This document shows, one piece after another, positions 1 through 64,000 of a stretch of DNA of 64,000 nt (position 1 is its first letter; each line of letters begins with the position of its first letter). The stretch comes from Candidatus Wildermuthbacteria bacterium (GTDB lineage Bacteria; Patescibacteriota; Minisyncoccia; Minisyncoccales; UBA10102). The stretch covers positions 42,749 to 106,748 of the forward strand of contig JACOZJ010000003.1 of assembly GCA_016181405.1 (NCBI GenBank), in the 5' to 3' direction. The position numbers were made by a program, and so were the translations under genes. The notes beneath the pieces were generated by a model. The model worked only from the letters and a program-made list of their open reading frames with translations. It was not told the DNA's origin and searched no databases.

Positions 1-1
1 A

Positions 2-469
2 ATTTGTTTTGTTGGGGAGGTAAATGTCGTTGATTTCTTAAGGCAGTATATCAAGCCAAAAAAGGGAGAAATTGTAGATACGCAAGGCAGGGTTCTTGGA
101 GCACACGAAGGAGTTATGTACTATACGGTTGGCCAACGGCAGGGGATTGGCCTCGCAGAGGGGCCGTGGTATGTGGTTTCAAAAGATCTCAAGAATAATA
201 GGTTAGTGGTTTCCAAAGATGAGGGCGATTTAATCAAAACCGCGGCAGTTGTGCGCAACGTAAACTGGTTTTCAAGACCCGATACTTTTCCTGCGGATCT
301 TACGGTTCATCTCCGCTATCGGCACGAAGGGATCAAAGCAAAAGTAGAGGATATGGGGAACGGGACATATCGCTTGCAGTTTGCAACACCCCAGCGCGCT
401 GTAACCCCCGGCCAATTTGCCGTGTTTTATCATAGCGAGGAATTACTCGGCGGCGGCGTGATCGCATAA
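2..469 (+). CDS. mnmA: tRNA 2-thiouridine(34) synthase MnmA, C-terminal part (5' end lies outside the window)
   Basis: The frame is open from the window edge. FVGEVNVVDFL...HEGVMYYTVGQRQGIGL... matches the MnmA central and C-terminal region. Confidence 0.8.
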   Translation: MCFVGEVNVVDFLRQYIKPKKGEIVDTQGRVLGAHEGVMYYTVGQRQGIGLAEGPWYVVSKDLKNNRLVVSKDEGDLIKTAAVVRNVNWFSRPDTFPADLTVHLRYRHEGIKAKVEDMGNGTYRLQFATPQRAVTPGQFAVFYHSEELLGGGVIA

Positions 470-544
470 GGTAAACTATTGACTCCATCGCTTGATGGGT
501 TATACTTAAAAAAGCTCTTTTAGTTTATTGAGTTTTTCCCTGGA

Positions 545-866
545 AGCTGTACAAGCAGGTAGAGCTGCGAGGGAAGGGCTTGAGAGGATTCTGCAAGGAG
601 TTCTGGTTGAGCCCTATCAAACTCGAAGGAGAGACCATGACTGGACCTCCGCGATTGAGAGCACGCGATCGAACAGCCTGGCGAGCATCCCCGACGGCAA
701 CGGCGCCCCTCGTTGCGCGCCCCGCTCCAGCGCCACCGACACGGCGGCCATCTGACCACGAGCCGGGTCAGGGCCCACTAGGTGCTGAAGCAGTAGGGGA
801 GTCTGGCATATGCCCGGCTCCCCTGCAACTCTACTCGCAGCCAACGAAGGCTGTTTTTTGTTTTTG
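545..866 (+). ncRNA. GC-rich structured RNA or leader upstream of alaS; identity unresolved (weak SRP-RNA-like GGUCAGG...GAAGCAG element)
   Basis: Three overlapping ORFs in different frames have Arg/Pro/Ala-rich junk translations. Strong helices are present (gagccggg/cccggctc; 564-571 with 834-841). The region ends in a stem plus T-run terminator. Confidence 0.35.
837..866 (+). terminator. Intrinsic terminator: cagcc-aacgaa-ggctg followed by TTTTTTGTTTTT
   Basis: Hairpin plus U-tract read directly from the sequence. Its 5' arm overlaps the 3' strand of the long-range helix 564-571:834-841. Confidence 0.6.
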
Positions 867-933
867 ACTAACTGTACATTTTCTATGTCTTACTCTTTTT
901 CTTTTGGGAAATTTATCGTATGATGATGCAACT

Positions 934-2793
934 ATGAAGTCGGGCGAAATTCGAGCAAAATACCTGGAATTTTTTGAGAAAAAAGGGCATACGGTGATTC
1001 CTTCCTCGGCGCTTGTGCCAGAAAACGATCCCACAACGCTTTTTACCGGTTCTGGCATGCAGCCTTTAATACCGTATTTACTCGGGCAAAAACATCCCTC
1101 GGGCAAACGGCTTACGAATTCTCAAAAATGCTTTCGCGCGGAAGACATCGAAGAAGTGGGCGACAATCGCCATACCACCTTTTTTGAAATGCTGGGCAAC
1201 TGGTCGCTCGGTGATTATTTTAAAGCAGAGCAGCTCCTGTGGTTTTTTGAATTTTTAACATCGGTAGTAGGGTTGGATCCAAACCGCTTGTATGTAACAG
1301 TATTTTCCGGCGATTCTGCAAACAATATTCCAAAAGACGAAGAGTCAATTGGCATTTGGAAACAGCTGTTCGCGCAAAAGGGTATCGAAGCAAAAGATGT
1401 GGAACTTGGTTCAGAGCAACGGGGATATGACCTTGGGATGCAGGGAGGCCGTATTTTTGCGTATGATGTTAAGAAAAACTGGTGGAGTCGCGCCGGGGCG
1501 CCAGAAAACATGCCGGCGGGGGAACCCGGCGGCCCGGATTCTGAAGTATTTTATGATTTTGGAACTCCGCACAATGAAACATTTGGAAAATACTGCCACC
1601 CAAACTGCGACTGCGGAAGATTTTTGGAAATTGGCAACTCTGTATTTATGGAATACCAGAAGCAAGACGATGGAAGTTTCGCGAAACTAGCCCAGCGCAA
1701 CGTGGATTTTGGCGGGGGATTGGAGCGCATTGTGGCGGCTTCAAACGACAATAGCGACATTTTTACAATAGATACGCTCTCTGCGGTTATTAAAAAGATC
1801 GAAGAGCTATCCGGGGCGAGCTATGAGGGCAATCAAACGGCTTTTAGGGTTATTGCCGACCATATTCGGGGAGCTGTGTTTATGATTGGCGACGGCGTGC
1901 TGCCCTCGAATACGGATCGCGGCTATTTCGTGCGGCGGCTTTTACGCCGCGCGGTTCGCTACGCCGATGTTCTCAATATGAAACAGGGGAAATTTGCCGA
2001 ACTTGCCTTGCCTGTTATCGAAAGCTATGCGGACCATTACTCCGAACTTCACGAATATGAAGCGCTTATAAAAGAAACAATCCAAAAAGAGGAATCCCGT
2101 TTTCGCGAAACTTTGGCAAATGGGCTACGCGAGTTCGAGAAGTTGAGTCAAGAAGATATTTCTGCCAGAGATGCTTTTAATTTATATCAAAGCTATGGGT
2201 TTCCCCTTGAGGTTACGGTTGACTTGAGCAAAGAGAAGGGGATTGAGGTTGACGAAAAGGGTTTTGCGGAAGAGTTTAAAAAACATCAGGAAATTTCGCG
2301 GGCAGGCGCAGAAAAGAAATTTAAAGGTGGCCTGGCCGATACCAAAGAGGAAACGGTGCGGCTTCACACGGCGCATCACTTGCTTTTAGCTGCGTTGCGG
2401 CAAGTGCTGGGTATCCATGTACACCAAAGAGGCAGCAATATTACGTCTGAACGCCTGCGTATTGATTTTTCGCATCCCCAAAAAATGGCTACAGAAGAAC
2501 TTAAGCAAGTAGAAGATTTGGTGAACCAGAAAATTGCAGAAAACCTCGATATGATTCGTAAAGAAATGCCAAAGGAAGAAGCAATGAAGCTTGGAGCCGA
2601 AATGGAATTCGGCGTGAAATATGGGGATATGGTTTCTGTGTATATGGCGCAAGACCAGCAAGGGAATGTCTTTAGCAAAGAATTTTGTGGGGGGCCGCAT
2701 GCCGAAGGTACGGGCGAACTTGGACATTTTAAAATTCTCAAGGAAGAAGCAGTGTCTGCGGGCATCCGGCGCATCCGCGCGGTGCTTGAATGA
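934..2793 (+). CDS. alaS: Alanyl-tRNA synthetase, short form (catalytic, tRNA-binding and editing domains; no C-Ala domain)
   Basis: MKSGEIRAKYLEFFEKKGH..., the HTAHHLL editing motif and CGGPH near the C-terminus. I took the ATG at 934 inside the TTG-started track ORF. Confidence 0.93.
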   Translation: MKSGEIRAKYLEFFEKKGHTVIPSSALVPENDPTTLFTGSGMQPLIPYLLGQKHPSGKRLTNSQKCFRAEDIEEVGDNRHTTFFEMLGNWSLGDYFKAEQLLWFFEFLTSVVGLDPNRLYVTVFSGDSANNIPKDEESIGIWKQLFAQKGIEAKDVELGSEQRGYDLGMQGGRIFAYDVKKNWWSRAGAPENMPAGEPGGPDSEVFYDFGTPHNETFGKYCHPNCDCGRFLEIGNSVFMEYQKQDDGSFAKLAQRNVDFGGGLERIVAASNDNSDIFTIDTLSAVIKKIEELSGASYEGNQTAFRVIADHIRGAVFMIGDGVLPSNTDRGYFVRRLLRRAVRYADVLNMKQGKFAELALPVIESYADHYSELHEYEALIKETIQKEESRFRETLANGLREFEKLSQEDISARDAFNLYQSYGFPLEVTVDLSKEKGIEVDEKGFAEEFKKHQEISRAGAEKKFKGGLADTKEETVRLHTAHHLLLAALRQVLGIHVHQRGSNITSERLRIDFSHPQKMATEELKQVEDLVNQKIAENLDMIRKEMPKEEAMKLGAEMEFGVKYGDMVSVYMAQDQQGNVFSKEFCGGPHAEGTGELGHFKILKEEAVSAGIRRIRAVLE

Positions 2794-2805
2794 TAGGAAG
2801 TAGCT

Positions 2806-2939
2806 GTGGAAGTATGTGCTTTTCTCGACACGCTCGCTTGCTCCTGCGGCAAGCTCGCTCCATCCTCGGCAAAATTTTTGCTTTCAGCAAATCCAAGCAA
2901 TTTTGCCTGCGGGGGTCTTCGAAAAGCACATGCTTCCAC
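2806..2939. repeat. 134-nt imperfect inverted repeat (multi-branched hairpin) just 3' of alaS
   Basis: Outer arms are gtggaagtatgtgcttttc and gaaaagcacatgcttccac (19 bp, 1 mismatch). Inner hairpins are gcttgc-tcctgcg-gcaagc and ggcaaaat...attttgcc enclosing tttgct-ttc-agcaaa. Confidence 0.7.
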
Positions 2940-2985
2940 GTCTCCATATAGCTTCTATACGGCATTTGTTGTAGAATAAACAAAT

Positions 2986-4122
2986 ATGGGTTTTGGATTT
3001 TTGAGTTTTGCACCGAAAAAAGGGAACAATGTTCTCGTTTTGCGCGTGGGAGAACGCGAAGTTGATTTTTTATTGTTTAAAAACGCCGGAGAAGGGATAC
3101 GTGTCCTGGCATATGGAAGTGAAGACACTTCGCATTTTCATATAGGGCAGGTATTAGAAAAAATTTTTGCGCAGCTCCCGCGAGAAGAACGTATTCACGA
3201 GCTTCGGGTAACATTTGGAACAAGTTCTTTTAGGGCGCAAGTAATAACGTTGACTCTTCCCCCCAAAACGCCTTCGCACGTTTTCGATGACGGCGAGGCG
3301 TCTTTGATTGAGAAGGAAGTCCGCGCGCGCGCGGCGCGCGCGCTCCAACGCAGTTTATTCCGAGAATCGGGTATCCTGCCCAATGAATTTTCTCTGCGCA
3401 GGGTAAAAATCCTCGGGCGGAGAATTGCCGGGTATTCTGTCCCCAAACTCGCAGGTGCCATAAGCAGAGAGCTTGAGTTTTCGCTCCTTGGAGTATTTTT
3501 GTTGGAATCCGCGTTTGTTCCTATGCGAGAATTCGCCAAAACCCATAGGATAGCCGAGATGAGTGTGATTCATATTGCGGAGGCTTTGGAATCTTTCGCT
3601 CGAAAATCCGGTCGGGAGGGCGTATATCTTTGCATGGGAGAAGAGAGAACTCAAATTGCCGTTCAAACGAAAGATCGCTTTGCGTTTCTTGGTACAGTTT
3701 CTATGGGTGCACAAAGCTTTACCGAGTTTTTTGCCGATCGTTTAGGGATGAGAGAATCTACGGCCCGTGTTTTCCAGCAGCAATACTTTGAGAACAGTCT
3801 TTCTGTGGGAGTACAGGAGAAAATGCAAGCGTATCTGTTGCCCGAAATCCAGAAGTTTGGTACATTGATAAAGCAAAAACTTTTGGAAGCAAAGATTGTG
3901 TTGCCGGGATCTTTATGGGTATTTGGAAGAGGGGATGTTCTACGGAATCTCCAAAGTTTGTTTGCACATGAGACGCTGGAGGATCTTCCGTTTTCCCAAA
4001 AACCGAAGATAAGTTTTCTATTGCCTGAAGATGTTTGGGGCGCCAAAAATTTTCCAGGGGCGCGCAATCCTTTTTATACCGAGCTTTGTTTGTTGAGCGC
4101 TTTTACATTAAATCGGCGATGA
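2986..4122 (+). CDS. Hypothetical protein (an FtsA/PilM actin-like fold is only a weak guess)
   Basis: 378-aa ORF, translationally coupled (ATGA overlap) to the next gene. No motif that I can name with confidence. Confidence 0.55.
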   Translation: MGFGFLSFAPKKGNNVLVLRVGEREVDFLLFKNAGEGIRVLAYGSEDTSHFHIGQVLEKIFAQLPREERIHELRVTFGTSSFRAQVITLTLPPKTPSHVFDDGEASLIEKEVRARAARALQRSLFRESGILPNEFSLRRVKILGRRIAGYSVPKLAGAISRELEFSLLGVFLLESAFVPMREFAKTHRIAEMSVIHIAEALESFARKSGREGVYLCMGEERTQIAVQTKDRFAFLGTVSMGAQSFTEFFADRLGMRESTARVFQQQYFENSLSVGVQEKMQAYLLPEIQKFGTLIKQKLLEAKIVLPGSLWVFGRGDVLRNLQSLFAHETLEDLPFSQKPKISFLLPEDVWGAKNFPGARNPFYTELCLLSAFTLNRR

Positions 4123-5384
4123 AAAAACGAGTCATAGACATTTATCCCCCGCATAGTCGCAGCGAGACTCTTCAGGAGGAAGAGCGGTTTTCTGGCGCGA
4201 TGAGAGAGGTTTCTGAGACGAAGGGGCGACACGCATCAAGAACTGCAGCACTGTTGGTTTTTGTGTTGCTGCTTTTCGTGCTGTCGGTGCCTTTTGTGCA
4301 TTTCTTTTTCGCGCGAGCTACCGTGCAAGTATGGCCGCAAATTACTAAACTGCGCAGTACCGAATATATCGTCGCGCAAGTAGGGTACGACACGCTGAAT
4401 TTGGAGCGAAAGATTATTCGAGCCCGCGTATTCGAAGAGGAAGCAGCACAGACAATGCTTTTTCCCGCATCCGGCAAAAAGTTCAAAGCGGAGAGCGCGC
4501 GCGGCATTATTCGCGTATACAACGAAAATTCCACGCAGCCACAGGCGCTTGTTGCAAATACCCGCTTTATTTCAGAGGACGGGAAAATATTCCACCTTGA
4601 GAGTGCTGCTTCTATTCCCGGAGGGCAAATGGATGGCAGAAAACTCGTGCCTGGATTTCTTGACGTTACTGTAGTGGCAGCAGAACCCGGCGAGGATTAT
4701 AACATTGGTCCTTCCAAATTCTCTTTACCCGGTTTGGTGGGATCTCCTTTGTATACAAAAATTCATGGGGAATCGCTGCGGCCAATGACAGGTGGCGCCC
4801 AACGGGAAGTAGCTGTAGTTCAAGAAGAAGATATTGCCTCTGCGCGGGGACAACTTGTCGAATCGCTTAAGGCTCAGGCAACGAAGTCTCTTCTTGCGAA
4901 AGTCCCTCCGCAATTTCAGGTACTTTCCGACTCACTTGTCACTACCGTTGTAGAGGATAACTCCTTGGTGAAGCCAGAGGCAGAATTGGAACAGTTTAAC
5001 TATACTGCGAAGGTGAGAGTTTCCATGCACGCCTTTCATAAAGACGATGCCGATGTTCTTGCCAAATATCTTCTTGCTACTCATTTAGCGGCGAGTCAGG
5101 CCATTGATGAGAAAACACTACGTATTGACTATCAGATGTCTGGAGCCGCGGCAGGAGCAGGGGTGGTGCCTATCACTGTTCAGATTGCGGCAGATCAATA
5201 CGAAAAGGTCGATACAACCGCTATAGCACGACACATAGGAGGTGTTTCTACTAGTCAACTCCGCCAGTTGATGAAGGAGTATCCGTTTCTGGCGAAAGCG
5301 CAGTTTTCGCTCTGGCCCTTTTGGGTTGCTCGCGTACCCCAGGATATAGAGAAGGTGCATCTCGAAGTGCTTTTGGAAGGTTAA
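4119..5384 (+). CDS. Hypothetical membrane-anchored protein (one N-terminal TM helix, large extracytoplasmic domain)
   Basis: MKKRVIDIYPP..., TM segment AALLVFVLLLFVLSVPFVHFFFA. The start overlaps the upstream stop (ATGA). Confidence 0.6.
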   Translation: MKKRVIDIYPPHSRSETLQEEERFSGAMREVSETKGRHASRTAALLVFVLLLFVLSVPFVHFFFARATVQVWPQITKLRSTEYIVAQVGYDTLNLERKIIRARVFEEEAAQTMLFPASGKKFKAESARGIIRVYNENSTQPQALVANTRFISEDGKIFHLESAASIPGGQMDGRKLVPGFLDVTVVAAEPGEDYNIGPSKFSLPGLVGSPLYTKIHGESLRPMTGGAQREVAVVQEEDIASARGQLVESLKAQATKSLLAKVPPQFQVLSDSLVTTVVEDNSLVKPEAELEQFNYTAKVRVSMHAFHKDDADVLAKYLLATHLAASQAIDEKTLRIDYQMSGAAAGAGVVPITVQIAADQYEKVDTTAIARHIGGVSTSQLRQLMKEYPFLAKAQFSLWPFWVARVPQDIEKVHLEVLLEG

Positions 5385-5412
5385 CTCCGACCCGCGAGCT
5401 GGCGGAGAAGGG

Positions 5413-5441
5413 TTGACCTCTATTATAATTTTTGGTAGGAT
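5413..5441 (+). promoter_or_regulatory. Sigma70-like promoter TTGACC-N17-TAGGAT upstream of infA
   Basis: Hexamers and 17-nt spacing read from the sequence. Confidence 0.4.
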
Positions 5442-5456
5442 AAGCATTACGACAGA

Positions 5457-5681
5457 ATGGAAGAATCAGATTCCAGAGAACTTCGGCAAACGGGCGAGGT
5501 TTTAGAGTCCTTGCCGAGTTTCCAATTTCGTGTTAAGCTTGGTGGTGGCCAGGAGATTCTGGCTTATGTTTCGGGTAAACTTCGGATGCACAAAATCCGT
5601 ATTCTGCCTGGCGACACGGTAACCGTCGAATTGAGCCCCTACGATCCAAAAAGAGGACGGATAGTGTATCGCGGGAAATAG
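5457..5681 (+). CDS. infA: Translation initiation factor IF-1
   Basis: 74 aa; ...[49 protein letters not shown] is the S1-like IF-1 fold sequence. Confidence 0.95.
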
Positions 5682-5685
5682 TTAT

Positions 5686-5802
5686 ATGAAAGTGCAGGCA
5701 TCGGTAAAAAAAATGTGTAAAGATTGTAAGATTGCCAAGCGCGGGCGAAGGCTGTATGTTACGTGCAAAAAAAATCCTAAGCATAAGCAGCGGCAAGGTT
5801 AA
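5686..5802 (+). CDS. rpmJ: 50S ribosomal protein L36
   Basis: Translated by hand (below the track cutoff): [38 protein letters not shown]. It sits in the canonical infA-rpmJ-rpsM position. Confidence 0.92.
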
Positions 5803-5806
5803 TTAT

Positions 5807-6196
5807 ATGCCAAGAGTAGTAGGAGTAAGCATCCCAGACAATAAACAAATCGGAGTTGCCCTCACTTATCTGTATGGGGTGGGCTTGGCTTTGAGCCGCA
5901 AGATATTGAAAGAGGCGAATATTGATGAAACTCGAAAAGCATCGAGCATAACGCTCGATGAGTTGAATAAAATTAAAGAAATTATAGAAAAAAACTACCG
6001 TATTGAAGGCGAGTTACGTCGCGATACCATGATGAATATTCGAAGGTTGCATGACATTGGTTCATGGCGGGGGAGTCGCCATGCCAAACGTTTAACCGTA
6101 AGGGGCCAGCGGACGCGTACCAACAGTAGAACTGTGCGCGGGAACGTTCGAAAAACCGTAACTTCGGGCCGCAAACCCGCTGCAAAACCAACATAA
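5807..6196 (+). CDS. rpsM: 30S ribosomal protein S13
   Basis: MPRVVGVSIPDNKQIGVALTYLYGVG...; ATG at 5807 inside the longer track ORF. Confidence 0.95.
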   Translation: MPRVVGVSIPDNKQIGVALTYLYGVGLALSRKILKEANIDETRKASSITLDELNKIKEIIEKNYRIEGELRRDTMMNIRRLHDIGSWRGSRHAKRLTVRGQRTRTNSRTVRGNVRKTVTSGRKPAAKPT

Positions 6197-6197
6197 T

Positions 6198-6647
6198 ATG
6201 GGGAAGAAACGTATTATAAAAAAGGGGGAGGAGGGAGCAGGAGAGCGGAAGCAGGCAGGAGATGTCGAAACAAGTACGGCGCGAGTTAGTGCCGCCAAAC
6301 GAGTACCCGAAGGGCGGGTATATGTGTATTCCTCATACAACAATACATTAATGTCGCTTTGCGATGCGAAGGGAAACGTATTGGCGCAGGTATCGGCGGG
6401 CGCCATTGGCTTTAAGGGGACGAAAAAATCCACTCCATTTGCCGCCGCGAAAGTTGCGGATGCTGTGTCCCAGATTGCAAGAAACAAGGGTATGGAAAGA
6501 GTTGATATTTTAATTAAAGGGGTGGGTTCAGGGAGAGATTCTGCCTTACGGGCATTGGGTTCAAAAGGATTTGAAATAACTTCGATTCAGGATCTTACGC
6601 CGGTCCCGCATAACGGGCCTCGGCTAAGAAAAGTAAGACGAGTATAA
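6198..6647 (+). CDS. rpsK: 30S ribosomal protein S11
   Basis: ...GRVYVYSSYNNTLMSLCDAKGNVL...TPVPHNGPRLRKVRRV. Confidence 0.95.
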   Translation: MGKKRIIKKGEEGAGERKQAGDVETSTARVSAAKRVPEGRVYVYSSYNNTLMSLCDAKGNVLAQVSAGAIGFKGTKKSTPFAAAKVADAVSQIARNKGMERVDILIKGVGSGRDSALRALGSKGFEITSIQDLTPVPHNGPRLRKVRRV

Positions 6648-6695
6648 CCCATTCGACCCGCTTCGCAGCGAGGCGAGCAATCTTAGAATAAACAT

Positions 6696-7220
6696 ATGCA
6701 AAAAGGAGTTGTAAGAAAAAGGCGTACTTCCCAGCTGTCCGAATACGGAAAACAGCTGCAAGAAAAGCAGGAGTTAAAGAATCAGTATAACTTGCGGGAA
6801 CGTCAGTTTCGTCACTATATTGAGAATGCGCTGGAAAAAAGCGGCGCTCAAAATGCAGAGGAACAACTTTTGCAGCATTTAGAGAGACGTCTGGATAATG
6901 TGGTGTTTCGTATGGGCGTGGCGGAAACACGCAAGCAAGCCCGTCAGTTAGTTTCTCATGGGCATATTCGGGTAAACGAAAAGAGAGTTCTGGTCCCTTC
7001 TTATCAGACAAAACGAGGCGACAAAATATCCGTTCGCCCGAATTCGCAGGAAAACGTATTTTTTAAAAACCGAAAACTGGCGCTTAAAAAATATGAGTCT
7101 CCAAGTTGGCTAGAGCTTCACAAGGAGAATTTGGAGGCAGAAATAAAAGGTGCGCCGGGGCCGGAGGAAATAGGAGTTACGGTCCAGATTCCTTTGGTTT
7201 TTGAGTTTTATTCCAGATAA
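6696..7220 (+). CDS. rpsD: 30S ribosomal protein S4
   Basis: ...YGKQLQEKQELKNQYNLRERQFRHY...LERRLDNVVFRMGVAETRKQARQLVSHGHI (S4 domain). Confidence 0.93.
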   Translation: MQKGVVRKRRTSQLSEYGKQLQEKQELKNQYNLRERQFRHYIENALEKSGAQNAEEQLLQHLERRLDNVVFRMGVAETRKQARQLVSHGHIRVNEKRVLVPSYQTKRGDKISVRPNSQENVFFKNRKLALKKYESPSWLELHKENLEAEIKGAPGPEEIGVTVQIPLVFEFYSR

Positions 7221-7239
7221 TCAATAAGTAATTTTGCAT

Positions 7240-8058
7240 ATGATTCCTTTGTCGCAACCAACAAAAGTGGTCGAAAGCAAGCAGAACTTAGGTGTATTCG
7301 TAATCGAGGGTCTTTATCCGGGCTATGGCATTACCATCGGGAACAGTTTGCGGCGCGTACTGTTGTCTTCCTTGGAGGGCGCTGCAATAACACAGGTAAA
7401 GATCAAGGGAGTAGATCACGAATTTTCTACTCTGCCGGGAGTGCTTGAAGATGTGATTATGATTTTGCTGAATCTCAAGCAAATGCGTTTCCGTATGTAT
7501 GGCGAGGAGCCGCAAACGGCAAGCTTAAAGGTGAAGGGTGAGCGAGAAATAAAGGCCTCCGATTTTAAACTCCCGCCTTCTTTAGAGCTTGCGAATGGCG
7601 ATCTTACAATTGCGCATACCACGGATAAATCAACGGAGTTCGAAATGGAAATTCGGGTGGAGAGAGGTATTGGGTATGTGCCCGCAGGCGATCGCAAAAA
7701 AGAAAAACAAGAAATTGGGAGTATTGCGCTCGATGCTATTTTTACACCCATGAAACGCGTAAGTTCAAAGGTAGAAAATATGCGCGTGGGAGATCGTACC
7801 GATTTTAATCGCCTTACTTTGGAAATCGAGACTGACGGCACCATAACTCCAGAAGAAGCGTTTTATCAGGCCACTGATGTGTTGCTGAAACAATTTGAAG
7901 TAGTAATGAGTGGGGTAAAGGAAATTGCGGAGGAGAAAATGGCAGCTGTGGTCGAGGAAGGAAAAGATGAGGGTGAAAAAAGTCCGAAGAAAGTAGAAAA
8001 GAAAGCAAAAACCTTAAAACAGACAAAGGAGAAAAAAACGACCAAGAGTAAGGCATAG
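7240..8058 (+). CDS. rpoA: DNA-directed RNA polymerase alpha subunit; N-terminal domain only, with a Lys/Glu-rich tail in place of the alpha-CTD
   Basis: ...FVIEGLYPGYGITIGNSLRRVLLSSLEGAAI... is the alpha-NTD. The last ~45 aa (EEKMAAVVEEGKDEGEKSPKKVEKKAKTLKQTKEKKTTKSKA) are low complexity. Position is rpsD-rpoA-rplQ. Confidence 0.9.
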   Translation: MIPLSQPTKVVESKQNLGVFVIEGLYPGYGITIGNSLRRVLLSSLEGAAITQVKIKGVDHEFSTLPGVLEDVIMILLNLKQMRFRMYGEEPQTASLKVKGEREIKASDFKLPPSLELANGDLTIAHTTDKSTEFEMEIRVERGIGYVPAGDRKKEKQEIGSIALDAIFTPMKRVSSKVENMRVGDRTDFNRLTLEIETDGTITPEEAFYQATDVLLKQFEVVMSGVKEIAEEKMAAVVEEGKDEGEKSPKKVEKKAKTLKQTKEKKTTKSKA

Positions 8059-8064
8059 TTTGTT

Positions 8065-8415
8065 ATGAAGAAACGAAAAGCCGGGAGAATACTTTCGAGA
8101 AAGAAAAGCGTGCGTAATGCTCTGCTTATTTCTGTTATGCGTGCGTTAGCGCAGAAAGAAAAGGTGCAACTTACCGAAGCCAAGGCAAAAGAAATAGCCC
8201 CGTTAATGGAACATCTGGTTACGAAAGCGAAAAGCGATAATTTGCATGCGCGCCGTGAGTTGCTTCGGTATTTTCCCGCTTCACTTGTGAAGAAAATGTT
8301 GGAAGAAATAGGCCCGCGGTATCGCGAGCGGCAGGGTGGGTATACCCGAGTTATAAAAACCATTCCTCGAAAGTCTGACGGAGCTAAGATGGCCATAGTG
8401 GAATTTGTGAAATAG
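8065..8415 (+). CDS. rplQ: 50S ribosomal protein L17
   Basis: 116 aa directly after rpoA; ...RELLRYF...GGYTRVIKTIPRKSDGAKMAIVEFV. Confidence 0.92.
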   Translation: MKKRKAGRILSRKKSVRNALLISVMRALAQKEKVQLTEAKAKEIAPLMEHLVTKAKSDNLHARRELLRYFPASLVKKMLEEIGPRYRERQGGYTRVIKTIPRKSDGAKMAIVEFVK

Positions 8416-8419
8416 ATTT

Positions 8420-8776
8420 ATGGAAACGATTGAGAGAAAAACTCATACCATAGACGCGACTGACCAGAAGTTTGGCCGTTTGGCAGTTCGCGTGGCCCTT
8501 TTGCTACGAGGGAAAGCAAAGTCCGCATTTGCTTCTAATAAAGATGTAGGGGATTTTGTGATTGTGAAAAACGTTCAGCGCATGCAGTTTTCCGGAAAGA
8601 AACTCGGCCAAAAATCATATTACTATCATTCAGGTTATATAGGCAGTTTGCGTGAAGCAAAGTTGGGAGAGTTGTTCAACAATCGGCCTAGTGAAGTTTT
8701 GAGAAAATCGGTATGGGGAATGTTGCCAAAAAACAAACTTCGGCCTAAACAAATAAACCGCCTAAGCTTTGAATAA
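8420..8776 (+). CDS. rplM: 50S ribosomal protein L13
   Basis: ...IDATDQKFGRLAVRVALLLRGKAK...YYYHSGYIGSLRE... Confidence 0.92.
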   Translation: METIERKTHTIDATDQKFGRLAVRVALLLRGKAKSAFASNKDVGDFVIVKNVQRMQFSGKKLGQKSYYYHSGYIGSLREAKLGELFNNRPSEVLRKSVWGMLPKNKLRPKQINRLSFE

Positions 8777-8777
8777 T

Positions 8778-9191
8778 ATGTCACGTGTTTTACCCGAAAA
8801 AATCTCATATGTTGAAGCGGTAGGACGGCGCAAAACCTCCACTGCAAGAATTCGGCTTTCCTTGTCCGACAAACCGCAATTCGTGGTGAACGAAAAACCT
8901 CTTGAGGAATATGTGCAGGAGGCTGCGTATCAGACCATTGCTAGAGAATCTTTAGAGAAGGGGAGTCCGGGGAAGAGTTTTGCCGTGAGCGTACTCGTGT
9001 ATGGTGGAGGGCCTCATTCGCAGGCAGAAGCTATTCGTCAAGGGCTTGCGCGGGCGCTTGAAAAAATGGATCCAGAACTTCGGCCGAATTTGAAAACTCT
9101 TGGATTTCTCACGCGCGACTCCAGAATGCGCGAACGGAAAAAGTTCGGCCTCAAGCGCGCCAGAAGAGCGCGTCAGTGGAGAAAACGATAG
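8778..9191 (+). CDS. rpsI: 30S ribosomal protein S9
   Basis: ...AVGRRKTSTARIRL...GGGPHSQAEAIRQGLARAL...KKFGLKRARRARQWRKR; ATG at 8778. Confidence 0.93.
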   Translation: MSRVLPEKISYVEAVGRRKTSTARIRLSLSDKPQFVVNEKPLEEYVQEAAYQTIARESLEKGSPGKSFAVSVLVYGGGPHSQAEAIRQGLARALEKMDPELRPNLKTLGFLTRDSRMRERKKFGLKRARRARQWRKR

Positions 9192-9215
9192 TTTTCGACA
9201 TTATGCTGTTTCACT

Positions 9216-9242
9216 CCCGCCCCTTACGGGCGGGTTTGGTTT
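9216..9242. terminator. Hairpin cccgccc-cttac-gggcggg plus T-run between convergent rpsI and the PEGA gene
   Basis: Read directly from the sequence. It lies between two convergent stop codons. Confidence 0.6.
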
Positions 9243-10557
9243 AAGGCAGGAGTTTTTCGGAGGCGCGGATTTGGGCACCACTATACGCGAGGAGAGTGTT
9301 TTCATTTTCCTGCCAGACGAGTGTGGGGTTGGGAAATGAACCAAGGTCTACGATATTAAGGTGATCTCGCGTATCAATTTCCGATACAACAATTGTATCG
9401 CCGCGCGTAAAAATAAGGTAATGCGAAGTCAACCAAGTGAGATTCTTTATGTCCTCGCTGAATCTGGTAAGAAATATTCGTTCGCCCTTTGCACGCGCAG
9501 GCTGCTCCCGGTCTTCTTCAAAATAGTATAGCCACAATTCTCTTCCGCTTGACAGCGCGATCTTTTTCCCGTCGGGGCTCAGAGCCATTTCAGAAAAAGG
9601 TGTAAAGAATTGTTCAAATGCTTGTGTTTGGCGATTGAGCAGATATAATGTTTGAGCTTCCTGAATAAAGAATTCATTTTTGATCTTATAGATCGCATAC
9701 GATGTTTCCTTGCGCAGAGGGAGTGGTTTTTGGTTCAGTTGCGTAGCTTGAGAAGCGGTGTTTCCTTGCTGCCAGAGAATGCCATTTTGGGCGAGCCACA
9801 CAATGTCGTTTTCACTCTCGAGAAAAGCAGTGGCTTGTTGAACGCGTGGATCAACAATGTATTTCTCACGTAGTTGTGCGGCGGTTTGGAGTGTTTTTTC
9901 AAAAGTTGGCTGCGTGAGCAAGCTGCGGTCGATCCGCTGAACAAAGCTTTGTGTCACTCCTGCGGATGCTATTCGCATAAGGAAAGAATTGGAATCGGAA
10001 GCCCAACGGATCTCCAGAATTTCATCCGTTGCAGAAAGCGATTTATAAAGAGGGTACTCAATGTTTCTGAGCGAATCCCAGAGCGTAAGGGTCCAACCGG
10101 TTTGCTCGCCAGCCCGCGGAGATTTTTGCATGACTGCCTCGATTTTGCGCGGTGAAGGCCAAAAGGCCAGGACTTCATTTTCGAGCACGGTAAACGCAGG
10201 ATCTACAGGCATTAAGGTAATGTGTTTTGCCTCTGTTACTTGCTTGGCAGAAACGCTTAATAGTTTTTCCCAAGGGTGATACCCTTCTTTTTGAATTCGA
10301 ATCAGGTAGGTGTCGGGAGGAAAATTCTCCGTGAGGGTAGTACCCAAAATGCGGGCAGTTCGTCCAGTTAACTGCCCATTTACAAATACCTCCGCGCGTG
10401 TTGGCGTGACGCTAAAGTAAAACGCGCCCACCTGAGAAAACCATTGTTCCCGCCAGTCTAGTCGGTAGCCTTGAGAATATAAGATTAAGAGGGGTGTGGT
10501 GAGAAGAAAAAGGATCCCCAGCAAAATGAATAGCGATGTCCGCGCGCGTTTGCTCAT
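9241..10557 (-). CDS. Membrane-anchored PEGA-domain protein with a TolB-like (SPDGKK...) C-terminal repeat region
   Basis: TM segment SLFILLGILFLLTTPLLIL, then a PEGA-like AEVFVNGQLTGRT...YLIRIQKEGYHPW. I chose the start MSKRAR at 10557, which is 7 nt after a TATAAT on the minus strand. Confidence 0.65.
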   Translation of the reverse strand: MSKRARTSLFILLGILFLLTTPLLILYSQGYRLDWREQWFSQVGAFYFSVTPTRAEVFVNGQLTGRTARILGTTLTENFPPDTYLIRIQKEGYHPWEKLLSVSAKQVTEAKHITLMPVDPAFTVLENEVLAFWPSPRKIEAVMQKSPRAGEQTGWTLTLWDSLRNIEYPLYKSLSATDEILEIRWASDSNSFLMRIASAGVTQSFVQRIDRSLLTQPTFEKTLQTAAQLREKYIVDPRVQQATAFLESENDIVWLAQNGILWQQGNTASQATQLNQKPLPLRKETSYAIYKIKNEFFIQEAQTLYLLNRQTQAFEQFFTPFSEMALSPDGKKIALSSGRELWLYYFEEDREQPARAKGERIFLTRFSEDIKNLTWLTSHYLIFTRGDTIVVSEIDTRDHLNIVDLGSFPNPTLVWQENENTLLAYSGAQIRASEKLLP

Positions 10558-10627
10558 TGCACCCATTATAAACACACACAAGCGCATTTGCAAAAAGGCT
10601 GGACTGCGGGTATAATAAGGCATTCGT

Positions 10628-11911
10628 ATGGAGCAATTTGTTATTCAAGGCGGCAAGCCTTTGCGAGGCGCAATAGATGTGCGCGGCGCGAAAAATGCGG
10701 CATTTCCAATTTTGGCCGCTACTATTTTAACTGATGAAGATTGCATTGTTGAAAATCTGCCTCTCATTGAAGATGTGTACCGTATGCTGGAAATTCTGGA
10801 AGGAATGGGAGCGAAAGTGGAGTGGCTTGGTGAGCGAACAGTCAAGATAAACACACAAGTGCTCGATCCCGCAAAAGTCAAAAAGGATATTGTGGCGCGT
10901 TTTCGCGGATCAGTTCTTTTAATGGGGCCTTTACTCGCCAGGTTTGGAAAAGTAAGTTTGCCTCGGCCCGGGGGCGATATTATCGGCGCTCGCCCCATTG
11001 ATACGCACCTCGACGCTTTTTCACAGCTTGGTGTAAAGATTCTTGCGTCGAACGGAAAAGTAGTATTGGAGAAACCGGAACGTTTGACCGGCGACAGCAT
11101 AATTTTAAATGAATTTTCTGTGACTGCTACGGAAAATGTGCTGTTGTTCGCGGCAGCGTATCCGGGTATTATTACGATAAAAACTGCTGACCAAGATTAC
11201 CCAGTTCAGGAGTTAATAAAGGTATTGGAGTTCATGGGAGCAGACATTAAGTTGTCTGCTCTGCACATGATTGAGGTGCGGGGGAAGCAGCACTTGGGCG
11301 GAATGGCACATAGGCTGATGTTTGATCCAATTGAAGCTGGCACTTTTATCGTGATGGCAGCCGCGGCAAAAGGCGAGGTTCTCGTGCAGAATGTGGAAAC
11401 AAGTTTCCTCGAACTTTTTTTGAAAAAATTGAAAGCATTTGGCGTGCCTATGCAGATTGAGGCGAAAGCGGGTGGCGGAGGTTTGGCAGACGTAAAAGTG
11501 CTGCCGTGGAAAAAGCTCAAGATAGACTCTATACAAACATTTATTTACCCTGGCATCCACACTGATCTGCAAAGTCCTTTGGGGGTGCTGGCAACACAGG
11601 CAGCTGGATCAACATTGCTTCATGATCCCTTGTACCCTGGCCGCTTGAAATATCTTGAAGAACTAAATAAAATGGGGGCTGAAATCTATATCGCCGACCC
11701 GCACCGAGCAATTATTAACGGACCATGCCGCTTGTTTGGCACTGACTTGGGAACATTTGACTTGCGGGGAGGCGCCGCTATGATTATCGCCGCATTAATC
11801 GCGAAAGGGAAGAGTACTATTAGTAATATCTACCAAGTGGATAGGGGATATGAGAAAATCGAAGAAAGATTACAGAAATTGGGTGCGGATATAAAACGAA
11901 TAACCGTTTGA
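10628..11911 (+). CDS. murA: UDP-N-acetylglucosamine 1-carboxyvinyltransferase
   Basis: 427 aa; MEQFVIQGGKPLRGAIDVRGAKNAAFPILAATIL... is the typical MurA N-terminus. Confidence 0.93.
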   Translation: MEQFVIQGGKPLRGAIDVRGAKNAAFPILAATILTDEDCIVENLPLIEDVYRMLEILEGMGAKVEWLGERTVKINTQVLDPAKVKKDIVARFRGSVLLMGPLLARFGKVSLPRPGGDIIGARPIDTHLDAFSQLGVKILASNGKVVLEKPERLTGDSIILNEFSVTATENVLLFAAAYPGIITIKTADQDYPVQELIKVLEFMGADIKLSALHMIEVRGKQHLGGMAHRLMFDPIEAGTFIVMAAAAKGEVLVQNVETSFLELFLKKLKAFGVPMQIEAKAGGGGLADVKVLPWKKLKIDSIQTFIYPGIHTDLQSPLGVLATQAAGSTLLHDPLYPGRLKYLEELNKMGAEIYIADPHRAIINGPCRLFGTDLGTFDLRGGAAMIIAALIAKGKSTISNIYQVDRGYEKIEERLQKLGADIKRITV

Positions 11912-11920
11912 CTGAAAGTT

Positions 11921-12928
11921 ATGTTCATTAGCAAAATCGGCATCGACTTGGGTACATGCAATTCACTGGTTTTTGTTCCCAAAAAGGGAGTGGTGTTGTG
12001 CGAACCTTCGGTTGTTGCAGTTTCTTTGGCCGATAATCGCATTCTGGCGGTAGGGGAAGCGGCCAAAGAGATGACCGGGCGCACTCCAGATACTATTCAG
12101 GTATACCGGCCCTTACGGGATGGCGTGATTGCGGATTACCGGGTGACCTTGGCTATGATTCGATATTTTTTGCGTCGTATTATTCCGAAATACCAATTTA
12201 TAAAGCCGGAAGTATTGGTTTCCGTGCCGGCCGGAATCACCTCAACTGAACGCCGCGCCGTGATTGAAGCTACGCATCAGGCTGGGGCGAGGGCCGCGTA
12301 CGTGGCAAAGGAACCCATACTGGCTGCGATTGGGGCTGGTATTCCAATAAACTCTTCTTCGGGGCATATGATTGTGAATATTGGCGGAGGCACTACCGAG
12401 GTTGCGGTTATCTCCTTGGGGGGCGTTGTGGTGGCAACATCGTTGCGTGTAGCCGGCGACAAGATTGACGAAGCAATTTCAGATTACATCAAAAGAAGCC
12501 ATAACCTTGCGATAGGGGAAACGACCGCCGAAGAAATCAAAATAAAAATTGGGACCGCAATGCCTGAAAAAACAGAAACCGTGATGGAAATCCGTGGGCG
12601 CGACTTGATTCACGGACTCCCCAAAAATATCAAGATTTCTTCCAATGAACTGGCTGTGGCTATCCAAGAACCACTCGATGAGACCATCGCTACTATCAAA
12701 ACAGTACTTCGTGAAACGCCGCCTGAACTCTCAGCCGATATTATGGATAAGGGAATGATTTTATCGGGCGGAGGCGCTCTTTTAAGAAACATTGATCAGC
12801 GAATTTCCCAGGCAATCGGAGTGCCGTGTTTTGTGGCAGATGATCCATTGACATGTGTGGCGCGCGGTGCGGGCGTCGTGCTCGATAGCTTGGATATTTT
12901 CAAACAAAGCATTATGAGCAAGCGGTAA
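11921..12928 (+). CDS. mreB: Rod-shape determining actin homolog MreB (copy 1)
   Basis: IGIDLGTCNSLVFV...EPSVVAV...GGGTTEVAVISLGG... Confidence 0.92.
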   Translation: MFISKIGIDLGTCNSLVFVPKKGVVLCEPSVVAVSLADNRILAVGEAAKEMTGRTPDTIQVYRPLRDGVIADYRVTLAMIRYFLRRIIPKYQFIKPEVLVSVPAGITSTERRAVIEATHQAGARAAYVAKEPILAAIGAGIPINSSSGHMIVNIGGGTTEVAVISLGGVVVATSLRVAGDKIDEAISDYIKRSHNLAIGETTAEEIKIKIGTAMPEKTETVMEIRGRDLIHGLPKNIKISSNELAVAIQEPLDETIATIKTVLRETPPELSADIMDKGMILSGGGALLRNIDQRISQAIGVPCFVADDPLTCVARGAGVVLDSLDIFKQSIMSKR

Positions 12929-12943
12929 TTTTGCAAAACACAA

Positions 12944-13681
12944 ATGGTTCAAAATCCACAAGTGGATAAGCAATCATTGTTAAAGAGATTAGCCGAACGG
13001 GGAGGACTATCGCATGCGTATCTGTTCTCTGGGAACGATGAAAAGCAGAAAGACGCATTGGTAGCAGATCTCGTCGCATCGCTTCACATTCATGCAGAAG
13101 ACCGCATTATTCTTGAACCGGTTCAAGACGAAATCACTATTGTACAGATACGCGAACTCTCTTCGTTTTTCAGTATGACTGCGTGGAACTCCACGCATAA
13201 AGTTGCGCTTCTCCGCCATGTGCATACCATGAATCGAGAAGCGCAGTCGGCCTTCCTAAAGCTTTTGGAAGAACCGAAAGGGGATGCTATATTTTTTTTG
13301 CTTACTGAGTATCCAGATATGCTTTTTGACACTATCCGTTCTCGCGCGCAAGAATTTAAGTTTTACTCATTCGTTCCGCCTGAGGTTTTCGACGATACGA
13401 TTGGTGAACTCCAGAAACTTCAGAAGGCAGATCTCGGCACGCGTTTTGGCTATGCCAAAAAACTTGCTGACGAGCCAGAACGTATTCAGCATCTTTTGCA
13501 TCAATGGTTGCTCGCAATTCGACAGATGCTTCGTACACAACTTGAGAAAAATCCTCAAGATGTCCCCGCGACAGTGCGGGCAATCCGAACTATTCAGGAA
13601 ACCCTTCTGCTTTTGCGGACTACCAATGTCAGTCCACGTCTCGCTCTAGAGCGCGTTATGCTTAACCTCGCGGCAAATTGA
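12944..13681 (+). CDS. holB: DNA polymerase III delta-prime-like clamp-loader subunit
   Basis: ...LSHAYLFSGNDEKQKDAL...NREAQSAFLKLLEEP... are AAA+ clamp-loader motifs. Confidence 0.7.
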   Translation: MVQNPQVDKQSLLKRLAERGGLSHAYLFSGNDEKQKDALVADLVASLHIHAEDRIILEPVQDEITIVQIRELSSFFSMTAWNSTHKVALLRHVHTMNREAQSAFLKLLEEPKGDAIFFLLTEYPDMLFDTIRSRAQEFKFYSFVPPEVFDDTIGELQKLQKADLGTRFGYAKKLADEPERIQHLLHQWLLAIRQMLRTQLEKNPQDVPATVRAIRTIQETLLLLRTTNVSPRLALERVMLNLAAN

Positions 13682-13721
13682 TAGCCTCGACACAGAAGAA
13701 GGACTTTGATACAATGCGGAT

Positions 13722-14279
13722 ATGTATCAAGAGATTCTCCAGACAGTGAAGCCAGAGATGGAGAAAGCCCTAGGTTTTTTTCAGGGTGAGCTGGGGAAAA
13801 TCCGGACCGGGCAAGCAACTCCTTCCTTGGTAGAAGACGTGCAGGTAAACCTGTTTGGCCAAAAGATGCCTTTGAAGCAGTTGGCGGGAATTTCTTGTCC
13901 CGACCGCCGCCAGATTCTTATCCAGCCGTGGGATAAGTCCTATGTGGAATCTATTGAAAAGGCATTGCATGCAGCGTCTTTGGGGACAAGTCCGGTGGTA
14001 GAAGGGGCTACGGTTCGTGTGCACTTGCCTCAACTCACACAGGAATATCGTGAGCAGCTAGCCAAGCTGCTTGGGGAGAAAGCGGAAGAAGCAAAAAAGA
14101 CTATCCGCAGGTGGCGGGAGAGCGCATGGGAAGAAATTCAGGAAAAAGCAAAAGAAGGTGAAGTTCGCGAAGACGATAAGTTTCGTGCGAAAGATGAGCT
14201 GCAGAAGCTCATAGACGAATATAATAAAAAAATTGAGGAGCTGGTAGAGAGGAAAAAACAGGAAATTGAAGTAGTATGA
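13722..14279 (+). CDS. frr: Ribosome recycling factor
   Basis: 185 aa; ...GKIRTGQATPSLVEDVQVNLFGQKMPLKQLAGIS... Confidence 0.93.
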   Translation: MYQEILQTVKPEMEKALGFFQGELGKIRTGQATPSLVEDVQVNLFGQKMPLKQLAGISCPDRRQILIQPWDKSYVESIEKALHAASLGTSPVVEGATVRVHLPQLTQEYREQLAKLLGEKAEEAKKTIRRWRESAWEEIQEKAKEGEVREDDKFRAKDELQKLIDEYNKKIEELVERKKQEIEVV

Positions 14280-15343
14280 CAATTTTTATTGCGCTTCTAT
14301 CCATTGGTATTTTAGTCATCCTGCATGAGCTAGGGCATTTTTTTGCCGCCAAAAAATTCGGAATAAAAGTGGAGGAATTTGGGATTGGCTTGCCTCCGCG
14401 CCTTTTCGGAAAAAAGTACGGGGAAACCATATATTCTGTAAATGCTTTGCCCATAGGAGGGTTTGTGCGCATGGAGGGCGAAGAAAAACGGAGTGACAGT
14501 CCCGACAGTTTCAGCAAAAAGCCTCTCTGGCAGCGATTTTGCGTGGTAGCAGCTGGCGTAGTGGTGTTTTGGGTTGTTGCGGTTGTCATCTTCACTCTTT
14601 TGGGCGCGACTACTGGGATTCCCACCGCACTGAATGATGAGCAAGAAGATGTGATAAATCCGCACGTGCGGGTTATCGGGATTGCGGCCGATTCTCCCGC
14701 TGCTTCTGCGGGTTTGAAAATAGGAGATACAATTACGTATGTTGCCGGCCAGGCGGTTTCCACCGTGCGCGAAGTACAGGAACTTTCTGCCGCACACACC
14801 GGAGAAGAAGTTTTGCTCAATGTTCAACGGGGTGAAAAAACTCTTGAATTATCGCTTGTCCCCCGGGAAACGCCGCCTGCAGGCGAGGGACCTATTGGGA
14901 TAGCGCTCACGAGGGCGGGTTTTGTACGATATGCATGGTATGAAGCTCCTTGGCAGGGATTGGTGCGAACGTGGCATATCACAACCTCTATTTTTGCGAC
15001 GTTTGGTACGCTTATTTCTCAAGTTACGGGTGGGAAAGGGCTTCCTGCTGGGACTCAAGTTTCGGGGCCGGTGGGAGTTGTTGATTTGCTCAAAAATTCT
15101 CTTGCGCTCGGCGTATCTTCATTTCTTAGTTTCGTGGCGATAATCTCGGTCTACCTTGCAATCTTTAATACGCTGCCGATTCCGGCTCTTGACGGGGGGA
15201 GAATGTTCTTTTTGCTGCTCGAGGGGATACGCAGGAAACCCCTTTCTGAAAAACTTGAACAGCGGCTAATTCTTATTTCGTTTTTGGTTCTTATACCGTT
15301 TATCCTTTGGGTTACGGTAAACGATATTCGCCGGCTATTTTAG
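14276..15343 (+). CDS. rseP: RIP metalloprotease RseP (M50 site-2 protease with PDZ)
   Basis: HELGHFFAAKKFGIKVEEFGIGLPP plus the C-terminal NTLPIPALDGG motif. Confidence 0.9.
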   Translation: MTIFIALLSIGILVILHELGHFFAAKKFGIKVEEFGIGLPPRLFGKKYGETIYSVNALPIGGFVRMEGEEKRSDSPDSFSKKPLWQRFCVVAAGVVVFWVVAVVIFTLLGATTGIPTALNDEQEDVINPHVRVIGIAADSPAASAGLKIGDTITYVAGQAVSTVREVQELSAAHTGEEVLLNVQRGEKTLELSLVPRETPPAGEGPIGIALTRAGFVRYAWYEAPWQGLVRTWHITTSIFATFGTLISQVTGGKGLPAGTQVSGPVGVVDLLKNSLALGVSSFLSFVAIISVYLAIFNTLPIPALDGGRMFFLLLEGIRRKPLSEKLEQRLILISFLVLIPFILWVTVNDIRRLF

Positions 15344-15350
15344 TTGTACT

Positions 15351-16595
15351 ATGCGCCAGTCCCAACTTTTTACCAAAACGCAAAAAACGCTTCCGAAAGG
15401 CGAGGAAAGCAAAAATGCCCAGCTTTTAATTCAGGCTGGGTTTATTCACAAAGAAATGGCAGGGGTGTACTCGTACTTGCCACTTGGACTTCGGGTTCTT
15501 AAAAACATAGAGCAAATTATTCGGGAAGAGATGAATGCTATTGGTGGGCAAGAGTTGCTCTTAACCGGGCTTCAAAATCCTGAAATATGGCAAACATCGG
15601 GCCGTTGGGCAGACGAGGCTGTGGACATATGGTTTAAAACAAAGTTAAAAAACGATACGGAAATTGGGTTAAGCTGGACGCACGAAGAGCCTTTAACCGC
15701 GCTTATGCGCAACCATATTTCTTCGTACCGGGATCTGCCAGTGTACGTGTACCAAATGCAAACAAAGTTTCGGAACGAGTTGCGCGCGAAAAGCGGTATT
15801 ATGCGCACGCGCGAATTTATTATGAAAGACTTGTACTCGTTTTGCAAAAATGAAGAAGAGCACAAGGCATTTTATGAAAAGGCAAAGCAAGCATACATAA
15901 AAATATTCGATCACGTTGGCTTGGGGCATGTAACCTATGTTACCATGGCTTCTGGCGGAAGTTTTGCGAAATACTCGCACGAGTTTCAAACGCTAACCGA
16001 GGCAGGTGAAGACATTATTTACATAGACGAACAAACGAAGGAGGCGGTGAACGAAGAAATAATAGACGACAAAGATTTGGGATACGACAAAAACAAGCTG
16101 CGAAAAGAAAAGGCGGTAGAGGTGGGAAATATTTTTACCCTGGGAACTAAATACTCGGAAGTGCTCGGTTTGCAGTATCAAGACGATCAAGGAAATAAAC
16201 GGCCCGTGTTTATGGGCAGTTACGGAATTGGTCCGGCTCGCGTTATGGGTACAATTGCCGAGTTATTCGCCGACGAGAAAGGTCTTGTGTGGCCTTCGTC
16301 AGTAGCGCCTTTCCTCACCCATTTACTTTGTTTGTCGGATTCAACGGAAGAAGCCGACGCGTTGTATGAGCAGTTGCAAAGTGTGGGGATTGAGGTATTG
16401 TATGATGATAGGCACGGCATGAGCGCAGGCGAAAAATTTGCCGATGCCGATTTAATCGGCATTCCCTGGCGCCTTGTTATAAGCGACAAAACACTTGCGT
16501 CAAAAAGCGTGGAAGTGAAAGCACGGCAAAGTAAAGAGATTAAGCTTGTGTCGTTGCGAGAACTGCCAAGCTATCTGCATTCGAAAATTTCTTGA
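15351..16595 (+). CDS. proS: Prolyl-tRNA synthetase, compact form without the INS editing domain
   Basis: MRQSQLFTKTQKTLPK...AGFIHKEMAGVYSYLPLG...FRNELRAKSGIMRTREF... Confidence 0.88.
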   Translation: MRQSQLFTKTQKTLPKGEESKNAQLLIQAGFIHKEMAGVYSYLPLGLRVLKNIEQIIREEMNAIGGQELLLTGLQNPEIWQTSGRWADEAVDIWFKTKLKNDTEIGLSWTHEEPLTALMRNHISSYRDLPVYVYQMQTKFRNELRAKSGIMRTREFIMKDLYSFCKNEEEHKAFYEKAKQAYIKIFDHVGLGHVTYVTMASGGSFAKYSHEFQTLTEAGEDIIYIDEQTKEAVNEEIIDDKDLGYDKNKLRKEKAVEVGNIFTLGTKYSEVLGLQYQDDQGNKRPVFMGSYGIGPARVMGTIAELFADEKGLVWPSSVAPFLTHLLCLSDSTEEADALYEQLQSVGIEVLYDDRHGMSAGEKFADADLIGIPWRLVISDKTLASKSVEVKARQSKEIKLVSLRELPSYLHSKIS

Positions 16596-16602
16596 CTCAT
16601 TT

Positions 16603-17661
16603 ATGCGATTTATCAGAAACACATTATCCCGATTGGGGAATGACATCGCGATTGATTTGGGCACTGCCAATTCGTTGGTTTATGTAAAGGGAAAGGGGAT
16701 TGTAATTCAGGAACCCACGGTAGTTGCTATTAATCAAAAGACTGGAAGGGTACTCGCTATAGGGGAGGAAGCGAAAAAAATGGTGGGGCGTACTCCTATC
16801 CATATTGTAGCAACGCGGCCGTTGGCAAAAGGCGTTATTTCGGACTTCGAGGTTACCGAACAAATGCTTAGGTATTTCATCGCCAAAGCGTGTCCCCGAA
16901 AGTTTATTTTTAGTCCCGGGCCTCGCGTAATTGTGGGGATTCCTTTTGGCGTAACGGAAGTTGAAAAAAAGGCAGTTCGCGATGCCACGCTTTCCGCCGG
17001 CGCACGTGAGGTTTTTCTCATTGAAGAACCAATGGCTTCTGCCATTGGTGCGCGGCTTGCGGTGCAGGAACCCGGAGGGAATTTCATTGTGGATATCGGC
17101 GGGGGCACTACAGAAGTTGCTGTTTTGTCGCTTGGAGGGGTGGTATACGCAAAGTCACTTCGGATTGCGGGCGATAAATTAAACGAAGATATTATTCATT
17201 TTGCGCAGGAAGAATACAAGCTTTTCATTGGAGAACGAACCGCAGAGGCGCTCAAGATTGGAATTGGTTCTGCGTATCCATTGAAAGAGCGGAAAGAAGT
17301 GCCCCTCCGGGGCAGAAATTTGGTTACGGGTTTGCCCGAAGAGATTATGGTTTCCGATACAGATATCCGCCGCGCAATGGAGCGTTCTGTGCGGCAAATA
17401 GTCAACGAAGTTAAAGCCACGGTAGAAGAAACGCCGCCCGAACTCCTCGCAGACATTATGTGCAGAGGAATTTTTCTTGCGGGAGGAGGAGCGCTCCTTC
17501 GTGAACTCGACACGCTCATTACGAAAGAAACAAAAATTCCCACGCGTATTGTAGAGGATCCTTTGACCGCGGTGGTGAGAGGTGCGGGTCTGGTTCTTGA
17601 AAATCTCGATGAACTCTGCGATGTATTGTCGGAAGCAGAAGATCTAGAGCCGCCCAGATAG
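16603..17661 (+). CDS. MreB-family actin homolog (copy 2)
   Basis: IAIDLGTANSLVYV...EPTVVAI...DIGGGTTEVAVLSLGG; ATG at 16603 inside the longer track ORF. Confidence 0.9.
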   Translation: MRFIRNTLSRLGNDIAIDLGTANSLVYVKGKGIVIQEPTVVAINQKTGRVLAIGEEAKKMVGRTPIHIVATRPLAKGVISDFEVTEQMLRYFIAKACPRKFIFSPGPRVIVGIPFGVTEVEKKAVRDATLSAGAREVFLIEEPMASAIGARLAVQEPGGNFIVDIGGGTTEVAVLSLGGVVYAKSLRIAGDKLNEDIIHFAQEEYKLFIGERTAEALKIGIGSAYPLKERKEVPLRGRNLVTGLPEEIMVSDTDIRRAMERSVRQIVNEVKATVEETPPELLADIMCRGIFLAGGGALLRELDTLITKETKIPTRIVEDPLTAVVRGAGLVLENLDELCDVLSEAEDLEPPR

Positions 17662-17664
17662 ACT

Positions 17665-17952
17665 ATGATTTCTCCCAAAGAAGTACAACACATCGCAAAA
17701 CTTGCTCGTATCGAGTTAACCGACAGGGAACTTATACAGTTTCAGAAAGAGCTTGCTGGTGTTTTGGCCTATTTTGAAATCTTGCAGGAAGTCAACGTTT
17801 CTTCCGTGGCGCCCATGACTCATTCGGTACTCTTGGAAAATGTGTATCGAAGTGATGAATTTAAGGCAAAAACCGATGACATTGCGCAGAAACTTCTCCA
17901 GATGGCCCCAGAAACAAAAAACGGATATTTGAAAGTGAAGCAAATTTTATAA
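17665..17952 (+). CDS. gatC: Asp/Glu-tRNA amidotransferase subunit C
   Basis: 95 aa; MISPKEVQHIAKLARIELTDRELIQFQKEL..., directly upstream of gatA. Confidence 0.9.
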   Translation: MISPKEVQHIAKLARIELTDRELIQFQKELAGVLAYFEILQEVNVSSVAPMTHSVLLENVYRSDEFKAKTDDIAQKLLQMAPETKNGYLKVKQIL

Positions 17953-17978
17953 AACCTACGAATTACGAATACTTGCGA

Positions 17979-19394
17979 ATGGACGAATTTACGATTCGAC
18001 AACTGCACGAAAAACTGAAAAACAAAGAATTTTCTGCGCAAGAAATCGTAGAAAGTTTTCTCAAAAACATTGAGCAGAAAGATGCAAATCTGCATGCTTT
18101 TATTACTCCGACAAGGGAACTAGCGCTCGCGCAGGCAAAAGAAATTGATGAAAAAATCGCGCGCGGAGAAAAAGTTTCTCCGCTCGCGGGCGTTCCCTGT
18201 GCAGTGAAAGATTCTATTCTCGTCGATGGCGTGCGTTGCACCGCAGGATCCAAGATTTTGGAAAACTATATTGCGCCTTACGATGCCACGGTTACGCAAA
18301 AACTTCGTACAGAGGGCGTTTTGTTTGTCGGAAAAACAAATCTCGACGAGTTTAATATGGGTGCTTCCACCGAAAACTCGGCTTTCGGCGTTACAAAAAA
18401 CCCTTATGATGAAACAAGGGTGGCCGGAGGAAGTTCCGGAGGATCTGCGGCAAGCGTAGCTGCAAACGAAGCTCTTGTGGCTTTGGGAGCCGATACGGGC
18501 GGCTCTATACGCCTTCCTGCCGCATTTTGCGGCGTGGTGGGGTTAAAACCTACCTACGGCACTGTTTCCCGGCATGGATTAATTGCGATGGCGTCTTCCC
18601 TCGATCAGATAGGGCCGATCGCGAAAACCGCAGAAGACGCAGAAACAGTTTTTGAGACAATCTGCGGAAGGGATGCTTTCGACGCAACCTCCCTTGCGTA
18701 TCAGTACGAATCTCTTTCCGATTTTGATGTGAAAAACCTCCGCATAGGTGTGGCCAAAGAATTTTTTGGCGAAGGGCTTATGCCTCAAATCGCAGAGCTA
18801 GTAAAGGCGGCAATCAAAAAGCTTGAGGATGCTGGCGCTACCGTACAGGAAATAAGCCTTCCTCACGCCAAATACGCCTTAGCGGCCTATTATATCATTA
18901 ACACCTCTGAAGTATCGGCGAACCTCGCTCGTTTTGACGGCATTCGTTATGGCAAATCTGCCAGTAGGGGACAAAACTTGCTCGATGTATACCTGCAAAC
19001 CAGGGGAGAATATCTCGGCGCGGAAGTAAAACGCAGAATTATGCTCGGCACATATGCGCTTTCCGCCGGCTATTACGATGCATATTATCTTAAGGCGCAG
19101 AAAGTTCGCACCCTTCTCCAGCAAGATTTTACGGCCGCCTTTACAGATGTAGATGTAATTATGGGGCCGCCCAGTCCATTTCTCCCTTTTAAGATCGGGG
19201 AGCGCACCGAAGATCCGTTAACCATGTATCTTGTGGATTTGTACACGGTGCCTGTCAATCTCGTTGGATTACCAGCGCTCTCCCTTCCGATAGGATATAC
19301 GCAAGGGCTCCCAGTGGGTTTGCAGATTATTGGGAAGCCGCTCCAAGAAAATTTACTGTTTGCGATTGCAAAGGATTTGGAAAAATTGGCATAG
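17979..19394 (+). CDS. gatA: Asp/Glu-tRNA amidotransferase subunit A
   Basis: Amidase signature ...GGSSGGSAASVAANEA...GADTGGSIRLPAAFCG... Confidence 0.93.
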   Translation: MDEFTIRQLHEKLKNKEFSAQEIVESFLKNIEQKDANLHAFITPTRELALAQAKEIDEKIARGEKVSPLAGVPCAVKDSILVDGVRCTAGSKILENYIAPYDATVTQKLRTEGVLFVGKTNLDEFNMGASTENSAFGVTKNPYDETRVAGGSSGGSAASVAANEALVALGADTGGSIRLPAAFCGVVGLKPTYGTVSRHGLIAMASSLDQIGPIAKTAEDAETVFETICGRDAFDATSLAYQYESLSDFDVKNLRIGVAKEFFGEGLMPQIAELVKAAIKKLEDAGATVQEISLPHAKYALAAYYIINTSEVSANLARFDGIRYGKSASRGQNLLDVYLQTRGEYLGAEVKRRIMLGTYALSAGYYDAYYLKAQKVRTLLQQDFTAAFTDVDVIMGPPSPFLPFKIGERTEDPLTMYLVDLYTVPVNLVGLPALSLPIGYTQGLPVGLQIIGKPLQENLLFAIAKDLEKLA

Positions 19395-19410
19395 GTGCTA
19401 CAATATTGTA

Positions 19411-19935
19411 ATGGAACAGCAAATTTTGGATTTTCTTTCCAAAATAAATTCGCCGGAACTTCAAGCGAAACTTTTTGGGATTAAACTCCTATTCCTTTCG
19501 GTAACGGGGTTTTTTATTGCCATTATAATCATCGCACTTGCCAGAACACCCTATATTAGTTTAAGTATGCTCGCGGACGCCGTAGAAATAGCCACGTTTC
19601 GCCCTTTCGGATTTCCAAAAGTACGGCGGCGATGGCAAAAAATTATGCAGCGTTTGGATGCAGACGACGAGGCCGAATACAAACTTGCTATTATTGAAGC
19701 CGACACTTTGCTGGACGAGATGCTCAAAAAGATGAAGCTCTCCGGGGACAATGTCGACGAACGTTTGCAAAAGGTTACTGCCTTCATGCTTCCTAGCGTA
19801 GAGGAACTCAAAACTGCTCATCGGACGCGCAGCAGTATTGTATACGATGTTGACTATCGCTTAAGCTTACAAGAAGCGCGCCGCGTGCTTTTGGCATATC
19901 AAAAGGCTTTCGAGCAGCTTGATTTTTTCCACTAA
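19411..19935 (+). CDS. Hypothetical membrane protein (one TM helix)
   Basis: MEQQILDFLSK...LLFLSVTGFFIAIIIIALA...; no motif I recognise. Confidence 0.6.
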   Translation: MEQQILDFLSKINSPELQAKLFGIKLLFLSVTGFFIAIIIIALARTPYISLSMLADAVEIATFRPFGFPKVRRRWQKIMQRLDADDEAEYKLAIIEADTLLDEMLKKMKLSGDNVDERLQKVTAFMLPSVEELKTAHRTRSSIVYDVDYRLSLQEARRVLLAYQKAFEQLDFFH

Positions 19936-19952
19936 AAAGGGTAATGTAATTG

Positions 19953-20023
19953 CGCGGGGTAGTGGAGTAGTACCATGCGAGGCCCATAACCTTGTGACGC
20001 CGGTGCAAATCCGGCCCCCGCAA
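19953..20023 (+). tRNA. Initiator tRNA-fMet (CAU), 71 nt, CCA not encoded
   Basis: Hand-folded cloverleaf. It has the C1xA72 mismatch and near-identity to the E. coli tRNA-fMet ends (CGCGGGG...CCGGCCCCCGCAA). Anticodon loop is CCCAUAA. Confidence 0.85.
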
Positions 20024-20050
20024 CATATAGCCTTATCCTGCAAATTGGGA

Positions 20051-20122
20051 GGCTGCGTAGCTCAGTGGTAGAGCGAGGGACTCATAAGCCCTAGGCCGGA
20101 GGTTCGATCCCTCCCGCAGCCA
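20051..20122 (+). tRNA. tRNA with CAU anticodon (elongator Met or Ile2)
   Basis: Cloverleaf GGCUGCG...CGCAGCC-A, anticodon loop CUCAUAA, T-arm GGAGG-UUCGAUC-CCUCC. Confidence 0.88.
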
Positions 20123-20201
20123 CACGATTTTTGTTCCGTCTCTTCGGCGGACCACAAGGATCAGTACGAATAAAAAACGCCTCCCGCTATGGCGGGCAAA
20201 G

Positions 20202-20279
20202 GCGGGCGTAGCTCAGCTGGTTTAAAGCGCTTCCCTGTCACGGAAGAGATCGTGGGTTCGAATCCCATCGCCCGCGCCA
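20202..20279 (+). tRNA. tRNA-Asp (GUC), CCA encoded
   Basis: Acceptor GCGGGCG/CGCCCGC-G-CCA, anticodon loop CUGUCAC, T-arm GUGGG-UUCGAAU-CCCAU. Confidence 0.9.
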
Positions 20280-20285
20280 AAAAAC

Positions 20286-20314
20286 TTGAATAATGCTTCA
20301 GAATGCGGTATGGT
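20286..20314 (+). promoter_or_regulatory. Promoter TTGAAT-N17-TATGGT
   Basis: Read directly from the sequence. It is 7 nt after the tRNA-Asp CCA and upstream of the first islet ORF. Confidence 0.4.
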
Positions 20315-20379
20315 AGCGTCGCCCGTGAAAAGTCCCAAGTATCACGGGAGTACGCACATTTTCGTGGTGGAGGACCGCA

Positions 20380-20823
20380 ATGAACGGCCAAAGGATGCTC
20401 CCTAACTGTTGCGAGGAATGGATTTTGGATCCTGCTTGGAAGTGGGGTTTGAAAATCCCCGTATTGGAGATGTTCTACTGTGCTCCGTGTGGGCACCCGT
20501 GGCAGTGCACGGGGGATGGTGTTTTCATGGAGCTTTCCACGAGGACTTCTTACTTCGTGAAAGAGCGCAACGGTTTCCCATACTTATCCCCAGCAGATGG
20601 ACCGCAGCTTGCGCTTGAGCGCTGCTGCTATCTCAATCTCATCGAGGTGATTCCGGGGAGAGGCGGAGAATTCATCTGCCCGATCTGCGGGGCTCTGTGG
20701 GCAATGAATGAAGAGACGGTGAACGGACTCTTCCGCGAGGTTTACAGCAACACCAAAACGGGTCAGCGTTTTGCAAGGAAGGAGGGAAGCCCTCGCGACT
20801 ATTTCGTTCCTTTGAACCAATAG
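20380..20823 (+). CDS. Hypothetical Cys-rich protein (CxxC...CxxC, zinc-ribbon-like)
   Basis: GGAGGA SD 5 nt before the ATG. Motifs YCAPCGHPWQC and FICPICG. A stem plus T-run follows. Confidence 0.65.
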   Translation: MNGQRMLPNCCEEWILDPAWKWGLKIPVLEMFYCAPCGHPWQCTGDGVFMELSTRTSYFVKERNGFPYLSPADGPQLALERCCYLNLIEVIPGRGGEFICPICGALWAMNEETVNGLFREVYSNTKTGQRFARKEGSPRDYFVPLNQ

Positions 20824-20935
20824 CGCCAGCCGACGCCCAAGAAAAATACCGCGAACCCTTCGAGTTCGTGGTCCTTTTTTTGCGCTGTGGATTGAAACGA
20901 TTTATGAGCTTTTGGATTTTGAACTCCGGTGGGTA

Positions 20936-20964
20936 TTGACGGAACATACTCCCGGGGGTATTCT
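20936..20964 (+). promoter_or_regulatory. Promoter TTGACG-N17-TATTCT
   Basis: Hexamers and spacing read directly from the sequence. Confidence 0.45.
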
Positions 20965-21011
20965 CATGTAATATTCGGATTTCCATTTTATCTGTCTGTT
21001 GGAGGTGAGGA

Positions 21012-21443
21012 ATGTTAGAGGTTCGTACCTTTGAATTCGAGGGCACCGACGCCCAGGAAGTCTACATTCGCCTGCAAGAAAAGTACTGGCCCTTCCCCAA
21101 TCCGTGTCTGCTCATAGATCCAGAGAGATTAAACGACTGGGCAAATGGTGGCTGGCAGCAAATGCCGCATCCTTGTCTCTGCGAGGATGGTGTTCATGGC
21201 TGCCCCAAGCACCTTGTTTACGTCCACGCAGTTGTGGATGCTCTCGCAGAAAGCAGAATTCGGCGCGCTGTGCTACGTTTCATCGCACCCAACTTGCTGG
21301 TCTTGGTTCGCGCAACAGTTTCATTCCCCCGAAGATGGATACCGGCTTCAGTATCCATTATCGCCCTCGAGGTTGATGTCCGAATTGGAGAGGTTCCAAA
21401 GTTCCTCCTGGCGCGAGGCGTCAACAATCAGCGCCCTCCCTGA
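21012..21443 (+). CDS. Hypothetical protein
   Basis: 143 aa with a GGAGGTGAGG SD. No recognisable motif. Confidence 0.6.
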   Translation: MLEVRTFEFEGTDAQEVYIRLQEKYWPFPNPCLLIDPERLNDWANGGWQQMPHPCLCEDGVHGCPKHLVYVHAVVDALAESRIRRAVLRFIAPNLLVLVRATVSFPRRWIPASVSIIALEVDVRIGEVPKFLLARGVNNQRPP

Positions 21444-21529
21444 CACGGAAGGCGCTTTTCTTTTCGGTCTGGAAAATCTGTCGGGGGAATGATAGAAAAT
21501 AGACAGAGTAAGCCGTAGGGAGGAAATCT

Positions 21530-21718
21530 ATGCAGGCCGCTTTTGTTCAAGCACTCAAAGAGCAAATACGGCGGCGGGAGTTTCCGTCGCGAATCACCGA
21601 GGATGCATTCGAGATCAAATATGGCAAACTGTCGCCAGAAATAAGGCAATATGCCCGCAAATTACTCGAGGAAGCCGGCGTAGTAATTGAACCTAGGCGG
21701 AAAGGAGGGAAAAAATGA
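21530..21718 (+). CDS. Hypothetical small protein (62 aa, basic C-terminus)
   Basis: GGGAGG SD. The stop overlaps the next start (ATGA). Confidence 0.55.
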   Translation: MQAAFVQALKEQIRRREFPSRITEDAFEIKYGKLSPEIRQYARKLLEEAGVVIEPRRKGGKK

Positions 21719-22155
21719 TGCCTGAAATACGGCGATTTACTGAAGAGGAATTCCGGCGAAAACTCGCGGACCGAGCATACATACATATTCTTGGACTGTT
21801 TGAACCGCGGCAACTTGGCGTCATGCTCTTTCTTACACGACTCGAGTTCTTTCATTATCCACCTGGTTCGGCACGAAACTCTCTATTCGAGCTCCTCGCA
21901 GTCAACTGGCAGGAAATGCTTTGGGTGGGAGCTTGCATTCCATCCCCGGAGATCACTATCGCTCGCCGTGTTGCTGCCGAAAGTGGACTGCGCGTTACGC
22001 ACAGCGGTCGCGCCCTGCTGTTTCTTCTCTACGAGAATGTTTTCTTGCTCGAAAGCATTCCACACTTGCAGGATTTCAGCTCTACGGCGGAAAGGCTTAG
22101 GGCCGAAGAACGAGAAATTCAACGAATCCAAGCGGGGAGAGCAGCCCGCAACTAG
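21715..22155 (+). CDS. Hypothetical protein (146 aa)
   Basis: Translationally coupled to 21530-21718. A terminator hairpin lies at about 22180-22215. Confidence 0.55.
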   Translation: MMPEIRRFTEEEFRRKLADRAYIHILGLFEPRQLGVMLFLTRLEFFHYPPGSARNSLFELLAVNWQEMLWVGACIPSPEITIARRVAAESGLRVTHSGRALLFLLYENVFLLESIPHLQDFSSTAERLRAEEREIQRIQAGRAARN

Positions 22156-22271
22156 CTCTTTGGAAACATGTGAATAGCAAAGCGGTCGAAAAATACCTCG
22201 TCCGCTTTTCTTTTGCGCATTTTTCATACTCATGAGCCGGCCTAAGGGGAGGACTGGAAAATTTTTGAAGA

Positions 22272-22814
22272 ATGAACTATATTGCAGCATGCCTCCCTAG
22301 GGGAAGTGTGGGGCAGGACGAGGAGGTTGTTGTGATACAAACACCAAGTATGCTTCGAAGGCTTGGGGGGCTTGCGAAGCGTATCTCGCAAAACGGGAGC
22401 GAGAACGAGGCAAGCAGGCTTCTCGACGAAGTGTTCCGCCTGCATCGCGAGGAGAAGCTCACCGAAAACAGCTTCTACACAATACTGGAAGCGCTTCTCG
22501 AAACAGCTGAATCACGCCACGCCGCCAGAGTAGCAGAAATGTTGACGTGGAATATCACGGTGGCTAGCCCGAGACGGCGCACCAGAATTGCGCTTATGGC
22601 ACTCTTCATCCGCGTGGGAACCCGCAAGCACATTCCATGTCTACAGGCATTCGCGGAGTTCGTCAAACAGATTCTGTATCCCGATGAAACGTGGAAACCT
22701 CTTAGCGCCGGACCAATAGCCGCCTCTCCCGAATTCTTCCAACAACTCGATCAGGCAGATATTCGCGCCGCAATCGCCGCCTGCGAGGCGCGCGAAGACA
22801 TACCTGACCACTAA
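22272..22814 (+). CDS. Hypothetical helical protein
   Basis: 180-aa ORF. An alternative GTG start at 22332 has a better SD (GAGGAGG). Confidence 0.55.
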   Translation: MNYIAACLPRGSVGQDEEVVVIQTPSMLRRLGGLAKRISQNGSENEASRLLDEVFRLHREEKLTENSFYTILEALLETAESRHAARVAEMLTWNITVASPRRRTRIALMALFIRVGTRKHIPCLQAFAEFVKQILYPDETWKPLSAGPIAASPEFFQQLDQADIRAAIAACEAREDIPDH

Positions 22815-22942
22815 AGGCACTCAGTGTCTGCAAGAGTCAACGTACGCGCTGGCTCTTTCTTTTTGCGCTGGAAAACTAAACAGAGATGTGGTAAAAGCAA
22901 AGAGGTTATCCTGCGAAAGATTTGACGCAGAGGGAGGTTGCG

Positions 22943-23314
22943 GTGGCAGCATCAACTATCCTCATTAGGTGCGTAGATCCCAGATTCGAAGGCGAGTGGG
23001 CTCCGACCATTCAGAAGGCCATAGGGCCCCACTATAGCCTTACCGAGTTCGGGGGCTTTGATACCTTGGGTGAGGAGGGCTTTCAGCAACTTGCGCGGAA
23101 AATCTCCGCAATACGCAAGATGAACTCCGCCGTTCACCGAATTATCGTTACGTTCCATACGGATTGCGCTTGGTGCGGTGCGCTGCGGATGAATGACGAA
23201 GAGCAGCGGACGCGTGCTTTTGCTCTCGCGCGTCAAATTGCGTATCTGTTTGTCCCGGTGGAAGTTTTTGTAGGCAAAGTTGAGGAGGGTTGGATAACAC
23301 TCCTCAACAGCTAG
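22943..23314 (+). CDS. Hypothetical protein with beta-carbonic-anhydrase-like Cys/His motifs (C-x-D-x-R ... H-x-x-C)
   Basis: GTG start 5 nt after GAGGGAGG. Motifs RCVDPRF and FHTDCAWCG. Confidence 0.5.
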   Translation: MAASTILIRCVDPRFEGEWAPTIQKAIGPHYSLTEFGGFDTLGEEGFQQLARKISAIRKMNSAVHRIIVTFHTDCAWCGALRMNDEEQRTRAFALARQIAYLFVPVEVFVGKVEEGWITLLNS

Positions 23315-23421
23315 GGGCGTAGCTTGACGGCATCGCCTTTTCTTTTTTGTTGTGAAATGTGGTATGCTCCTGTAGGAGAGCGCGCGTAAAGCTCCTACAA
23401 CTCTTAGAGAAGGAACGGAGC

Positions 23422-23784
23422 ATGAAGGAAAATACACTTGTGCTTATAGCCGATCCAACTGATCCGCAAGTTTGGAATCCCACATTGCCTCCTGATCCTT
23501 CCAACCACAAACCTCTGTATGGGATCGTCGAATGTGTACTCGATAAATCTGGTCCCTATGAGGTTCGCCGCTGTCGTGTGAGGCATGATAATAGCGAGGA
23601 ACCCTTAATAGTGCCGATGGCCAGGCTTCTTCTCATTCGGGTATTATCGCCCGAAGATGCACGCGCAGGCACGGTAAATGAGGTATTCAATAGGTGGGCA
23701 CCGATAATTGTAAAGGAGGGAGCGCTGAAGAAAATGCTGTCTAACCAGCGCGATACTCTCCGCAAGATGATCCCTCCAACGTAA
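23422..23784 (+). CDS. Hypothetical protein (120 aa)
   Basis: ATG preceded by GAAGGAACGGAG. A terminator follows at about 23817-23860. Confidence 0.55.
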   Translation: MKENTLVLIADPTDPQVWNPTLPPDPSNHKPLYGIVECVLDKSGPYEVRRCRVRHDNSEEPLIVPMARLLLIRVLSPEDARAGTVNEVFNRWAPIIVKEGALKKMLSNQRDTLRKMIPPT

Positions 23785-23933
23785 AGGTGATAGCTACACG
23801 CTACCGCCCGACAAAAGGCTATGCACGCCTTTGGTGTGCACGGCCCTTTCTTTTTTGGAATAGGGTTTTATTCTGTTAGCAACACCCTTGCTGGCAGACC
23901 GAAGCCCTTTGACCAACGGGGAGGAGGTGGGCA

Positions 23934-24227
23934 GTGACTACAAAATCGAAGGCCGTTGAGGTCGAGGAGGCGTTCGTCAAACTTGTCGAGCTCACTCTTG
24001 CCTGCAGAAGGGGCGGCTTCGGGTGCAATCCCCTTCAGCATAGGGAGGGCCACCCGGTTACCCCGGAAATGATGGTGGCAGTTATGACCCCAATCCGGGT
24101 CTGGCAACTCGAAAACCCCAAACTCCGAACTGAGGAACGTGTCAGCGGTTCGCTGGCATGGCAACTCGCACAAAAGCTGCAGGCCAAACGCAATCCTGCC
24201 CAAAACCCATTGCGTAAGCCCGGGTAG
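23934..24227 (+). CDS. Hypothetical protein (97 aa)
   Basis: GTG start after GGAGGAGGTG. A 9-bp stem terminator lies at 24238-24285. Confidence 0.55.
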   Translation: MTTKSKAVEVEEAFVKLVELTLACRRGGFGCNPLQHREGHPVTPEMMVAVMTPIRVWQLENPKLRTEERVSGSLAWQLAQKLQAKRNPAQNPLRKPG

Positions 24228-24317
24228 CTCCTAGCACCCCATACCGTTACTGCATCTCTGCAGTGAAGGTATGGGGTATTCTTTTGAAAAATTGGAAAAG
24301 TGGAGTTATAGTGAAGT

Positions 24318-24896
24318 ATGAAACGGATTTTTCTTATACATGGCTGGGGTGGTTCGCCGGAAGAAGGTTGGACGCCCTGGTTAAAGGGTAAACTGGAAAA
24401 GCGCGGATTCGAGGTATATGTGCCTGCTATGTCAGATTCGAAGCATCCCAGAATGGACGCGTGGTTGGCGAATTTGCGAGAAACTGTTCGAGTTCCAGAT
24501 CAAAACTGCTACTTTGTTGGCCATAGCTTAGGTTGCATTACTATTCTTCGGTATTTGGAAACTTTGGAAGAAAACCAAAAAGTTGGCGGCGCGGTTCTTG
24601 TGGCTGGTTTTAGCGACATAAACATTACAGTTGGGCCAGATGAAAACGTTCTGGAGATTCAAAGTTTCTTCCAAACCAACGTTGATTTTGCGGCTATCCG
24701 AAAACACTGCGACAAGTTTGTCGCAATTCATTCAGACAACGATCCTTATGTTGATCTGCGGTATGCTGATATTTTCCGCGAAAATCTGGGCGCAAAAGTA
24801 CTGGTGGAGAAGCATAAGGGCCATTTTAGCGGTGATGACGGCATTATGGAACTTCCGAGCGCCCTCGAAAACACTTTGCAGCTAGCATCAGATTAA
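24318..24896 (+). CDS. Alpha/beta serine hydrolase of the YdeN/RBBP9 type
   Basis: MKRIFLIHGWGGSPEEGW...YFVGHSLGC (GxSxG nucleophile elbow). A TTGAAA-N17-TATAGT promoter lies upstream. Confidence 0.75.
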   Translation: MKRIFLIHGWGGSPEEGWTPWLKGKLEKRGFEVYVPAMSDSKHPRMDAWLANLRETVRVPDQNCYFVGHSLGCITILRYLETLEENQKVGGAVLVAGFSDINITVGPDENVLEIQSFFQTNVDFAAIRKHCDKFVAIHSDNDPYVDLRYADIFRENLGAKVLVEKHKGHFSGDDGIMELPSALENTLQLASD

Positions 24897-24991
24897 CACT
24901 CGCGCTGGCTCGAAAAATCAGGCCGCATCCGCTAAAAAATGTGGCGCTAATTCGCCCTTTCGCTCCCGGCTATTTTTGGTATAATTGGTTT

Positions 24992-25318
24992 ATGATTTCT
25001 TTTGAGGAGTTCAAGAAACTGGATATCAAGATAGGGAAAATTGTGAAAGCGGAAAAAATCGCCGATTCAGAAAAACTGGTAAGGCTTATGGTTGATTTGG
25101 GAGAGGGGGAGCCGCGGCAAATTGTGGCCGGAATTGGTTTGACGTGTCCCAACGCAGATGACTTAGTTGACAAAGAGATTCCTGTACTTTGCAATCTCGA
25201 GCCAAAAACCTTTCTGGGCTACACGAGCTATGGTATGTTGCTTGCCGCAGAAGGCGAGGGAATACCGGTGCTGCTGCATCCGGCTGAAGAACTGAAACCC
25301 GGCAGTACTGTGAAATGA
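24992..25318 (+). CDS. Free-standing tRNA-binding (EMAP/Trbp111/CsaA-type OB-fold) protein
   Basis: FEEFKKLDIKIGKIVKAEKIADSEKLVRLMVDLGEGEPRQIVAGI... The ATG is 6 nt after a TGgTATAAT element. Confidence 0.8.
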   Translation: MISFEEFKKLDIKIGKIVKAEKIADSEKLVRLMVDLGEGEPRQIVAGIGLTCPNADDLVDKEIPVLCNLEPKTFLGYTSYGMLLAAEGEGIPVLLHPAEELKPGSTVK

Positions 25319-25869
25319 GGCGAATGATATACGAAATTCCGTACACATTACGATTGAGTAAGCGCGCCCGAAAGGCGCGCATTGCCGTATATCCCGATGG
25401 GAATGTTGTGATTACGTTTCCTAGGTGGGGCAAAGAATTTTTTGCAGAGCGATTCTTGCAAGAGAATGCGCAATGGGTATTGCGAAAACTTTCCTACTTT
25501 CACGACTTGCGAAAGACAGCACCACCTCTTCGAACGGATGCCTCCGTGCAGAATCGAGCAAAAGCGCATAATTTTGCATTAAGCAAAGTGGAGTACTTTA
25601 ATAAGTTCTATGGGTATGCGTACAATAAGATTAGTATCAAAAATCAAAAAACAAGATGGGGGAGTTGTTCTCAAAAAGGAAATTTAAACTTTAACTATAA
25701 AATCTTGTTTCTTCCAGAAACTGCCGCTGAGTATATAATCGTTCATGAACTGTGTCATTTAAAAGAGTTTAATCACTCGAGCAGATTTTGGAAATTAGTG
25801 GCAACAGCGTTCCCGAATTATCGAGAAATAAGAAAAGAATTGCACAAAAGGGGTTTGGAACTTTTGTAA
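25315..25869 (+). CDS. YgjP/DUF45-type (SprT-like) zinc metallohydrolase
   Basis: ...WGSCSQKGNLNFNYKILFLP...IIVHELCHLKEFNHSSRFW (HExxH). Confidence 0.8.
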   Translation: MRRMIYEIPYTLRLSKRARKARIAVYPDGNVVITFPRWGKEFFAERFLQENAQWVLRKLSYFHDLRKTAPPLRTDASVQNRAKAHNFALSKVEYFNKFYGYAYNKISIKNQKTRWGSCSQKGNLNFNYKILFLPETAAEYIIVHELCHLKEFNHSSRFWKLVATAFPNYREIRKELHKRGLELL

Positions 25870-25954
25870 AAGTTGGAAGGAAGAGTAAAAATATATGAAT
25901 GCTAGCTTCGTGAAAGTGACTTTCTAGTGCAGAATAGGAGAAAAATAGGCGACA

Positions 25955-25983
25955 TTGACTATATCAAAAAAATAATGTATACT
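25955..25983 (+). promoter_or_regulatory. Near-consensus promoter TTGACT-N17-TATACT
   Basis: Read directly from the sequence, upstream of the secreted-protein gene. Confidence 0.55.
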
Positions 25984-26014
25984 TTGTCCGGGAACAAATT
26001 TGAGGAGGTATCCC

Positions 26015-26554
26015 ATGCGACCTTTCCGTAACGGTCTCGGGTTCCTGGCGGTTCTCGTGGTGCTCATGGCGACCATTGGCGGTGTGGCTTTGGCCAGCAC
26101 AATCGTCCCGGGCCACGACAAGGACCGGTACGATCAGGATGCGAACGGTTACCCCGACGCTGGCGTGAATAGCGTCGGGAAGTACACTTCCCTCTACGCG
26201 TATGACGCCAACGGCAATTGGTATTGGGACCTCGGCGACGGCCGCATCCAGGGTACCGTCGGATCCGTTGAGGATCTCGACCAAGCTACCCTTACGGCCT
26301 GCGAGTACCAGGTGGAGTACCGCGGGCAGTTTGGGAATGATCCCTACCTGGACAGCGGATGGATCAACAACGAAATCAACTGTGCCGGGTATGGCGACAA
26401 CGGGAACTACGTGTACGTAGTCGTTCACCAATCGGACCCTCGGTACGAGGGCAATCCCGAGTGGGCAATCTGGGGAACGTGGGAGTACCACGTCCTCACT
26501 ATCTCGGGCACGGGCAATCTGGCTCGGCCGGAGAACGCGGCCGGCGTACACTAG
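26015..26554 (+). CDS. Hypothetical secreted protein (signal peptide; Asn/Gly/Tyr/Asp-rich)
   Basis: GAGGAGG SD. MRPFRNGLGFLAVLVVLMATIGGVALAS is a signal-like N-terminus. A 10-bp stem terminator follows. Confidence 0.7.
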   Translation: MRPFRNGLGFLAVLVVLMATIGGVALASTIVPGHDKDRYDQDANGYPDAGVNSVGKYTSLYAYDANGNWYWDLGDGRIQGTVGSVEDLDQATLTACEYQVEYRGQFGNDPYLDSGWINNEINCAGYGDNGNYVYVVVHQSDPRYEGNPEWAIWGTWEYHVLTISGTGNLARPENAAGVH

Positions 26555-26768
26555 TACACAGTAGAAGTTGTTCGCAAACCTCAAGGCGGTCTTCAAAGCT
26601 TCGAAGACCGCCTCTTTCTTTAAAACAATCATCTGCGCAAGGGGGTTGTTAACGAAAGCTATGGCCCTGCTTTTTTTACGATTTTTTGATAATATAAATA
26701 TACTATGCTCCATTGCATTTGCACCGGGAAGGGTCATAATAGAAAAGAGAAGTAATAAATAAACATAT

Positions 26769-27362
26769 ATGAAAAATGTTCTTATAGTGGGGGCCGTTAT
26801 TGTTATCGTCGGCATAATAGCATTTGTAGTTTTCGGAAATCGTGGCGCAAATGGCAATCCTATGGTTACTTTAAAAACAAACAAGGGCGATATTACACTG
26901 GAACTCTTTATGGATAAAACGCCGATTACCGCCGGGAATTTCGTGAAATTAGCGAAAGAAGGATTCTACAACGGCACAAAGTTTCACCGAGTTATCGCGC
27001 AATTTATGATACAAGGCGGGGATCCAAATTCGAAAGGTACCGATCCATCCTTATATGGCACGGGCGGACCCAGATACACTATTCGAGATGAATTTGTGGA
27101 GAGTTTGTCGAATGTGCGGGGGACAATTTCTATGGCAAACACAGGAGCTCCAAATTCCGGCGGAAGCCAATTTTTCATCAACCTTGTGGATAATACCGGC
27201 CTCGATTTTAACAAAGAACCGCTCACAAGCCGACATCCCGTATTTGGCAAGGTAATTGCCGGAATGGATATCGTAGACGCAATCGCACAAGTTCAAACTG
27301 ATTCCCGTGATATTCCGGTAGATCCAGTAGTCATTACCGAGATAATCGTAAAAGAAAAATAA
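26769..27362 (+). CDS. Cyclophilin-type peptidyl-prolyl cis-trans isomerase with an N-terminal membrane anchor
   Basis: ...FHRVIAQFMIQGGDP...GTISMANTGAPNSGGSQFFIN... Confidence 0.9.
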   Translation: MKNVLIVGAVIVIVGIIAFVVFGNRGANGNPMVTLKTNKGDITLELFMDKTPITAGNFVKLAKEGFYNGTKFHRVIAQFMIQGGDPNSKGTDPSLYGTGGPRYTIRDEFVESLSNVRGTISMANTGAPNSGGSQFFINLVDNTGLDFNKEPLTSRHPVFGKVIAGMDIVDAIAQVQTDSRDIPVDPVVITEIIVKEK

Positions 27363-27395
27363 AGGTCGCCCATATAAAACATTTAAATTATATGT

Positions 27396-27854
27396 ATGAA
27401 TAAACTCCTTCTTATTTTAGGTATTGTAGTGGTCGCGGGAATTGGATGGTATCTGTGGAGCACAGGCGCGTTAACCCCATCTCCCGCGGAAACGCCGGGA
27501 AACACGGATCAAGAGGAAACAGTAAAGATTATGGTGGCTCTCGGAGCGCAAAACAATTCAGGTATGAGCGGTACTGCGACGCTCACGGAAGAAAACGGAA
27601 AAACAAAAGTTACGCTAAGTTTGAGCGGAGCTCCCCAAGGCGTAGCCCAGCCGGCACACATTCATATGAATTCTTGCGCGAATATCGGCGCAGTAAAATA
27701 TCCCTTAACGCCTCTCGTAAATGGAAACTCTGAAACTCTTGCTGATGTTTCACTGGCAGAATTGAAAGCGGGCTTGCCTTTGTCGATAAACGCACACAAA
27801 TCTGCTGAAGAAGTTAGCGTATATGTTGCGTGCGGCGATATTTTGATACCCTAA
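27396..27854 (+). CDS. Membrane-anchored or secreted protein, CHRD-like (weak call)
   Basis: N-terminal TM segment; ...GTATLTEENGKTKVTLSLSG...PAHIHMNSC... Confidence 0.45.
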   Translation: MNKLLLILGIVVVAGIGWYLWSTGALTPSPAETPGNTDQEETVKIMVALGAQNNSGMSGTATLTEENGKTKVTLSLSGAPQGVAQPAHIHMNSCANIGAVKYPLTPLVNGNSETLADVSLAELKAGLPLSINAHKSAEEVSVYVACGDILIP

Positions 27855-27866
27855 TAGCAGTAGTAT

Positions 27867-28367
27867 ATGAATATTCGCGTTTTCACTATTCTTGGCATAG
27901 GAGTTTTGTTTATTGGCGTGTTAATGTATATTCTTGCATTTTGGGAGGCGCCAAAAGAAGAGGCGACGGGAAGATTGGTAAAGCTTTTCTATTACAATCC
28001 GGAACTAGACAAAGATGAAAACGGAAATATCATGTGCAGCAGGCAAGGCCTTGTGACGGTTGAACGCGAGATCCCAACGAGCCAAACACCTATTCAAGAT
28101 ACGATTCGCCTTCTACTAAAAGGGGGGCTTACAGCGCAAGAAAAAAATTTGGGCATCTCAAGCGAATACCCGCTCGAGGGAGTTAGTTTGAAAGGAGCTT
28201 CACTAAACAACGGCGTATTGACGCTCGAATTTGAAGATCCCCAAAACAAAACCGGAGGCGGTTCCTGCCGTGTAGGTATTCTTTGGTTCCAGATTGAAGC
28301 TACGGCAAAACAATTTTCAGAAGTTCAACAAGTCCATTTCCTGCCCGAGGAGCTTTTCCAGCCGTAA
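27867..28367 (+). CDS. GerMN-domain-like membrane-anchored protein
   Basis: N-terminal TM segment; ...TPIQDTIRLLLKGGLT...GVLTLEFED... Confidence 0.55.
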   Translation: MNIRVFTILGIGVLFIGVLMYILAFWEAPKEEATGRLVKLFYYNPELDKDENGNIMCSRQGLVTVEREIPTSQTPIQDTIRLLLKGGLTAQEKNLGISSEYPLEGVSLKGASLNNGVLTLEFEDPQNKTGGGSCRVGILWFQIEATAKQFSEVQQVHFLPEELFQP

Positions 28368-28370
28368 AAT

Positions 28371-28976
28371 TTATTCGATAAGCGGGACGAACGTGAAACC
28401 GGGGAATTTTTGAATATCCGTTTTGGTTTCTGAAATTTTGCGCACCCGAAGTATATCTTCTCTTACAGGGATTACTAAAATTCCACCAATTTTCAGCTGT
28501 TGCACCAATTCTTTTGGCAGTGAACTCGCAGTCGCTGAAGCTAAAATTTTGTCGAATGGCGCTTTTTTTGGCATGCCGAGTTTTTTGTGTGCCTGCACTA
28601 TTCGCGCTTGCGGAAGCCGATACTTTGCCAAATTTCGTTGCCCAAATGCCACAAGTTCTGGGATAATTTCTGTTCCATATACATGACCCTTTGAACCCAC
28701 AATGTGGGCCAAAAGGGCCGTTGTCCAGCCGGATCCTGATCCCACATCCAGAATCTTTTCTCCGGATTTTGGTTGGAGCAATTCAAGCATGAATGCTACG
28801 GTATATGGCTGTGATATGGTCTGTCCCGAACTAATGGGAAGGGGATAGTCTTCATACGCGGCATCTCGATATTCGGGTAAAACAAAATCTTTTCTATCAA
28901 TTGCGCCAAATGCCGCGATAATATTTGGTTCCTTGAGCACTCCGACATCTCTAAGATGTTGTATGAGTTTATCCAT
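28371..28976 (-). CDS. pcm: Protein-L-isoaspartate O-methyltransferase
   Basis: ...ISSGQTISQPYTVAFMLELL...ILDVGSGSGWTTALLA... Confidence 0.88.
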   Translation of the reverse strand: MDKLIQHLRDVGVLKEPNIIAAFGAIDRKDFVLPEYRDAAYEDYPLPISSGQTISQPYTVAFMLELLQPKSGEKILDVGSGSGWTTALLAHIVGSKGHVYGTEIIPELVAFGQRNLAKYRLPQARIVQAHKKLGMPKKAPFDKILASATASSLPKELVQQLKIGGILVIPVREDILRVRKISETKTDIQKFPGFTFVPLIE

Positions 28977-29103
28977 TACTCTATACAAACATGTATACCT
29001 CACCCATTCAAGCGTACGCGTGTGTGGACAGAGTACGCTCTACGTGATATGACACGAATAGTTCCCGCCGAAAATCGAATACTGGAAAGAAAGCGAGAGA
29101 GTA

Positions 29104-29820
29104 ATGAACGCGAAAAAGCTGAAGATTATGGCGTTCGCTTGGAGCGTGGGGATCTTTGGACGCCTCGCCGTTCTCGTTCTTCAAGCACTGGGGATAGTGC
29201 GCGTCGAGGGCATACGGAATCTCCGGGCGCTTCTCGCCCGGGATGAAGGTTTCCTGGTGATCCACCGGCACCCCTCCATGCGGGAAACAGTGATGATCCC
29301 GCTTCTATTCGTTCCATGGGCGCTCTGGAACTGGAAGAGAGTTCCAGTAGTCACCCCTGATAAACATAACTACTACGATCCCTGGTGGTGCGCGTCTCTG
29401 CGGCCACTCGCAATTCCCGTGCTAAGGGAGAATCACGACGTAATGCGCGGTGCCGCTTTGAAAATGCGGCGCGCGCTGCTTGCGGGCAGACCGCTCGTTC
29501 TCGCGCCTGAAGGCGGCAGGACCTTCAAGGGTGAAAACTTCAAATACCTAACTTCCGCCGACCAGGTGTACACCTGCGGACGACCGGAAGCAGGAGTAGA
29601 TCTCTCGCAGTGTGTCATCCGGCGCTTCCAACCGAAGGTTGGCGAACTGTGCGGCAACGGAAAGATCCGCATTACCGTGTTGCCCGTATGGGTCGATTCG
29701 AAAGGGTGGCACACAACGATTATATTCGGCAAGCCCACGACACTTCCCCTAAACACACTGGACAAAACAGAGGCACTGGAGAATTTACTTCTCCACACTT
29801 CCAGGCAACGTTCTCGATAG
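29104..29820 (+). CDS. Putative lysophospholipid (PlsC-family) acyltransferase
   Basis: ...VIHRHPSMRET... and ...LAPEGGRTF... resemble acyltransferase blocks I and III. Composition is G+C-rich by eye. Confidence 0.5.
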   Translation: MNAKKLKIMAFAWSVGIFGRLAVLVLQALGIVRVEGIRNLRALLARDEGFLVIHRHPSMRETVMIPLLFVPWALWNWKRVPVVTPDKHNYYDPWWCASLRPLAIPVLRENHDVMRGAALKMRRALLAGRPLVLAPEGGRTFKGENFKYLTSADQVYTCGRPEAGVDLSQCVIRRFQPKVGELCGNGKIRITVLPVWVDSKGWHTTIIFGKPTTLPLNTLDKTEALENLLLHTSRQRSR

Positions 29821-29930
29821 CCACAAACGGCGCAGGGCCACCCTGCGCTTTTCTATTGTTTAAATGGAAATGGGGGATTGTTTTTTGCTTTATTTTCAGG
29901 TATAATAAAACAACTGTGGAATACTTGAAT

Positions 29931-30950
29931 ATGGCAATTTCTCCGCTTAAAAACAGTGCTTTGGAAGCTATTAAAAGAGCTCAAAATCTTGCAGAGCTCG
30001 AGGCCTCGTATAAAGCGTATTTGGGCAAAAAGGGGGAGTTAACCCTTATTTTGCGTTCGCTTGCGAATTTGAGCGAAACAGAACGTAAGGCCCAAGGAAA
30101 AGAGGCAAACGACTTGCGGGATTTACTTGAAAAACGCTTTGCTGAAAGAAAAAAGGAAGTTCAGCGAGAAGAAATCGTAATCCAAGAAAAACTCGCCATC
30201 CGCGAGCATGTCGATGTTACTGCCCCGGGCAAACGACTTCCCAAAGGCCATCTGCACCCACTTACGCTCGTGCAAAAGAAAGCAGAGGAGATTTTCCAGT
30301 CGATGGGATTTGCTATAGCCCAAGGCCCGGAAATTGAAACCGAATGGTACAATTTCGACGCTCTCAACATTCCCGCAAACCATCCAGCTCGCGATATGTG
30401 GGACACGTTTTGGCTCAAACCAAAAAATGCAGGGTATCTTCTGCGCACGCATACGAGCCCCGTGCAGATTCGATACATGGAGAAGCATAATCCGCCGTTG
30501 AGAATTATCGCGCCGGGCCGCATTTTCCGATATGAAGCAACGGATGCAAGCCATGAATTCAACTTTTATCAGCTCGAAGGACTCATGGTAGGGAAAGAAG
30601 TTTCGGTTGCAAACTTCAAAGCCATCATCCAAGAATTTTACCGCCAGTTTTTTGACAAACCCGTATCCATACGCTTGCGCCCAAGTTACTTTCCGTTTAC
30701 CGAACCTTCGTTTGAAGTTGATATGCGCTGGGGCAAAGGCTCGCCTCGCGGCGAAGCGGGAAAATGGCTAGAAATGATGGGAGCCGGCATTGTGCACCCC
30801 AACGTATTTCGAGCAGTTGGATATATCCCAGCAGAATGGCGCGGTTTCGCGTTTGGAATGGGGCTGGATAGATTAGCAATGATGAAATACCAGATACCGG
30901 ACATACGGTTATTATATTCAGGGGATTTACGATTCCTCCAGCAATTTTAG
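29931..30950 (+). CDS. pheS: Phenylalanyl-tRNA synthetase alpha subunit
   Basis: ...HPLTLVQKKAEEIFQSMGF...HPARDMWDTFW...FRYEATDASHEFNFYQLEG... ATG at 29931 inside the longer track ORF. Confidence 0.93.
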   Translation: MAISPLKNSALEAIKRAQNLAELEASYKAYLGKKGELTLILRSLANLSETERKAQGKEANDLRDLLEKRFAERKKEVQREEIVIQEKLAIREHVDVTAPGKRLPKGHLHPLTLVQKKAEEIFQSMGFAIAQGPEIETEWYNFDALNIPANHPARDMWDTFWLKPKNAGYLLRTHTSPVQIRYMEKHNPPLRIIAPGRIFRYEATDASHEFNFYQLEGLMVGKEVSVANFKAIIQEFYRQFFDKPVSIRLRPSYFPFTEPSFEVDMRWGKGSPRGEAGKWLEMMGAGIVHPNVFRAVGYIPAEWRGFAFGMGLDRLAMMKYQIPDIRLLYSGDLRFLQQF

Positions 30951-30951
30951 T

Positions 30952-35075
<4,124 letters not shown>

Positions 35076-35144
35076 ACTGTAATTTGGTATCTTGGAGGCA
35101 CTGATAAAAGAGGCCTCCCAAGGCCTTTTTAAAAACCATTTATC

Positions 35145-35354
35145 ATGAAAATTGTGAATCCGTTAAAGCAATTACCTGGAGCCCTCAATTTTTTACGGGA
35201 AGTAAAAACCGAAGGGATGCGGGTAAACTGGCCCACTCGGGAAAAAACAATCAAAGACACCCTTATCGTTATCGGGTTTGCCGTCGCAGTTGCCGTGTTT
35301 TTAAGTATATCTGACTATATCTTTCAATCTATACTAGATAGATTTCTCTTGTAA
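35145..35354 (+). CDS. secE: Preprotein translocase subunit SecE
   Basis: 69 aa, C-terminal TM helix, ...REVKTEGMRVNWPTREKT..., directly upstream of nusG. Confidence 0.85.
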   Translation: MKIVNPLKQLPGALNFLREVKTEGMRVNWPTREKTIKDTLIVIGFAVAVAVFLSISDYIFQSILDRFLL

Positions 35355-35356
35355 TC

Positions 35357-35902
35357 ATGCCTAAACAACAGACCGCAGGGGAGCGTAACTGGTACGTAAT
35401 CCACACATATTCCGGATACGAAGACGCCGTCGCGCGAAATCTCAAACAAAGAATTGAGTCTTTGGACATGAGCGACAAAATTTTCAACGTGATGGTTCCA
35501 AAGGAAAAAAAGATTAAAATCAAAAATAGCAAGCGCAAAATCGTGGAAGAAAAAATCTATCCAGGATACGTACTCGTAGAAATGGTAGTTACCGATGACT
35601 CCTGGTATGTAGTAAGGAATACTCCGAATGTAACAGGATTTGTAGGCTCTGGCACCGTTCCTATTCCGGTTTCCCAAGAAGAAATTCAATACCTGCAAAA
35701 ACGCATGGGCGTGGAATCTCCGGAGTACGAAATCGTGGTAGCGCCGGGCGACAATGTAAAAATCATCGATGGCCCATTCAAGGATTTCGATGGAAGGGTT
35801 GCGGAAACGGACAAAGAACGTGGCAAGATAAAGGTTTTGGTAAATATGTTTGGCAGAGATACACCCGTCGAGTTAGATTCATTGCAGATCCAAAAATTAT
35901 AA
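35357..35902 (+). CDS. nusG: Transcription termination/antitermination factor NusG
   Basis: ...WYVIHTYSGYEDAV...PGYVLVEM...GDNVKIIDGPFKDFDGRV (KOW). Confidence 0.93.
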   Translation: MPKQQTAGERNWYVIHTYSGYEDAVARNLKQRIESLDMSDKIFNVMVPKEKKIKIKNSKRKIVEEKIYPGYVLVEMVVTDDSWYVVRNTPNVTGFVGSGTVPIPVSQEEIQYLQKRMGVESPEYEIVVAPGDNVKIIDGPFKDFDGRVAETDKERGKIKVLVNMFGRDTPVELDSLQIQKL

Positions 35903-35908
35903 ACAACC

Positions 35909-36331
35909 ATGGCAAAGAAAATTAAGGCAGTCGTAAAACTTCATATCCCGGCAGGCCAAGCCACTCCTGCCCCTCCGGTGGGCCCAGCTTTGGCTCAGCA
36001 CGGCGTGAACATCGGGGAGTTCACGAGACAGTTCAACGAAGCAACCAAAGACAAACAGGGATTCAAACTTCCCTGTGACATTATTGTGTATGAAGACCGG
36101 ACTTTTACGTTCAAGCTTCATCAGCCGCCGGCATCCGCGCTTATCAAAAAAGCTATAGGCGTAGAGAAAGGTTCCGGCACTCCTAACAAGCAAACTGTGG
36201 GCACAATAACCAAAGCCCAGCTCAAAGAAGTAGCGGAGAAAAAAATGAGCGATCTGAACACGAAAGACGTAGAAAGCGCAATGAGGATTGTCGGAGGCAC
36301 CGCCAAAAGCATGGGTATTAAGGTAGAGTGA
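35909..36331 (+). CDS. rplK: 50S ribosomal protein L11
   Basis: [38 protein letters not shown]... Confidence 0.95.
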
Positions 36332-36356
36332 CGCCAATCAACAGGATACTCAAAGA

Positions 36357-36390
36357 AAATCCCCTGTACTACAGGGGATTTTCTTTTATG
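36357..36390 (+). terminator. Intrinsic terminator aaaatcccctgt-act-acaggggatttt plus TCTTTT
   Basis: Perfect 12-bp stem plus T-run read directly from the sequence. Confidence 0.75.
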
Positions 36391-36452
36391 TTTGTTTCTG
36401 AAGGCATTTTATGGTATAGAGTACTCAGAATTCAGTACGGAAAGGAGGCGCG

Positions 36453-37268
36453 ATGAGCATCCTCGTGAACACCATATTCCTCAACGTGGCAGGAGGCAAG
36501 TGGTTCGAGGAGCTCCTCGAGTTCCTCAAGCAGTACATCGAAGTCACCGATCTTTTCTGCTTCCAGGAAGTGCTCGACAGCGTTGGTGAGCAAAAATGGT
36601 CAAAAAGCAATTGGGATGCGGCCCGGGTGAGATCAAGCCTTTGGAACGACTTACGAAAGCAACTTCCAGGGTATTGGTCCATCTTTACTCCGTATTCTCG
36701 GCTCCCGTACGAAATGCAGCATACGAATATGCTAAGCATTGGCAACGCCATCTTTGCGCGCGAGCAAACCTTGCGCGTTGTGGCGTCATGGGATGCCATG
36801 ATTTATCGAACTCGGAATTCCTTTGACGGAAAAGATCTGCTTACTCTTCCGCGCAACATACTCGGCGCCGAACTGGAAACGCGGGAGGGTACGAAATTCA
36901 CCGTGTTCAACGTACACGGCCTCTGGCATCCCGATGGGAAGGAGGATAACTCCCTTCGCACCGCCCAAGCCAGACGGATTGTCGAAGAGATTAGTCGCTG
37001 CCAAGGGCCGAAAATCCTTGGAGGTGACTTTAATGGATTCCCCAACAGCCAGTGGGCAGAAATCATTGAACAGTCGGGAATGATCAACCTGGTGCGGTTA
37101 AACGGCATCACGAGTACCCGCAGTAAGCATTACCCACGAGGAGTGACGAGAGGTAAGCACGCCGATAACGTGTTCATCTCTCGGGAAATACCCCTCGCAG
37201 GATTTCAAGTGCTCCAAGGAGTGGCGGTATCCGACCACCTACCCCTTAGAGTACATTATTATGTTTAA
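36453..37268 (+). CDS. Endonuclease/exonuclease/phosphatase (EEP) family protein
   Basis: ...FCFQEV...ILGGDFNGFPNS...VSDHLPLRV...; G+C-richer than its neighbours by eye. Confidence 0.75.
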   Translation: MSILVNTIFLNVAGGKWFEELLEFLKQYIEVTDLFCFQEVLDSVGEQKWSKSNWDAARVRSSLWNDLRKQLPGYWSIFTPYSRLPYEMQHTNMLSIGNAIFAREQTLRVVASWDAMIYRTRNSFDGKDLLTLPRNILGAELETREGTKFTVFNVHGLWHPDGKEDNSLRTAQARRIVEEISRCQGPKILGGDFNGFPNSQWAEIIEQSGMINLVRLNGITSTRSKHYPRGVTRGKHADNVFISREIPLAGFQVLQGVAVSDHLPLRVHYYV

Positions 37269-37361
37269 CCTCGGAGCCCACCACGTGGCAAACTCCGGGG
37301 TTTTTCTTTTCGTGTACAGCGAATTTGCTTCTCACTCTCTCTTTTTGTATAATGGCAACGT

Positions 37362-37787
37362 ATGAAACTTCGGATCCAACGGCTAAACTTGGATGCAAAA
37401 ATTCCAATTTCACCCTATAGAGGAGATGCAGGGATGGACGTGTTCTCTGTTGAAGAGGTTGATATCCCAGCTGGCGAAAAAATTGCCGTGAAAACCGGGC
37501 TTAAGTTAGCAATCCCCGAAGGATACGCGGGTTTTGTGTGGGATAAATCCGGCCTCGCGCTCAAACATCACCTAAAAACCATGGCCGGTGTGATTGATTC
37601 TAACTATCGGGGTGAACTTATGATTGTGCTTACCAATCTGGGGAAAAAACCTTATCATGTTGAAAAAGGATCAAAAATCGCGCAGCTTGTTATAACCCCT
37701 GTGGCCAGCCCGGAAATTGAAGAGGGCATAGTCGCAGACGATACCGAACGGGGAACCGCAGGCTTTGGAAGCTCAGGAACCGTATAA
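37362..37787 (+). CDS. dut: dUTP diphosphatase
   Basis: ...PYRGDAGMDVFS...GVIDSNYRGEL...ERGTAGFGSSG. Confidence 0.92.
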   Translation: MKLRIQRLNLDAKIPISPYRGDAGMDVFSVEEVDIPAGEKIAVKTGLKLAIPEGYAGFVWDKSGLALKHHLKTMAGVIDSNYRGELMIVLTNLGKKPYHVEKGSKIAQLVITPVASPEIEEGIVADDTERGTAGFGSSGTV

Positions 37788-37798
37788 TACATATATTT

Positions 37799-38296
37799 AT
37801 GGAAAACAACATTCAAGAGCATATTCCGCGGCCGACTTGGGATGAATACTTTATGATGCTTACCAAGCTTGTGGCAGTCATGGCCACATGCCCAAAACGC
37901 AGAGTCGGGGCGGTTATTGTAAAGAACAAACGTATCCTCACGACAGGGTTCAATGGCGCTCCGCCGGGAATGCCTCACTGTACCGAAGCCGGCTGCCTTG
38001 TTTTTGAAGGAGAGGGGAGCTCGTGCCGCCGCGTGCTGCACGCGGAACAAAACGCGGTACTGCAGGATTCCCGAAATCTGGAAGGCGCCACTCTCTATAC
38101 AACATTTCTTCCCTGTGTGGACTGTATGAAAGAAATCGTAACCGCAAAAATCGCGGAGGTTGTATATGAAGAGGAGTATCCAGGTACCAAACCACGCTAT
38201 ACGTATGCCAAAGAATTCGCGCAAACTACGCCGGTACGCCTTCGAAAAATACCTCCTGTCGATATTATGCGCGTCCTCGCTAGATACTATTCATAG
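37799..38296 (+). CDS. Deoxycytidylate (dCMP) deaminase
   Basis: ...CPKRRVGAVIV...HAEQNAVL...PCVDCMKEI (CDA zinc motifs). Confidence 0.88.
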   Translation: MENNIQEHIPRPTWDEYFMMLTKLVAVMATCPKRRVGAVIVKNKRILTTGFNGAPPGMPHCTEAGCLVFEGEGSSCRRVLHAEQNAVLQDSRNLEGATLYTTFLPCVDCMKEIVTAKIAEVVYEEEYPGTKPRYTYAKEFAQTTPVRLRKIPPVDIMRVLARYYS

Positions 38297-38302
38297 CATT
38301 CG

Positions 38303-39124
38303 ATGAAAATTTATCTCGATTTACTTCAAGATGTTCTGGAAAACGGGGTGGATAAGTCAAACCGTACCGGCATCGATCAACGCACCGTGTTCGGCCGCCA
38401 GATGCGTTTCAATATGGCGGACGGTTTCCCGGCAATTACCACGAAAAAACTCGCGTTCAACGCGGTAAAAGCAGAACTGTTGTGGTTTTTGAGCGGAAGC
38501 TCCGACGTAAAAGCTCTCCAAAAACTCGGTTGTCATATTTGGGATGCGAACGCGCAAGCTGATTACTGGAAACCAAAAGCCCGTTTTGAAGGTGATCTTG
38601 GCCGGGTATACGGCGTCCAGTGGCGATCGTGGAATGCTCCGGGCGGGAAAACTATTGATCAGATAAAAAACGTTATCGAAAAAATCAAAACGAATCCCAC
38701 CGATCGGCGACTCCTTGTGAGCGCGTGGAATCCCGGCGAACTCGACCAAATGGCACTTCCTCCCTGCCATGTATTTTTTCAATTTTTTGTGAGCGAAGGC
38801 GCGCTTTCTTTGCAAATGTATCAGCGAAGCTGCGATATGTTTTTGGGCGTTCCATTCAATATCGCGTCCTACGCGCTTTTACTCCATATGGTAGCCCAGG
38901 TTACCAATTTAAAACCCGGCGAATTTATTCACATTCTTGGTGATACCCATATTTATCACAACCATTTTGACCAGGTAAAAGAACAGCTCAAAAGAGTCCC
39001 TTATCCCTTGCCAACACTTTCGCTCAATCCCCAAGTGAAAGATATTGACGCCTTTGGCATGGACGATATCCAACTGCAGAATTACCAGCATCATCCTGCC
39101 TTAAAGGCGGAAATGGCAGTATAA
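38303..39124 (+). CDS. thyA: Thymidylate synthase (ThyA type)
   Basis: MKIYLDLLQDVLENGVDKSNRTG...LPPCHVFFQFFV... Confidence 0.95.
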   Translation: MKIYLDLLQDVLENGVDKSNRTGIDQRTVFGRQMRFNMADGFPAITTKKLAFNAVKAELLWFLSGSSDVKALQKLGCHIWDANAQADYWKPKARFEGDLGRVYGVQWRSWNAPGGKTIDQIKNVIEKIKTNPTDRRLLVSAWNPGELDQMALPPCHVFFQFFVSEGALSLQMYQRSCDMFLGVPFNIASYALLLHMVAQVTNLKPGEFIHILGDTHIYHNHFDQVKEQLKRVPYPLPTLSLNPQVKDIDAFGMDDIQLQNYQHHPALKAEMAV

Positions 39125-39128
39125 ACTC

Positions 39129-39626
39129 ATGACAGTATTTCTTATTGCGGCGCTTACGGCCGATGGGTTTATCGCGCGAGACCCCACCCATACCCCCATG
39201 AGCTGGACAAGCAAAGAAGACAAGCAATTCTTCACCCAGCGCACAAAAGAAGCGAGAGTCGTGGTAATGGGGCTGAATACGTATAAAACCATTGGGAAGC
39301 CCCTTCCCGGGCGCCAAAACATCGTTTATGCGCCCCCTGGGACGCTCCTTGAGGGAGTCCAAATTACTCAAGACGACCCAAAAACTCTTATTTCGAAACT
39401 TTCAGGTGAAGGGTTTCAGGAGGTGGCTATTTGTGGCGGCGCTACGATTTATACAATGTTTATGGAAGCCGGCGTTATAGACAAACTGTATCTTACATTG
39501 GAACCAATACTTTTCGGATCAGGAATCCATTTATTCAATAAAGAACTTCAGGTAAATCTCAAACTCGAGTCAACAAAAAATCTTTCTGAAACCACGGTGT
39601 TATTGGAATACTCCGTGCAAAAATAG
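39129..39626 (+). CDS. folA: Dihydrofolate reductase family protein (RibD_C-like)
   Basis: ...IAALTADGFIA...VVMGLNTYKTIGKPLPGRQNIV...; located between thyA and tmk. Confidence 0.7.
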   Translation: MTVFLIAALTADGFIARDPTHTPMSWTSKEDKQFFTQRTKEARVVVMGLNTYKTIGKPLPGRQNIVYAPPGTLLEGVQITQDDPKTLISKLSGEGFQEVAICGGATIYTMFMEAGVIDKLYLTLEPILFGSGIHLFNKELQVNLKLESTKNLSETTVLLEYSVQK

Positions 39627-39629
39627 ACC

Positions 39630-40313
39630 ATGAGAAAGCAGGCATCAACCGGAAAACTCTTCGCATTTGAGGGTATCGACGGATCTGGAAAATCAACCCA
39701 GGCTGGTTTGTTGATACAGAAAATGACAGAAGAAGGATACACGGTTCGTGCAATTGATTTCCCCCAATACGGGAAAAAGTCTGCAGGCCTTGTGGAGGAA
39801 TATCTGGGAGGAAAATATGGAAGCGCCGATGAAGTGGGACCGCAAATCTCCTCGATATTCTATGCCGCGGATCGCTACGATTTAAGTTTTCAAATCCGCG
39901 AGTGGCTTGCAAAAGGATTCATAGTTGTAACAGACCGCTATGTGGGATCGAATATGGGCCACCAGGGAGCGAAAATCGCTTCCCTCCAGAAAAGACAAGA
40001 GTTTTTCAAATGGTTGTATGATTTGGAATACGGAATTTTTCAAATTCCCAAACCCACTATTTCTCTCTTTCTCGACGTACCCGCCCGCATAGCGCAAGAA
40101 CTCTGCGAAAACCCGGAACGCAGAAAGAAAAAGAAAAAAGATATTCATGAGCGAGATCCCAAACACTTCCAAAAAGCAGAACAGGCATACCGCCACGCCA
40201 TGCGAATGTTTCCAAACGACTTTGTGACTGTTAAAAATATGCAGAGCGGCAAACTTCTTGATCCGCAGGAAGTTCACGGGCGTGTTTGGACAAAAATTGA
40301 GAACTATCTATAA
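39630..40313 (+). CDS. tmk: Thymidylate kinase
   Basis: ...KLFAFEGIDGSGKSTQAGLL...DRYVGSNMGHQGA... Confidence 0.9.
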   Translation: MRKQASTGKLFAFEGIDGSGKSTQAGLLIQKMTEEGYTVRAIDFPQYGKKSAGLVEEYLGGKYGSADEVGPQISSIFYAADRYDLSFQIREWLAKGFIVVTDRYVGSNMGHQGAKIASLQKRQEFFKWLYDLEYGIFQIPKPTISLFLDVPARIAQELCENPERRKKKKKDIHERDPKHFQKAEQAYRHAMRMFPNDFVTVKNMQSGKLLDPQEVHGRVWTKIENYL

Positions 40314-40323
40314 TAGAGCAACT

Positions 40324-41775
40324 ATGCGCTATATTCCTACTATTGGGCTGGAAATTCATGCGGAGCTCAAAACCGAGAGCAAAATGTTTTGTTCATGCAA
40401 GAATGATCCCAATGAAAAGCAGCCAAACGTGAACATTTGCCCAATTTGCATGGGGCATCCGGGCACTTTGCCCGTGCCGAACGAACTGGCAATCCATATG
40501 GTAATAAAAACCGGTCTGGCTTTACAGTGCACCATAGCTCCGTATTCAAAATTCGACCGGAAAAATTATTTTTACCCCGACCTTCCCAAGGGTTATCAAA
40601 TAAGTCAGTATGATTTGCCTCTTTGCCAAAAAGGCAAATTGCGAATAGAGGAGCGCGACATCCAAATTACCAGAATTCATTTGGAAGAAGATACCGGCAG
40701 GTCGCAGCACGCCGAAAACAAAAGCCATTCATTAGTAGATTTTAACCGAGCCGGCGTGCCGCTCATGGAACTTGTTACCGAGCCCGACTTGCATAGCGGC
40801 GAAGAATCTGTCGCGTTTGCCCAAGAGCTGCAAAGGCTATTGCGGTATCTTAGCGTTTCTGATGCTGATATGGAAAAAGGGCAAATGCGCGTGGAAGCGA
40901 ATATTTCCATCCGGCCTGAAGGAACCGAAACCCTCGGCACGAAAGTTGAAGTTAAAAACTTAAACTCGTTTCGCTCTGTTCAGAACGCCATCGACTTTGA
41001 AATAAAGCGACAAACGCAAGTATTGAATGCGGGAGAAGAAATAAACCAAGAAACGCGCGGGTGGAATGAAACCGAAAAAGAAACCTTTTCGCAGCGCGAA
41101 AAAGAATCGGCGCATGATTACCGCTATTTTCCTGAACCCGATATTCCGCCACTCACTTTTACACCCGCGTTCATCGAAATGCGCCGTCTTGAAATCCCGG
41201 AACTCCCACAAGCTAAAAAATTGCGTTTGCAGAAAGAATATAATCTTGGTGAAAAAGAAGCTGCCTTGCTTGTAAAAGATAGGGGATTGGGTGAATACTT
41301 TGAACAAGTGGTAAGCGAGCTTGGCTCCCGGCTGTCTGTCGAAGAGCTCGCGAAACGCGTGAAACTTGTGGGCAACTATATTGTTTCTGATTTACAAGGT
41401 TTGCTTGCCGGCAATTCGGTGGAAGATAAAAACTTCAAGATTACACCCGAGAACTTTGCAGAACTCGTCAACATGATTGCGACAAACAAAATTTCTTCCC
41501 CGGCTGCAAAATCTCTCCTTAGAAAAATGTTCGCAACAGGCGGCGATCCATCCCAGCTCTTGGAATCTGAAGGCCTAACCCAAGTCTCAAACCAGGAAGA
41601 GATTGCGCGTATTGCCAAGGAAATCATTGAGAAAAATCCCAAAGCGGTGCAAGACTACAAAAACGGCAAAGCAAACGCTTTCCAGTTTCTTGTCGGAGAA
41701 ATGATGGCAAAAACCAAGGGTACGGCCAATCCCGAAACCGTCCGCACCAACATTCTCAAAATTATTGAAGGTTAA
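40324..41775 (+). CDS. gatB: Asp/Glu-tRNA amidotransferase subunit B
   Basis: MRYIPTIGLEIHAELKTESKMFCSC...NRAGVPLMELVTEPD...; ATG at 40324. Confidence 0.93.
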   Translation: MRYIPTIGLEIHAELKTESKMFCSCKNDPNEKQPNVNICPICMGHPGTLPVPNELAIHMVIKTGLALQCTIAPYSKFDRKNYFYPDLPKGYQISQYDLPLCQKGKLRIEERDIQITRIHLEEDTGRSQHAENKSHSLVDFNRAGVPLMELVTEPDLHSGEESVAFAQELQRLLRYLSVSDADMEKGQMRVEANISIRPEGTETLGTKVEVKNLNSFRSVQNAIDFEIKRQTQVLNAGEEINQETRGWNETEKETFSQREKESAHDYRYFPEPDIPPLTFTPAFIEMRRLEIPELPQAKKLRLQKEYNLGEKEAALLVKDRGLGEYFEQVVSELGSRLSVEELAKRVKLVGNYIVSDLQGLLAGNSVEDKNFKITPENFAELVNMIATNKISSPAAKSLLRKMFATGGDPSQLLESEGLTQVSNQEEIARIAKEIIEKNPKAVQDYKNGKANAFQFLVGEMMAKTKGTANPETVRTNILKIIEG

Positions 41776-42646
41776 GCTCAACAAGCCGTTTAGCTTCCGC
41801 ATATATGGAGATCCAATGAATGCGGGGATCTTTTTTGAACCAAACCATCTGGCGGCGGACAAAAGCTTCACTTTCTTTTTGAATGCGCGTAATCATTTCT
41901 TGTTTTGTGATTTTCCCCTGAAAGAATTGTGCGATATATCGGTATTCCAAGCCAAATGCCTCGAGCCTACGCCACGATACGCCTTCCCTATGGAGGCGCT
42001 CTACTTCACGTATCATTCCTTGCCTAAGCCGTTTATCCAAACGCTTCTTAATCCGCTTTTTGAGCTCTTCTGGCGAACGCCGAATGCCAAGCATCAAAAC
42101 ATCGAACGATGGAGCATTTTTCTGTAGCGGAGAAATCGGCTTTCCGGTCGTCAGCACAATCTCCAAAGCGCGCACAAGACGCCGTTTGTTTTTCTGTTCA
42201 ATCGTATTAGCGCGCGCAGGATCGAGCGATTTGAGCTTTTCATATAACTCCTCTATCGAAAGCTTTTCGAGTTCTTGCCGCAACTTCGTATTTGGCTTTA
42301 CTTCGGGGATTACAATCCCATCAACAACAGCATAAATATAAAATGGGCTACCGCCAACAAAAAAGGGAAGTTTATTCCGTCGGCTTATTGATGCTATCGC
42401 CTGAATAGCGCGACGCTGATACTGGGCTACGGTAAAGGTGCGCTTCGGCGAAGCTACGTCTAAAAGATGATGGGGAATACCCATCGTTTCTTTCTGCGTA
42501 ATTTTTCCAGAGCCAATGTCGAGACCACGGTAGACCTGCCGTGAATCTGCCGAAACAATTTCTCCATCAAACCGCCTTGCCAGTTTCACCGCAAGCTCCG
42601 ACTTCCCGGAAGCGGTCGGCCCGACAATAACAACAACTTTCCTCAT
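41762..42646 (-). CDS. miaA: tRNA dimethylallyltransferase
   Basis: MRKVVVIVGPTASGKSELAVKLARRF...SADSRQVYRGLDIGSGK... Confidence 0.92.
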   Translation of the reverse strand: MRKVVVIVGPTASGKSELAVKLARRFDGEIVSADSRQVYRGLDIGSGKITQKETMGIPHHLLDVASPKRTFTVAQYQRRAIQAIASISRRNKLPFFVGGSPFYIYAVVDGIVIPEVKPNTKLRQELEKLSIEELYEKLKSLDPARANTIEQKNKRRLVRALEIVLTTGKPISPLQKNAPSFDVLMLGIRRSPEELKKRIKKRLDKRLRQGMIREVERLHREGVSWRRLEAFGLEYRYIAQFFQGKITKQEMITRIQKESEAFVRRQMVWFKKDPRIHWISIYAEAKRLVELNLQ

Positions 42647-42685
42647 ACCTCTATAAAGCGCAAGAAAGAGACATGATGCGAGCGA

Positions 42686-44287
42686 TTAATGGATTTCCTC
42701 TTTTTTCTCGCGAAGGAAACTTCGCCATTGCTCCAAGAATTCTACGAACATCTGGAATGGCGCTTCAATAAGGAAATTGAGTACGAGGACAAGCACATTG
42801 TACCGAACTATCTGCCCTGAAAGCCATCGCCCAACCTGAATCATGGGCAAAGAGAAAATGTCAAACACGTTGTACAGAAACCCCTCTTTAACAGATTCTA
42901 CCATTAGTTCGCGCGCCTGCTGGCGAATTTTGGTTCCGGCAAAAAGCACAAGTGACATAAACATCAAGAAGATAAGCATAGAAAAAGGTGAAAATTCGAG
43001 TTTTTGCAAAATCCATATGAGTGCGCCAAAAGAAATGATAAAACTGAAAAGATAAAACACATAAACTGTGCTCGCCCCAAGTCCGGCTCGTTTGCGTGGC
43101 GGAAAAATGTTATGCGGTTCTTGACTGCCGCGCACCTGAATAATCTTTACGACTTCCATCATCACGCGCTCAAAATTGCGTTGCGTGCTTGTCCGCACAG
43201 TGGTAACCAAACCAAACAGTACAATAGCAGGAACCGCAACGCTCAAACCAATCGCAAGATAATTAAGCTCCGCCTGCAAATATCGATCCACTGGGATTTC
43301 AATTGCGAGCGCAATGAGTATTTTTGTGATAAATATTGATAAAATACTGTAAAAAGCCGCCCGGCCAATACGCCTTCGCAATCTCGCATGGCGCTTATCA
43401 TACGCGTGTCGAATGGCCTCTTCCAAAGCAGGGGGATCATTCGCGAGCTGTTCGAAACGGTCTGTATCGTCACTTAGTATATCGTGTAAAATAAGATAAG
43501 GAGTATCGTATTTCTCCGCAAGCTGGTAAAAACGCTCGCCATACGGGTGGGAAATGATTTTCTCAACATTCTCGCGCAAAGTATCAAGATTCTCCGCGAC
43601 ATAAGTAAGCGTTTCCTGTGATGGAGTTTTCCAATCCGGATAAAACTTTTCGAGGATATGGTAAGCAATGCTAAAATTATCGAGTTTAAACAATGTCTTC
43701 TGCACGGCCACATAAATCTGCAGCCTCTTTTCGCCTTCCTCGAGCGGCCTTTCAAGATCGCGTTTCCGGGCAACCAGATTTATGCTTTTCTCCAAGTCTT
43801 CGGTCATTAACTCGATAAGGGCGCGCTCACGCCGCGGGGCAGAAAGCGCCTCTTCAATTTCCACCGCGGCTATGGAAAGAATCCAATCGGCAGAATTCCT
43901 CCCTCCATTCTGCTGTCCATTTCGCGAATGCTCAGCAATAAATATGTATTTCTCGATAACGGCCTGAATCTCGTCAACCTGCTTAAATGAAATCCTCTTG
44001 TTTGGGAAATGTCCTCCGCGCACAAGCTCGGCAAGAAAATTCTCTGCAAAGCCTTCGCTTACCTTATGTATAGCAAGCCGGCGTTTGAGAATACGTTCAA
44101 TTGCGGTCTTCCGAAGCAAGTGTTCGGCTCTCCAATCCACGATTTCCCGAAGCTTTTCATAAAATAAAGCTACGCGCGCCACGACCTCATCCACAGAGAT
44201 TACCTCCTCTTCTTGCCGAATTTGAGCCCTTTCTTTCCACAATTCATATTCTGCAATAAGTTTTTGTACGCCCGGAGAAATTACCAT
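42686..44287 (-). CDS. Hypothetical integral membrane protein (helical N-terminal domain, about 5 C-terminal TM helices)
   Basis: 533-aa ORF overlapping the thrS stop by 7 nt. No motif that I can name. Confidence 0.6.
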   Translation of the reverse strand: MVISPGVQKLIAEYELWKERAQIRQEEEVISVDEVVARVALFYEKLREIVDWRAEHLLRKTAIERILKRRLAIHKVSEGFAENFLAELVRGGHFPNKRISFKQVDEIQAVIEKYIFIAEHSRNGQQNGGRNSADWILSIAAVEIEEALSAPRRERALIELMTEDLEKSINLVARKRDLERPLEEGEKRLQIYVAVQKTLFKLDNFSIAYHILEKFYPDWKTPSQETLTYVAENLDTLRENVEKIISHPYGERFYQLAEKYDTPYLILHDILSDDTDRFEQLANDPPALEEAIRHAYDKRHARLRRRIGRAAFYSILSIFITKILIALAIEIPVDRYLQAELNYLAIGLSVAVPAIVLFGLVTTVRTSTQRNFERVMMEVVKIIQVRGSQEPHNIFPPRKRAGLGASTVYVFYLFSFIISFGALIWILQKLEFSPFSMLIFLMFMSLVLFAGTKIRQQARELMVESVKEGFLYNVFDIFSLPMIQVGRWLSGQIVRYNVLVLVLNFLIEAPFQMFVEFLEQWRSFLREKKEEIH

Positions 44288-46086
44288 ATACGTATGTGAG
44301 TTTTTTGAACAAACGCTTCAAGTTTCATTGCACCAAGGTCACCCTTGCCGCGTTCGCGCACGCTTATTTCATGGTTACTCATTTCTTTTTCTCCAACTAT
44401 GAGTGAATAGGGTATTTTCATTGTTTCACCTTCCCGAATTCGTTTGCCCAGCGTTTCGTTTTCGCCGTTCATGCGAATACGAAAATCTTTATCTGCGGCC
44501 AGAAGTTTTTGCTGAACCTCTTGCGCGTAGCCCGCAAATTTATCCGATACCGGTAAAATCCAAATCTGTTCGGGCGCTAGCCAAAAAGGAAAGGCACCAG
44601 CGTAGTGTTCAATCAAAAACGCAATAAACCGCTCGTGGGAACCAAGAGGAGCTCGATGTATAACATACAAAGGTTTTTCTGAGCCATCCTTATCGCGATA
44701 CGTGAGATTAAACCGTTCTGTCGCAAGAAAATCAAGCTGGTTAGTGGAAGCTGTCTCTTCGCGGCCAATAACGCTTTTAATTTGGAAATCAACTTTCGGC
44801 CCATAGAACGCGGCTTCACCTTCAGCTTCCTGGTAGGGGAGTCCTGATTTTTTCATCGCGCTTCTGATAATTTCAACAGCCTCTTTCCACGCTTTTGGAA
44901 CCCCGGCATACTTTTTCTTGTCTTTTGCCGGCAGCGAAAGCCGCATATAAAAATTTTCAATTCCAAATACTTTTTTGTACCAAAATTCGTGTAGCTGCAT
45001 TACTTTAAGGAACTCTTCTTCTGCCTGTTCTTTGGTGCAATAGATGTGGGCATCGTTTTGCGTAAATCCGCGCACACGCAAAAGCCCAGCTAGGGTGCCG
45101 GAAAGTTCATACCGATATACAGTGCCAAATTCCGCGTAGCGCAATGGCAGTTCACGATAACTATGAGGTTCTGCCCTGTAAATCATATGAGTATGCGGGC
45201 AATTCATGGCCTTCAAATAGTATTTGCCGTCGTCCAATTCCATCGGAGGATACATACTATCTGCATAGTAGGGGATATGCCCAGACATTTTATACAGGGC
45301 TTCCTTCGCGATATGGGGAGTGGTAACGCGCTGATACCCCCATTCTCGCTCTATTTGTTTTGCGCATTTCTCAATTTCTTCGCGGATAATCGTCCCATTT
45401 GGCAGCCAAAGAGGCAATCCAGGCCCAACTTCTGGGGCGAATGTAAATAGCTTGAGTTTTTCTCCAAGCACGCGATGATCCCGTTTTTTTGCTTCTTCTT
45501 GCCGCCAAAGGTAATCATCGAGTTCCTTCTTAGTGGCAAAAGCCGCCCCATACACGCGGGTAAGCATAGGATTTTTTTCATCACCTCGCCAGTAAGCTCC
45601 AGCAACGCTTGTAAGCTTGAAAGCATCAAGCGGCAATTCGCGCGTATTTTTTACGTGCCCGCCGCGGCACAAATCCAAAAACACGTCGCCGGTATATACC
45701 ATACCTACCTTCAAAAATTTTGGATTTTGGATTTTGGATTTTGAGCTTTGCGCTTTGGATTTTACGAGATCTCGGATGAGCTCGAGCTTATACGGCTGTT
45801 TCAGTTTCTTGTAGTGCAACGTTGCCTTAGGCGCTGGCCACAGTTCCCTTTTGAAAGCCAAGTTTTGTTTTGCGATAAAGCGCATTTCTTCTTCGATTTT
45901 GGCCAAATCCGCCTCGGTAATTTTGAGTTTTCCGAAATCATAATAAAACCCGTTTTCAATCACGGGCCCAATTCCCAATTCCACCTTGGGATAGAGCTTT
46001 TTCACGGCCGCCGCGAGCACATGCGCGAACGAGTGCCGCATATTTTCTATAGCTTCTCTGGAACTTTTCGAAGGAATGTCTGCCAT
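44281..46086 (-). CDS. thrS: Threonyl-tRNA synthetase (no N-terminal TGS domain)
   Basis: ...HSFAHVLAAAVKKLYP...CRGGHV...HRAPLGSHERFIAFLIEH...; ATG at 46086. Confidence 0.93.
   Translation of the reverse strand: MADIPSKSSREAIENMRHSFAHVLAAAVKKLYPKVELGIGPVIENGFYYDFGKLKITEADLAKIEEEMRFIAKQNLAFKRELWPAPKATLHYKKLKQPYKLELIRDLVKSKAQSSKSKIQNPKFLKVGMVYTGDVFLDLCRGGHVKNTRELPLDAFKLTSVAGAYWRGDEKNPMLTRVYGAAFATKKELDDYLWRQEEAKKRDHRVLGEKLKLFTFAPEVGPGLPLWLPNGTIIREEIEKCAKQIEREWGYQRVTTPHIAKEALYKMSGHIPYYADSMYPPMELDDGKYYLKAMNCPHTHMIYRAEPHSYRELPLRYAEFGTVYRYELSGTLAGLLRVRGFTQNDAHIYCTKEQAEEEFLKVMQLHEFWYKKVFGIENFYMRLSLPAKDKKKYAGVPKAWKEAVEIIRSAMKKSGLPYQEAEGEAAFYGPKVDFQIKSVIGREETASTNQLDFLATERFNLTYRDKDGSEKPLYVIHRAPLGSHERFIAFLIEHYAGAFPFWLAPEQIWILPVSDKFAGYAQEVQQKLLAADKDFRIRMNGENETLGKRIREGETMKIPYSLIVGEKEMSNHEISVRERGKGDLGAMKLEAFVQKTHIRIW
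45718..45764. repeat. Short repeat family B inside thrS (tttggattttggattttggattttgagctttgcgctttggatttt); encodes KSKAQSSKSKIQNPK on the minus strand
   Basis: 29 of 31 nt match 50671-50700. Includes a TTTTGGA x3 tandem. Confidence 0.75.
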
Positions 46087-46260
46087 AGCCAATTGACTAG
46101 TTATACCACAAAACAAAAACCCCCTCAACAGGGAAGTACCCCAAGCGCTTAAGCCACGGAAAAGTTTGACTTTTTATCGGTAGCGTGTTAGTGTATCGCC
46201 AGCACTTGCTGGTGGGAAAACCCTTAAATTGTATAGCCAGCAAGAAGGAAGGTGGTTCCG

Positions 46261-46545
46261 ATGTCAAAGAAATTCCTGGTAATCTTGGCGCTCGTAGCCG
46301 TCCTGGCGGCCGTATTGGTTCTTCCAGGACAGGGAGCCGACGCACGGCAGAAGCGTTCGGCCTTCCAGGTGACCTCGGTAGGGATACAGCGCTCTGACAC
46401 GGGCACATGGCTAGAGAGCCACGTTGATCTGAATGTGCTGTCCATCCGGATACGGCCGGCCGCAAACCAGGATGGAGTCGCGGTCACTATCGTAGACACG
46501 TCGGGAAACGTCGTCTACGACGGAACGCCAGGCACCAAGAACTAG
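46261..46545 (+). CDS. Hypothetical small secreted protein (94 aa)
   Basis: AGGAAGGTGG SD; MSKKFLVILALVAVLAAVLVLPGQGA is a signal-like N-terminus. Confidence 0.65.
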   Translation: MSKKFLVILALVAVLAAVLVLPGQGADARQKRSAFQVTSVGIQRSDTGTWLESHVDLNVLSIRIRPAANQDGVAVTIVDTSGNVVYDGTPGTKN

Positions 46546-46584
46546 CTCCAGCGCCCTGTAGTAGAAGCACCTAATACCCAGAAA

Positions 46585-46829
46585 CGGGCAGGGCAGGCGA
46601 CGAGAAGTCCAAACCTTCTTTCGCCTGCTCACTCTCATTGAGTGCATCAAGGAATTGGTGGATTCAACAGGAGTTCCAGTACTTTTAAATACACATCCGC
46701 CGCTTCATAGCGGCGAAACGGACATTACCGCAGAAACGCTTAAAACAATTGATTGAAAGAAGTGAAAACGAGTAGTAGTGTTCGTCTCGCCGCTATGGAG
46801 CAGGCAATCTCTCTAAGGAGAAGACATCT
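46585..46829 (+). promoter_or_regulatory. Structured intergenic RNA module, copy 1
   Basis: Stem-loop 46585-46628. Local GCCGC-TTCATA-GCGGC hairpin. CATAGCGGCGA (46706-16) is complementary to TCGCCGCTATG (46787-97). Homologous to the copies at 54346 and 55091. Confidence 0.6.
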
Positions 46830-46871
46830 ATGGAGAACAAATTTGTGGATTTTTATAGAAACAAAACCTGA
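46830..46871 (+). CDS. Possible 13-aa micro-ORF (MENKFVDFYRNKT) downstream of module copy 1
   Basis: AAGGAG SD 8 nt upstream. The stop lies inside the terminator stem. It may not be translated. Confidence 0.25.
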   Translation: MENKFVDFYRNKT

Positions 46872-46893
46872 CAGTTGCTGTCAGGTTTTGTTT
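46863..46893. terminator. Bidirectional terminator aaaacctgacag-ttg-ctgtcaggtttt shared with dnaE
   Basis: Perfect 12-bp stem flanked by A-run and T-run. Confidence 0.75.
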
Positions 46894-49595
46894 TAGGAGG
46901 CTACGATTTCCTCGACTTCTTCGGCGAGGAATTTTTTTTCGCCGTCGCGGCTATCGAGACGACCAGTTACAAACACCATTTTATTTTCTTGCAGAGCGGT
47001 CGGATAGCGCTCGATAACCGAAGGAAACACCACAACCTCGATACGATCGGTTAAATCCTCCAAGGCAACAAAAAGCATGGGTTTGCCACTTTTGGTAATA
47101 ATTCTTTTCACCGAAGAAATAATACCTCCAATGCGCAAGCGCTCGCGTTGCCGGCTAAACTGAAACTTGTATCGCGTATTTTGAATCTCCTGCACCGCCT
47201 CTTGCAGCGAACGGATCGCCAGCGCCCTACTTTCCAAAATGTTTTTGATCGCTTTCAAAGGATGAGAAGTTACATATAATCCCAGCAATTCCTTTTCCCA
47301 TAGCAAAAGCTCTGACTCTTTTGCGGGTTCTGTAGCTTCCAGCACGAGTGAAGAGTGATTCTGTTCTGCCGGCTGGCTGTCGAACAAGCCTTTTTGCCCG
47401 TTGGCTTTTGTTTTCTGATTTTCACGCGCAACGGTAAGCAATCGCTCCATGTTTTTTAGGAGCTGGTTACGCTCGCCGAACTGATCGAATACGCCGGCTT
47501 TTACCATGCTTTCCATCGATTTCTTGTTCAAATCTTTTGTTGCCACGCGGGTCACAAAATTTTGAATCGCCAGATAAGGGCCATCTGCCTTACGTTCTTG
47601 AATAATAGACGCCACAATCCCTTCGCCCACGTTTTTGATGGCCAATAGCCCAAAGCGAATCTGATTTTTTGCCGGCACGGCAGAAAAAAAGGCGAAGCTC
47701 TCGTTTACGTCGGGAGGCAACACTTCAATACCCATTTTTCGCGTTTCCTCAATCAAGAACGCGATGCGTTCAACATCGTTGCGTTCCGAAGTTAGAAGAG
47801 CAGACATATATTCCAAAGGATAGTTCGCTTTAAGCCACGCGGTTTGGTAGGCGATGGTGGCGTAGCACGCCGCATGGCTCCTATTGAAACCATAGCTCGC
47901 GAAAGGCTCAATAAAATCAAAAACACTCTCCGCGATTTTCTTTGAAGTTCCAGCTGCGACTGCTCTCTCCACAAATTTTACTTTTTGCTCCTCTAAGAGC
48001 GTCTTTATTTTTTTCCCAATGGCCTTGCGGAGAATGTCTGCCTCTCCATAGGAAAATCCGGCGAGTTCACGCGCTATCTGCAGAATTTGTTCCTGGTACA
48101 CGGCAATCCCATACGTATTGCGTAAAATGGGTTCTAGTTTTGGATGCAAATACCGAATTTCTTTTTCTCCATGCTTGCGGGCAATATAGTCGGGTATAAG
48201 TTCCATCGGACCTGGCCGATAGAGCGCAACCATGGCAATAATGTCTTCAAACTCGGTTGGCTTCAATTCTTTTAAGTATCTTCTCATCCCGCCGCTTTCC
48301 AGTTGGAACACCCCGGTTGTATCGCCCGCCTGCAAAAGCTTGTACACTTTTGGATCATTCAAAGGGATAGTATCGATATCAATATTTTTGCCGCGAATGG
48401 CGTATATGCGCTTGAGTGTTTCTTCAATAATGCTCAAGTTTTTCAGCCCCAAAAAATCCATTTTTAAAAGGCCGATGTCTTCCACGCTGTGCATTTCGTA
48501 TTGGGTAACTATCGCCTCATCGTTTTGCGTGGGGTGCTGCAAAGGCACGCGCGTATCCAAGGGTTCTGCCGCAATCACCACCCCGCAAGCGTGCGTGGAA
48601 GCGTGCCGCGCGACACCCTCGAGCTTTTTGCCCAAATCAATTAAACGTTTGGCTTTTTCATCTTCCTCGTATAGAGCTTTGAATTCATCCACTTGCTCCA
48701 ATGCTTCCTCGAGCGAAGAACCAAAGGGAATCAGTTTTGCCGCGCGGTCACAGTATCCATACTCATATTCGAGCGCGCGCCCTACATCGCGTATCACGGC
48801 GCGCGAGGCCATTGTTCCAAATGTAATAATTTGCGCCACGCGATCCCGCCCGTATTTTTGAGCCACGTATTCTATAACTTCGTCGCGCCTTGTGTCTGCA
48901 AAATCCAAATCAATGTCCGGCAGAGAAACGCGTTCTGGATTCAAAAATCGCTCGAACAAAAGTTTATAGCGAATAGGATCAACGTTTGTAATCTTGAGCA
49001 AGTACGCCGCGATAGATCCAGCGGCAGATCCGCGGCCCGGCCCCACCACAATGCGGTTTTGCTTTGCCCAGTTCACAAAATCCTGCACAATTAAGAAGTA
49101 GGCGGCAAATCCGGTTTGGAGAATCACGTCGAGCTCATATTCCAGCCGTTTTACAGCATCTCCCGAATCGGTGTATTGCGGCTTTTCCTTCAACCCCTCG
49201 TAGCAAAGTTCGCGGAGATATGCGTCGGCAGTTTTCCCTTCAGGAAGAGGAAATTTGGGCAAAAGATTTTTCCCAAGTACAAGCTCCAGATTGCAGGCTT
49301 CGGCTATGACTTGCGTATTTGTTAAAGCTTCTGGAACATCTTTGAAAAGCTCTGCCATTTCTTCTGCGCTTTTTAACGAGAAATCATCATGCTTGAGCGT
49401 CAGGCGTTCCTCATCGCTATTCTTCGCCCCGGTATTAATAAGCATTAAAATATCCTGTGCTTCTGCGTCATCTTTTCGCAGATAGTGCGAATCGGCGGTT
49501 GCCACCAACGGAATACCAGTACGCTTGGAAATTGCAATCAATTCTTTGTTTACTGTTTCTTGTTCTTTGATATTCGGATGATTCTGCAGCTCCAA
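46893..49595 (-). CDS. dnaE: DNA polymerase III alpha subunit, main body (from ...YLELQNHP onward)
   Basis: ...ELQNHPNIKEQETVNKELIAISKRTGIPLVATADSHYL...PGPMELIPDY... In this frame the homology extends upstream to IFGKGNYY, but the only in-frame start is a TTG. Confidence 0.85.
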   Translation of the reverse strand: MELQNHPNIKEQETVNKELIAISKRTGIPLVATADSHYLRKDDAEAQDILMLINTGAKNSDEERLTLKHDDFSLKSAEEMAELFKDVPEALTNTQVIAEACNLELVLGKNLLPKFPLPEGKTADAYLRELCYEGLKEKPQYTDSGDAVKRLEYELDVILQTGFAAYFLIVQDFVNWAKQNRIVVGPGRGSAAGSIAAYLLKITNVDPIRYKLLFERFLNPERVSLPDIDLDFADTRRDEVIEYVAQKYGRDRVAQIITFGTMASRAVIRDVGRALEYEYGYCDRAAKLIPFGSSLEEALEQVDEFKALYEEDEKAKRLIDLGKKLEGVARHASTHACGVVIAAEPLDTRVPLQHPTQNDEAIVTQYEMHSVEDIGLLKMDFLGLKNLSIIEETLKRIYAIRGKNIDIDTIPLNDPKVYKLLQAGDTTGVFQLESGGMRRYLKELKPTEFEDIIAMVALYRPGPMELIPDYIARKHGEKEIRYLHPKLEPILRNTYGIAVYQEQILQIARELAGFSYGEADILRKAIGKKIKTLLEEQKVKFVERAVAAGTSKKIAESVFDFIEPFASYGFNRSHAACYATIAYQTAWLKANYPLEYMSALLTSERNDVERIAFLIEETRKMGIEVLPPDVNESFAFFSAVPAKNQIRFGLLAIKNVGEGIVASIIQERKADGPYLAIQNFVTRVATKDLNKKSMESMVKAGVFDQFGERNQLLKNMERLLTVARENQKTKANGQKGLFDSQPAEQNHSSLVLEATEPAKESELLLWEKELLGLYVTSHPLKAIKNILESRALAIRSLQEAVQEIQNTRYKFQFSRQRERLRIGGIISSVKRIITKSGKPMLFVALEDLTDRIEVVVFPSVIERYPTALQENKMVFVTGRLDSRDGEKKFLAEEVEEIVAS

Positions 49596-49972
49596 ATAAT
49601 AATTCCCTTTGCCGAATATATGTAATAGAAACCGTCCAGGTGGGCGCGAGTTAAGAGTTTTACGATATTTTGATATCCCTTTTCGTTTTTAGCTAGAAGA
49701 ATCAAATGGTAAATTGTGTCGTCCACGCCTGGACGCTTGTCTGCCATACTTTCAAACGCCAAATAAATTTCGCATCCCAAAATAGGTTTAATGCCTTTTG
49801 CTTTCGCTTTTTTGTAGAACTCCACCGCGCCATAGAGGTTGCCGTGATCGGTTAGAGCCACCGAGTTCATGGTAAGCTCCTGCACCCTATCCAAAAGCTG
49901 GTCTATTTTCGGCAGACCATCGAGAAGCGAGTAGTGAGAATGGACGTGTAAGTGAGTAAAGCTTTGCCCCAT
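49550..49972 (-). pseudogene. dnaE: dnaE N-terminal PHP-domain fragment in a different frame (frameshift plus internal deletion relative to intact DnaE)
   Basis: MGQSFTHLHVHSHYSLLDG...LLAKNEKGYQNIVKLLTRAHLDGFYY, then out-of-frame junk. It overlaps the main ORF by 46 nt. Confidence 0.7.
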
Positions 49973-50011
49973 AGGTATGTATAATTCTATCTCGTTTGGT
50001 ACAATATCTCA

Positions 50012-50614
50012 ATGCAGAAAATTATCGTTGGCATAGATGAAGCTGGTCGAGGCCCTCTTGCGGGCCCGGTGGTGGCAGCAGCGTTTTGCGTGGTGGGAAA
50101 ACCGAAATTTCGGGCGATAGGGGATTTCGACTCCAAAAAACTCACACCCCAATGGCGGGAAGATTTATATCAAGTTTTTACCTCTCATCCGCAAATAGAA
50201 TGGGGGATAGGGCAAGTTTCAGAAAAACAAATAGACAAGATAAACATTCTCCAGGCAACCCGCCTTGCCATGAAAAAGGCGTTTTACGGGTTGTTTCGAA
50301 AACTGCAAAACAAGGGAGTAACACCAAATCTTCTCATTGTGGATGGAACATCTCTTCTTGATATTCCCATATCCCAAAAAGCGATTCCGAAGGCAGATGC
50401 CACGATATTTCCATGTATGGCGGCTTCCATTATTGCCAAAGTTACCCGCGACCGCCTTATGCTCAAACTTCACGAAAGATATCCTGTCTATGGCTTTGAT
50501 CGTCATAAAGGATATGGAACCAAATTTCATCTACAAGCGCTGGCGCGATTTGGACCCTGTACAATCCATAGAAAAAGCTTTTCACCAATCTCCGATGTCT
50601 TAAAATCCAAATGA
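50012..50614 (+). CDS. rnhB: Ribonuclease HII
   Basis: ...VGIDEAGRGPLAGPVVAAA...DSKKLT... Confidence 0.92.
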   Translation: MQKIIVGIDEAGRGPLAGPVVAAAFCVVGKPKFRAIGDFDSKKLTPQWREDLYQVFTSHPQIEWGIGQVSEKQIDKINILQATRLAMKKAFYGLFRKLQNKGVTPNLLIVDGTSLLDIPISQKAIPKADATIFPCMAASIIAKVTRDRLMLKLHERYPVYGFDRHKGYGTKFHLQALARFGPCTIHRKSFSPISDVLKSK

Positions 50615-50700
50615 CAAAATCCAAATTCCAAAATAAATTACAAATACAAATATATAAATTCAAAACCTGTTTTGGATTTTGAGCTTTGAGTTTTGGATTT
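50602..50700. repeat. Repeat family B, intergenic imperfect inverted pair (aaaatccaaa...aaatccaaa / tttggattttgagctttgagttttggattt) around an AT-rich core
   Basis: Read directly from the sequence. The left arm overlaps the rnhB stop codon. Confidence 0.7.
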
Positions 50701-50743
50701 ACACTCTTGCAGAAAATACTCTTTTCTGCTAGAGTAGGGCATT

Positions 50744-51037
50744 ATGGCGGTTCCAAAACAACATCGGTCAAAATCGAGGCAAGGGCAGCGAAGAATGCAT
50801 TTGTTCATCAAGAACCTTAAACTGGTCGCCTGCAAAAAGTGCGGAAAACCAGTTTTGCCGCATACGCTTTGCGAAAACTGCGGAACCTACCGGAGCAAAA
50901 CATTCCTCGACGTCCTTGCGAAACTCACCAAAAAAGAACGGAAGCAGAAACAAAAAGAATTGGCGGCGCAGGAGGAGCATCCGCCAGCTGGCGGACAGTC
51001 GAAGGATTTAAGCGCAGAAGAGTTATCTAAGCGGTAA
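50744..51037 (+). CDS. rpmF: 50S ribosomal protein L32 with a Lys/Glu-rich C-terminal extension
   Basis: MAVPKQHRSKSRQGQRRMH...CKKCGKPVLPHTLCENCG... Confidence 0.9.
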   Translation: MAVPKQHRSKSRQGQRRMHLFIKNLKLVACKKCGKPVLPHTLCENCGTYRSKTFLDVLAKLTKKERKQKQKELAAQEEHPPAGGQSKDLSAEELSKR

Positions 51038-51040
51038 ACC

Positions 51041-51517
51041 ATGGCTAGCCGGCACCTTGCGCGTTCCATAGCAATGCAGTCCTTGTACGAATGGGACTTT
51101 TACGGCAAGCAAAAGGAATTGGCAGAAACGGTAGAACGCAATATCAAAGAGTTTGGTCCGGGACTGGAAGAAGGAAATAAGGACTTCGTGCGGCGGCTCG
51201 CCTTAGGCGTACGTGAAAATCTGCAGTCGCTCAACGCCATTATTGAAAAGGCGGCGCCCGAATGGCCGCTGGATCAAATAACTCTTGTAGACCGTAACGT
51301 ATTGCGCCTTGGCCTTTATGAACTTATCTACGGCAACAAAGAAGAAGTGCCGCCCAAGGTGGCAATTAACGAAGCAATCGAACTCGCGAAAAACTTTAGC
51401 GGCGAGTCCGCGGGCAAATTCGTCAACGGAGTGCTAGGCACCGTATTTCGCGAATTAGAAGCAACGCAATCCACCGAAAGCCCAAGGGGCATTCAGGCGG
51501 ACCCGCCTCAATCCTGA
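51041..51517 (+). CDS. nusB: Transcription antitermination factor NusB
   Basis: ...[17 protein letters not shown]...[12 protein letters not shown]...[10 protein letters not shown]... Confidence 0.88.
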
Positions 51518-51543
51518 GGTTTGGGCGGGCAACAACCACAATT

Positions 51544-52233
51544 ATGAGTTTATCATCACTCGAAAAGGCACTCGACATTTCATTCAAAAATAAAGACTTA
51601 CTCCAGCAAGCATTCGTTCACCGTTCGTATCTCAACGAAAATCGAGACTTCCATCTTCAACACAATGAAAGGCTCGAGTTTCTGGGAGATGCGGTGCTCG
51701 AACTGGTTGTTACCGAATATCTCTACTCAAAGTACCCCGATAAGCCGGAAGGTGAACTTACTGCCTGGCGCGCCGCGCTGGTAAACACCAAAATGCTTTC
51801 TTCCATTGGCAGGGAACTGAACTTTAGCGATTACTTACTGCTCTCGCACGGAGAGTCAAAAGAAGAAGGCAAGGCAAGAGACTATATTCTGGCAAACACG
51901 GTAGAAGCATTCATTGGTGCCTTATTCCTTGACCAGGGCTTGAAAAACTCCGGAAAGTTTATTACAACATATATACTGTCCAAACTTAAAGAAGTGCTGG
52001 AGGACGAACTATTTTTAGACTCAAAATCCCACTTCCAAGAATTAGCGCAGGAAAAAGCGGCCATTACCCCCACGTACATCGTATTAAAGGAATGGGGGCC
52101 TGACCACGCGAAGCATTTTTACATCGGCGTATATCTGGATAAAGAACTGGTGGCACACGGAGAGGGCTCTTCCAAGCAGGAAGCAGAACAAAACGCAGCC
52201 AAAAATGCCCTCGCGGAGAAAAACTGGAAATAG
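51544..52233 (+). CDS. rnc: Ribonuclease III
   Basis: ...NERLEFLGDAVLELVVTEYLY... plus a C-terminal dsRBD (KSHFQELAQ...). Confidence 0.93.
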   Translation: MSLSSLEKALDISFKNKDLLQQAFVHRSYLNENRDFHLQHNERLEFLGDAVLELVVTEYLYSKYPDKPEGELTAWRAALVNTKMLSSIGRELNFSDYLLLSHGESKEEGKARDYILANTVEAFIGALFLDQGLKNSGKFITTYILSKLKEVLEDELFLDSKSHFQELAQEKAAITPTYIVLKEWGPDHAKHFYIGVYLDKELVAHGEGSSKQEAEQNAAKNALAEKNWK

Positions 52234-52241
52234 TAAATATT

Positions 52242-52706
52242 ATGTTAACAATTCGTTTATTTCGCGTAGGAAGGAAAAATCAGCCGGCGTTTAAGATTGT
52301 CGTCTGCAATAAGCAAAACGCCGCTTCAAGGGGACGCTTCGTGGAGGAAGTGGGTTTTTACGATCCCTTAACTAAACAGCGCAACCTAAAAGGGGATAGG
52401 GTAAAATACTGGTTATCCGTAGGCGCAAAAGCTTCTCCCACGGTTCACAATATGCTTGTGACAGATAAAGTGGTGGAAGGCTCCAAAATCGCCAAACACA
52501 AACTCTCCAAGAAGCCTGCCTCGCCAGCAGGGGAGTCTGTAGCGTCTGAAACAAACCAAAGCGGGAAGTCAGCCGATACGGCCCCGGAAGCACCAAAAGC
52601 CCAGGAATCAGCTCCACAAAGCGCTCCTGCTCAAGAAACCACCCCTGAAGCGCCAAAACCCGCTGAAGAGCCTAAGCCTGCCGAAACGCAGGAAAAACAG
52701 CCTTAA
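52242..52706 (+). CDS. rpsP: 30S ribosomal protein S16 with a Pro/Ala/Glu-rich C-terminal extension
   Basis: MLTIRLFRVGRKNQPAFKIVVCNKQNAASRGRFVEEVGFYDP... Confidence 0.93.
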   Translation: MLTIRLFRVGRKNQPAFKIVVCNKQNAASRGRFVEEVGFYDPLTKQRNLKGDRVKYWLSVGAKASPTVHNMLVTDKVVEGSKIAKHKLSKKPASPAGESVASETNQSGKSADTAPEAPKAQESAPQSAPAQETTPEAPKPAEEPKPAETQEKQP

Positions 52707-52770
52707 AGCTCAAACTCCTCAATTCTTGTCCCGCCGTAGCTTTAAGCCAAGGCGGATAGCCTTATACACT

Positions 52771-52795
52771 CCCACCAACCCTTTGGTGGGTTCTT
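52771..52795 (+). terminator. rpsP terminator cccacca-accctt-tggtggg plus TTCTT
   Basis: 7-bp GC stem followed by a short T-run. Confidence 0.5.
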
Positions 52796-52822
52796 GACAT
52801 TTTTGGGGAAGTATGCTATACT
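52794..52822 (+). promoter_or_regulatory. Consensus promoter TTGACA-N17-TATACT
   Basis: Perfect -35 element, 5 of 6 in the -10 element, 17-nt spacer. Confidence 0.65.
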
Positions 52823-53164
52823 GTGGCTAACAATAAAATACTGGTTTTGCGGGTGGAAGGAGAGAGCCACCGGCAAATAATAAAGACACAGACGATTGCA
52901 CATATCACAATTACCCAATCAGCTCTCCCCAAAAGGAGAGTTGGTTGTTTAGAGAATGTCCTGCCTCTGCGAATATAAAGATACTCCCGGAGGTAGCACA
53001 TTCAAAACATCACAGCACCTTAACCATCAAGCAAGGGGGAAGAGGAACAGAAAATTCTTCCCCCATACCCTTCAGCCCACCACGAGTATCGAATGGCGAA
53101 TTGAAGGGTAACGATAGCACCCAAAAATTTCCTTCCTGTAAAGGGAAGGGGAAAGGAGAGAGCC

Positions 53165-53275
53165 ATGGTGCACCGACCTCCACGCCCGGAGACGGTGATG
53201 ACGCTTCCGCTGCCGCGTTGCGGCTGCGGGGCACGCATCGCCCCGGGTGGCTACTGTACTGGAAAGTGCAAGTAG
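53165..53275 (+). CDS. Cys-rich micro-protein (36 aa: MVHRPPRPETVMTLPLPRCGCGARIAPGGYCTGKCK)
   Basis: Translated by hand. GGAAAGGAGAGAG SD 3 nt upstream. CxC...CxxxC pattern. Confidence 0.45.
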   Translation: MVHRPPRPETVMTLPLPRCGCGARIAPGGYCTGKCK

Positions 53276-53283
53276 CCCTCAAC

Positions 53284-53388
53284 GGAGTCGGAGGAAAAGC
53301 ACTCATTGATTGCACTCATAGCATACTCTCCGACTCCTTAAGTTTAAGACCGTTGCGAAAAGCGCAGATCATAGATTTAAGGAGTCGG
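53284..53388 (+). promoter_or_regulatory. Three-segment alternative-hairpin element (1:2 versus 2:3)
   Basis: ggagtcggag (53284-93) pairs with ctccgactcc (53328-37). ccgactccttaa (53330-41) pairs with ttaaggagtcgg (53377-88). The two pairings are mutually exclusive. Confidence 0.5.
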
Positions 53389-53420
53389 ATAGATTGCGCA
53401 CCTTATGAAAGGAGGACGCC

Positions 53421-53606
53421 ATGGAAAGGCTCAATCAATCCCAAATCCGGGCCGCCCATTGGAAGATTGGAGTGAGGGGACCCGTAAACGGGTTACTCAC
53501 TCCAAGGAAACTCGCCCGGGTTTACGGAGTTAGTCCGAGCGAGACAAGAATCATCGTGTTGTCGGTATTCGTGTACCGCGCGCGGGAATGGCTTTGCCCC
53601 CGATGA
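53421..53606 (+). CDS. Small putative helix-turn-helix protein (61 aa)
   Basis: AAAGGAGG SD; ...LTPRKLARVYGVSPSETRIIV... looks like an HTH. Confidence 0.5.
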   Translation: MERLNQSQIRAAHWKIGVRGPVNGLLTPRKLARVYGVSPSETRIIVLSVFVYRAREWLCPR

Positions 53607-53872
53607 GAGCGTGCACAATCCCAGCAACCAAGCCCTGGCCCTGCGAGATCTACCAAGATTTCGCAGGGCACCCCAACTGAATCCCGAATTCATTTCGAGA
53701 TTCAACAGGGGTTAGTACATAAAAATCCATTCGTCTTCAGCGATTTGGCCAAGGCACTTGACTGAATCGTTGGAGACGAGAAGTATGGTGAGATGCGATT
53801 CGTCGAAGACCTCTTCTTGAGTGTCGAAGAACGACAAAGAAAACTCACGAAGAGTGCCAAGAAAGGCAGAAA

Positions 53873-54307
53873 ATGTCTATGTCTATACCGACGATGCTGG
53901 CGGGGCTGGCGGGGCTGGTGGTAGCGGGGATGCTGGTGGGGATGCTGATCTCCATCATCGTATGGACGGATCGGCGCCCGTCGTTCAAGACCGTGTTTGG
54001 TTTCAAGCCTCAGAACCGCAAGAGGCCTTGGTCGTCAGCGCTTCGTGCAGCGGAACAGAAAAAGGTGGCTACTGTGCTGAGTCGGTTAGCACAGACCTTT
54101 GCCACGTGCGACAAGACCGAGAGGGAGATGAAGATTGAACTCCCTGCGGATGGGGAGTTCGAGAAATGGCATACGGAACAGCGTAAACGCCTCGCGGATT
54201 TGAGGCGGGAGCTGAAAACCGCGAAGGAAGGTTTCTGGCGGGCCTATGCGCTCGCCGAGAAACAGGAATTCAGTGTACAGCGGAAGTACACTGACTACCT
54301 CCCCTAG
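53873..54307 (+). CDS. Hypothetical membrane-anchored protein (N-terminal TM helix, charged coiled C-terminus)
   Basis: MSMSIPTMLAGLAGLVVAGMLVGMLISIIVW... Preferred over the overlapping 53821-54138 frame. Confidence 0.55.
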   Translation: MSMSIPTMLAGLAGLVVAGMLVGMLISIIVWTDRRPSFKTVFGFKPQNRKRPWSSALRAAEQKKVATVLSRLAQTFATCDKTEREMKIELPADGEFEKWHTEQRKRLADLRRELKTAKEGFWRAYALAEKQEFSVQRKYTDYLP

Positions 54308-54345
54308 CGCGACCACTAAGTAGAAGGATGCGTCTCACCACGCAT

Positions 54346-54578
54346 TCTGGGCGGGAGAACAAAGGTTCAATCCCTTTCTCTCCCGCCCCCATACTTGAGC
54401 TCATGAATAAGTTCGTGGGCTGAAGAGTGGATAGCACTTTCAAAACTACAGCCGCTTCATAGCGGCGAAATGCCCTTCCGTAGCTTTATGCGAAGGAGGA
54501 CAGCTCGCTGCTATGGAAAGCGGCCTTCCGTAAACCCTCACCCTCAGCAAAAGGAGAGGTAGGAAGAGGAGAACAAGA
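54346..54578 (+). promoter_or_regulatory. Structured intergenic RNA module, copy 2
   Basis: Stem-loop 54346-54389 with a TTCAATC loop followed by CCA. GATAGCACTTTCAAAAC box. CATAGCGGCGA (54458-68) pairs with TCGCTGCTATG (54505-15). Confidence 0.6.
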
Positions 54579-54962
54579 ATGACCATGAAATCTTTCGCGG
54601 CATTGGACTGGACGTTTTCAGGCCCGGCGCGCCGGGTTACTCTCGAGTTCCCGTGCGAGACCCCTGAGGAGGCGCGGGTCCTCCTGCGGGCGGAGCATGA
54701 GGCCCGCAAGGACAAGGCATTGGAGGAAATCAAGGCCCATCCCCGCATGAAGCAGATTGGATGGGCAGGGGATCACGTCACTCCGGTAATGGGGCCCGTG
54801 CCCCCTTGGGAGGATTCCCGGTACCCAGGGTCCCTCTGCGTCGGCATCCCCAACGTGGATGCCGAGGTCGGGGTCCAAGTCGGATCCGGGATGGGAGAGA
54901 CGGACCGGATATACCGCATTGAGGCGGTGCCGGGGGGCGGCACGCGCGCCGTGCGTGTCTGA
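54579..54962 (+). CDS. Hypothetical protein (127 aa)
   Basis: GGAAGAGGAG SD; no recognisable motif. Confidence 0.55.
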   Translation: MTMKSFAALDWTFSGPARRVTLEFPCETPEEARVLLRAEHEARKDKALEEIKAHPRMKQIGWAGDHVTPVMGPVPPWEDSRYPGSLCVGIPNVDAEVGVQVGSGMGETDRIYRIEAVPGGGTRAVRV

Positions 54963-55090
54963 CGCAAGAGAAGACCAGGCTGGGGGTGAAGCCGGCCAAA
55001 AAGAATAGTTTCCCAGTATCATGAAACTGGGGGCGCTGACCACGGCGCCATACAGCAGTGGGAGGTCGTTCTGCCCGAGGCGGAAGGACC

Positions 55091-55366
55091 TAAGGCGAGA
55101 GAGGAAGGTTAATCCCTTTCTCTCCCGCCCCATACTTGAGCTCATGAATAAATTCGTGGGCTGAAGAGTGGATAGCACTTTCAAAACCACAGCTGCTTCA
55201 TAGCGGCGAAATGAACATTTCCGTCTCATCGACGGATATGCCGACGAGGCATAAACCAGAAACGCTCAAGATGCATGAAAGAAATGATTTGGAGTGGAAA
55301 ACAGAGTTAGTGTTCAGCTCGCTGCTATAAAGTGGCAAATCTTGAGCCTGAGAGCAGGAGGAGAAC
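55091..55366 (+). promoter_or_regulatory. Structured intergenic RNA module, copy 3
   Basis: The first ~120 nt are about 95% identical to copy 2. ATAGCGGCGA (55200-09) pairs with TCGCTGCTAT (55319-28). The insert shares blocks with copy 1. Confidence 0.6.
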
Positions 55367-55561
55367 ATGAAAAAAAACGCCTTGTCGACGATCTTCCTAG
55401 TCGGTTTTTCCCTCGTGGGCGCTTTCGGGGGCGCCCTCGGAGGGGTCAGTGTCAGCGCTCTCATTGGTATTAACCCAAACACTGCCGCCCTATGGGGCGG
55501 TATCGTCGGTGCCATCGCTATGACGGCGGTGGCGGTCCTCAGCATCAATAGGTGGAAATAA
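55367..55561 (+). CDS. Glycine-zipper small hydrophobic protein (64 aa)
   Basis: GGAGGAG SD; ...LVGAFGGALGGVSVSALIG...LWGGIVGAIAMTAVAVL... Confidence 0.65.
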   Translation: MKKNALSTIFLVGFSLVGAFGGALGGVSVSALIGINPNTAALWGGIVGAIAMTAVAVLSINRWK

Positions 55562-55591
55562 AACGCAAGGAGATAACCTTTCGTGCAATAA

Positions 55592-55640
55592 GGTAGGGAG
55601 GCGAACGGTTCTATTCCGCTTCCTCCCTACCACTTTCTTG
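55592..55640 (+). terminator. Stem-loop ggtagggagg..cgg-ttctatt-ccg..cctccctacc, same architecture as the module stem-loops
   Basis: 10-bp stem, internal loop, 3 bp and a 7-nt loop, followed by ACTTTCTT. Confidence 0.5.
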
Positions 55641-55731
55641 CGTACAGCTGTGATCTACTCTCTCCTCCGCCTCACCGGCGGATCCATCATAGCTGTACAC
55701 AAGAGAGAAATACTTTTCCACTTCTCAAATA

Positions 55732-55759
55732 TTGACAGGATGGCACGCAGTGCTAGACT
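55732..55759 (+). promoter_or_regulatory. Promoter TTGACA-N16-TAGACT (TG immediately upstream of the -10 region)
   Basis: Read directly from the sequence. The track ORF 55732-55935 begins at the TTG of this -35 box. Confidence 0.55.
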
Positions 55760-55944
55760 ATCCTAATTTCACAGCATGCACCCTCGAACGTGATGCGGAA
55801 ATGGGGGATGGATTGGCAAGGAGTATTGATTCTTTGGCAATCCCGTCCCTGTTTCGTACCACAATTCAGCGGCAGGGAGGAGAGGAGGTACAACTTGAAA
55901 GTCTAAAATACAAATCAACGCGTTCTTTTTCATAAACGAGGAGG

Positions 55945-56097
55945 ATGACGATGCAATCGAATAGAGGGAGAATCCGGGGATGCCTGGGTCAGACCTATGC
56001 CTCTCCGATTCAGCCGAAGCGCTTTCGGCCGCAGCGCCCCCGCGCGTCGCATCGCCGGAAGCCCATCGTCAAGATCATCCTGATCTCCAACACGTAA
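55945..56097 (+). CDS. Highly basic 50-aa protein (MTMQSNRGRIRGCLGQTYASPIQPKRFRPQRPRASHRRKPIVKIILISNT)
   Basis: Translated by hand. GAGGAGG SD. An 11-bp stem hairpin follows at 56121-56157. Confidence 0.45.
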   Translation: MTMQSNRGRIRGCLGQTYASPIQPKRFRPQRPRASHRRKPIVKIILISNT

Positions 56098-56172
56098 CCT
56101 CGTTGGCGCCCGATAACCCCAACAACCCCTCGGATTGTGGTACATCCGAGGGGTTCATCATTTGTGTGGGGG

Positions 56173-56200
56173 TTGACACTATTTTTTGATCGTGTATACT
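56173..56200 (+). promoter_or_regulatory. Consensus promoter TTGACA-N16-TATACT
   Basis: Read directly from the sequence. Confidence 0.6.
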
Positions 56201-56206
56201 CAATCG

Positions 56207-56342
56207 TACATAAATATGAACTCACGCTATCTTTTCTGCATGTGTCTTTGTGCCAGCCCAGAGAAGAGTCTGCGTGTTTCGCGTTAAGACATTTTGTTAT
56301 TTGAAACCAGCCAGCCTCTTCTCTTCAGGGGCTGGTTTTTTG
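56207..56342 (+). ncRNA. Candidate ~135-nt sRNA bracketed by a consensus promoter and a strong terminator (contains an SD-less 23-codon ORF)
   Basis: Promoter at 56173-56200. Terminator aaccagcc...ggctggtt plus TTTTT at 56305-56342. Confidence 0.4.
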
Positions 56343-56419
56343 TAGCTTGGCAGAGACTCAAAACCCATTGTGCGTCTCTGCCAGGAAACAATCCTGGAAT
56401 ACAGAAAGGAGAAAGGGAA

Positions 56420-56740
56420 ATGGCCAGAATAATAGGAGTGTTTGAAGGCCCAACTTCCCTACAGGAAGTCTTCGGCAGAAACGTGCCGAACAGAAGGTCT
56501 TTTGAATCGTACGAAGACCTTCTCAAAGCCCTCAAGGAGGGGCTGCTTGACGGCATCGTCATACCGGAGAATCTCGTCAGCAGAACTTTCGTGGCAGCGC
56601 AAATGGGGTTGATACAGTGCGTGCGTGGATTCGCGTATATCAAGCCGTCGCTCGAGATACGGGTCCGCCGCGCGCGAAGCCGCATGCACGAACGCCGCGC
56701 TTGGCGAGAGTATACGCCGCCCCGGCGCCTTCCCTGTTAA
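56420..56740 (+). CDS. Hypothetical 106-aa protein resembling the N-terminal part of a prephenate-dehydratase or periplasmic-binding-protein type-2 fold (fragment?)
   Basis: AAAGGAGAAAGGG SD; MARIIGVFEGPTSLQEVF...SFESYEDLLKALKEGLLDGIVIPENLVS... Confidence 0.45.
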   Translation: MARIIGVFEGPTSLQEVFGRNVPNRRSFESYEDLLKALKEGLLDGIVIPENLVSRTFVAAQMGLIQCVRGFAYIKPSLEIRVRRARSRMHERRAWREYTPPRRLPC

Positions 56741-56759
56741 CCTGCACCTTACAACGTAG

Positions 56760-56792
56760 AAGCCCCGCCTTTATGGCAGGGGCTTTCTTTTT
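56760..56792 (+). terminator. Intrinsic terminator aagccccgcc-tttat-ggcaggggctt plus TTCTTTTT
   Basis: GC stem with one bulged A, followed by a T-run. Confidence 0.65.
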
Positions 56793-56796
56793 GGGG

Positions 56797-56825
56797 TTGA
56801 CAAACCCGAGAGACAGAAATAACAT
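56797..56825 (+). promoter_or_regulatory. Promoter TTGACA-N17-TAACAT upstream of khpA
   Basis: Read directly from the sequence. Confidence 0.5.
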
Positions 56826-56869
56826 AAAGAAAAGTCGAATAGCAGAAAGTTACAGAATTCAGAATTCAA

Positions 56870-57178
56870 ATGGCAGAAGAGACACCTCAGTACCAAGCAT
56901 TGCTCGAGTATATCGTGAAATCCTTGGTGGACAATCCGAACGACGTAACGGTAGAACGCAAAGTAGATGAAATGGGCGTACTGCTTTCTTTGAAAGTGCA
57001 CGCTCAAGACATGGGTCAAATAGTCGGCCGACAGGGTTCTACCGCGCGAGCAATTCGCACATTGGTTCGCATCGCGGGCCTCAAAGCTCACGCACGGGTA
57101 AACCTCAAGATTGAAGAGCCAGAAGGCGGCCGCGGCCCCCGAAAGAGCGAAGAACCTCTTGCGGGGTTGAACATCTAA
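56870..57178 (+). CDS. khpA: KH-domain RNA-binding protein (KhpA/YlqC, UPF0109)
   Basis: ...LLEYIVKSLVDNPNDVTVERKVDEMGVLLSLKVHAQDMGQIVGRQGSTARAIRTLV... Confidence 0.88.
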   Translation: MAEETPQYQALLEYIVKSLVDNPNDVTVERKVDEMGVLLSLKVHAQDMGQIVGRQGSTARAIRTLVRIAGLKAHARVNLKIEEPEGGRGPRKSEEPLAGLNI

Positions 57179-57243
57179 ACGAAAATTAGAACTTGAAATC
57201 TGCAAGAACGGTGTTACGATAGGGTAATGCCGTTTTTGTTTAT

Positions 57244-57945
57244 ATGAAATTCGATATCATCACCATATTTCCGCAAATTTTTGATTCCTATTTTGCCGAG
57301 TCACTTTTGAAACGCGCCCAAGAAAAAAAACTTCTTGAGATTCGCGTACACAATCTGCGCGATTGGACCGAAGACTCCCACAAAACAGTGGACGACAGCC
57401 CATTCGGCGGGGGATTGGGAATGGTAATGAAAATTGAGCCGATCTACAAGGCCGTAATAGGCCTAAAGTCTCAAGGATCAAACTCCAAGGCCCAAGCAAA
57501 CCCTAAGTTTCCAAACCTCAAACAACGCGTTATCCTTTTCACGCCGAGGGGAAAGAAATTTACGCAACGAAAGGCGCACGAATATGCAAAGCTCGACCAA
57601 CTTATTATGATCTGCGGCCGATACGAGGGAGTCGATGAGAGAGTAGGGAAGTATATTGCAGACGAGCAACTCTCTATAGGGGATTATGACTTAATGGGTG
57701 GGGAGCTTCCTGCAATGATTGTAGTGGAAACTGTTTCGCGCTTAATTCCCGGCGTTATTGGCAAAGAAGAATTTCTGAAAGAGCATATAAAAGATGGGGG
57801 ATTTATAGAATATCCACAGTACACGCGGCCTGAAGTATTTGTGGATGCAAAAAGGAAAAAACGAACTGTACCACAAGTATTGCTATCCGGAAATCACAAA
57901 AAAATTGAAGAGTGGCGGCAAAGACACGAAAAGCTCATCAAATGA
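57244..57945 (+). CDS. trmD: tRNA (guanine37-N1)-methyltransferase
   Basis: MKFDIITIFPQIFDSYF...DDSPFGGGLGMVMK...CGRYEGVDERV... Confidence 0.93.
   Translation: MKFDIITIFPQIFDSYFAESLLKRAQEKKLLEIRVHNLRDWTEDSHKTVDDSPFGGGLGMVMKIEPIYKAVIGLKSQGSNSKAQANPKFPNLKQRVILFTPRGKKFTQRKAHEYAKLDQLIMICGRYEGVDERVGKYIADEQLSIGDYDLMGGELPAMIVVETVSRLIPGVIGKEEFLKEHIKDGGFIEYPQYTRPEVFVDAKRKKRTVPQVLLSGNHKKIEEWRQRHEKLIK
57464..57525. repeat. Possible degenerate family-B-like insertion in trmD (encodes KSQGSNSKAQANPKFPNLKQ)
   Basis: Extra loop relative to the usual TrmD ...AV....VILLSP... spacing. The peptide resembles the thrS insert. DNA similarity is weak. Confidence 0.35.
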
Positions 57946-57986
57946 TTGAAAAATGCGGGAAAACGTGGTAGGATATGCGAGGTAAA

Positions 57987-58069
57987 GCGTGGATGGCAGA
58001 GCGGTCAATTGCATGTGGCTGTAAACCACACGCCTTCGGGCTACGGGGGTTCGAATCCCTCTCCACGCA
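57987..58069 (+). tRNA. tRNA-Tyr (GUA) with long variable arm, CCA not encoded
   Basis: Acceptor GCGUGGA/UCCACGC-A, anticodon loop CUGUAAA, 14-nt variable arm, T-loop UUCGAAU. Confidence 0.9.
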
Positions 58070-58162
58070 CAAAAAGGGACCCATAGGACCCGGGCAATTC
58101 TTACGTCCGCCAACTGGCGGATCCGCCTAAATTGCCCCTTAAAGCAAAACAGTTTGCTTCAA

Positions 58163-58235
58163 GCCAATGTAGCTCAGTCGGCAGAGCAACTCCATGGTAA
58201 GGAGTAGGTCGCCGGTTCGATTCCGGCCATTGGCT
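58163..58235 (+). tRNA. tRNA-Thr (GGU)
   Basis: Acceptor GCCAAUG/CAUUGGC-U, anticodon loop AUGGUAA, T-arm GCCGG-UUCGAUU-CCGGC. Confidence 0.9.
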
Positions 58236-58262
58236 CAATATAAATAAGTTTAATAACACAGT

Positions 58263-58427
58263 ATGGCAGCAAAGAAAAAGCCATTTATCAAATTTCAGTG
58301 CGCCTCGTGCAAGGAGGTCAATTACTTTATCAAAAAGTCAAAGGAGAAGGCCGAAACAAAGCTGGAATTGAAGAAATTTTGCAGGAACTGCAGGAAACGC
58401 ACCGCGCACAAAGAAACAAAGAAGTAA
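58263..58427 (+). CDS. rpmG: 50S ribosomal protein L33
   Basis: Translated by hand: MAAKKKPFIKFQCASCKEVNYFIKKSKEKAETKLELKKFCRNCRKRTAHKETKK. Confidence 0.9.
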   Translation: MAAKKKPFIKFQCASCKEVNYFIKKSKEKAETKLELKKFCRNCRKRTAHKETKK

Positions 58428-58465
58428 CCGCAATAGTCTACCCTGCCAGTCGCAGAGCAGATTAG

Positions 58466-58539
58466 AGGGGTGTGGTGAAGTGGTATCACGGAGGTCTCCA
58501 AAACCTTCGTCGGGGGTTCGATTCCCTCCACCCCTGCCA
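58466..58539 (+). tRNA. tRNA-Trp (CCA anticodon), 3' CCA encoded
   Basis: Acceptor AGGGGUG/CACCCCU-G-CCA, anticodon loop CUCCAAA. Confidence 0.9.
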
Positions 58540-58546
58540 CCGACGT

Positions 58547-59113
58547 ATGGCTACACTTTCCATAGTTATCTATCCCGCAAAAATCCTCAGACAAGAGGCG
58601 GTAGAAGTTTCGCCAATTACTTCCGAGATCAAACGCCTCATCCCACAGATGATCGAAACGATGTACGGAAGTCAGGGCATTGGGCTCGCCGCTCCCCAAG
58701 TTGGCATATCAAAGAAACTTATTATCGTAGAAACTTCTGATGACCCGCGCGCTACCGTACGAGAAACGACCCGACACATACGTGGCAAACCCGCCTTGCC
58801 GAATCGAGGCAGGCCTCTTGCGTTTTTGAATCCGGTTATTGTAAAAAAATCAAAGGAAACAGCCATCGATGAAGAAGGATGCTTAAGTCTTCCGGGAATT
58901 TTTGTTCCGGTAAAACGAGCTGAATCCATAGAAATTCTCTGCCAAACAGCAGACGGCTCGAAGGTAAGGGTTGAAGCCGGAGGCCTTACTGCCAGAATTT
59001 TTCAGCATGAAATTGATCACCTCAACGGGAAGCTTATTATAAACCACCTTGATCCGCTTAAGAAACTCAAGGTTCGTCGCCAACTCAAAGAACTCGTTCA
59101 CAAAACGAGATGA
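58547..59113 (+). CDS. def: Peptide deformylase
   Basis: ...GIGLAAPQVG...EGCLSLPG...QHEIDHLNG... The ATG is 8 nt after the tRNA-Trp CCA. Confidence 0.92.
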   Translation: MATLSIVIYPAKILRQEAVEVSPITSEIKRLIPQMIETMYGSQGIGLAAPQVGISKKLIIVETSDDPRATVRETTRHIRGKPALPNRGRPLAFLNPVIVKKSKETAIDEEGCLSLPGIFVPVKRAESIEILCQTADGSKVRVEAGGLTARIFQHEIDHLNGKLIINHLDPLKKLKVRRQLKELVHKTR

Positions 59114-60156
59114 AGATACCATTACTCTTTTACGAACTCGTCTTAACCTTCGCCGCGATAGTTGCGGTTTTTGGGTTTGTCCATATTTTCCTCCCCGTTG
59201 ACCCTGCCAACTCCAACCCAATCGTCTTTCGAGTTGAAAGTGGGGAGGGAAGCTATGAGACAGCTTTCAACCTTGAGAAGGCGAATCTTATTCGCTCGCG
59301 CGCCAGCTTCTTTCTGTATGTCATAGTAACCGGCCAGGCTCAAAAACTTCAAAGCGGCGACTATCTTCTCGCGCCTGGCATGAATGCCTACACGATTATT
59401 CGCGCACTGGCGAGTGGCGATATTATACGAGAATACATAACCATCAAAGAAGGATGGAACCTGCGCGATATTGCGACTGAATTTGAGAAACGTGGCTTCT
59501 TTACCCAGGAGGAATTCTTTGCGGTTACCGGATATCCTACAGTTGATTATCGCGAAAAAACCGCCCTACCCCGGCCAAGAGATTTTTCTCATGAGTTTGC
59601 TTTTTTGCGGGACAAACCGCTCTATGTAAGCCTCGAGGGTTACATTTTCCCGGACACCTACCAAGTCACCGCAAACGAAACAGCCGAAACTTTTGTGCGC
59701 CACGCGCTCCGGAATTTTGGAGCCAACCTCACGCCCGAACTTCTCTACAAAATTGAGGCCCAAGGGAAAAGCATATACGAAGTAGTAACTTGGGCCGCAA
59801 TGATTGAAAAGGAGGTACGAAACTTTGAAGACAAGCAACTTGTGGCAGGACTTCTGCAAAAGCGCCTGGAAGAAGGCATGCGCCTGCAAACAGATTCTCC
59901 CATAGTGTATATTCGCGATGGAAACTATTACAAAGTTTCCATCGAGGAGACACAAATAGAATCGCCCTACAACACATACCGCATATATGGCCTGCCCCTA
60001 GGCCCCATTTCAAACCCGGGGATAGAAAGCATTCGAGCCGCAGTGGAACCGGTCGCAAGCCCTTACTGGTATTACCTTTCTGCGCGCGGCGGCGCAACCA
60101 TTTTTTCCCGCACGTTCGCAGAACACCTCGCCGCCAAAGCACTCTACTTGCGATAG
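59110..60156 (+). CDS. mltG: Endolytic murein transglycosylase MltG (YceG-like)
   Basis: N-terminal TM segment; ...LEGYIFPDTYQV...SPYNTYRIYGLPLGPISNPG... Confidence 0.88.
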   Translation: MKIPLLFYELVLTFAAIVAVFGFVHIFLPVDPANSNPIVFRVESGEGSYETAFNLEKANLIRSRASFFLYVIVTGQAQKLQSGDYLLAPGMNAYTIIRALASGDIIREYITIKEGWNLRDIATEFEKRGFFTQEEFFAVTGYPTVDYREKTALPRPRDFSHEFAFLRDKPLYVSLEGYIFPDTYQVTANETAETFVRHALRNFGANLTPELLYKIEAQGKSIYEVVTWAAMIEKEVRNFEDKQLVAGLLQKRLEEGMRLQTDSPIVYIRDGNYYKVSIEETQIESPYNTYRIYGLPLGPISNPGIESIRAAVEPVASPYWYYLSARGGATIFSRTFAEHLAAKALYLR

Positions 60157-60159
60157 AAC

Positions 60160-60188
60160 TTTACAACCACCCCCATAAATGCTATAGT
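60160..60188 (+). promoter_or_regulatory. Promoter TTTACA-N17-TATAGT
   Basis: Read directly from the sequence, 4 nt after the mltG stop. Confidence 0.5.
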
Positions 60189-60256
60189 ATTGTATCCTTG
60201 GGATGATCTCAAGGGAAGCTCTTTCACAATCCAATCCTGGAAGGAGAACAGCACGC

Positions 60257-60535
60257 ATGCGGACCGCAGAAGAAATCACAATGCGCTCCAAACCCATCCT
60301 TGATCAACCGGACATTGTCTCGCTGGTTGAGAAGAGTAGCAGTCCCACGGCGGTCTATGACATGGTTATGGACGCCACGGGAAATGACGAAACCGCGAAA
60401 GCAGCTCGTTGGCTCGGGGTGTTGCGTAGGGATTATCCCGATCGTTACGTTGAGCTTATCCGCAGCACGACCCATCATGTTCCGGAGAATACGATGAAGA
60501 AAGAAGATGATGATGAAACTACTGAATTCTGCTGA
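60257..60535 (+). CDS. Hypothetical acidic protein (92 aa)
   Basis: GGAAGGAG SD. The 3' end overlaps the ATGATGATG start of the next gene by 29 nt. Confidence 0.5.
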   Translation: MRTAEEITMRSKPILDQPDIVSLVEKSSSPTAVYDMVMDATGNDETAKAARWLGVLRRDYPDRYVELIRSTTHHVPENTMKKEDDDETTEFC

Positions 60536-61835
60536 ACTCTTGAGTTACGTTGCAAGCGGAACTCGGGTTGAATTCTGCGGTTGGGTGAAAGCCCGACGCA
60601 AATACAAAGAAATCGTTTTCTTGGATGTTTGCGATTCCGCAGGAGTAGTCCAGGTCGTGATCGATAAAACCAATGAAGAATTGTTCGAACTGGCAAGACA
60701 GATCAACCAGGAAACGGCAGTAAAGATTGCTGGAATCCTCACGGAGACTGGACGACCCAGTCCCCCAAAGGAAATTTGTGTTCAGGAGATCGAAATCCTC
60801 GGCGCTAGCACAATAAACGTGTCGCCCTATCCACGTTCAAACATTGATATTTTTGATCCAAGGCTTCAAGAACAGCTTTTGGAGAATCGACATTTCTATC
60901 TTCGCAATGAAAAGATTGCGGCGATTCTGAAATTCCGGTACATGCTCACGCGGATCGTGCATCAATGGTTCTATGAGAATGGATTCATCGAGATTCACGC
61001 TCCCGTGCTTACTCCTACTCCATTGTACGATGATAGTACTGCGATCGGGCTTACGGTGCATGAACAGGAGGTGTATCTTACGCAATGCGTTGGATTCTAT
61101 CTTGAACAAGCAGTCCACGCCTTCGAAAAAATCTACAACATCGGCCCCAGCTTCAGAGCCGAAGAGAGTCGCTCCAAAAGACATCTCATGGAGTACTGGC
61201 ATGTCAAGGCCGAGCTGGCGTTCGTGGATTTCGAGGACATGGTTGCAACAGTGGAACGGTTCATCCGAGACGTTAGTGAACAAAGCATCCGTCAAGGAAA
61301 CGAGTTTACCCGTGTTATTGGCACTGAAATGTGCCGTGACGGACTGAAAACTCCGTTTCCGCGTATTGACTACGGGGAGGCGATAGATTGGCTCAAGAAA
61401 CAAGGATCTGATATCGAGTTTGGTAAAAGTTTGGGCTCCGATGAGGAATCCTTGCTTAGCAATCGATTCGGCGAAACTCCGTTTTGGGTTGTTAGTATTC
61501 CGCGTTCCATCGAACCTTTTCCGTATGTGCTTAATCCGAACGATCCTCGTTGTACGAAGACAGCTGACTTGATCGCAAGTAGGGGGTTCGGTGAACTTCT
61601 CGGAGTTGCAGAGAAAATTCATACTCTCCCCATGCTTGACGAACGTCTCCAGGAAAAAGGGAAAGGCGACGACCCGCGCTATGAATGGCTGCGGGAATTA
61701 CGTCAGTATGGTTGTGTGCCTCATGGCGGATTCGGTATGGGACTGGAACGACTCATTCGTTGGTTTTTGCAGATTCCGCATGTAAGGGACACCATTCCTT
61801 TCCATCGAGCGTTCGGCAGAAGGATTAACCCCTGA
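60507..61835 (+). CDS. asnS: Asparaginyl-tRNA synthetase (class IIb)
   Basis: N-terminal OB-fold (VEFCGWVKARRKYKEIVFLDV...). Motif 2 FRAEESRSKRHLMEYWHVKAELAF. Motif 3 GGFGMGLERLIRW. An alternative TTG start lies at 60540. Confidence 0.8.
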   Translation: MMMKLLNSAELLSYVASGTRVEFCGWVKARRKYKEIVFLDVCDSAGVVQVVIDKTNEELFELARQINQETAVKIAGILTETGRPSPPKEICVQEIEILGASTINVSPYPRSNIDIFDPRLQEQLLENRHFYLRNEKIAAILKFRYMLTRIVHQWFYENGFIEIHAPVLTPTPLYDDSTAIGLTVHEQEVYLTQCVGFYLEQAVHAFEKIYNIGPSFRAEESRSKRHLMEYWHVKAELAFVDFEDMVATVERFIRDVSEQSIRQGNEFTRVIGTEMCRDGLKTPFPRIDYGEAIDWLKKQGSDIEFGKSLGSDEESLLSNRFGETPFWVVSIPRSIEPFPYVLNPNDPRCTKTADLIASRGFGELLGVAEKIHTLPMLDERLQEKGKGDDPRYEWLRELRQYGCVPHGGFGMGLERLIRWFLQIPHVRDTIPFHRAFGRRINP

Positions 61836-61888
61836 AACCTCTTATACACCAAACCAAATAAGGCAAAGCGCAGTGAAAGGAGAAAGTA

Positions 61889-63196
61889 ATGGAACGAACT
61901 TTGATCAAAGAACTCGGATCTAAGGATGGTGAAACCATTCGGATCTGCGGATGGGTAGAAGTCATCCGTGACCAAAAGCGAATGCAGTTTCTCATCGTCC
62001 GTGACCACACCGGCAGCGTCCAGGTGATCCATGACAAGTCGGCGAACTCTGAGCTGACGGCAATCATTGGTGGCCTTACTTCCGAAAGCGCCGTCGAAAT
62101 TACGGGCAGAGTCATTCTGAACCCAATGGTCAAGCTGGGCGGTCTGGAAGTGGAGGCTAAATCGGTATCCGTCGTCAATAAGGCGGACTCTCTGTTGCCG
62201 CTTGGCGATAACCCAAGCAGCGATACCCGACTGGACTGGAGATTCTTGGATCTGCGATCTCCACGAAACCTGTTGGTCTTCAAGATCCAGACCCTGGCTG
62301 AACACGCCATGCGTTCGTTCTGGAAATCGGAGGGATTCATCGAAATCCATTCTCCGAAGTTCATGGGCAGCGCGAGCGAATCGGGCGCGGAGCTCTTCGA
62401 AGTGAAGTACTTCGATCGTAAGGCGTATCTCGCTCAGTCGCCGCAGTTCTACAAGCAAATGGGGATGGCGGCTGGTTTCGACCGCGTGTTCGAGATTGGC
62501 CCTGTGTTCCGCGCAAACCCCTCATTCACGTCTCGCCACGACACCGAGTTCACGAGCGTTGACGTCGAAATCTCGTGGATTGACTCCCACGAGGACGTCA
62601 TGCAGCTTGAAGAGCGTTGGCTTCGCCACGTGCTTCAGGCGGTGAAAGCCGAGTACGGCGAGAAGGTCAAGGCGATGTTTGGCACGGAGATCATGGTTCC
62701 CGAGCTTCCGTTTCCGCGCGTGACAATGGCCGAGGCGTACGAAATCCTCGACCAGATAGGTCATCATATCGAGCGGGGCGAAAAGGGCGACCTCGATCCA
62801 GAGGGTGAACGGCTTTTGTGTCGGCACTTTCATGAGAAGACCGGCCATGAGTTCGTTTTCGTCACGGAGTATCCCTCGGTGGTCCGGGCGTTCTACCACA
62901 TGCGTCCCGAAGGCAAACCCCATCTCACCAAGAGCTTCGACCTTCTCTGGAAGGGGCTTGAAGTGACGACGGGGGCGCAACGGGAGCATCGCTACGAGAT
63001 CCTGGTGGAGCAAGCCAAGGAGAAGGGACTCTCGCTTGAGCCCATCCAGTACTATCTGGATTTCTTCCGCTACGGCTGCCCACCTCATGGCGGCTACGGC
63101 TTCGGCCTTACCCGCATGCTCATGGTGATGCTGGGTGCGAAAAGCGTGCGCGAAGTGACGTACCTCTATCGAGGCGTCAACCGACTCACTCCGTAA
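61889..63196 (+). CDS. aspS: Aspartyl-tRNA synthetase, archaeal/eukaryal-type short form
   Basis: ...IRICGWVEVIRDQKRMQFLIVRD...QSPQFYKQM...FRANPSFTSRHDTEFTSVDVE...GGYGFGLTRMLM... Confidence 0.85.
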   Translation: MERTLIKELGSKDGETIRICGWVEVIRDQKRMQFLIVRDHTGSVQVIHDKSANSELTAIIGGLTSESAVEITGRVILNPMVKLGGLEVEAKSVSVVNKADSLLPLGDNPSSDTRLDWRFLDLRSPRNLLVFKIQTLAEHAMRSFWKSEGFIEIHSPKFMGSASESGAELFEVKYFDRKAYLAQSPQFYKQMGMAAGFDRVFEIGPVFRANPSFTSRHDTEFTSVDVEISWIDSHEDVMQLEERWLRHVLQAVKAEYGEKVKAMFGTEIMVPELPFPRVTMAEAYEILDQIGHHIERGEKGDLDPEGERLLCRHFHEKTGHEFVFVTEYPSVVRAFYHMRPEGKPHLTKSFDLLWKGLEVTTGAQREHRYEILVEQAKEKGLSLEPIQYYLDFFRYGCPPHGGYGFGLTRMLMVMLGAKSVREVTYLYRGVNRLTP

Positions 63197-63215
63197 CTTG
63201 GAAGCAAAGAAACCC

Positions 63216-63250
63216 GGTGGCTGAGATGCACAATGTGCATCTCAGCCACC
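63216..63250 (+). terminator. Perfect 16-bp hairpin ggtggctgagatgcac-aat-gtgcatctcagccacc after aspS (no T-run)
   Basis: Read directly from the sequence. Confidence 0.5.
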
Positions 63251-63287
63251 CCTATATCACATCTCATTAGGAAGGAGGACGAGCCAC

Positions 63288-63929
63288 ATGAACTGGGATG
63301 ATCTCTACAAGGACCCGAGGTTCTGTCTAAAGAATCCGGCGGAGGAAGTGGTGAAAATTGTACCTATCCTCCAATCACGCGGAACCAAGCGGATACTCGA
63401 TCTTGGATTTGGTGCCGGACGTCACATCATCTATCTCGCAAAGCTGGGATTTACGATGTACGGAACCGACTTATCCAAGAGAGGTGAGCAAATCACGAAA
63501 GAGTGGCTTGAACAAGAGAAACTTCAAGCTAAACTCGTGATGAGCGACATGACAGTGATCCCTTATCCGGATGATTTCTTCGACGCCTGCATCTGTCGAG
63601 GAGTCATTACTCACAATGTCGTAAATGGCATACGTACCTGTATCACGGAGATGCATCGTACGTTGTCGCCGGGAGGAGTTGTTATGTGCACATTCATCTC
63701 CCGCGAAAGTTCCGAGTACCGAAAAGGCGAAGAGGTAGAACCGCACACTTTTGCTCCCGATGAGGGAATCGAAGCTGGCGTGCCTCATCACTTTGTAGAT
63801 GAAGAAGAGGCGCGCTCACTCATGCAGTGCTTCAAAACCATCGAGGTTTACCATATGAAACACGGTGGCCTGATTGATATGGGAACCCCCTACGTCTCTG
63901 CGCATTGGGTGTTTCTGGGAGAGAAGTAG
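63288..63929 (+). CDS. Class I SAM-dependent methyltransferase
   Basis: ...ILDLGFGAGRHIIYLAKLGFTMYGTDLS... (motif I) ...LSPGGVVMCTF... Confidence 0.8.
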   Translation: MNWDDLYKDPRFCLKNPAEEVVKIVPILQSRGTKRILDLGFGAGRHIIYLAKLGFTMYGTDLSKRGEQITKEWLEQEKLQAKLVMSDMTVIPYPDDFFDACICRGVITHNVVNGIRTCITEMHRTLSPGGVVMCTFISRESSEYRKGEEVEPHTFAPDEGIEAGVPHHFVDEEEARSLMQCFKTIEVYHMKHGGLIDMGTPYVSAHWVFLGEK

Positions 63930-64000
63930 CTCTCGCAAACGCTACCGCACAACCGCCCGGGAGATTTTGAGGCTTAAGCTTCATACTTCTCGGGCTTCTT

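Follow-up and report, generated by a model that had tools for sequence, protein, structure and literature searches.

Described systems comparable in part to the element analysed here are CREE repeats, whose length classes resemble those of its 3' half and whose hairpins are RNase III-related (PMC2649163), and integrons, which are likewise mosaics of same-strand small-ORF cassettes. An idealised substrate of RNase III comprises 22 bp, and internal loops limit cleavage to one strand (PMC3867540); the determinants in the bacteria considered below may differ. The DNA analysed (the window, 64,000 nucleotides) comes from Candidatus Wildermuthbacteria, a groundwater candidate-phylum bacterium with a hypervariable gene array. 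Within a subclade of this group, such arrays lie between rpsP and khpA, where orphan small ORFs have been inserted as mosaic sets.

An earlier note on this sequence had described three + strand copies of a structured module (46585-46829, 54346-54578 and 55091-55366). All three are present at these positions, far beyond chance: the 20-mer GCYGCTTCATAGCGGCGAAA occurs on the + strand at 46699, 54451 and 55192 (chance expectation 0.01), with a near-complement at 46785-46804, and box iii, GATAGCACTTTCAAAAC, matches exactly at 54430 and 55171. The three copies had no family match in Rfam 15, either at the gathering score or at E<=10, in keeping with the note's failure to place them in a known class. 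The repeats are genuine copies of one folded RNA element with two parts, which had not been described before and which lies between small orphan genes. In the window, a covariance-model search located the 3' half (Unit B) three times and no more, while the 5' half (Unit A) occurs at least twice more (Table 1).

Table 1. Features of the repeat modules and their surroundings in the window.
Feature	Position	Strand	Description and basis
Copy 1 Unit A, P1	46591..46630	+	10 bp, bulge, 6 bp, loop TCCAAAC; MFE and centroid fold
Copy 1 Unit A, P2	46631..46674	+	Three tiers, ACUCU/GGAGU, UUGAGU/AUUCAA, CAUCAA/UUGGUG; folds
Copy 1 single-stranded tail	46675..46698	+	Diverged box iii CCAGTACTTTTAAATAC; unpaired in MFE and centroid folds
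Copy 1 Unit B rod	46699..46806	+	P3, 2x2 loop, P3b, purine-rich internal loop, P4, tip; cmsearch 98.9 bits
Hairpin flanked by T/A runs	46859..46895		Between copy 1 and convergent dnaE; sequence; conserved in L002
rnc (RNase III)	51544..52233	+	Context outside module; Pfam Ribonucleas_3_3, Ribonuclease_3, dsrm
Strong sigma-70-type promoter	52794..52822	+	TTGACA-17-TATACT, 11/12 match, just after rpsP
Extra Unit A	53035..53130	+	P1 GGGGGAAGA.../TTCTTCCCCC, then CCCCCATAC..., P2, box GATAGCACCCAAAAATTT; sequence and fold
Extra Unit A without Unit B	53638..53730	+	P1 53638-53669, P2 53670-53712, tail TTAGTACATAAAAATCC; folds
18-bp rod hairpin	53731..53779	+	Occupies Unit B position; fold
Copy 2 Unit A, P1	54349..54388	+	Folds
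Copy 2 Unit A, P2	54389..54430	+	CCAU/GUGG, CUU/AAG with G.G mismatch, AGCUCAUGAA/UUCGUGGGCU; folds; P2-base covariation (A5)
Copy 2 single-stranded box iii	54431..54450	+	ATAGCACTTTCAAAACTACA; unpaired in folds; exact motif match
Copy 2 Unit B mini variant	54451..54524	+	cmsearch 44.4 bits; fold; repeat family D11
127-codon orphan ORF	54579..54962	+	Downstream of copy 2; SD GGAAGAGGAG; ORF list
Copy 3 Unit A, P1	55094..55129	+	Folds
Copy 3 Unit A, P2	55130..55171	+	Folds
Copy 3 single-stranded box iii	55172..55191	+	Folds; motif match
Copy 3 Unit B rod	55192..55338	+	39-nt two-hairpin insertion in internal loop; cmsearch 90.7 bits; alignment A2
64-codon orphan ORF	55367..55561	+	Downstream of copy 3; glycine-rich, membrane-type; ORF list

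Copies 2 and 3 lie 741 nt apart and are 97% identical across 86 nt, which could reflect a recent local duplication without function. This is highly improbable and already contradicted by comparative data, as diverged homologues with compensatory changes are known from at least seven lineages and occupy three separate places in the genome. In addition, copy 1, which lies outside the array between thrS and dnaE, is conserved at the orthologous locus L002 (rod 91.6% identical) although both flanks have been replaced.

Unit B folds into a rod of ~100 nt in which a basal stem (P3, 11-18 bp), a conserved 2x2 AA/YC loop and a second stem (P3b, 9-12 bp) span approximately two helical turns, capped by a conserved purine-rich internal loop, a 5-bp stem (P4) and a variable tip. 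The long-range helix proposed in the earlier note is P3. Its strands, CATAGCGGCGA (46706, 54458 and 55199) and TCGCYGCTAT (46787, 54505 and 55319), pair in the MFE folds of copies 1, 2 and 3 (z-scores -9.0, -6.6 and -7.9), but 10-11 bp was an underestimate: the 11-bp core is extended to ~18 bp, and beyond the 2x2 loop the helix resumes as a further conserved stem, TGRACATTA/TTAGTGTYCA. In copies 1 and 3, the stretch that had been called a variable insert forms a structured, conserved domain; in copy 2 a short hairpin takes its place. Mini variants (copy 2, L013A and L044 9218-9285) retain P3, P3b and the 2x2 loop between them but have lost the interior; the rod is the minimal unit. Copy 2 has an intact P3 and its replacement hairpin is similar to 52727-52760; L013 1-113 is 97% identical to copy 2 and has a different ORF downstream.

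In the Unit B alignment, drawn from about seven related lineages so that counts are not phylogenetically independent, 95% of cells are paired and seven pairs have changed on both sides, compared with 28-44% paired in slid controls. For paired cells, double-change counts and covariation score, all 500 shuffles stayed below the real alignment, while a measure of further pair types did not exceed the shuffles. RNAalifold independently recovered P3, P3b and P4 with nine covarying pairs. Compensatory changes are evident in P3 (CATAGCGGCGA/TCGCYGCTATG versus CCGGAGCGGCGA/TCGCCGCTCCGG) and in P4 (CGCUC/GGAGUG versus CAUUC/GGAAUG versus CGCUU/AAGUG), and P3b holds an invariant U.G pair. The MFE was lower on the + strand for all 16 copies compared (-54.2 versus -41.9 kcal/mol for copy 1, -60.6 versus -45.9 kcal/mol for copy 3), cmsearch scores on this strand were two to three times those on the other, and every copy is co-oriented with the array ORFs. 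The idea of a recurrent + strand RNA-type structure is supported, and the covariation is genuine.

The same cannot be said of the switch-like geometry, in which a local hairpin (hairpin iv, GCYGC-TTCATA-GCGGC) and the long helix would form exclusive states of a riboswitch- or attenuator-like cis-regulator controlling the downstream small ORF. Within the window's clade this hairpin can form (-7.7 to -13.8 kcal/mol) and competes with P3, and in L030 a G-to-A change improves it (U.G to U-A) while breaking one P3 pair. The copies also occupy 5' UTR-like positions, match no known Rfam class and possess a conserved internal loop, a potential ligand-binding site. However, hairpin iv is restricted to the clade nearest the window and is absent from four of seven lineages (L019, L039, L023 and L043/L045/L047), all of which keep P3. 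When forced, it costs 10.7-15.9 kcal/mol relative to the rod, and its 5' arm is merely an outer extension of that rod. Because of this absence and cost, the switch reading is not supported, and an on/off switch is not a conserved feature. Rod-to-SD spacers are non-homologous and variable in length, with no conserved expression platform, the downstream ORFs are unrelated orphans with no coherent regulon, and full and mini versions precede the same gene at the same site in 99%-identical strains. Unit B additionally exists as a stand-alone promoter-to-terminator unit. A riboswitch is therefore improbable, and the element instead resembles a junction or a processing module within mRNA.

Unit A is located after the stop codon of the upstream ORF and comprises a hairpin of free sequence (P1), an adjacent hairpin of conserved shape (P2) and a single-stranded A/U-rich tail (box iii). 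Both hairpins are stable, and Unit A, like Unit B, shows compensatory changes and a better fold on the + strand. P1 folds as the earlier note had claimed, with arms that differ between copies yet stay complementary; its element (ii) is also present, but constitutes the 5' strand of P2, a second conserved hairpin that had gone unseen. The P2 architecture recurs in 16-18 instances with different sequences. At its base (alignment A5), pairing reaches 96%, with five double-change pairs; no shuffle of 500 reached the paired fraction or covariation score, and two reached the double-change count. Conservation of element (ii) as a peptide, within a small protein-coding gene or pseudogene, was also considered, since short ORFs from near P1 end in ...PILEL(M/I)... 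and copies 2 and 3 both encode ...PILELMNKFVG*. In L015, L033 and L044 spacer 3, a good SD and ATG lie just ahead of P1 and open ORFs of 39-67 codons that traverse P2. Coding is nevertheless very unlikely, given a frameshift within P1 between copies 2 and 3, the lack, in L044 spacer 4 among others, of a start codon in that frame, the differing frames of the copies through box iii and Unit B, and variable positions that covary with the opposite P2 strand.

P1 and P2 lack U-tracts, whereas canonical hairpin and U-tract terminators do occur elsewhere in the same array, which indicates that the modules are intercistronic. The promoter after rpsP, which has an equivalent in L044, is likely to be the start of a polycistronic array transcript carrying copies 2 and 3, as judged from sequence. 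As in the earlier note, small ORFs follow most copies, their SD/ATG lying 13-60 nt downstream; the note's 13-codon ORF after copy 1 is not conserved at L002. Copy 1 instead occupies a 3' UTR, its P1 beginning 46 nt past the stop of a 97-codon secreted-protein ORF, and L002 homology starts exactly at this P1 (46591), downstream of an unrelated ORF. The hairpin at 46859..46895, which gave only weak sRNA-terminator-like noise matches in Rfam, is probably where the copy 1 transcript has its 3' end. The 127-codon ORF has no Pfam or PHROG match and no homologue among 5.8e9 proteins; the 64-codon ORF returned itself alone from the protein database, with a sub-threshold Gly-zipper match.

The module is composite and its units are separable, because the two halves occur independently. 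In L152, Unit A without Unit B lies behind an ORF facing a convergent gene, and in L151 and L044 spacer 1 it abuts the SD directly. Behind the first extra Unit A in the window come a small hairpin and a 36-codon ORF with its SD/ATG. P1 of the second is 93% identical to that of L032, where a Unit B comes next; the rod hairpin in this position in the window had no cmsearch match and so went undetected as a Unit B homologue. Unit B, in turn, is found in three further settings: on its own with a strong promoter upstream and a terminator, in the mini form, and at breakpoints of recombination between strains, which coincide with unit edges.

These breakpoints could also mark what is primarily a DNA-level repeat, either a MITE-, CREE- or ERIC-like mobile inverted repeat or an attC-like cassette recombination site, with terminal inverted repeats that would fold as RNA only as a side effect. 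The base of P3 marks discrete ends of Unit B, one array carries two copies that are 100% identical over 98 nt with different flanks, length variants of ~70, 105 and 147 nt differ by internal deletion or insertion, and the cassette mosaic recalls integrons. However, R''/R' core sites (RYYYAAC/GTTRRRY) are absent from the stem base. No target-site duplication was seen, every copy has a single orientation relative to genes, and copies are restricted to a few variable spots (three in 64 kb), with none found in viral contigs. The large window ORFs tested and the flanks of ~20 loci yielded no integrase, transposase or reverse transcriptase. Terminal repeats also leave unexplained the P4 covariation and the G.U bias to the + strand (16/16 copies), making a DNA repeat a doubtful explanation.

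As + strand RNA, the repeats form junction modules within the polycistronic mRNAs of the orphan small-protein gene array. We tentatively favour a role as intercistronic mRNA processing or stability junctions, in which the rod would be a substrate of RNase III type. Going purely by geometry, the module would punctuate the operon transcript, with endonucleolytic cleavage in the single-stranded tail, by RNase III in the rod, or both, separating the cistrons. P1 and P2 would then shield the 3' end of the upstream mRNA, while the rod would provide a stable, self-contained 5' structure insulating the downstream ribosome-binding site from the upstream cassette. The product of rnc, which is encoded ~0.5 kb upstream of the array, is a candidate for the enzyme that would act on the rod in trans. 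Otherwise unrelated cassettes have no sequence in common apart from the modules, which therefore also serve, as a by-product, as homology anchors for cassette exchange.

An excised or separately transcribed rod may also persist as a small RNA. In a related but somewhat unlikely explanation, Unit B is a stable RNA of ~100-165 nt that acts in trans, for instance as a protein-binding or sponge RNA or a base-pairing regulator, made from its own promoter or excised from array transcripts, and copies before ORFs are co-transcribed paralogues. Most copies, however, lie within operons, such sites also retain mini variants that lack the conserved loops, a partner protein or target cannot be named, and several relatives have no copy in the 20 kb sampled. 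Conversely, copy 1, with a terminator hairpin and no credible ORF behind it, counts against processing, as does Unit B of L019 (6331-6436), which stands alone between an 11/12, TG-extended promoter (6272-6300) and an intrinsic terminator (6437-6459), with no cistron to separate. In L039, Unit B likewise stands alone, 30 nt behind a promoter of the same type, and rpmF, downstream in both loci, appears to retain a promoter-like sequence of its own near the ATG (read by eye, below the scan threshold). A trans function fits these stand-alone copies better than processing. The internal loops (CCAGAAA/AGAAACAAAG) are conserved together with the covarying P4, and this apical domain would be superfluous in a simple RNase III or stabiliser hairpin, which hints at a more specific partner.

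The intergenic modules of the window consist of a lineage-restricted pair of structured elements that are selected on the + strand. The three + strand copies described in the earlier note are present where it placed them (see table), and their 20-mer core, GCYGCTTCATAGCGGCGAAA, has three + strand occurrences in the window versus 0.01 expected. Copies 2 and 3 are 97% identical across 86 nt and match exactly in box iii. The minimum free energy (MFE) structures of copies 1, 2 and 3 have values of -106.2, -102.7 and -114.6 kcal/mol (z = -9.0, -6.6 and -7.9 versus shuffled controls). In all three folds, the first stem (P1) pairs as previously claimed, box iii is unpaired and the proposed long-range helix forms, not as an isolated 10-11-bp helix but as the base (P3) of a long rod. 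Element (ii) of the earlier note supplies the 5' side of a further hairpin, P2, which adjoins P1 and had been missed, and the 13-codon ORF after copy 1 lacks conservation in L002, a related Candidatus Wildermuthbacteria genome. We refer to the 5' half of the module (P1, P2 and single-stranded box iii) as Unit A, and to the 3' half, the rod of ~100 nt, as Unit B. Promoter readings of these motifs were rejected, as in copies 2 and 3 no usable -10 lies 16-18 nt from the TTGAG(C/T) of P2, and box iii is -35-like in spacer 2 of locus L044 only. A promoter scan flagged no + strand promoter-like site inside the three modules. P1 and P2 were also rejected as intrinsic terminators because they have no U-tract, unlike the true terminators further along the array.

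From base to tip, Unit B comprises P3 (11-bp core), a conserved 2x2 AA/YC loop, P3b (TGRACATTA / TTAGTGTYCA, one U.G pair of which is invariant), an internal loop rich in purines (CCAGAAA / AGAAACAAAG), P4 of 5 bp and a tip that varies, and the base of the stem is either CATAGCGGCGA/TCGCYGCTATG or CCGGAGCGGCGA/TCGCCGCTCCGG. Every copy, even the "minis" that lack the interior of the unit, has a P3 of 11-18 bp, the 2x2 AA/YC loop and a P3b of 9-12 bp. Unit A adopts a like fold in 18 instances with unrelated P1 sequences. Each unit is found without the other, and the lone Unit B of locus L019 has an intrinsic terminator directly 3'. Box iii could form a pseudoknot with the apical loop (CUUUCA/UGAAAG) in the window's clade; this potential is absent from L019, L023 and L043, so it is not conserved, while a likeness to loop B of the hairpin ribozyme (CCAGAGAAACA) was dismissed because there is no Rfam hairpin match and loop A geometry is absent. 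Most P2 hairpins (those of copies 2 and 3 and of L044, L023 and L152) keep a G.G mismatch flanked by UU/AA (5'-UUGAR / YUGAA-3'), which is a G-C pair in the copy 1 subtype. A hairpin just 3' of rpsP is 79% identical to the interior of the copy 2 mini-rod, with compensatory arm changes (CCGCC/GGCGG versus CUUCC/GGAGG).

Locations of modules, lone units and other features in the window and related loci
Feature	Location	Strand	Remark
Copy 1 (Units A and B)	window 46585-46829	+	
Copy 2 (Units A and B)	window 54346-54578	+	
Copy 3 (Units A and B)	window 55091-55366	+	
Unit A alone	window 53035-53130 and 53638-53730		
Unit A alone	L023; L044 spacers 1 and 5; L151; L152		three copies in L151
Unit B alone	L019, L039		~30 nt downstream of 11/12 TTGACA-17-TATACT promoter
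P2 hairpins of copies 2 and 3	window 54389-54430, 55130-55171		
Hairpin 3' of rpsP	window 52727-52760		
Interior of copy 2 mini-rod	window 54471-54504		
rnc (RNase III)	window 51544-52233		~0.5 kb upstream of array
rpsP-khpA spacer	window 52707-56869		
Strong promoter	window 52794		start of array
Stretch with no U-tract terminators	window 53165-55561		
Hairpin + U-tract terminators	window 56124 and 56309		
ORF127	window 54579-54962	+	127 codons; follows copy 2
ORF64	window 55367-55561	+	follows copy 3
203-codon antisense ORF	window 54618-55229	-	overlaps copy 3
KH protein gene	window 56870-57178		
Split dnaE	window 46893-49972	-	
dnaE, 900-codon ORF	window 46893-49595	-	no PHP domain
dnaE, PHP domain ORF	window 49550-49972	-	separate, overlapping
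Spacer before 61-codon ORF	window 53284-53395		
Second structured element	window 55634-55712; L015 594-672 (-)		
Compact conserved unit	window 56173-56340; L013 1797-1965		
A/T-rich repeat	window 2979-3008, 45713-45762, 50664-50700		
Inverted repeat	window 50590-50700		between rnhB and rpmF

To assess covariation in Unit B, 12 distinct sequences were aligned by MAFFT blind to structure; 95% of cells were paired and seven pairs had changes on both sides, figures that, like the other covariation figures here, overstate independence because the lineages are few and related. None of 500 shuffles equalled the observed paired cells, double-change pairs or covariation score, the count of further pair types was not above these 500 shuffles, and slid controls were 28-44% paired. 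RNAalifold independently recovered the same three helices with nine covarying pairs. Compensatory changes are seen in P3 (CAUAG.../...CUAUG versus CCGGAG.../...CUCCGG), at one position of P3b (A-U, G.U or G-C) and in P4 (CGCUC/GGAGUG, CACUC/GGAGUG, CAUUC/GGAAUG and CGCUU/AAGUG). For the P2 base of Unit A, the variable tips of eight sequences were replaced by GAAA, an artificial step that permitted alignment, and 96% of cells were then paired with five double-change pairs; the paired fraction and covariation score were matched by 0/500 shuffles and the double-change count by 2/500. Unit B also has a better MFE on the + than on the - strand in 16/16 copies, by a margin of 1.9 to 18.4 kcal/mol, its + strand covariance-model scores are two to three times those of the - strand, and all copies are co-oriented with neighbouring ORFs. 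A minus-strand small RNA ending at a local hairpin (hairpin iv, described below) and T-run was rejected on this folding asymmetry and because G.U pairs would turn into A.C. Peptide coding is very unlikely, the reading frames of a candidate small peptide (PILEL...) being inconsistent, and it is also very unlikely that the modules are a functionless duplication.

The earlier note had likened the modules to a riboswitch or attenuator, in which a local hairpin (hairpin iv, GCYGC-TTCATA-GCGGC) and the long-range helix would be mutually exclusive. This competition is not a conserved feature, as hairpin iv is limited to the clade nearest the window and missing in four of seven lineages; its 5' arm is absent from L019, L039, L023 and L043/L045/L047, where P3 is kept. 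In the MFE folds of the window copies, this arm is an outer extension of the rod that pairs with the far-3' GCGGC or its equivalent, and forcing hairpin iv carries a penalty of 15.9, 10.7 and 10.7 kcal/mol in copies 1, 2 and 3, respectively. At most, hairpin iv could be a transient co-transcriptional intermediate. Locus L030 is a contrary case, where a G-to-A change strengthens hairpin iv and weakens P3. No expression platform (terminator/antiterminator or SD sequestration) is conserved among the copies compared, the rod-to-SD spacers are non-homologous and 13-60 nt in length, and some Unit B copies have no downstream ORF. Where present, the downstream ORFs are orphans with no family matches: a protein search returned zero homologues of ORF127 and matched ORF64 to itself only, so a link to a gene family was abandoned. 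Unit B does contain a covarying structured domain of the kind expected of a sensor, in a 5' UTR-like position and with a purine-rich loop that possibly binds something, but its interior is dispensable in natural variants and it has no Rfam match. Given that a conserved alternative pairing, a platform and a coherent downstream gene set are all missing, we consider a ligand-sensing or attenuator switch improbable.

Species-representative genomes and metagenome contigs were scanned with the 20-mer core, which recovers the hairpin-iv subfamily only. This identified a single ~90% identical, syntenic locus in one related species genome (L002), along with further copies on two short contigs (L013 and L015). 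Lineages outside this subfamily were reached via contigs encoding close homologues of the KH protein, and Unit B homologues were identified by a profile search followed by a covariance model (R1). Unit B was found in seven lineages (window, L002, the L013/L015/L029-34 group, L019/L020, L023, L039 and L043-L052), while none was detected in loci L016-18, L150-158 and L160-163. The covariance model matched the window exactly three times, and these three copies in 64 kb are all at variable spots. A viral origin was rejected, as the 20-mer core has no match in IMG/VR, two 16-mer patterns gave chance matches and cmsearch on 97 loci returned nothing real.

Co-directional small ORFs flank the elements, a strong promoter lies upstream of them, and no U-tract terminator intervenes. 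The spacer that separates rpsP from the KH gene (khpA-type) is a hot spot for insertions in this subclade (loci L016, L019, L023, L036, L044, L151 and L153). Small ORFs without Pfam matches, all on the same strand, form a variable array there, and the length of the spacer varies from 78 nt with no array (L153) to 0.6 kb (L016), ~4.1 kb (window) and ~10 kb (L023). The window array spans ~52.7 to 56.9 kb, has a higher G+C content and is flanked by ordinary housekeeping genes. Several array junctions lack Unit B. In L023, array genes encode HicA, TrpR-like, AsnC-like and DAHP-synthase proteins. ORF127 is missing, even as itself, from a collection of 5.8 billion proteins; in gene calling it was probably either passed over or displaced by the implausible antisense ORF. 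An independent assembly of the window region (Logan contig L159) breaks inside copy 3, which would fit a repeat-induced assembly break, and such breaks may leave the modules under-represented in short-read MAGs.

In strains that are 98-99.9% identical over the array, the same site can carry either a full Unit B, with a sister copy of 100% identity elsewhere in its array, or a mini in which a 5-nt loop replaces the interior. Copy 2 and L013A, a copy on contig L013, are minis of another kind. Because the minis keep P3, the 2x2 loop and P3b, this long two-tier stem is the part that is always kept, while the apical domain is conserved and covarying when present and dispensable in places. Inter-strain homology repeatedly begins or ends precisely at the edge of a unit. 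The copy 1 module is 91.6% identical between the window and L002, with flanks replaced on both sides; between L032 and L030, which are 99% identical, homology starts at the 5' edge of Unit B; and copy 2 and L013A are 97% identical with different ORFs downstream. The window array has little in common with those of its closest relatives beyond the modules and its right-hand end. Recombination between modules is likely, as a by-product.

Discrete ends, identical sister copies and breakpoints would be expected of a primarily DNA-level mobile or recombination element, and Unit B has the terminal inverted repeats and length variants of a MITE, with mini, full and long forms and with P3/P3b acting as ~22-nt inverted termini. 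However, no target-site duplication was found at Unit B flanks and no copy is in the opposite orientation to neighbouring ORFs. The host array resembles integron attC/CALIN arrays in its short, same-strand, mostly orphan ORFs and in cassette content that differs between strains, and Unit B resembles attC sites as an imperfect palindrome between ORFs with conserved stems and a length-variable central part. In contrast to integrons, the elements are not at every junction, tests of the large window ORFs revealed no integrase, transposase or reverse transcriptase, and no recombinase domain was found in the called genes of flanking loci. The attC core sites R'' (RYYYAAC) and R' (GTTRRRY) are absent from the base of the Unit B stem, with no conserved GTTRRRY, whereas conserved G.U pairs and a dedicated promoter suggest an RNA role. 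The internal-helix covariation and strand asymmetry also count against a DNA-level element, which we regard as having little probability.

The order of Unit A and rod matches that of intercistronic processing and stability sites, from which we infer that the modules would act on mRNA. As the leading reading, though at somewhat under even odds, we tentatively propose that they could serve as intercistronic junctions for mRNA processing, stability and insulation, in which P1 and P2 follow the stop codons and lead, via a single-stranded A/U-rich tail, to a duplex of about two turns with a central 2x2 loop. The rod would then be an RNase III-type substrate, for which the RNase III encoded just upstream of the array is the candidate enzyme. 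An idealised RNase III substrate is 22 bp in length, with internal loops limiting cleavage to one strand (PMC3867540), and the duplex length and loop of the rod appear compatible with this. Such substrates have ~20-22 bp of coaxial duplex, often loop-interrupted (PMC3867540), and P3 and P3b with the 2x2 loop provide a duplex of this kind in all copies, minis included. As judged from the promoter at the start of the array and the stretch free of U-tract terminators, the modules would also lie between cistrons of a transcript.

The closest analogues described are phage T7-type sites for RNase III and the Correia elements, which are co-transcribed, bound by RNase III and likewise found in length classes. 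Hairpins of the T7 R1.1 type and other bacterial RNase III mRNA sites are, like the modules, repeated between co-directional cistrons; as in Unit B, their lower and upper stems, with an internal loop in between, extend over about two helical turns, and we count as a further likeness that their products retain protective terminal hairpins. There is no sequence similarity to these sites, and the modules, whose cleavage is only predicted, add a conserved apical domain (purine-rich loop and P4), a separate upstream tandem-hairpin unit and stand-alone promoter-driven copies. Correia elements (CREE/NEMIS) occur in either orientation and are grouped with the similar ERIC elements of enterobacteria; the modules resemble both as inverted repeats of roughly 70-160 nt with length classes, often on the 5' side of genes. 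The CREE of Neisseria are inverted-repeat elements that are co-transcribed with genes as hairpins bound or cleaved by RNase III, occur in discrete length classes via internal deletions and insertions, often lie 5' of genes, and are dispersed in ~100-250 copies that are typically inserted at TA target sites (PMC2649163). In contrast, the modules are few, array-confined and strictly co-oriented, with no target duplication and with internal-helix covariation. Stable stem-loops between cistrons are also provided by REP/BIME and intercistronic stabiliser hairpins, which determine differences in mRNA stability or make processing into translatable units possible, and by the plastid intercistronic expression element (IEE), which reportedly directs processing into translatable units. 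REPs are ~35-nt palindromes present in hundreds of copies and linked to RAYT transposases, whereas the modules are larger, composite and lineage-restricted.

Two features, the stand-alone promoter-to-terminator unit of L019 and the conserved apical domain, fit a trans-acting small RNA better than a processing junction, but we consider such a function unlikely overall. A broader and decidedly speculative scenario is that the modules could be boundary elements of an integrase-independent, integron-like cassette platform in candidate-phyla-radiation bacteria, where Units A and B would provide a portable structured RNA junction for post-transcriptional expression and processing of each orphan small-protein cassette as well as an inter-strain crossover point, and Unit B would also be freed as a stable small RNA with a specific partner.

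At the gathering score, Rfam 15 matched only tRNAs in the window, and a search at E<=10 over 46100-46950 and 52700-56900 gave nothing credible, the best overlapping matches being miRNA-model noise of 15-19 bits. Full-text literature searches turned up no account of a comparable element in these bacteria. The elements are therefore new to Rfam and to the searched literature, although structured intercistronic or UTR RNA repeats are already known as a kind. What is unusual is their composite architecture, solid covariation in a candidate-phylum lineage and confinement to a mosaic orphan-cassette array in a conserved operon. Candidate-phyla-radiation bacteria have tiny genomes and, to our knowledge, almost no characterised regulatory RNA. 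Here, a hypervariable array of orphan small membrane and secreted proteins interrupts the rnc-rpsP-khpA-trmD operon, which is otherwise conserved, and the array is punctuated by a covariation-supported RNA motif pair from outside Rfam. If the processing and insulation model is true, the modules would give rapidly exchanged cassettes context-independent expression in such organisms, as natural equivalents of the synthetic "insulator" RNAs that engineers employ, and conserved RNA junctions would also serve as recombination anchors. Direct biochemical tests can start from a defined RNA and, as a defined enzyme, the RNase III encoded next to the array.

Several other features of the window were recorded. 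Within the array, the spacer before a 61-codon ORF contains three arms, GGAGTCGGAG ... CTCCGACTCC ... GGAGTCGGAT, of which the middle one can pair with either flank in another either/or arrangement. Another structured element is conserved at 79% identity between the window and L015; it features a long-range helix (GTACAGCTGTGA...TCATAGCTGTAC) around a GC hairpin, and in L015 it lies just downstream of a TTGACA-17-TATAAT promoter. A compact unit conserved in L013 has a 23-codon Cys-rich ORF (MNSRYLFCMCLCASPEKSLRVSR) with an 11/12 promoter and an intrinsic terminator, and is either a small-peptide gene or an sRNA. Outside the array, dnaE is split, with its PHP domain in a separate ORF; L002 has ~143 extra nt at this junction, and the split is either a frameshift/deletion or an assembly error. 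Finally, an A/T-rich repeat, TTTTGGATTTTGAGCTTTG, occurs at three sites, the last of which is part of an inverted repeat.

What the first reader, a model, noticed from the sequence alone, without database searches (positions are those of the whole stretch)
49550..49972. dnaE is broken: a -1 frame change plus loss of about 55-70 codons inside the PHP domain
The frame starting at 49972 encodes a normal PHP N-terminus up to ...RAHLDGFYY (ending near 49622) and then runs into junk and a stop at 49550. The main 900-aa frame shows homology from ...IFGKGNYYLELQNHP, beginning at about 49618. The two homologous stretches abut (ttc tat tac | at ata ttc ggc) but sit in different frames. The junction has no slippery heptamer. 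In DnaE proteins I know (E. coli, T. aquaticus), roughly 55-70 residues separate GFY.KPR from IFG..NFYLE(L/I)Q; this stretch includes the ...LSGC..GE... segment and is missing here. Possible explanations are an assembly or consensus error, a decaying gene with another replicase elsewhere, a two-polypeptide PHP/polymerase, or removal of an intervening element.
Basis: partly seen in the sequence, partly recalled or inferred. Interest (0 to 1): 0.55.

Follow-up and report, generated by a model that had tools for sequence, protein, structure and literature searches.

The report
Assembly hole in dnaE gene
The replicative DNA polymerase gene looks broken only because this assembly lacks 142 bases that three independent assemblies of the very same strain contain, so it is almost certainly an assembly error and not biology.

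Summary
On the minus strand, dnaE reads normally from ATG 49972 to Tyr117 (49622). It then runs out of frame to a stop at 49550, and homology resumes in another frame at 49619 and continues to 46893. The organism is a Patescibacteria (Wildermuthbacteria-like) bacterium.

Three per-run Logan assemblies (SRR12113430, SRR12113383, SRR12113420) decide the case. They are 100% identical to the window on both sides of the junction (8,011 + 1,020 nt in the longest). Each carries the same extra 142 nt between window positions 49620 and 49621, which restores an intact 1,073-aa DnaE. A further 14.4-kb same-strain contig matches the window without any gap. The missing piece encodes a PHP-domain segment, including the Cys equivalent to Taq C145 (metal ligand 7). 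This segment is present at full length (48 aa) in 127 of 128 homologs and at 41 aa in the other. The junction has no repeats, microhomology, hairpin or slippery site, and the broken ORFs are on record nowhere.

Best explanation: a local assembly or scaffolding error (about 0.85). A genuine, very recent deletion allele cannot be excluded without reads (about 0.1). Interest is low.

The parts
49622..49972 (-). dnaE 5' part, codons 1-117 (M1..Y117), frame A. It encodes the first ~60% of the PHP domain, including the residues aligned to Taq metal ligands 1-6.
   Evidence: translation. (Pfam PHP, profile positions 1-102 of 164). (tblastn, P0001 residues 1-117, 90.6% identity). (aligned to Taq Pol III alpha 6-122).
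49620..49621 (-). Junction. 142 nt are missing between these two bases. 49621 is the first base of codon 118 (A of AAG) and 49620 is the last base of codon 165 (T of GCT).
   Evidence: L009, L010 and L011 match the window at 100% up to 49620 and again from 49621, and each carries an identical 142-nt insert. One search shows a gap of the same length and position against relatives L001, L003 and L006.
49550..49621 (-). Out-of-frame read-through of frame A: 23 junk codons (IYSAKGIIIWSCRIIRISKNKKQ) and stop TAA at 49552-49550. It has no function and is a consequence of the missing 142 nt.
46893..49619 (-). dnaE 3' part, codons 166-1073 plus stop, frame B. It holds the end of the PHP domain, the polymerase core (DNA_pol3_alpha), fingers, HhH and OB domains.
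   Evidence: translation. (Pfam PF07733, PF17657, PF14579, PF01336). (tblastn, P0001 residues 166-1073, 96% identity). (Taq and E. coli Pol III alpha).
50012..50614 (+). rnhB (RNase HII), the divergent neighbour. It is not part of the defect. It served as the exact-match anchor that located same-strain contigs.
   Evidence: the exact protein was found on three Logan contigs; Pfam PF01351.

Best explanation
The window carries an in-silico defect: a local assembly or scaffolding error that dropped 142 bp from an otherwise intact, single-copy, essential dnaE gene of a Patescibacteria (Wildermuthbacteria-like) groundwater bacterium. In the organism the gene is one uninterrupted 1,073-codon ORF encoding a canonical DnaE with a complete nine-ligand PHP domain.

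Shown: the window lacks 142 nt. The same strain has them in three independent assemblies. The restored gene is intact.

Inferred: the loss arose during assembly, scaffolding or curation of the window's source and not in the cell.
For: 1. Same strain, intact gene. Logan contigs L009 (SRR12113430), L010 (SRR12113383) and L011 (SRR12113420) are 100% identical to the window over 8,011+1,020, 2,519+1,010 and 143+1,011 nt. All three carry the identical 142 nt between 49620 and 49621. Translating L009 gives a 1,073-aa DnaE with no stop and a full PHP match, profile 1-164 of 164.
2. The rest of the window agrees with the per-run assemblies. L012 (14,408 nt) equals window 1147-15554 with no mismatch or gap. 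The hole is therefore the only discrepancy in about 23.4 kb compared.
3. There is no sign of decay: zero substitutions relative to the intact allele anywhere else in dnaE.
4. The broken products (the 140-aa and 900-aa ORFs) are not on record in a collection of 153 billion gene positions that includes the Logan assemblies of these runs.
5. The lost segment is conserved core. 127 of 128 homologs have exactly 48 residues between FYY and (I/M)FG, and the other has 41. The segment aligns without gaps to Taq Pol III alpha 123-170, and its Cys139 corresponds to Taq C145, PHP metal ligand 7 (Barros et al. 2013, PMC3666897, Table 1).
6. No biological deletion signature is present: no microhomology at the ends, no flanking direct repeats, and no stable hairpin (z = -0.03).
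7. The base rate favours an error. These SRR numbers fall in the range of the Modesto, CA agricultural-groundwater study. Its MAGs were assembled with MEGAHIT and then scaffolded with IDBA-UD (PMC7906910; link through SRR12113421). Chen et al. 2020 report that local assembly errors are common in such scaffolds, with 13 in one 1.13-Mb CPR genome (PMC7111523).
Against: No reads were available, so I could not directly show that no read supports the junction. The source record of the window was not identified. Neither the junction 36-mer nor an adjacent 37-mer flank occurs in the GTDB representatives or the JGI metagenomes, so I could not inspect the original scaffold, its Ns or its annotation. 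A blunt 142-nt loss without repeats is also not a textbook de Bruijn error. The link between the window and BioProject PRJNA640378 is inferred from neighbouring run numbers and was not looked up.
Confidence: 0.85

Rival explanations
1. A genuine, very recent 142-bp deletion allele of dnaE exists in the sampled population. It could be a dead-end mutant, a minority haplotype picked up by the assembler, or a defective genome copy complemented by intact copies. The assembler reported it faithfully.
For: The junction is clean, and the flanks are perfect matches to the strain. Assemblers do sometimes output minority paths. The window's own reads were not available to exclude this.
Against: Three of three independent run assemblies of the identical strain have the intact allele and pass through the site without a contig break. 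The broken ORFs are absent from all recorded assemblies. As far as general knowledge goes, dnaE is the only C-family replicase gene in this kind of genome, and no second copy lies in the window, so a fixed null allele would be lethal. There is no microhomology or repeat that would favour a spontaneous deletion. No additional mutations have accumulated.
Confidence: 0.1
2. The arrangement is functional. Either DnaE is made as two polypeptides (an N-terminal PHP fragment plus the polymerase), or a programmed -1/+2 ribosomal frameshift yields a DnaE with a shortened PHP domain.
For: Only the abutting position of the two homologous stretches supports this. Barros et al. 2013 note that the loop carrying ligand 7 is absent in about 20% of PHP domains across bacteria.
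Against: There is no slippery heptamer at TTC TAT TAC ATA TAT TCG. The first in-frame start for the second part (TTG 49595) has no separate history as a gene start. Forty-eight residues, not just a loop, would be missing, including a strand-helix unit of the barrel. None of 128 homologs, including 95-97% identical relatives, has this form. The identical strain has the normal single ORF.
Confidence: 0.02
3. The 142 bp is an intervening or mobile element (an intein- or intron-like insert, or a developmentally excised element) that has been removed here.
For: Some homologs in the search carry intein domains in dnaE (P0013, P0043 and P0058, with PF14890/PF14528), so dnaE in this clade can host inserts.
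Against: The 142 nt is not a multiple of three. It encodes residues that align without gaps to Taq Pol III alpha 123-170 and are present in 127 of 128 homologs. It has no terminal repeats, no significant structure and no copy elsewhere in the window. Its removal breaks the gene instead of restoring it.
Confidence: 0.01

Closest known systems
Local assembly or scaffolding errors in short-read metagenome-assembled genomes (as described by Chen et al. 2020, Genome Res 30:315, PMC7111523)
   Same: A short stretch of consensus is unsupported by independent assemblies of the same population. It breaks a protein-coding gene while the flanks are perfect. It occurs in a CPR genome from a pipeline (MEGAHIT + IDBA-UD scaffolding, if the source is PRJNA640378) for which such errors are reported as frequent.
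   Different: The error type here is a blunt 142-nt omission without Ns or repeats.
DnaE1-type DNA polymerase III alpha subunit with a canonical metal-binding PHP domain (e.g. Thermus aquaticus Pol III alpha, PDB 2HPI)
   Same: The restored gene has the same domain order: PHP, polymerase core, fingers, HhH, OB. The full-length fused query matches 2hpi at E = 6e-262. The restored N-terminus aligns without gaps across the segment that is missing from the window.
   Different: In the window as given, the PHP domain is truncated at profile position 102 of 164, and the gene is split into two frames.
Split dnaE with a split intein (cyanobacterial dnaE-n / dnaE-c)
   Same: dnaE appears as two pieces.
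   Different: No intein domains occur in either piece. The pieces are contiguous and are not at separate loci. The break lies in the PHP domain and removes conserved residues. The same strain has an unsplit gene.

Membership tests
DnaE (C-family replicative polymerase, Pol III alpha) | Polymerase core, fingers, HhH and OB domains in the canonical order | tested here: met
   PF07733, PF17657, PF14579 and PF01336 in the 900-aa ORF. E = 6e-262 to Taq Pol III alpha.
DnaE (C-family replicative polymerase, Pol III alpha) | Complete N-terminal PHP domain in the same reading frame as the polymerase | tested here: not met
   In the window the PHP match stops at profile position 102 of 164 and the frame changes. 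In same-strain contig L009 the feature is met, with profile 1-164 in a single 1,073-aa ORF.
Local assembly error | Independent assemblies of the same population disagree with the consensus at that spot only | tested here: met
   three contigs from three runs carry 142 extra nt. There are no other differences in about 23.4 kb.
Local assembly error | No sequencing read supports the consensus across the junction | not testable with these tools
As a proxy, products of the broken ORFs are absent from all recorded assemblies.
Pseudogene (genuine gene decay) | The lesion is present in the organism's DNA, usually with further substitutions or indels, and a functional substitute exists | tested here: inconclusive
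   There are no further lesions and no second dnaE or polC in the window. The rest of the genome and the reads are not available.
Programmed ribosomal frameshift | Slippery site at the shift point, and conservation of the two-frame arrangement in relatives | tested here: not met
   There is no slippery heptamer. All 128 homologs are single-frame and contain the segment.
Intein, intron or excisable intervening element | The extra DNA is unrelated to the host gene, its removal restores the host gene, and element-specific domains or terminal repeats are present | tested here: not met
   The 142 nt encodes conserved DnaE residues. Its absence breaks the frame. There are no repeats or significant structure.

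The most novel reading that the evidence does not exclude
The 142-bp deletion is real in a subpopulation of this episymbiotic CPR bacterium. Under this reading, defective genomes lacking a functional replicase persist for a time, for example in cells with several chromosome copies, and were abundant enough in one sample to be assembled.
Probability: 0.08. Interest if true: 0.3.

Novelty: not a real feature. Interest (0 to 1): 0.04.

Why it matters
The value is mainly for data quality. Taken at face value, the window would suggest a CPR bacterium with a disrupted sole replicase, or an exotic split or frameshifted DnaE. The comparison shows that the gene is ordinary and intact in the organism. 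Anyone annotating this genome should restore the 142 nt and should not call a pseudogene or two ORFs. The case also shows that exact-match look-ups of neighbouring proteins in per-run assemblies can stand in for read mapping when reads are unavailable.

Tried and rejected
- I searched for the junction 36-mer in the GTDB species representatives and the JGI metagenome contigs and found nothing. This is uninformative, because an adjacent 37-mer common to both alleles is also absent there. The strain is simply not in those collections, so the source record was not identified.
- I looked up the broken 140-aa and 900-aa ORFs as exact products and found none on record. Two other window proteins (698 aa and 442 aa) were also not on record, probably because the true starts differ or contigs are lacking. 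This limits how much weight that negative can carry.
- I tested for a biological deletion mechanism. Folding the 142 nt with flanks as ssDNA gave z = -0.03. The repeat search found no direct repeats bracketing the segment. There is no microhomology at the ends. I noticed a 5-nt terminal complementarity (AGCCT...AGGCT), but it is not part of the predicted fold, and I regard it as chance.
- I checked whether the 142 nt had been moved elsewhere in the window. No 14-mer of it occurs on either strand.
- I considered a second replicase in the window. tblastn finds only the two dnaE pieces.
- I noted that 142 = 141 + 1, where 141 is my recollection of MEGAHIT's default largest k; one search says only that default parameters were used. 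I could not derive a concrete mechanism that yields a k+1 omission, so this stays an untested lead and is not used as evidence.

Full report
**What is in the window.** dnaE lies on the minus strand. Frame A starts at ATG 49972 and encodes MGQSFTHLHVHSHYSLLDG...RAHLDGFYY, with Tyr117 at 49624-49622. It then reads 23 unrelated codons and stops at 49552-49550. A second frame carries IFGKGNYYLELQNHP... from 49619 down to the stop at 46895-46893.

Pfam matches the 140-aa ORF to the PHP profile at positions 1-102 of 164 only. It matches the 900-aa ORF to the Pol III alpha core, finger, HhH and OB domains. A fusion of the two homologous parts matches Thermus aquaticus Pol III alpha at E = 6e-262, but HMMER splits the alignment at the junction: Taq residues 6-122, then from about 162. 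The observation therefore stands. There is no slippery sequence at the junction (TTC TAT TAC ATA TAT TCG).

**Size and position of the loss.** The closest database relative is P0001 (Candidatus Wildermuthbacteria bacterium RIFCSPLOWO2_01, 1,073 aa, 91% identity). A DNA alignment with three contigs encoding it shows one gap of 142 columns in the window and no other indel in the coding region.

The lost DNA comprises:
- the last two bases of codon 118;
- codons 119-164;
- the first two bases of codon 165.

This affects residues 118-165, KPRVDEELLAQHADGLIALSACLAGKVSRAILAGKLAEAEKIALRYQA.

**The decisive comparison.** I looked up the exact RNase HII protein encoded next to dnaE (50012-50614). The look-up returned three contigs from Logan per-run assemblies: L009 (SRR12113430, 9,173 nt), L010 (SRR12113383) and L011 (SRR12113420).

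BLASTN shows each contig is 100% identical to the window on both sides of the junction: 8,011 + 1,020 nt, 2,519 + 1,010 nt and 143 + 1,011 nt. Each has 142 additional bases exactly between window positions 49620 and 49621. The three inserts are identical to one another. Translating L009 across the region gives an uninterrupted 1,073-aa DnaE, and its PHP domain now matches the full Pfam profile, 1-164 of 164.

A fourth same-strain contig, L012 (14,408 nt, SRR12113430), matches window 1147-15554 with no mismatch and no gap. In about 23.4 kb of same-strain comparison, the 142-nt hole is the only difference. Neither of the two broken ORFs is on record as a gene product in any assembly of the collection.

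**What the missing piece is.** It is core DnaE sequence and not an insert. In an alignment of the N-termini of 128 homologs, 127 have exactly 48 residues between FYY and (I/M)FG and one has 41. None has the short form. All members of the 90% cluster around P0001 are intact in this region.

With the 142 nt restored, residues 4-309 align to Taq Pol III alpha 6-319 in one stretch, without gaps across the segment. Cys139 then corresponds to Taq Cys145. Barros et al. 2013 list Cys145 as ligand 7 of the nine PHP metal ligands: Taq H11, H13, D20, H47, E72, H95, C145, D212, H214 (PMC3666897, Table 1). By the same alignment, the other ligand positions carry H9, H11, D18, H43 and D207/H209 in this protein. 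The organism therefore appears to have a canonical metal-binding PHP domain. The deletion would remove one ligand and the surrounding secondary-structure elements.

**Mechanism of the loss.** No biological deletion signature is present:
- The bases flanking the segment give unique, blunt end points with no microhomology.
- No direct repeats bracket the segment.
- The segment with its flanks folds no better than shuffled sequence, z = -0.03.
- No 14-mer of the segment occurs elsewhere in the window.
- There are no further mutations in the gene relative to the intact allele, so there has been no time for decay.
- The window holds no second dnaE or polC.

**Provenance (partly inferred).** A preprint (10.1101/2024.02.19.580942) cites run SRR12113421, numerically adjacent to the runs above, as source data of a genome from Modesto, California groundwater studied by He et al. 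2021. That study assembled each filter separately with MEGAHIT at default parameters and scaffolded the contigs with the IDBA-UD scaffolder (PMC7906910).

Chen et al. [quoted passage not shown] They found 13 in one 1.13-Mb CPR genome (PMC7111523). At that rate, about one error per 64-kb window would be unsurprising.

I could not identify the window's source record. Neither the junction nor an adjacent flank is in the GTDB representatives or the JGI contigs. The missing length, 142, equals 141 + 1, where 141 is my recollection of MEGAHIT's default largest k. I could not turn this into a mechanism and do not count it as evidence.

**Verdict.** The break is real in the window but is almost certainly not real in the organism. 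It is most likely a local assembly or scaffolding omission (confidence about 0.85). A genuine, very recent deletion allele captured by the assembler remains possible (about 0.1) and can only be excluded with reads. Functional readings (two polypeptides, programmed frameshift, excised element) are contradicted by the tests above.

The gene itself is an ordinary DnaE1-type replicase of a Patescibacteria bacterium. Its neighbourhood (rnhB, dnaE, thrS, miaA and gatB) is syntenic with relatives. Interest is low. The practical consequence is to repair the sequence and not to annotate a pseudogene.

Noticed in passing
window 52707-56869: About 4.1 kb between rpsP (52242-52706, +) and the KH-domain gene (56870-57178, +) has only short ORFs. 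None of the three tested hits Pfam. GC is 0.50-0.63 against a window mean of 0.48, and there is no Rfam match (best E = 0.69). Relatives carry a variable island with an AbiEii gene next to rpsP. This could be a strain-specific island of small unknown genes or a non-coding region.
   Followed up: partly
window 49973-50011; L001 9155-9736: Relatives encoding P0001 have an Exo_endo_phos (endonuclease/exonuclease/phosphatase) gene between rnhB and dnaE. The window strain lacks it: the divergent rnhB and dnaE start codons are only 40 nt apart.
   Followed up: no
window 42686-44287 (-): A 533-aa ORF overlaps the end of thrS. It is conserved at the same length and position in all relatives (L001-L009) and has no Pfam match. 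It is a conserved unknown protein of this clade.
   Followed up: no
window 46129-46892, ORF 46261-46545 (+): The spacer between thrS and dnaE is GC-rich (0.53). It holds a 94-aa ORF with a hydrophobic N-terminus resembling a signal peptide (MSKKFLVILALVAVLAAVLVLPG...). The ORF has no Pfam match and the spacer has no Rfam match. Relatives have a 67- or 126-aa ORF called on the opposite strand at the same spot.
   Followed up: no
window 50615-50700: All three Logan contigs that cross the dnaE junction end at 50630-50640. This lies in an A/T-rich low-complexity spacer after rnhB (aaatccaaattccaaaataaattacaaatacaaatatataaatt...), with TCCAAA/TTTGGA motifs in both orientations. It is probably just a point where k-mer assembly breaks.
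   Followed up: partly
homologs P0013, P0043, P0058: Some related Patescibacteria DnaE proteins are 1,415-1,497 aa long and carry intein domains (PF14890, PF14528). Intein-containing dnaE genes therefore exist in this clade, although not in this window.
   Followed up: no

Follow-up and report, generated by a model that had tools for sequence, protein, structure and literature searches.

Between rpsP and khpA, this Candidatus Wildermuthbacteria (CPR/Paceibacteria) genome carries a hypervariable array of small genes, most of them unique to their lineage. The array is built around a repeated RNA module, which is the key feature of the islet and was under-weighted in the initial annotation. Judged by comparison across genomes, the module is a previously undescribed, widespread and covariation-supported RNA that marks the rpsP-khpA site in dozens of related CPR genomes. 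The best explanation, to which we give about an even chance, is that of a Nus-dependent antitermination and processing module that would keep transcription going through the hypervariable ORFan array.

Within the window (the whole stretch of 64 kb that was analysed), a spacer of 4163 nt separates the end of rpsP (52706) from the start of khpA (56870); the following genes flank it.

51041-51517, + strand: nusB (TIGR01951 NusB, 125 bits, above the curated cut-off)
51544-52233, + strand: rnc, RNase III (TIGR02191, 247 bits, above the curated cut-off)
52242-52706, + strand: rpsP, S16 (PF00886, E = 4.7e-18), left border of the islet
56870-57178, + strand: khpA (PF13083, E = 2e-20), right border of the islet
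57244-57945, + strand: trmD, identified via 571 relatives, right border together with khpA

The nusB and rnc genes lie directly 5' of rpsP, and rimM is absent from the rpsP-khpA-trmD gene order. The initial annotation had described a G+C-richer islet of small ORFs that separates rpsP from khpA and contains no housekeeping genes, integrase or transposase, and all of this was borne out. Its G+C content is 0.533 versus 0.476 in the remaining window, which places it in the top 0.7% among windows of the same size, and GC3 is 0.62-0.78 in its ORFs versus 0.49 ± 0.056 in backbone genes, so that the suspected atypical composition is real. The ORFs between rpsP and khpA have zero matches in Pfam, PHROGs, PADLOC or NCBIfam; a toxin or regulator role, as had been suggested, thus finds no family match of any kind, the putative HTH protein p61 retrieving only itself. 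Independent Logan assemblies match exactly over 50611-54441 and 55158-58060 and break inside both full module copies of the islet, so the p127 segment between 54441 and 55158 lies outside this confirmation.

The rpsP-khpA spacer is at most ~310 nt in 36 of 59 relatives (most lie 9-310 nt apart), and the 4163-nt spacer seen here is therefore an expansion. In L003, L111, L116 and L139, KhpA is 98-99% identical, yet different ORFs stand between conserved modules, and similarity ends directly after the 3' strand of the module. Across relatives nearly all spacer ORFs are lineage-unique, and the cargo consists mostly of ORFans, although an enzyme, for instance an alpha/beta hydrolase, turns up now and then. 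The synteny comparison that had been proposed thus supports a lineage-specific accessory insert, free of mobility genes, in an otherwise tight nusB-rnc-rpsP-khpA-trmD cluster; this part of the earlier accessory-locus reading stands, whereas toxins and an insertion-derived khpA promoter do not. The promoters and the terminator that bear on the last point are these.

52794-52822, + strand: rpsP-proximal promoter, TTGACA-N17-TATACT, 11/12 match
55732-55759, + strand: promoter of the E2 unit, 10/12 match
56173-56200, + strand: promoter of the p106 leader, 11/12 match
56767-56783, + strand: T-tailed terminator before the khpA promoter
56797-56825, + strand: khpA-proximal promoter, TTGACA-N17-TAACAT, 10/12 match

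All four predicted near-consensus promoters were recovered, and perfect TTGACA sites with at least 10/12 matches occur six times across the 64-kb window, four of them inside the 4.1-kb islet. The claim of at least five hairpin terminators holds for three T-tailed ones on the + strand (56124, 56309 and 56767), while the remaining hairpins lack T tracts. The terminator and khpA-proximal promoter (56762-56825) are 97.7% identical in L003. Counterparts of the 52794 promoter, often 12/12, sit 15-90 nt 3' of rpsP in other expanded spacers, and in short spacers its equivalent stands before khpA. Among the 36 relatives with short, uninterrupted spacers, 19 have a promoter of at least 10/12, in many cases 12/12, directly 5' of khpA, which indicates that the khpA promoter is ancestral and contradicts the suggestion that it arose because khpA had been cut off from rpsP. 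The arrays appear to sit downstream of this ancestral promoter, with a second promoter adjoining khpA.

The module is an RNA of ~180-250 nt in which one or two hairpins (P1, P2) are followed by a single-stranded stretch of ~20 nt that bears a BoxA-like box, and then by a helix. Behind each copy come a Shine-Dalgarno sequence and a small ORF that differs from copy to copy, the module lying 20-150 nt upstream of the Shine-Dalgarno and start codon. Complete and partial copies in the window are as follows.

54349-54524, + strand: module A (fold z = -7.8; nhmmer E = 7e-13), with P1 54349-54388, P2 54389-54430, unpaired BoxA-like region 54431-54450 (box 54433-54445) and P3/P4 helix 54451-54524
55094-55336, + strand: module B (fold z = -9.1; nhmmer E = 3.8e-16), with P1 55094-55129, P2 55130-55171, unpaired BoxA-like region 55172-55191 (box 55174-55186) and long P3/P4 domain 55192-55336
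46593-46800, + strand: module C (nhmmer E = 1e-16), with P1 46593-46628, box 46678-46690 and helix 46706-46797
46128-46893, + strand: second, smaller islet between thrS and dnaE, with a 97-aa signal-peptide ORF (46252-46545), module C, a 12-aa ORF and a terminator
52727-52790, + strand: partial module, P4-like hairpin 52727-52760, then hairpin 52771-52790
52995-53007, + strand: BoxA-like box in the array leader, AGCACATTCAAAA (PWM score 12.2), its flanks resembling the 54433 box
53284-53412, + strand: degenerate module before p61, P1-like 53284-53338 and P2-like 53321-53397, without the P3/P4 helix (inverted repeat I3)

The two copies and partial boxes already reported in the islet are thus confirmed, the partial boxes lying at 52727-52760 and 52995-53007. 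Modules A and B share 97% identity (54369-54472 versus 55111-55213), and the folds of both leave the ~20-nt box unpaired; the interior of module B (55250-55338) is 88% identical to L003 816-906. The P4-like hairpin at 52727-52760 is 79% identical to 54471-54504 (repeat D4/D8), the hairpin arrangement of the degenerate module is kept 3' of p36 in L102, and the box at 52995-53007, taken alone, would be a weak candidate.

A two-part pattern scan of metagenomes, the pattern including P3, collected 60 loci with 45 distinct cores. In these, a near-invariant strand, CUUCAUAGCGGCGAARUG, pairs with CAKCUCGYYGCUAUG across a variable insert of 30-110 nt to form a helix of ~22-24 bp with a 2x2 internal loop. 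Pairing is kept in 97.4% of cells, with double changes at nine pairs, a level of covariation reached by 0 of 500 shuffles, while slid controls attain at most 56%; from an unbiased MAFFT alignment RNAalifold arrives at the same 23 pairs, with the box single-stranded. G.U cells are several times as common as A.C cells (~76 versus ~14), so the strand that folds is the coding strand. The search pattern itself accounts for part of the near-invariance of P3; variants are known in which P3 has another sequence, and a CAGAG/CUCUG variant retains the pairing. Context was available for 37 occurrences: all are on the operon strand, 36 of the 37 are consistent with the rpsP-khpA spacer, and among these spacers modules are confined to expanded ones. 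A multi-module array adjoins thrS/dnaE in L135. In L146 one copy precedes a 16S gene by 0.8 kb, with an ORF and a promoter between; the P3 sequence was not found in the rRNA leader of L146, the sole such leader available from a module-bearing genome. The module has no match in Rfam.

Within the unpaired region the block AGUUCUUUGAAAA is at least 90% conserved though it lay outside the search pattern, and it agrees with the consensus GYUCUUUAANA (PMC5725501) at 10 of 11 positions, the single mismatch, G9, being the tolerated Aquifex state (PMC3177189). Boxes of this type are also present in the 16S leaders and 16S-23S spacers of related Parcubacteria, one being AAAGUUCUUUGAAAAC in L075. The window's own module boxes are degenerate (AGCACUUUCAAAA, 9/11) and a PWM scan of the window yields comparable scores by chance, so the BoxA assignment rests on family membership.

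The closest known counterpart is the rRNA operon leader, the rrnTAC assembly site of E. coli and other bacteria, in which boxA is followed by a near-invariant boxC within the 5' strand of the leader-trailer helix; in that helix Watson-Crick and wobble pairs interchange, and the RNase III site overlaps with it (PMC10250234). The module has the same order of hairpin, single-stranded near-consensus BoxA and near-invariant strand, and the same long helix, likewise with Watson-Crick/wobble interchange, between a 5' strand and a distal partner; at 22-24 bp plus internal loop, the helix is of a length that suits RNase III, and NusB is encoded. Unlike the rRNA leader, whose helix encloses a 1.5-kb rRNA, the module encloses 30-110 nt, has a Shine-Dalgarno and the gene for a small protein behind it, occurs in several tandem copies per array and away from rRNA genes, and shows no relation to UCUGUGUGGG in its boxC-like sequence. 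On the favoured reading the module is a miniature rRNA-operon leader (boxB, boxA, boxC/leader-trailer helix), whose box would recruit NusB/NusE, the NusB gene lying two genes upstream, and render RNA polymerase resistant to Rho and hairpin terminators, so that transcription would cross the sparsely translated insert towards khpA-trmD. The long helix would serve in processing or stability, RNase III, encoded one gene upstream, being the most plausible enzyme. The array appears to have grown in the spacer behind the strong promoter by which khpA is directly preceded in relatives. However, given the internal promoters and three good intrinsic terminators in the islet, read-through to khpA may be unneeded.

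For CRISPR arrays, which are long and untranslated, protection from Rho by BoxA is already established (PMC7665894). Like the BoxA elements of CRISPR arrays, suhB, rpsJ and others (Wade lab), the box of the module lies outside rRNA and precedes a long, poorly translated or untranslated repetitive array; the block to premature Rho termination seen in CRISPR arrays has a putative equivalent here, although the module box is embedded in a larger conserved structure, is repeated within the array and occurs in CPR bacteria. The lambda nut, put and EAR antitermination RNAs are likewise cis-acting signals in the transcription unit, potentially conferring termination resistance. In the module a boxB-like hairpin precedes boxA, as in rrn and unlike lambda, no N or Q protein is found, and the module has no sequence or structure likeness to put or EAR (no Rfam match).

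The module could alternatively be a protein-binding translational or stability leader, whose helix and internal loop would bind KhpA, S16 or the RNA-binding product of some other neighbouring gene. The small ORFs would then be co-regulated with khpA, and the resemblance to BoxA would be incidental. Conservation of the P3 strand and 2x2 internal loop beyond the needs of pairing, the constant placement ahead of a Shine-Dalgarno and start codon, and the adjoining gene for the RNA-binding protein KhpA fit such a leader. We nevertheless consider it unlikely, as the downstream ORFs are mutually unrelated, the helix does not sequester the Shine-Dalgarno, the P3 conservation is inflated by ascertainment, and the box fits both the E. 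coli consensus and the rRNA boxes of the lineage.

In the antitermination account, the modules, being conserved repeats, would also act as break-points for the exchange, duplication or loss of ORF segments. Site-specific recombination, too, would fit break-points that are fixed just 3' of a hairpin. The main rival is an integron-like or CALIN-like system, with the P3/P4 hairpin as an attC-like DNA site of conserved inverted ends and variable centre, at which a recombinase encoded elsewhere inserts and excises single-ORF cassettes on a fixed platform behind a strong promoter. As in integron arrays (attC, Pc), ORFan single-gene units, with the occasional hydrolase, run in one orientation from a strong promoter at the array start, each preceded by an imperfect hairpin with conserved ends and a centre of 30 to 110 nt, and the content differs among near-identical backbones. 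Unlike integrons, the islet has no integrase, attI or R/L cores: no integrase or recombinase lies in or beside any of more than 40 arrays, which rpsP and khpA flank directly, and no RYYYAAC/GTTRRRY core was seen at the conserved ends, as read by eye. The wobble pairs place the fold on the coding strand, in contrast to attC, where it is the bottom strand that folds; cassettes are almost never common to two genomes, the array keeps to one fixed housekeeping site, neither phages nor plasmids gave a match, and the conserved unpaired box and P2 are left unexplained. We therefore regard this rival, too, as improbable.

The small ORFs reported initially are all present, and the main units are listed below.

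53165-53275, + strand: p36, Cys-rich 36-aa micro-protein (CxC...CxxxC), AAGGAG Shine-Dalgarno upstream
53421-53606, + strand: p61, ORFan, putative HTH, only a self-hit among 5.8e9 proteins
53873-54307, + strand: p144, ORFan with N-terminal membrane anchor, annotated HYT49_01865, hydropathy peak 2.68
54579-54962, + strand: p127, ORFan at the islet's G+C peak (0.66), GC3 0.78
55367-55561, + strand: p64, two-helix glycine-zipper membrane peptide, AGGAGG upstream, hydropathy peak 2.06
55732-56160, + strand: E2 unit, with promoter, conserved 72-nt hairpin domain (about 55795-55866), BoxA-like boxes (55878-55891 and 55912-55926), p50 ORF (55945-56097) and terminator hairpin (56124-56155)
56173-56419, + strand: p106 leader, attenuator-like, with promoter, intrinsic terminator 56309-56337 and hairpin 56346-56387
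56420-56740, + strand: p106, annotated HYT49_01870

Most of these lack any homologue: p144 and, in a large protein database, p106 retrieve only themselves, p127 has 0 matches among 1.84e9 representatives and is absent from NCBI annotation and records, and the glycine-zipper Pfam matches of p64 are weak and all below cut-off. This, together with an NCBI annotation that covers just two islet ORFs (HYT49_01865 and HYT49_01870), and with terminal inverted repeats in multiple copies per genome and at a second locus, is what would be expected of a MITE (a Correia-, REP- or BOX-like repeat) spread in intergenic DNA, the ORFs being chance frames in decaying non-coding DNA. Such an origin is very unlikely, since all 37 copies share one orientation and essentially one chromosomal site over many species, and the compensatory changes with G.U on one strand only point to RNA. 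Moreover, the ORFs carry Shine-Dalgarno sequences and coding-type GC1/2/3 periodicity (0.56/0.44/0.72 for p144), and p36, which is probably a real gene, is 86% identical to an ORF at the same site in L102 with 17 synonymous versus 7 non-synonymous codon differences, a pattern indicative of clear purifying selection.

The E2 unit is 80% identical in L003, and its 5' domain and terminator are conserved in L004, whose spacer is almost wholly E2; third-position bias is absent, L004 has a disrupted minus-strand ORF, and identity in p50 is only 55%. The p106 leader, which shows alternative pairing (inverted repeat I14), is 87% identical to that of L139, whereas the p106 protein is just 45% identical to its homologue there, encoded directly 5' of khpA.

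We read the region between rpsP and khpA as a hypervariable array of small genes, the organising element of which is a new RNA module that resembles an rRNA leader with its BoxA. The observation made in the initial annotation is confirmed, and its interpretation is in part supported. Three genes recognised by Pfam frame the array:

52242-52706, rpsP
56870-57178, khpA
57244-57945, trmD

Directly upstream of rpsP lie nusB and rnc, both scoring above the NCBIfam cut-offs (TIGR01951 for nusB), no rimM is found between khpA and trmD in the window, and the closest trmD loci are those of Wildermuthbacteria MAGs. Downstream of trmD, the window carries tRNA-Tyr, tRNA-Thr, rpmG and tRNA-Trp instead of a 16S rRNA gene, which follows trmD after 1-2.5 kb in the related loci L064, L067, L068, L070, L073, L075, L077, L079 and L080.

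The 4119-nt interval is, as originally claimed, richer in G+C than the rest of the window (0.533 versus 0.476), and ranks as the richest for its size (top 0.7%). The GC3 of its ORFs (0.62-0.78) is atypical when compared with that of 26 long backbone genes (0.49 +/- 0.056), while the coding-like pattern of GC1 > GC2 < GC3 is retained. The four promoters proposed at the outset are genuine matches, at 10-11 of 12 positions each. Only six sites in the entire window combine a perfect TTGACA with a score of 10/12 or better, and these four are among them. At least five hairpin terminators had also been proposed; T-tailed terminators do occur on the plus strand, but only three of them. No flanking direct repeats were found at the islet borders, and searches of the islet ORFs against Pfam, PHROGs, PADLOC and NCBIfam returned zero matches. 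An integrase-mediated genomic island or prophage remnant (no PHROG or Pfam matches, no repeats) and a defence system (no PADLOC matches) were rejected on these grounds.

To compare relatives, we took one genome per species with TrmD, placed rpsP and khpA by tblastn, and added metagenome loci. Among the 59 rpsP-khpA spacers surveyed, 36 measure no more than ~310 nt, whereas that of the window measures 4163 nt, and further expanded spacers (1-5.3 kb) are scattered among lineages (L012, L016, L036, L051, L058 and many metagenome contigs). This scatter indicates a hot-spot that has been used repeatedly, and not a block of genes inherited from an ancestor, in keeping with the earlier picture of a conserved operon split by additional genes. 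The promoter of khpA had been explained as a consequence of its being cut off from rpsP, but 19 of the 36 short spacers also have a strong promoter, with 12/12 matches in many cases, at 75-150 nt before khpA. The khpA promoter thus predates the insertion. In expanded spacers an equally strong promoter stands 15-90 nt 3' of rpsP and a second one usually adjoins khpA, and the arrays look as if they had been inserted between the ancestral promoter and khpA. Since many Paceibacteria (L003-L082, L097-L156) have a consensus-grade TTGACA-N16/17-TATAAT, often at 12/12, between rpsP and khpA, it would seem that khpA-trmD is transcribed separately from rpsP in this group.

The islet contains two 104-nt copies of the RNA module (54369-54472 and 55111-55213), which are 97% identical, and a diverged third copy (46593-46800) occupies another gap rich in G+C, the one that separates thrS from dnaE. 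This second islet (46128-46893) comprises a 97-aa signal-peptide ORF, the module, a 12-aa ORF and a bidirectional terminator. A profile of all modules detects exactly these three copies in the window, whereas many other loci have arrays of several copies, and fuzzy matching of the module core located more copies only within the expanded rpsP-khpA spacers of L003, L012, L036 and L051. Every core, CAUAGCGGCGA, is followed after 30-110 nt by a complementary strand, UCGCYGCUAUG, and a Shine-Dalgarno sequence with an ORF comes 20-150 nt beyond that strand. A two-part pattern search of metagenomes returned 60 loci, among which 45 different core sequences occur. Wherever the locus also holds a housekeeping gene, the module is found in operon-strand orientation (37/37 occurrences), and all but one of these occurrences have the position that the rpsP-khpA spacer would predict: 13 are flanked from both sides, 16 precede khpA and 7 follow rpsP. 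The exception lies upstream of nusB. Such a distribution speaks against a MITE or Correia-type repeat, for which insertion at many sites and in either orientation would be expected. A phage or plasmid origin was rejected as well, as blastn against phage and plasmid DNA gave no match and the core pattern occurs in viral contigs only through chance matches in coding DNA (all 14).

Four long module loci are without these housekeeping genes. In one of them, L135, a multi-module array sits beside thrS/dnaE, as in the second islet of the window, so that the thrS-dnaE gap may be a second hot-spot; in another, L146, the module lies 0.8 kb upstream of the 16S gene. On the minus strand of L146 (6700-6800), a tiny ORF rich in Lys and Cys, MAAKKKKKNKKHCPCCGCAPCKC, separates a consensus promoter from the 16S rRNA leader. 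Two other runs yielded Logan assemblies that agree with 50611-54441 and 55158-58060 of the window without mismatch and end inside the two module copies, so the join across the p127 segment between 54441 and 55158, which is the G+C peak of the islet, lies outside the independently matched assemblies. These are independent short-read assemblies of the same organism (L001, L002), and it is at the repeat that they fragment.

The window copies fold as two hairpins, P1 and P2, a ~20-nt unpaired stretch and a long helix, with z = -7.8 and -9.1. Because P3, one part of this helix, is fixed by the search pattern, it is unusable as covariation evidence; the adjoining P4 was free to vary, and shows compensatory changes in 9 of its 10 pairs (for example U-A 24 versus C-G 18, or A-U 22, U-A 11 and C-G 11). 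Pairing holds in 97.4% of helix cells, compared with 28-56% in slid controls, and the observed covariation was reached by none of 500 shuffles. With 44 complete modules aligned by plain MAFFT, RNAalifold arrived at the identical 23 pairs. P3 itself displays G-C/G.U interchange, and a natural CAGAG/CUCUG variant in L036 still pairs. Wobble cells on the coding strand are far more often G.U (~76) than A.C (~14), which identifies the sense RNA as the folding molecule.

We found the module described in neither Rfam nor the searchable literature. When the Rfam 15 covariance models were run on the window, only tRNAs reached the gathering threshold, and nothing credible was found in 52400-57200 at E <= 10, which eliminates the known families considered (giant ncRNA, 6S, RNase P, SRP, ribozymes and riboswitches). 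As read from the sequence, the GAAA and the G.A pairs required for a hammerhead ribozyme or a kink-turn are missing. A riboswitch or ligand-sensing leader is contradicted by the unrelated downstream ORFs and by a helix that leaves the Shine-Dalgarno sequence uninvolved, and a DGR template/variable repeat by copies that do not differ at adenines and by the absence of a reverse transcriptase. Finally, the T-loop-like GGTTCAATCC in P1, which might have indicated a tRNA-derived att site, is not kept in other copies.

The box between P2 and P3 reads AGUUCUUUGAAAA. The search pattern did not include it, and yet its conservation is 90% or more. It matches the gamma-proteobacterial BoxA consensus GYUCUUUAANA (GYTCTTTAANA as DNA; PMC5725501) at 10 of 11 positions. 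The sole mismatch is at position 9, where the rrn BoxA of Aquifex likewise has G, and structural analysis suggests that a purine swap at this position would probably be tolerated (PMC3177189). In the window itself the boxes are degenerate, with 9/11 matches (AGCACUUUCAAAA), and position weight matrix scores for BoxA within the 64 kb are not above chance. According to both folds, the RNAalifold consensus and the pair counts, the box is single-stranded, with a boxB-like hairpin before it and a conserved strand of the long-range helix after it. Like boxes are present in the 16S-23S spacer of a related Parcubacteria locus (L075, AAAGUUCUUUGAAAAC) and in 16S leaders (L067, GUACUUUGACAA; L146, GAACCUUGAAAAC; also L075, L077, L079 and L080), the window itself being without rRNA. 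The rrn leader, as published, has boxA ahead of a boxC that hardly varies. This boxC belongs to the 5' strand of a leader-trailer helix of 25-40 bp, in which Watson-Crick and wobble pairs covary and which overlaps the RNase III site (PMC10250234). The module has the same design in miniature. From this likeness, and from the presence of nusB and rnc directly upstream, we infer that the module would act as a Nus-dependent antitermination and RNase III processing element. BoxA is known to shield long untranslated CRISPR arrays from Rho (PMC7665894).

Comparison of close relatives shows modules as borders between swapped ORF segments. A locus with a 98% identical KhpA (L139) shares 97% identity with module A (54349-54524), diverges just after GCUAUGGAAAGCGGC and continues into a different ORF. 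Another, with a 99% identical KhpA (L003), shares the interior of module B (55094-55336) with the window, has 1.2 kb (p100, p173) in place of the window's p64 ORF, and becomes homologous again at 55686. Such cassette-like behaviour is what a recombinase-driven, integron-like system would produce, and we keep this alternative alive. As the initial annotation had it, there is no integrase: recombinase domains are absent from the ORFs of the window, and also from the cargo of other arrays, and the arrays abut rpsP and khpA. CALINs, however, are without integrases, and this absence alone does not exclude one. Further points against an integron are that the wobble pairs sit on the coding strand, whereas an attC would fold on the bottom strand, that attC cores (RYYYAAC...GTTRRRY) are not seen, the conserved ends reading CTTCATAGCGGCG...CGCCGCTATG, and that the module has a conserved unpaired box. 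The cargo of the arrays is mostly unknown, with occasional alpha/beta hydrolases, and ORF families common to different genomes are rare across all spacers. An enrichment of membrane proteins 3' of the modules was considered and dismissed, as only 5 of 26 have a transmembrane segment, an ordinary level. In the array of a high-G+C relative (L141, 11012-11487), a HicA/HicB-like toxin-antitoxin pair, as judged by reading the sequence, is found among the module-bearing cassettes.

The NCBI annotation of the islet covers only p144 (HYT49_01865) and p106, with consecutive locus tags. Among 5.8e9 proteins, p144, p106 and p61 match only themselves, and p127 has no match among 1.84e9 representative proteins; p144, p127, p64 and p61 have a Shine-Dalgarno sequence and coding-type periodicity, without homologues. 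The clearest case is p36 (53165-53275), an unannotated Cys-rich micro-protein of 36 aa with the pattern CxC...CxxxC. It is 86% identical to the ORF at the same site in L102, where TrmD is only 60% identical, with 17 synonymous and 7 non-synonymous codon differences, and its last 22 residues, the Cys-rich part, do not vary at all although 12 silent changes have occurred. Judged by these substitutions, p36 convincingly appears to be a real gene, under clear purifying selection relative to L102. By contrast, p50 is doubtful as a true ORF, since its 55% amino-acid identity at 80% nucleotide identity suggests that it evolves at the speed of neutral DNA.

The p50 ORF lies within E2 (55732-56160; L003 2020-2529; L004 8998-9420), a unit of ~400 nt that runs from promoter through terminator and includes a 72-nt hairpin domain. 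This 5' domain and the terminator are kept in L003 and L004, and in the latter the unit occupies most of a 635-nt spacer. E2 looks like the resident element of Wildermuthbacteria spacers, and may be a resident ncRNA gene of this group. It has no match in Rfam; its box-like sequences are of the rrn-leader type, with covariation too scant to judge from three sequences. A coding explanation for the conserved 5' domain was discarded, because the minus-strand ORF is interrupted by stops in L004, and the plus frame, though open, is without third-position bias and spans the promoter. The leader of p106 (56173-56419; L139 1797-2040) is 87% conserved, whereas the protein is only 45% identical to its homologue in L139. 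The leader includes an intrinsic terminator, and 56261-56269 may pair with 56317-56325 as an antiterminator. Together with the difference in conservation, this suggests a candidate attenuator or riboregulator.

The CPR/Patescibacteria have tiny genomes, yet many unique small proteins, the origin and expression of which are, to our knowledge, unexplained. One could speculate, though we regard the combined reading as rather improbable, that the leader of khpA-trmD, an essential unit, serves Paceibacteria (CPR) as a dedicated 'expression cradle', in which a strongly promoted array may be termination-proofed by repeated rRNA-leader-like BoxA modules, and in which new or foreign small ORFs may be continually gained, duplicated and lost by recombination at the modules. 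If true, such a cradle would be a functional analogue of the integron that depends on Nus factors and needs no integrase, and it would supply the lineage-specific micro-proteins that are typical of these symbionts. The module constitutes a new and widespread structured RNA that Rfam lacks. It has at least 45 sequence variants, covaries strongly, and marks one chromosomal hot-spot of gene novelty. On the proposed Nus reading, this hot-spot is tied to the Nus/BoxA and RNase III machinery, genes for which are its neighbours, and BoxA-type control would extend from rRNA and CRISPR arrays to protein-coding arrays, offering a testable handle on the expression of fast-evolving genes in ultra-small symbionts. 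In practical terms, modules fragment short-read assemblies, and small conserved genes such as p36 stay unannotated.

Apart from the module, a short motif, TTTTGGATTT / AAATCCAAA, recurs at 45713-45762, 50603-50700 and 2979-3008 of the window; it makes up an inverted repeat between rnhB and rpmF, and is also present inside the thrS coding region.
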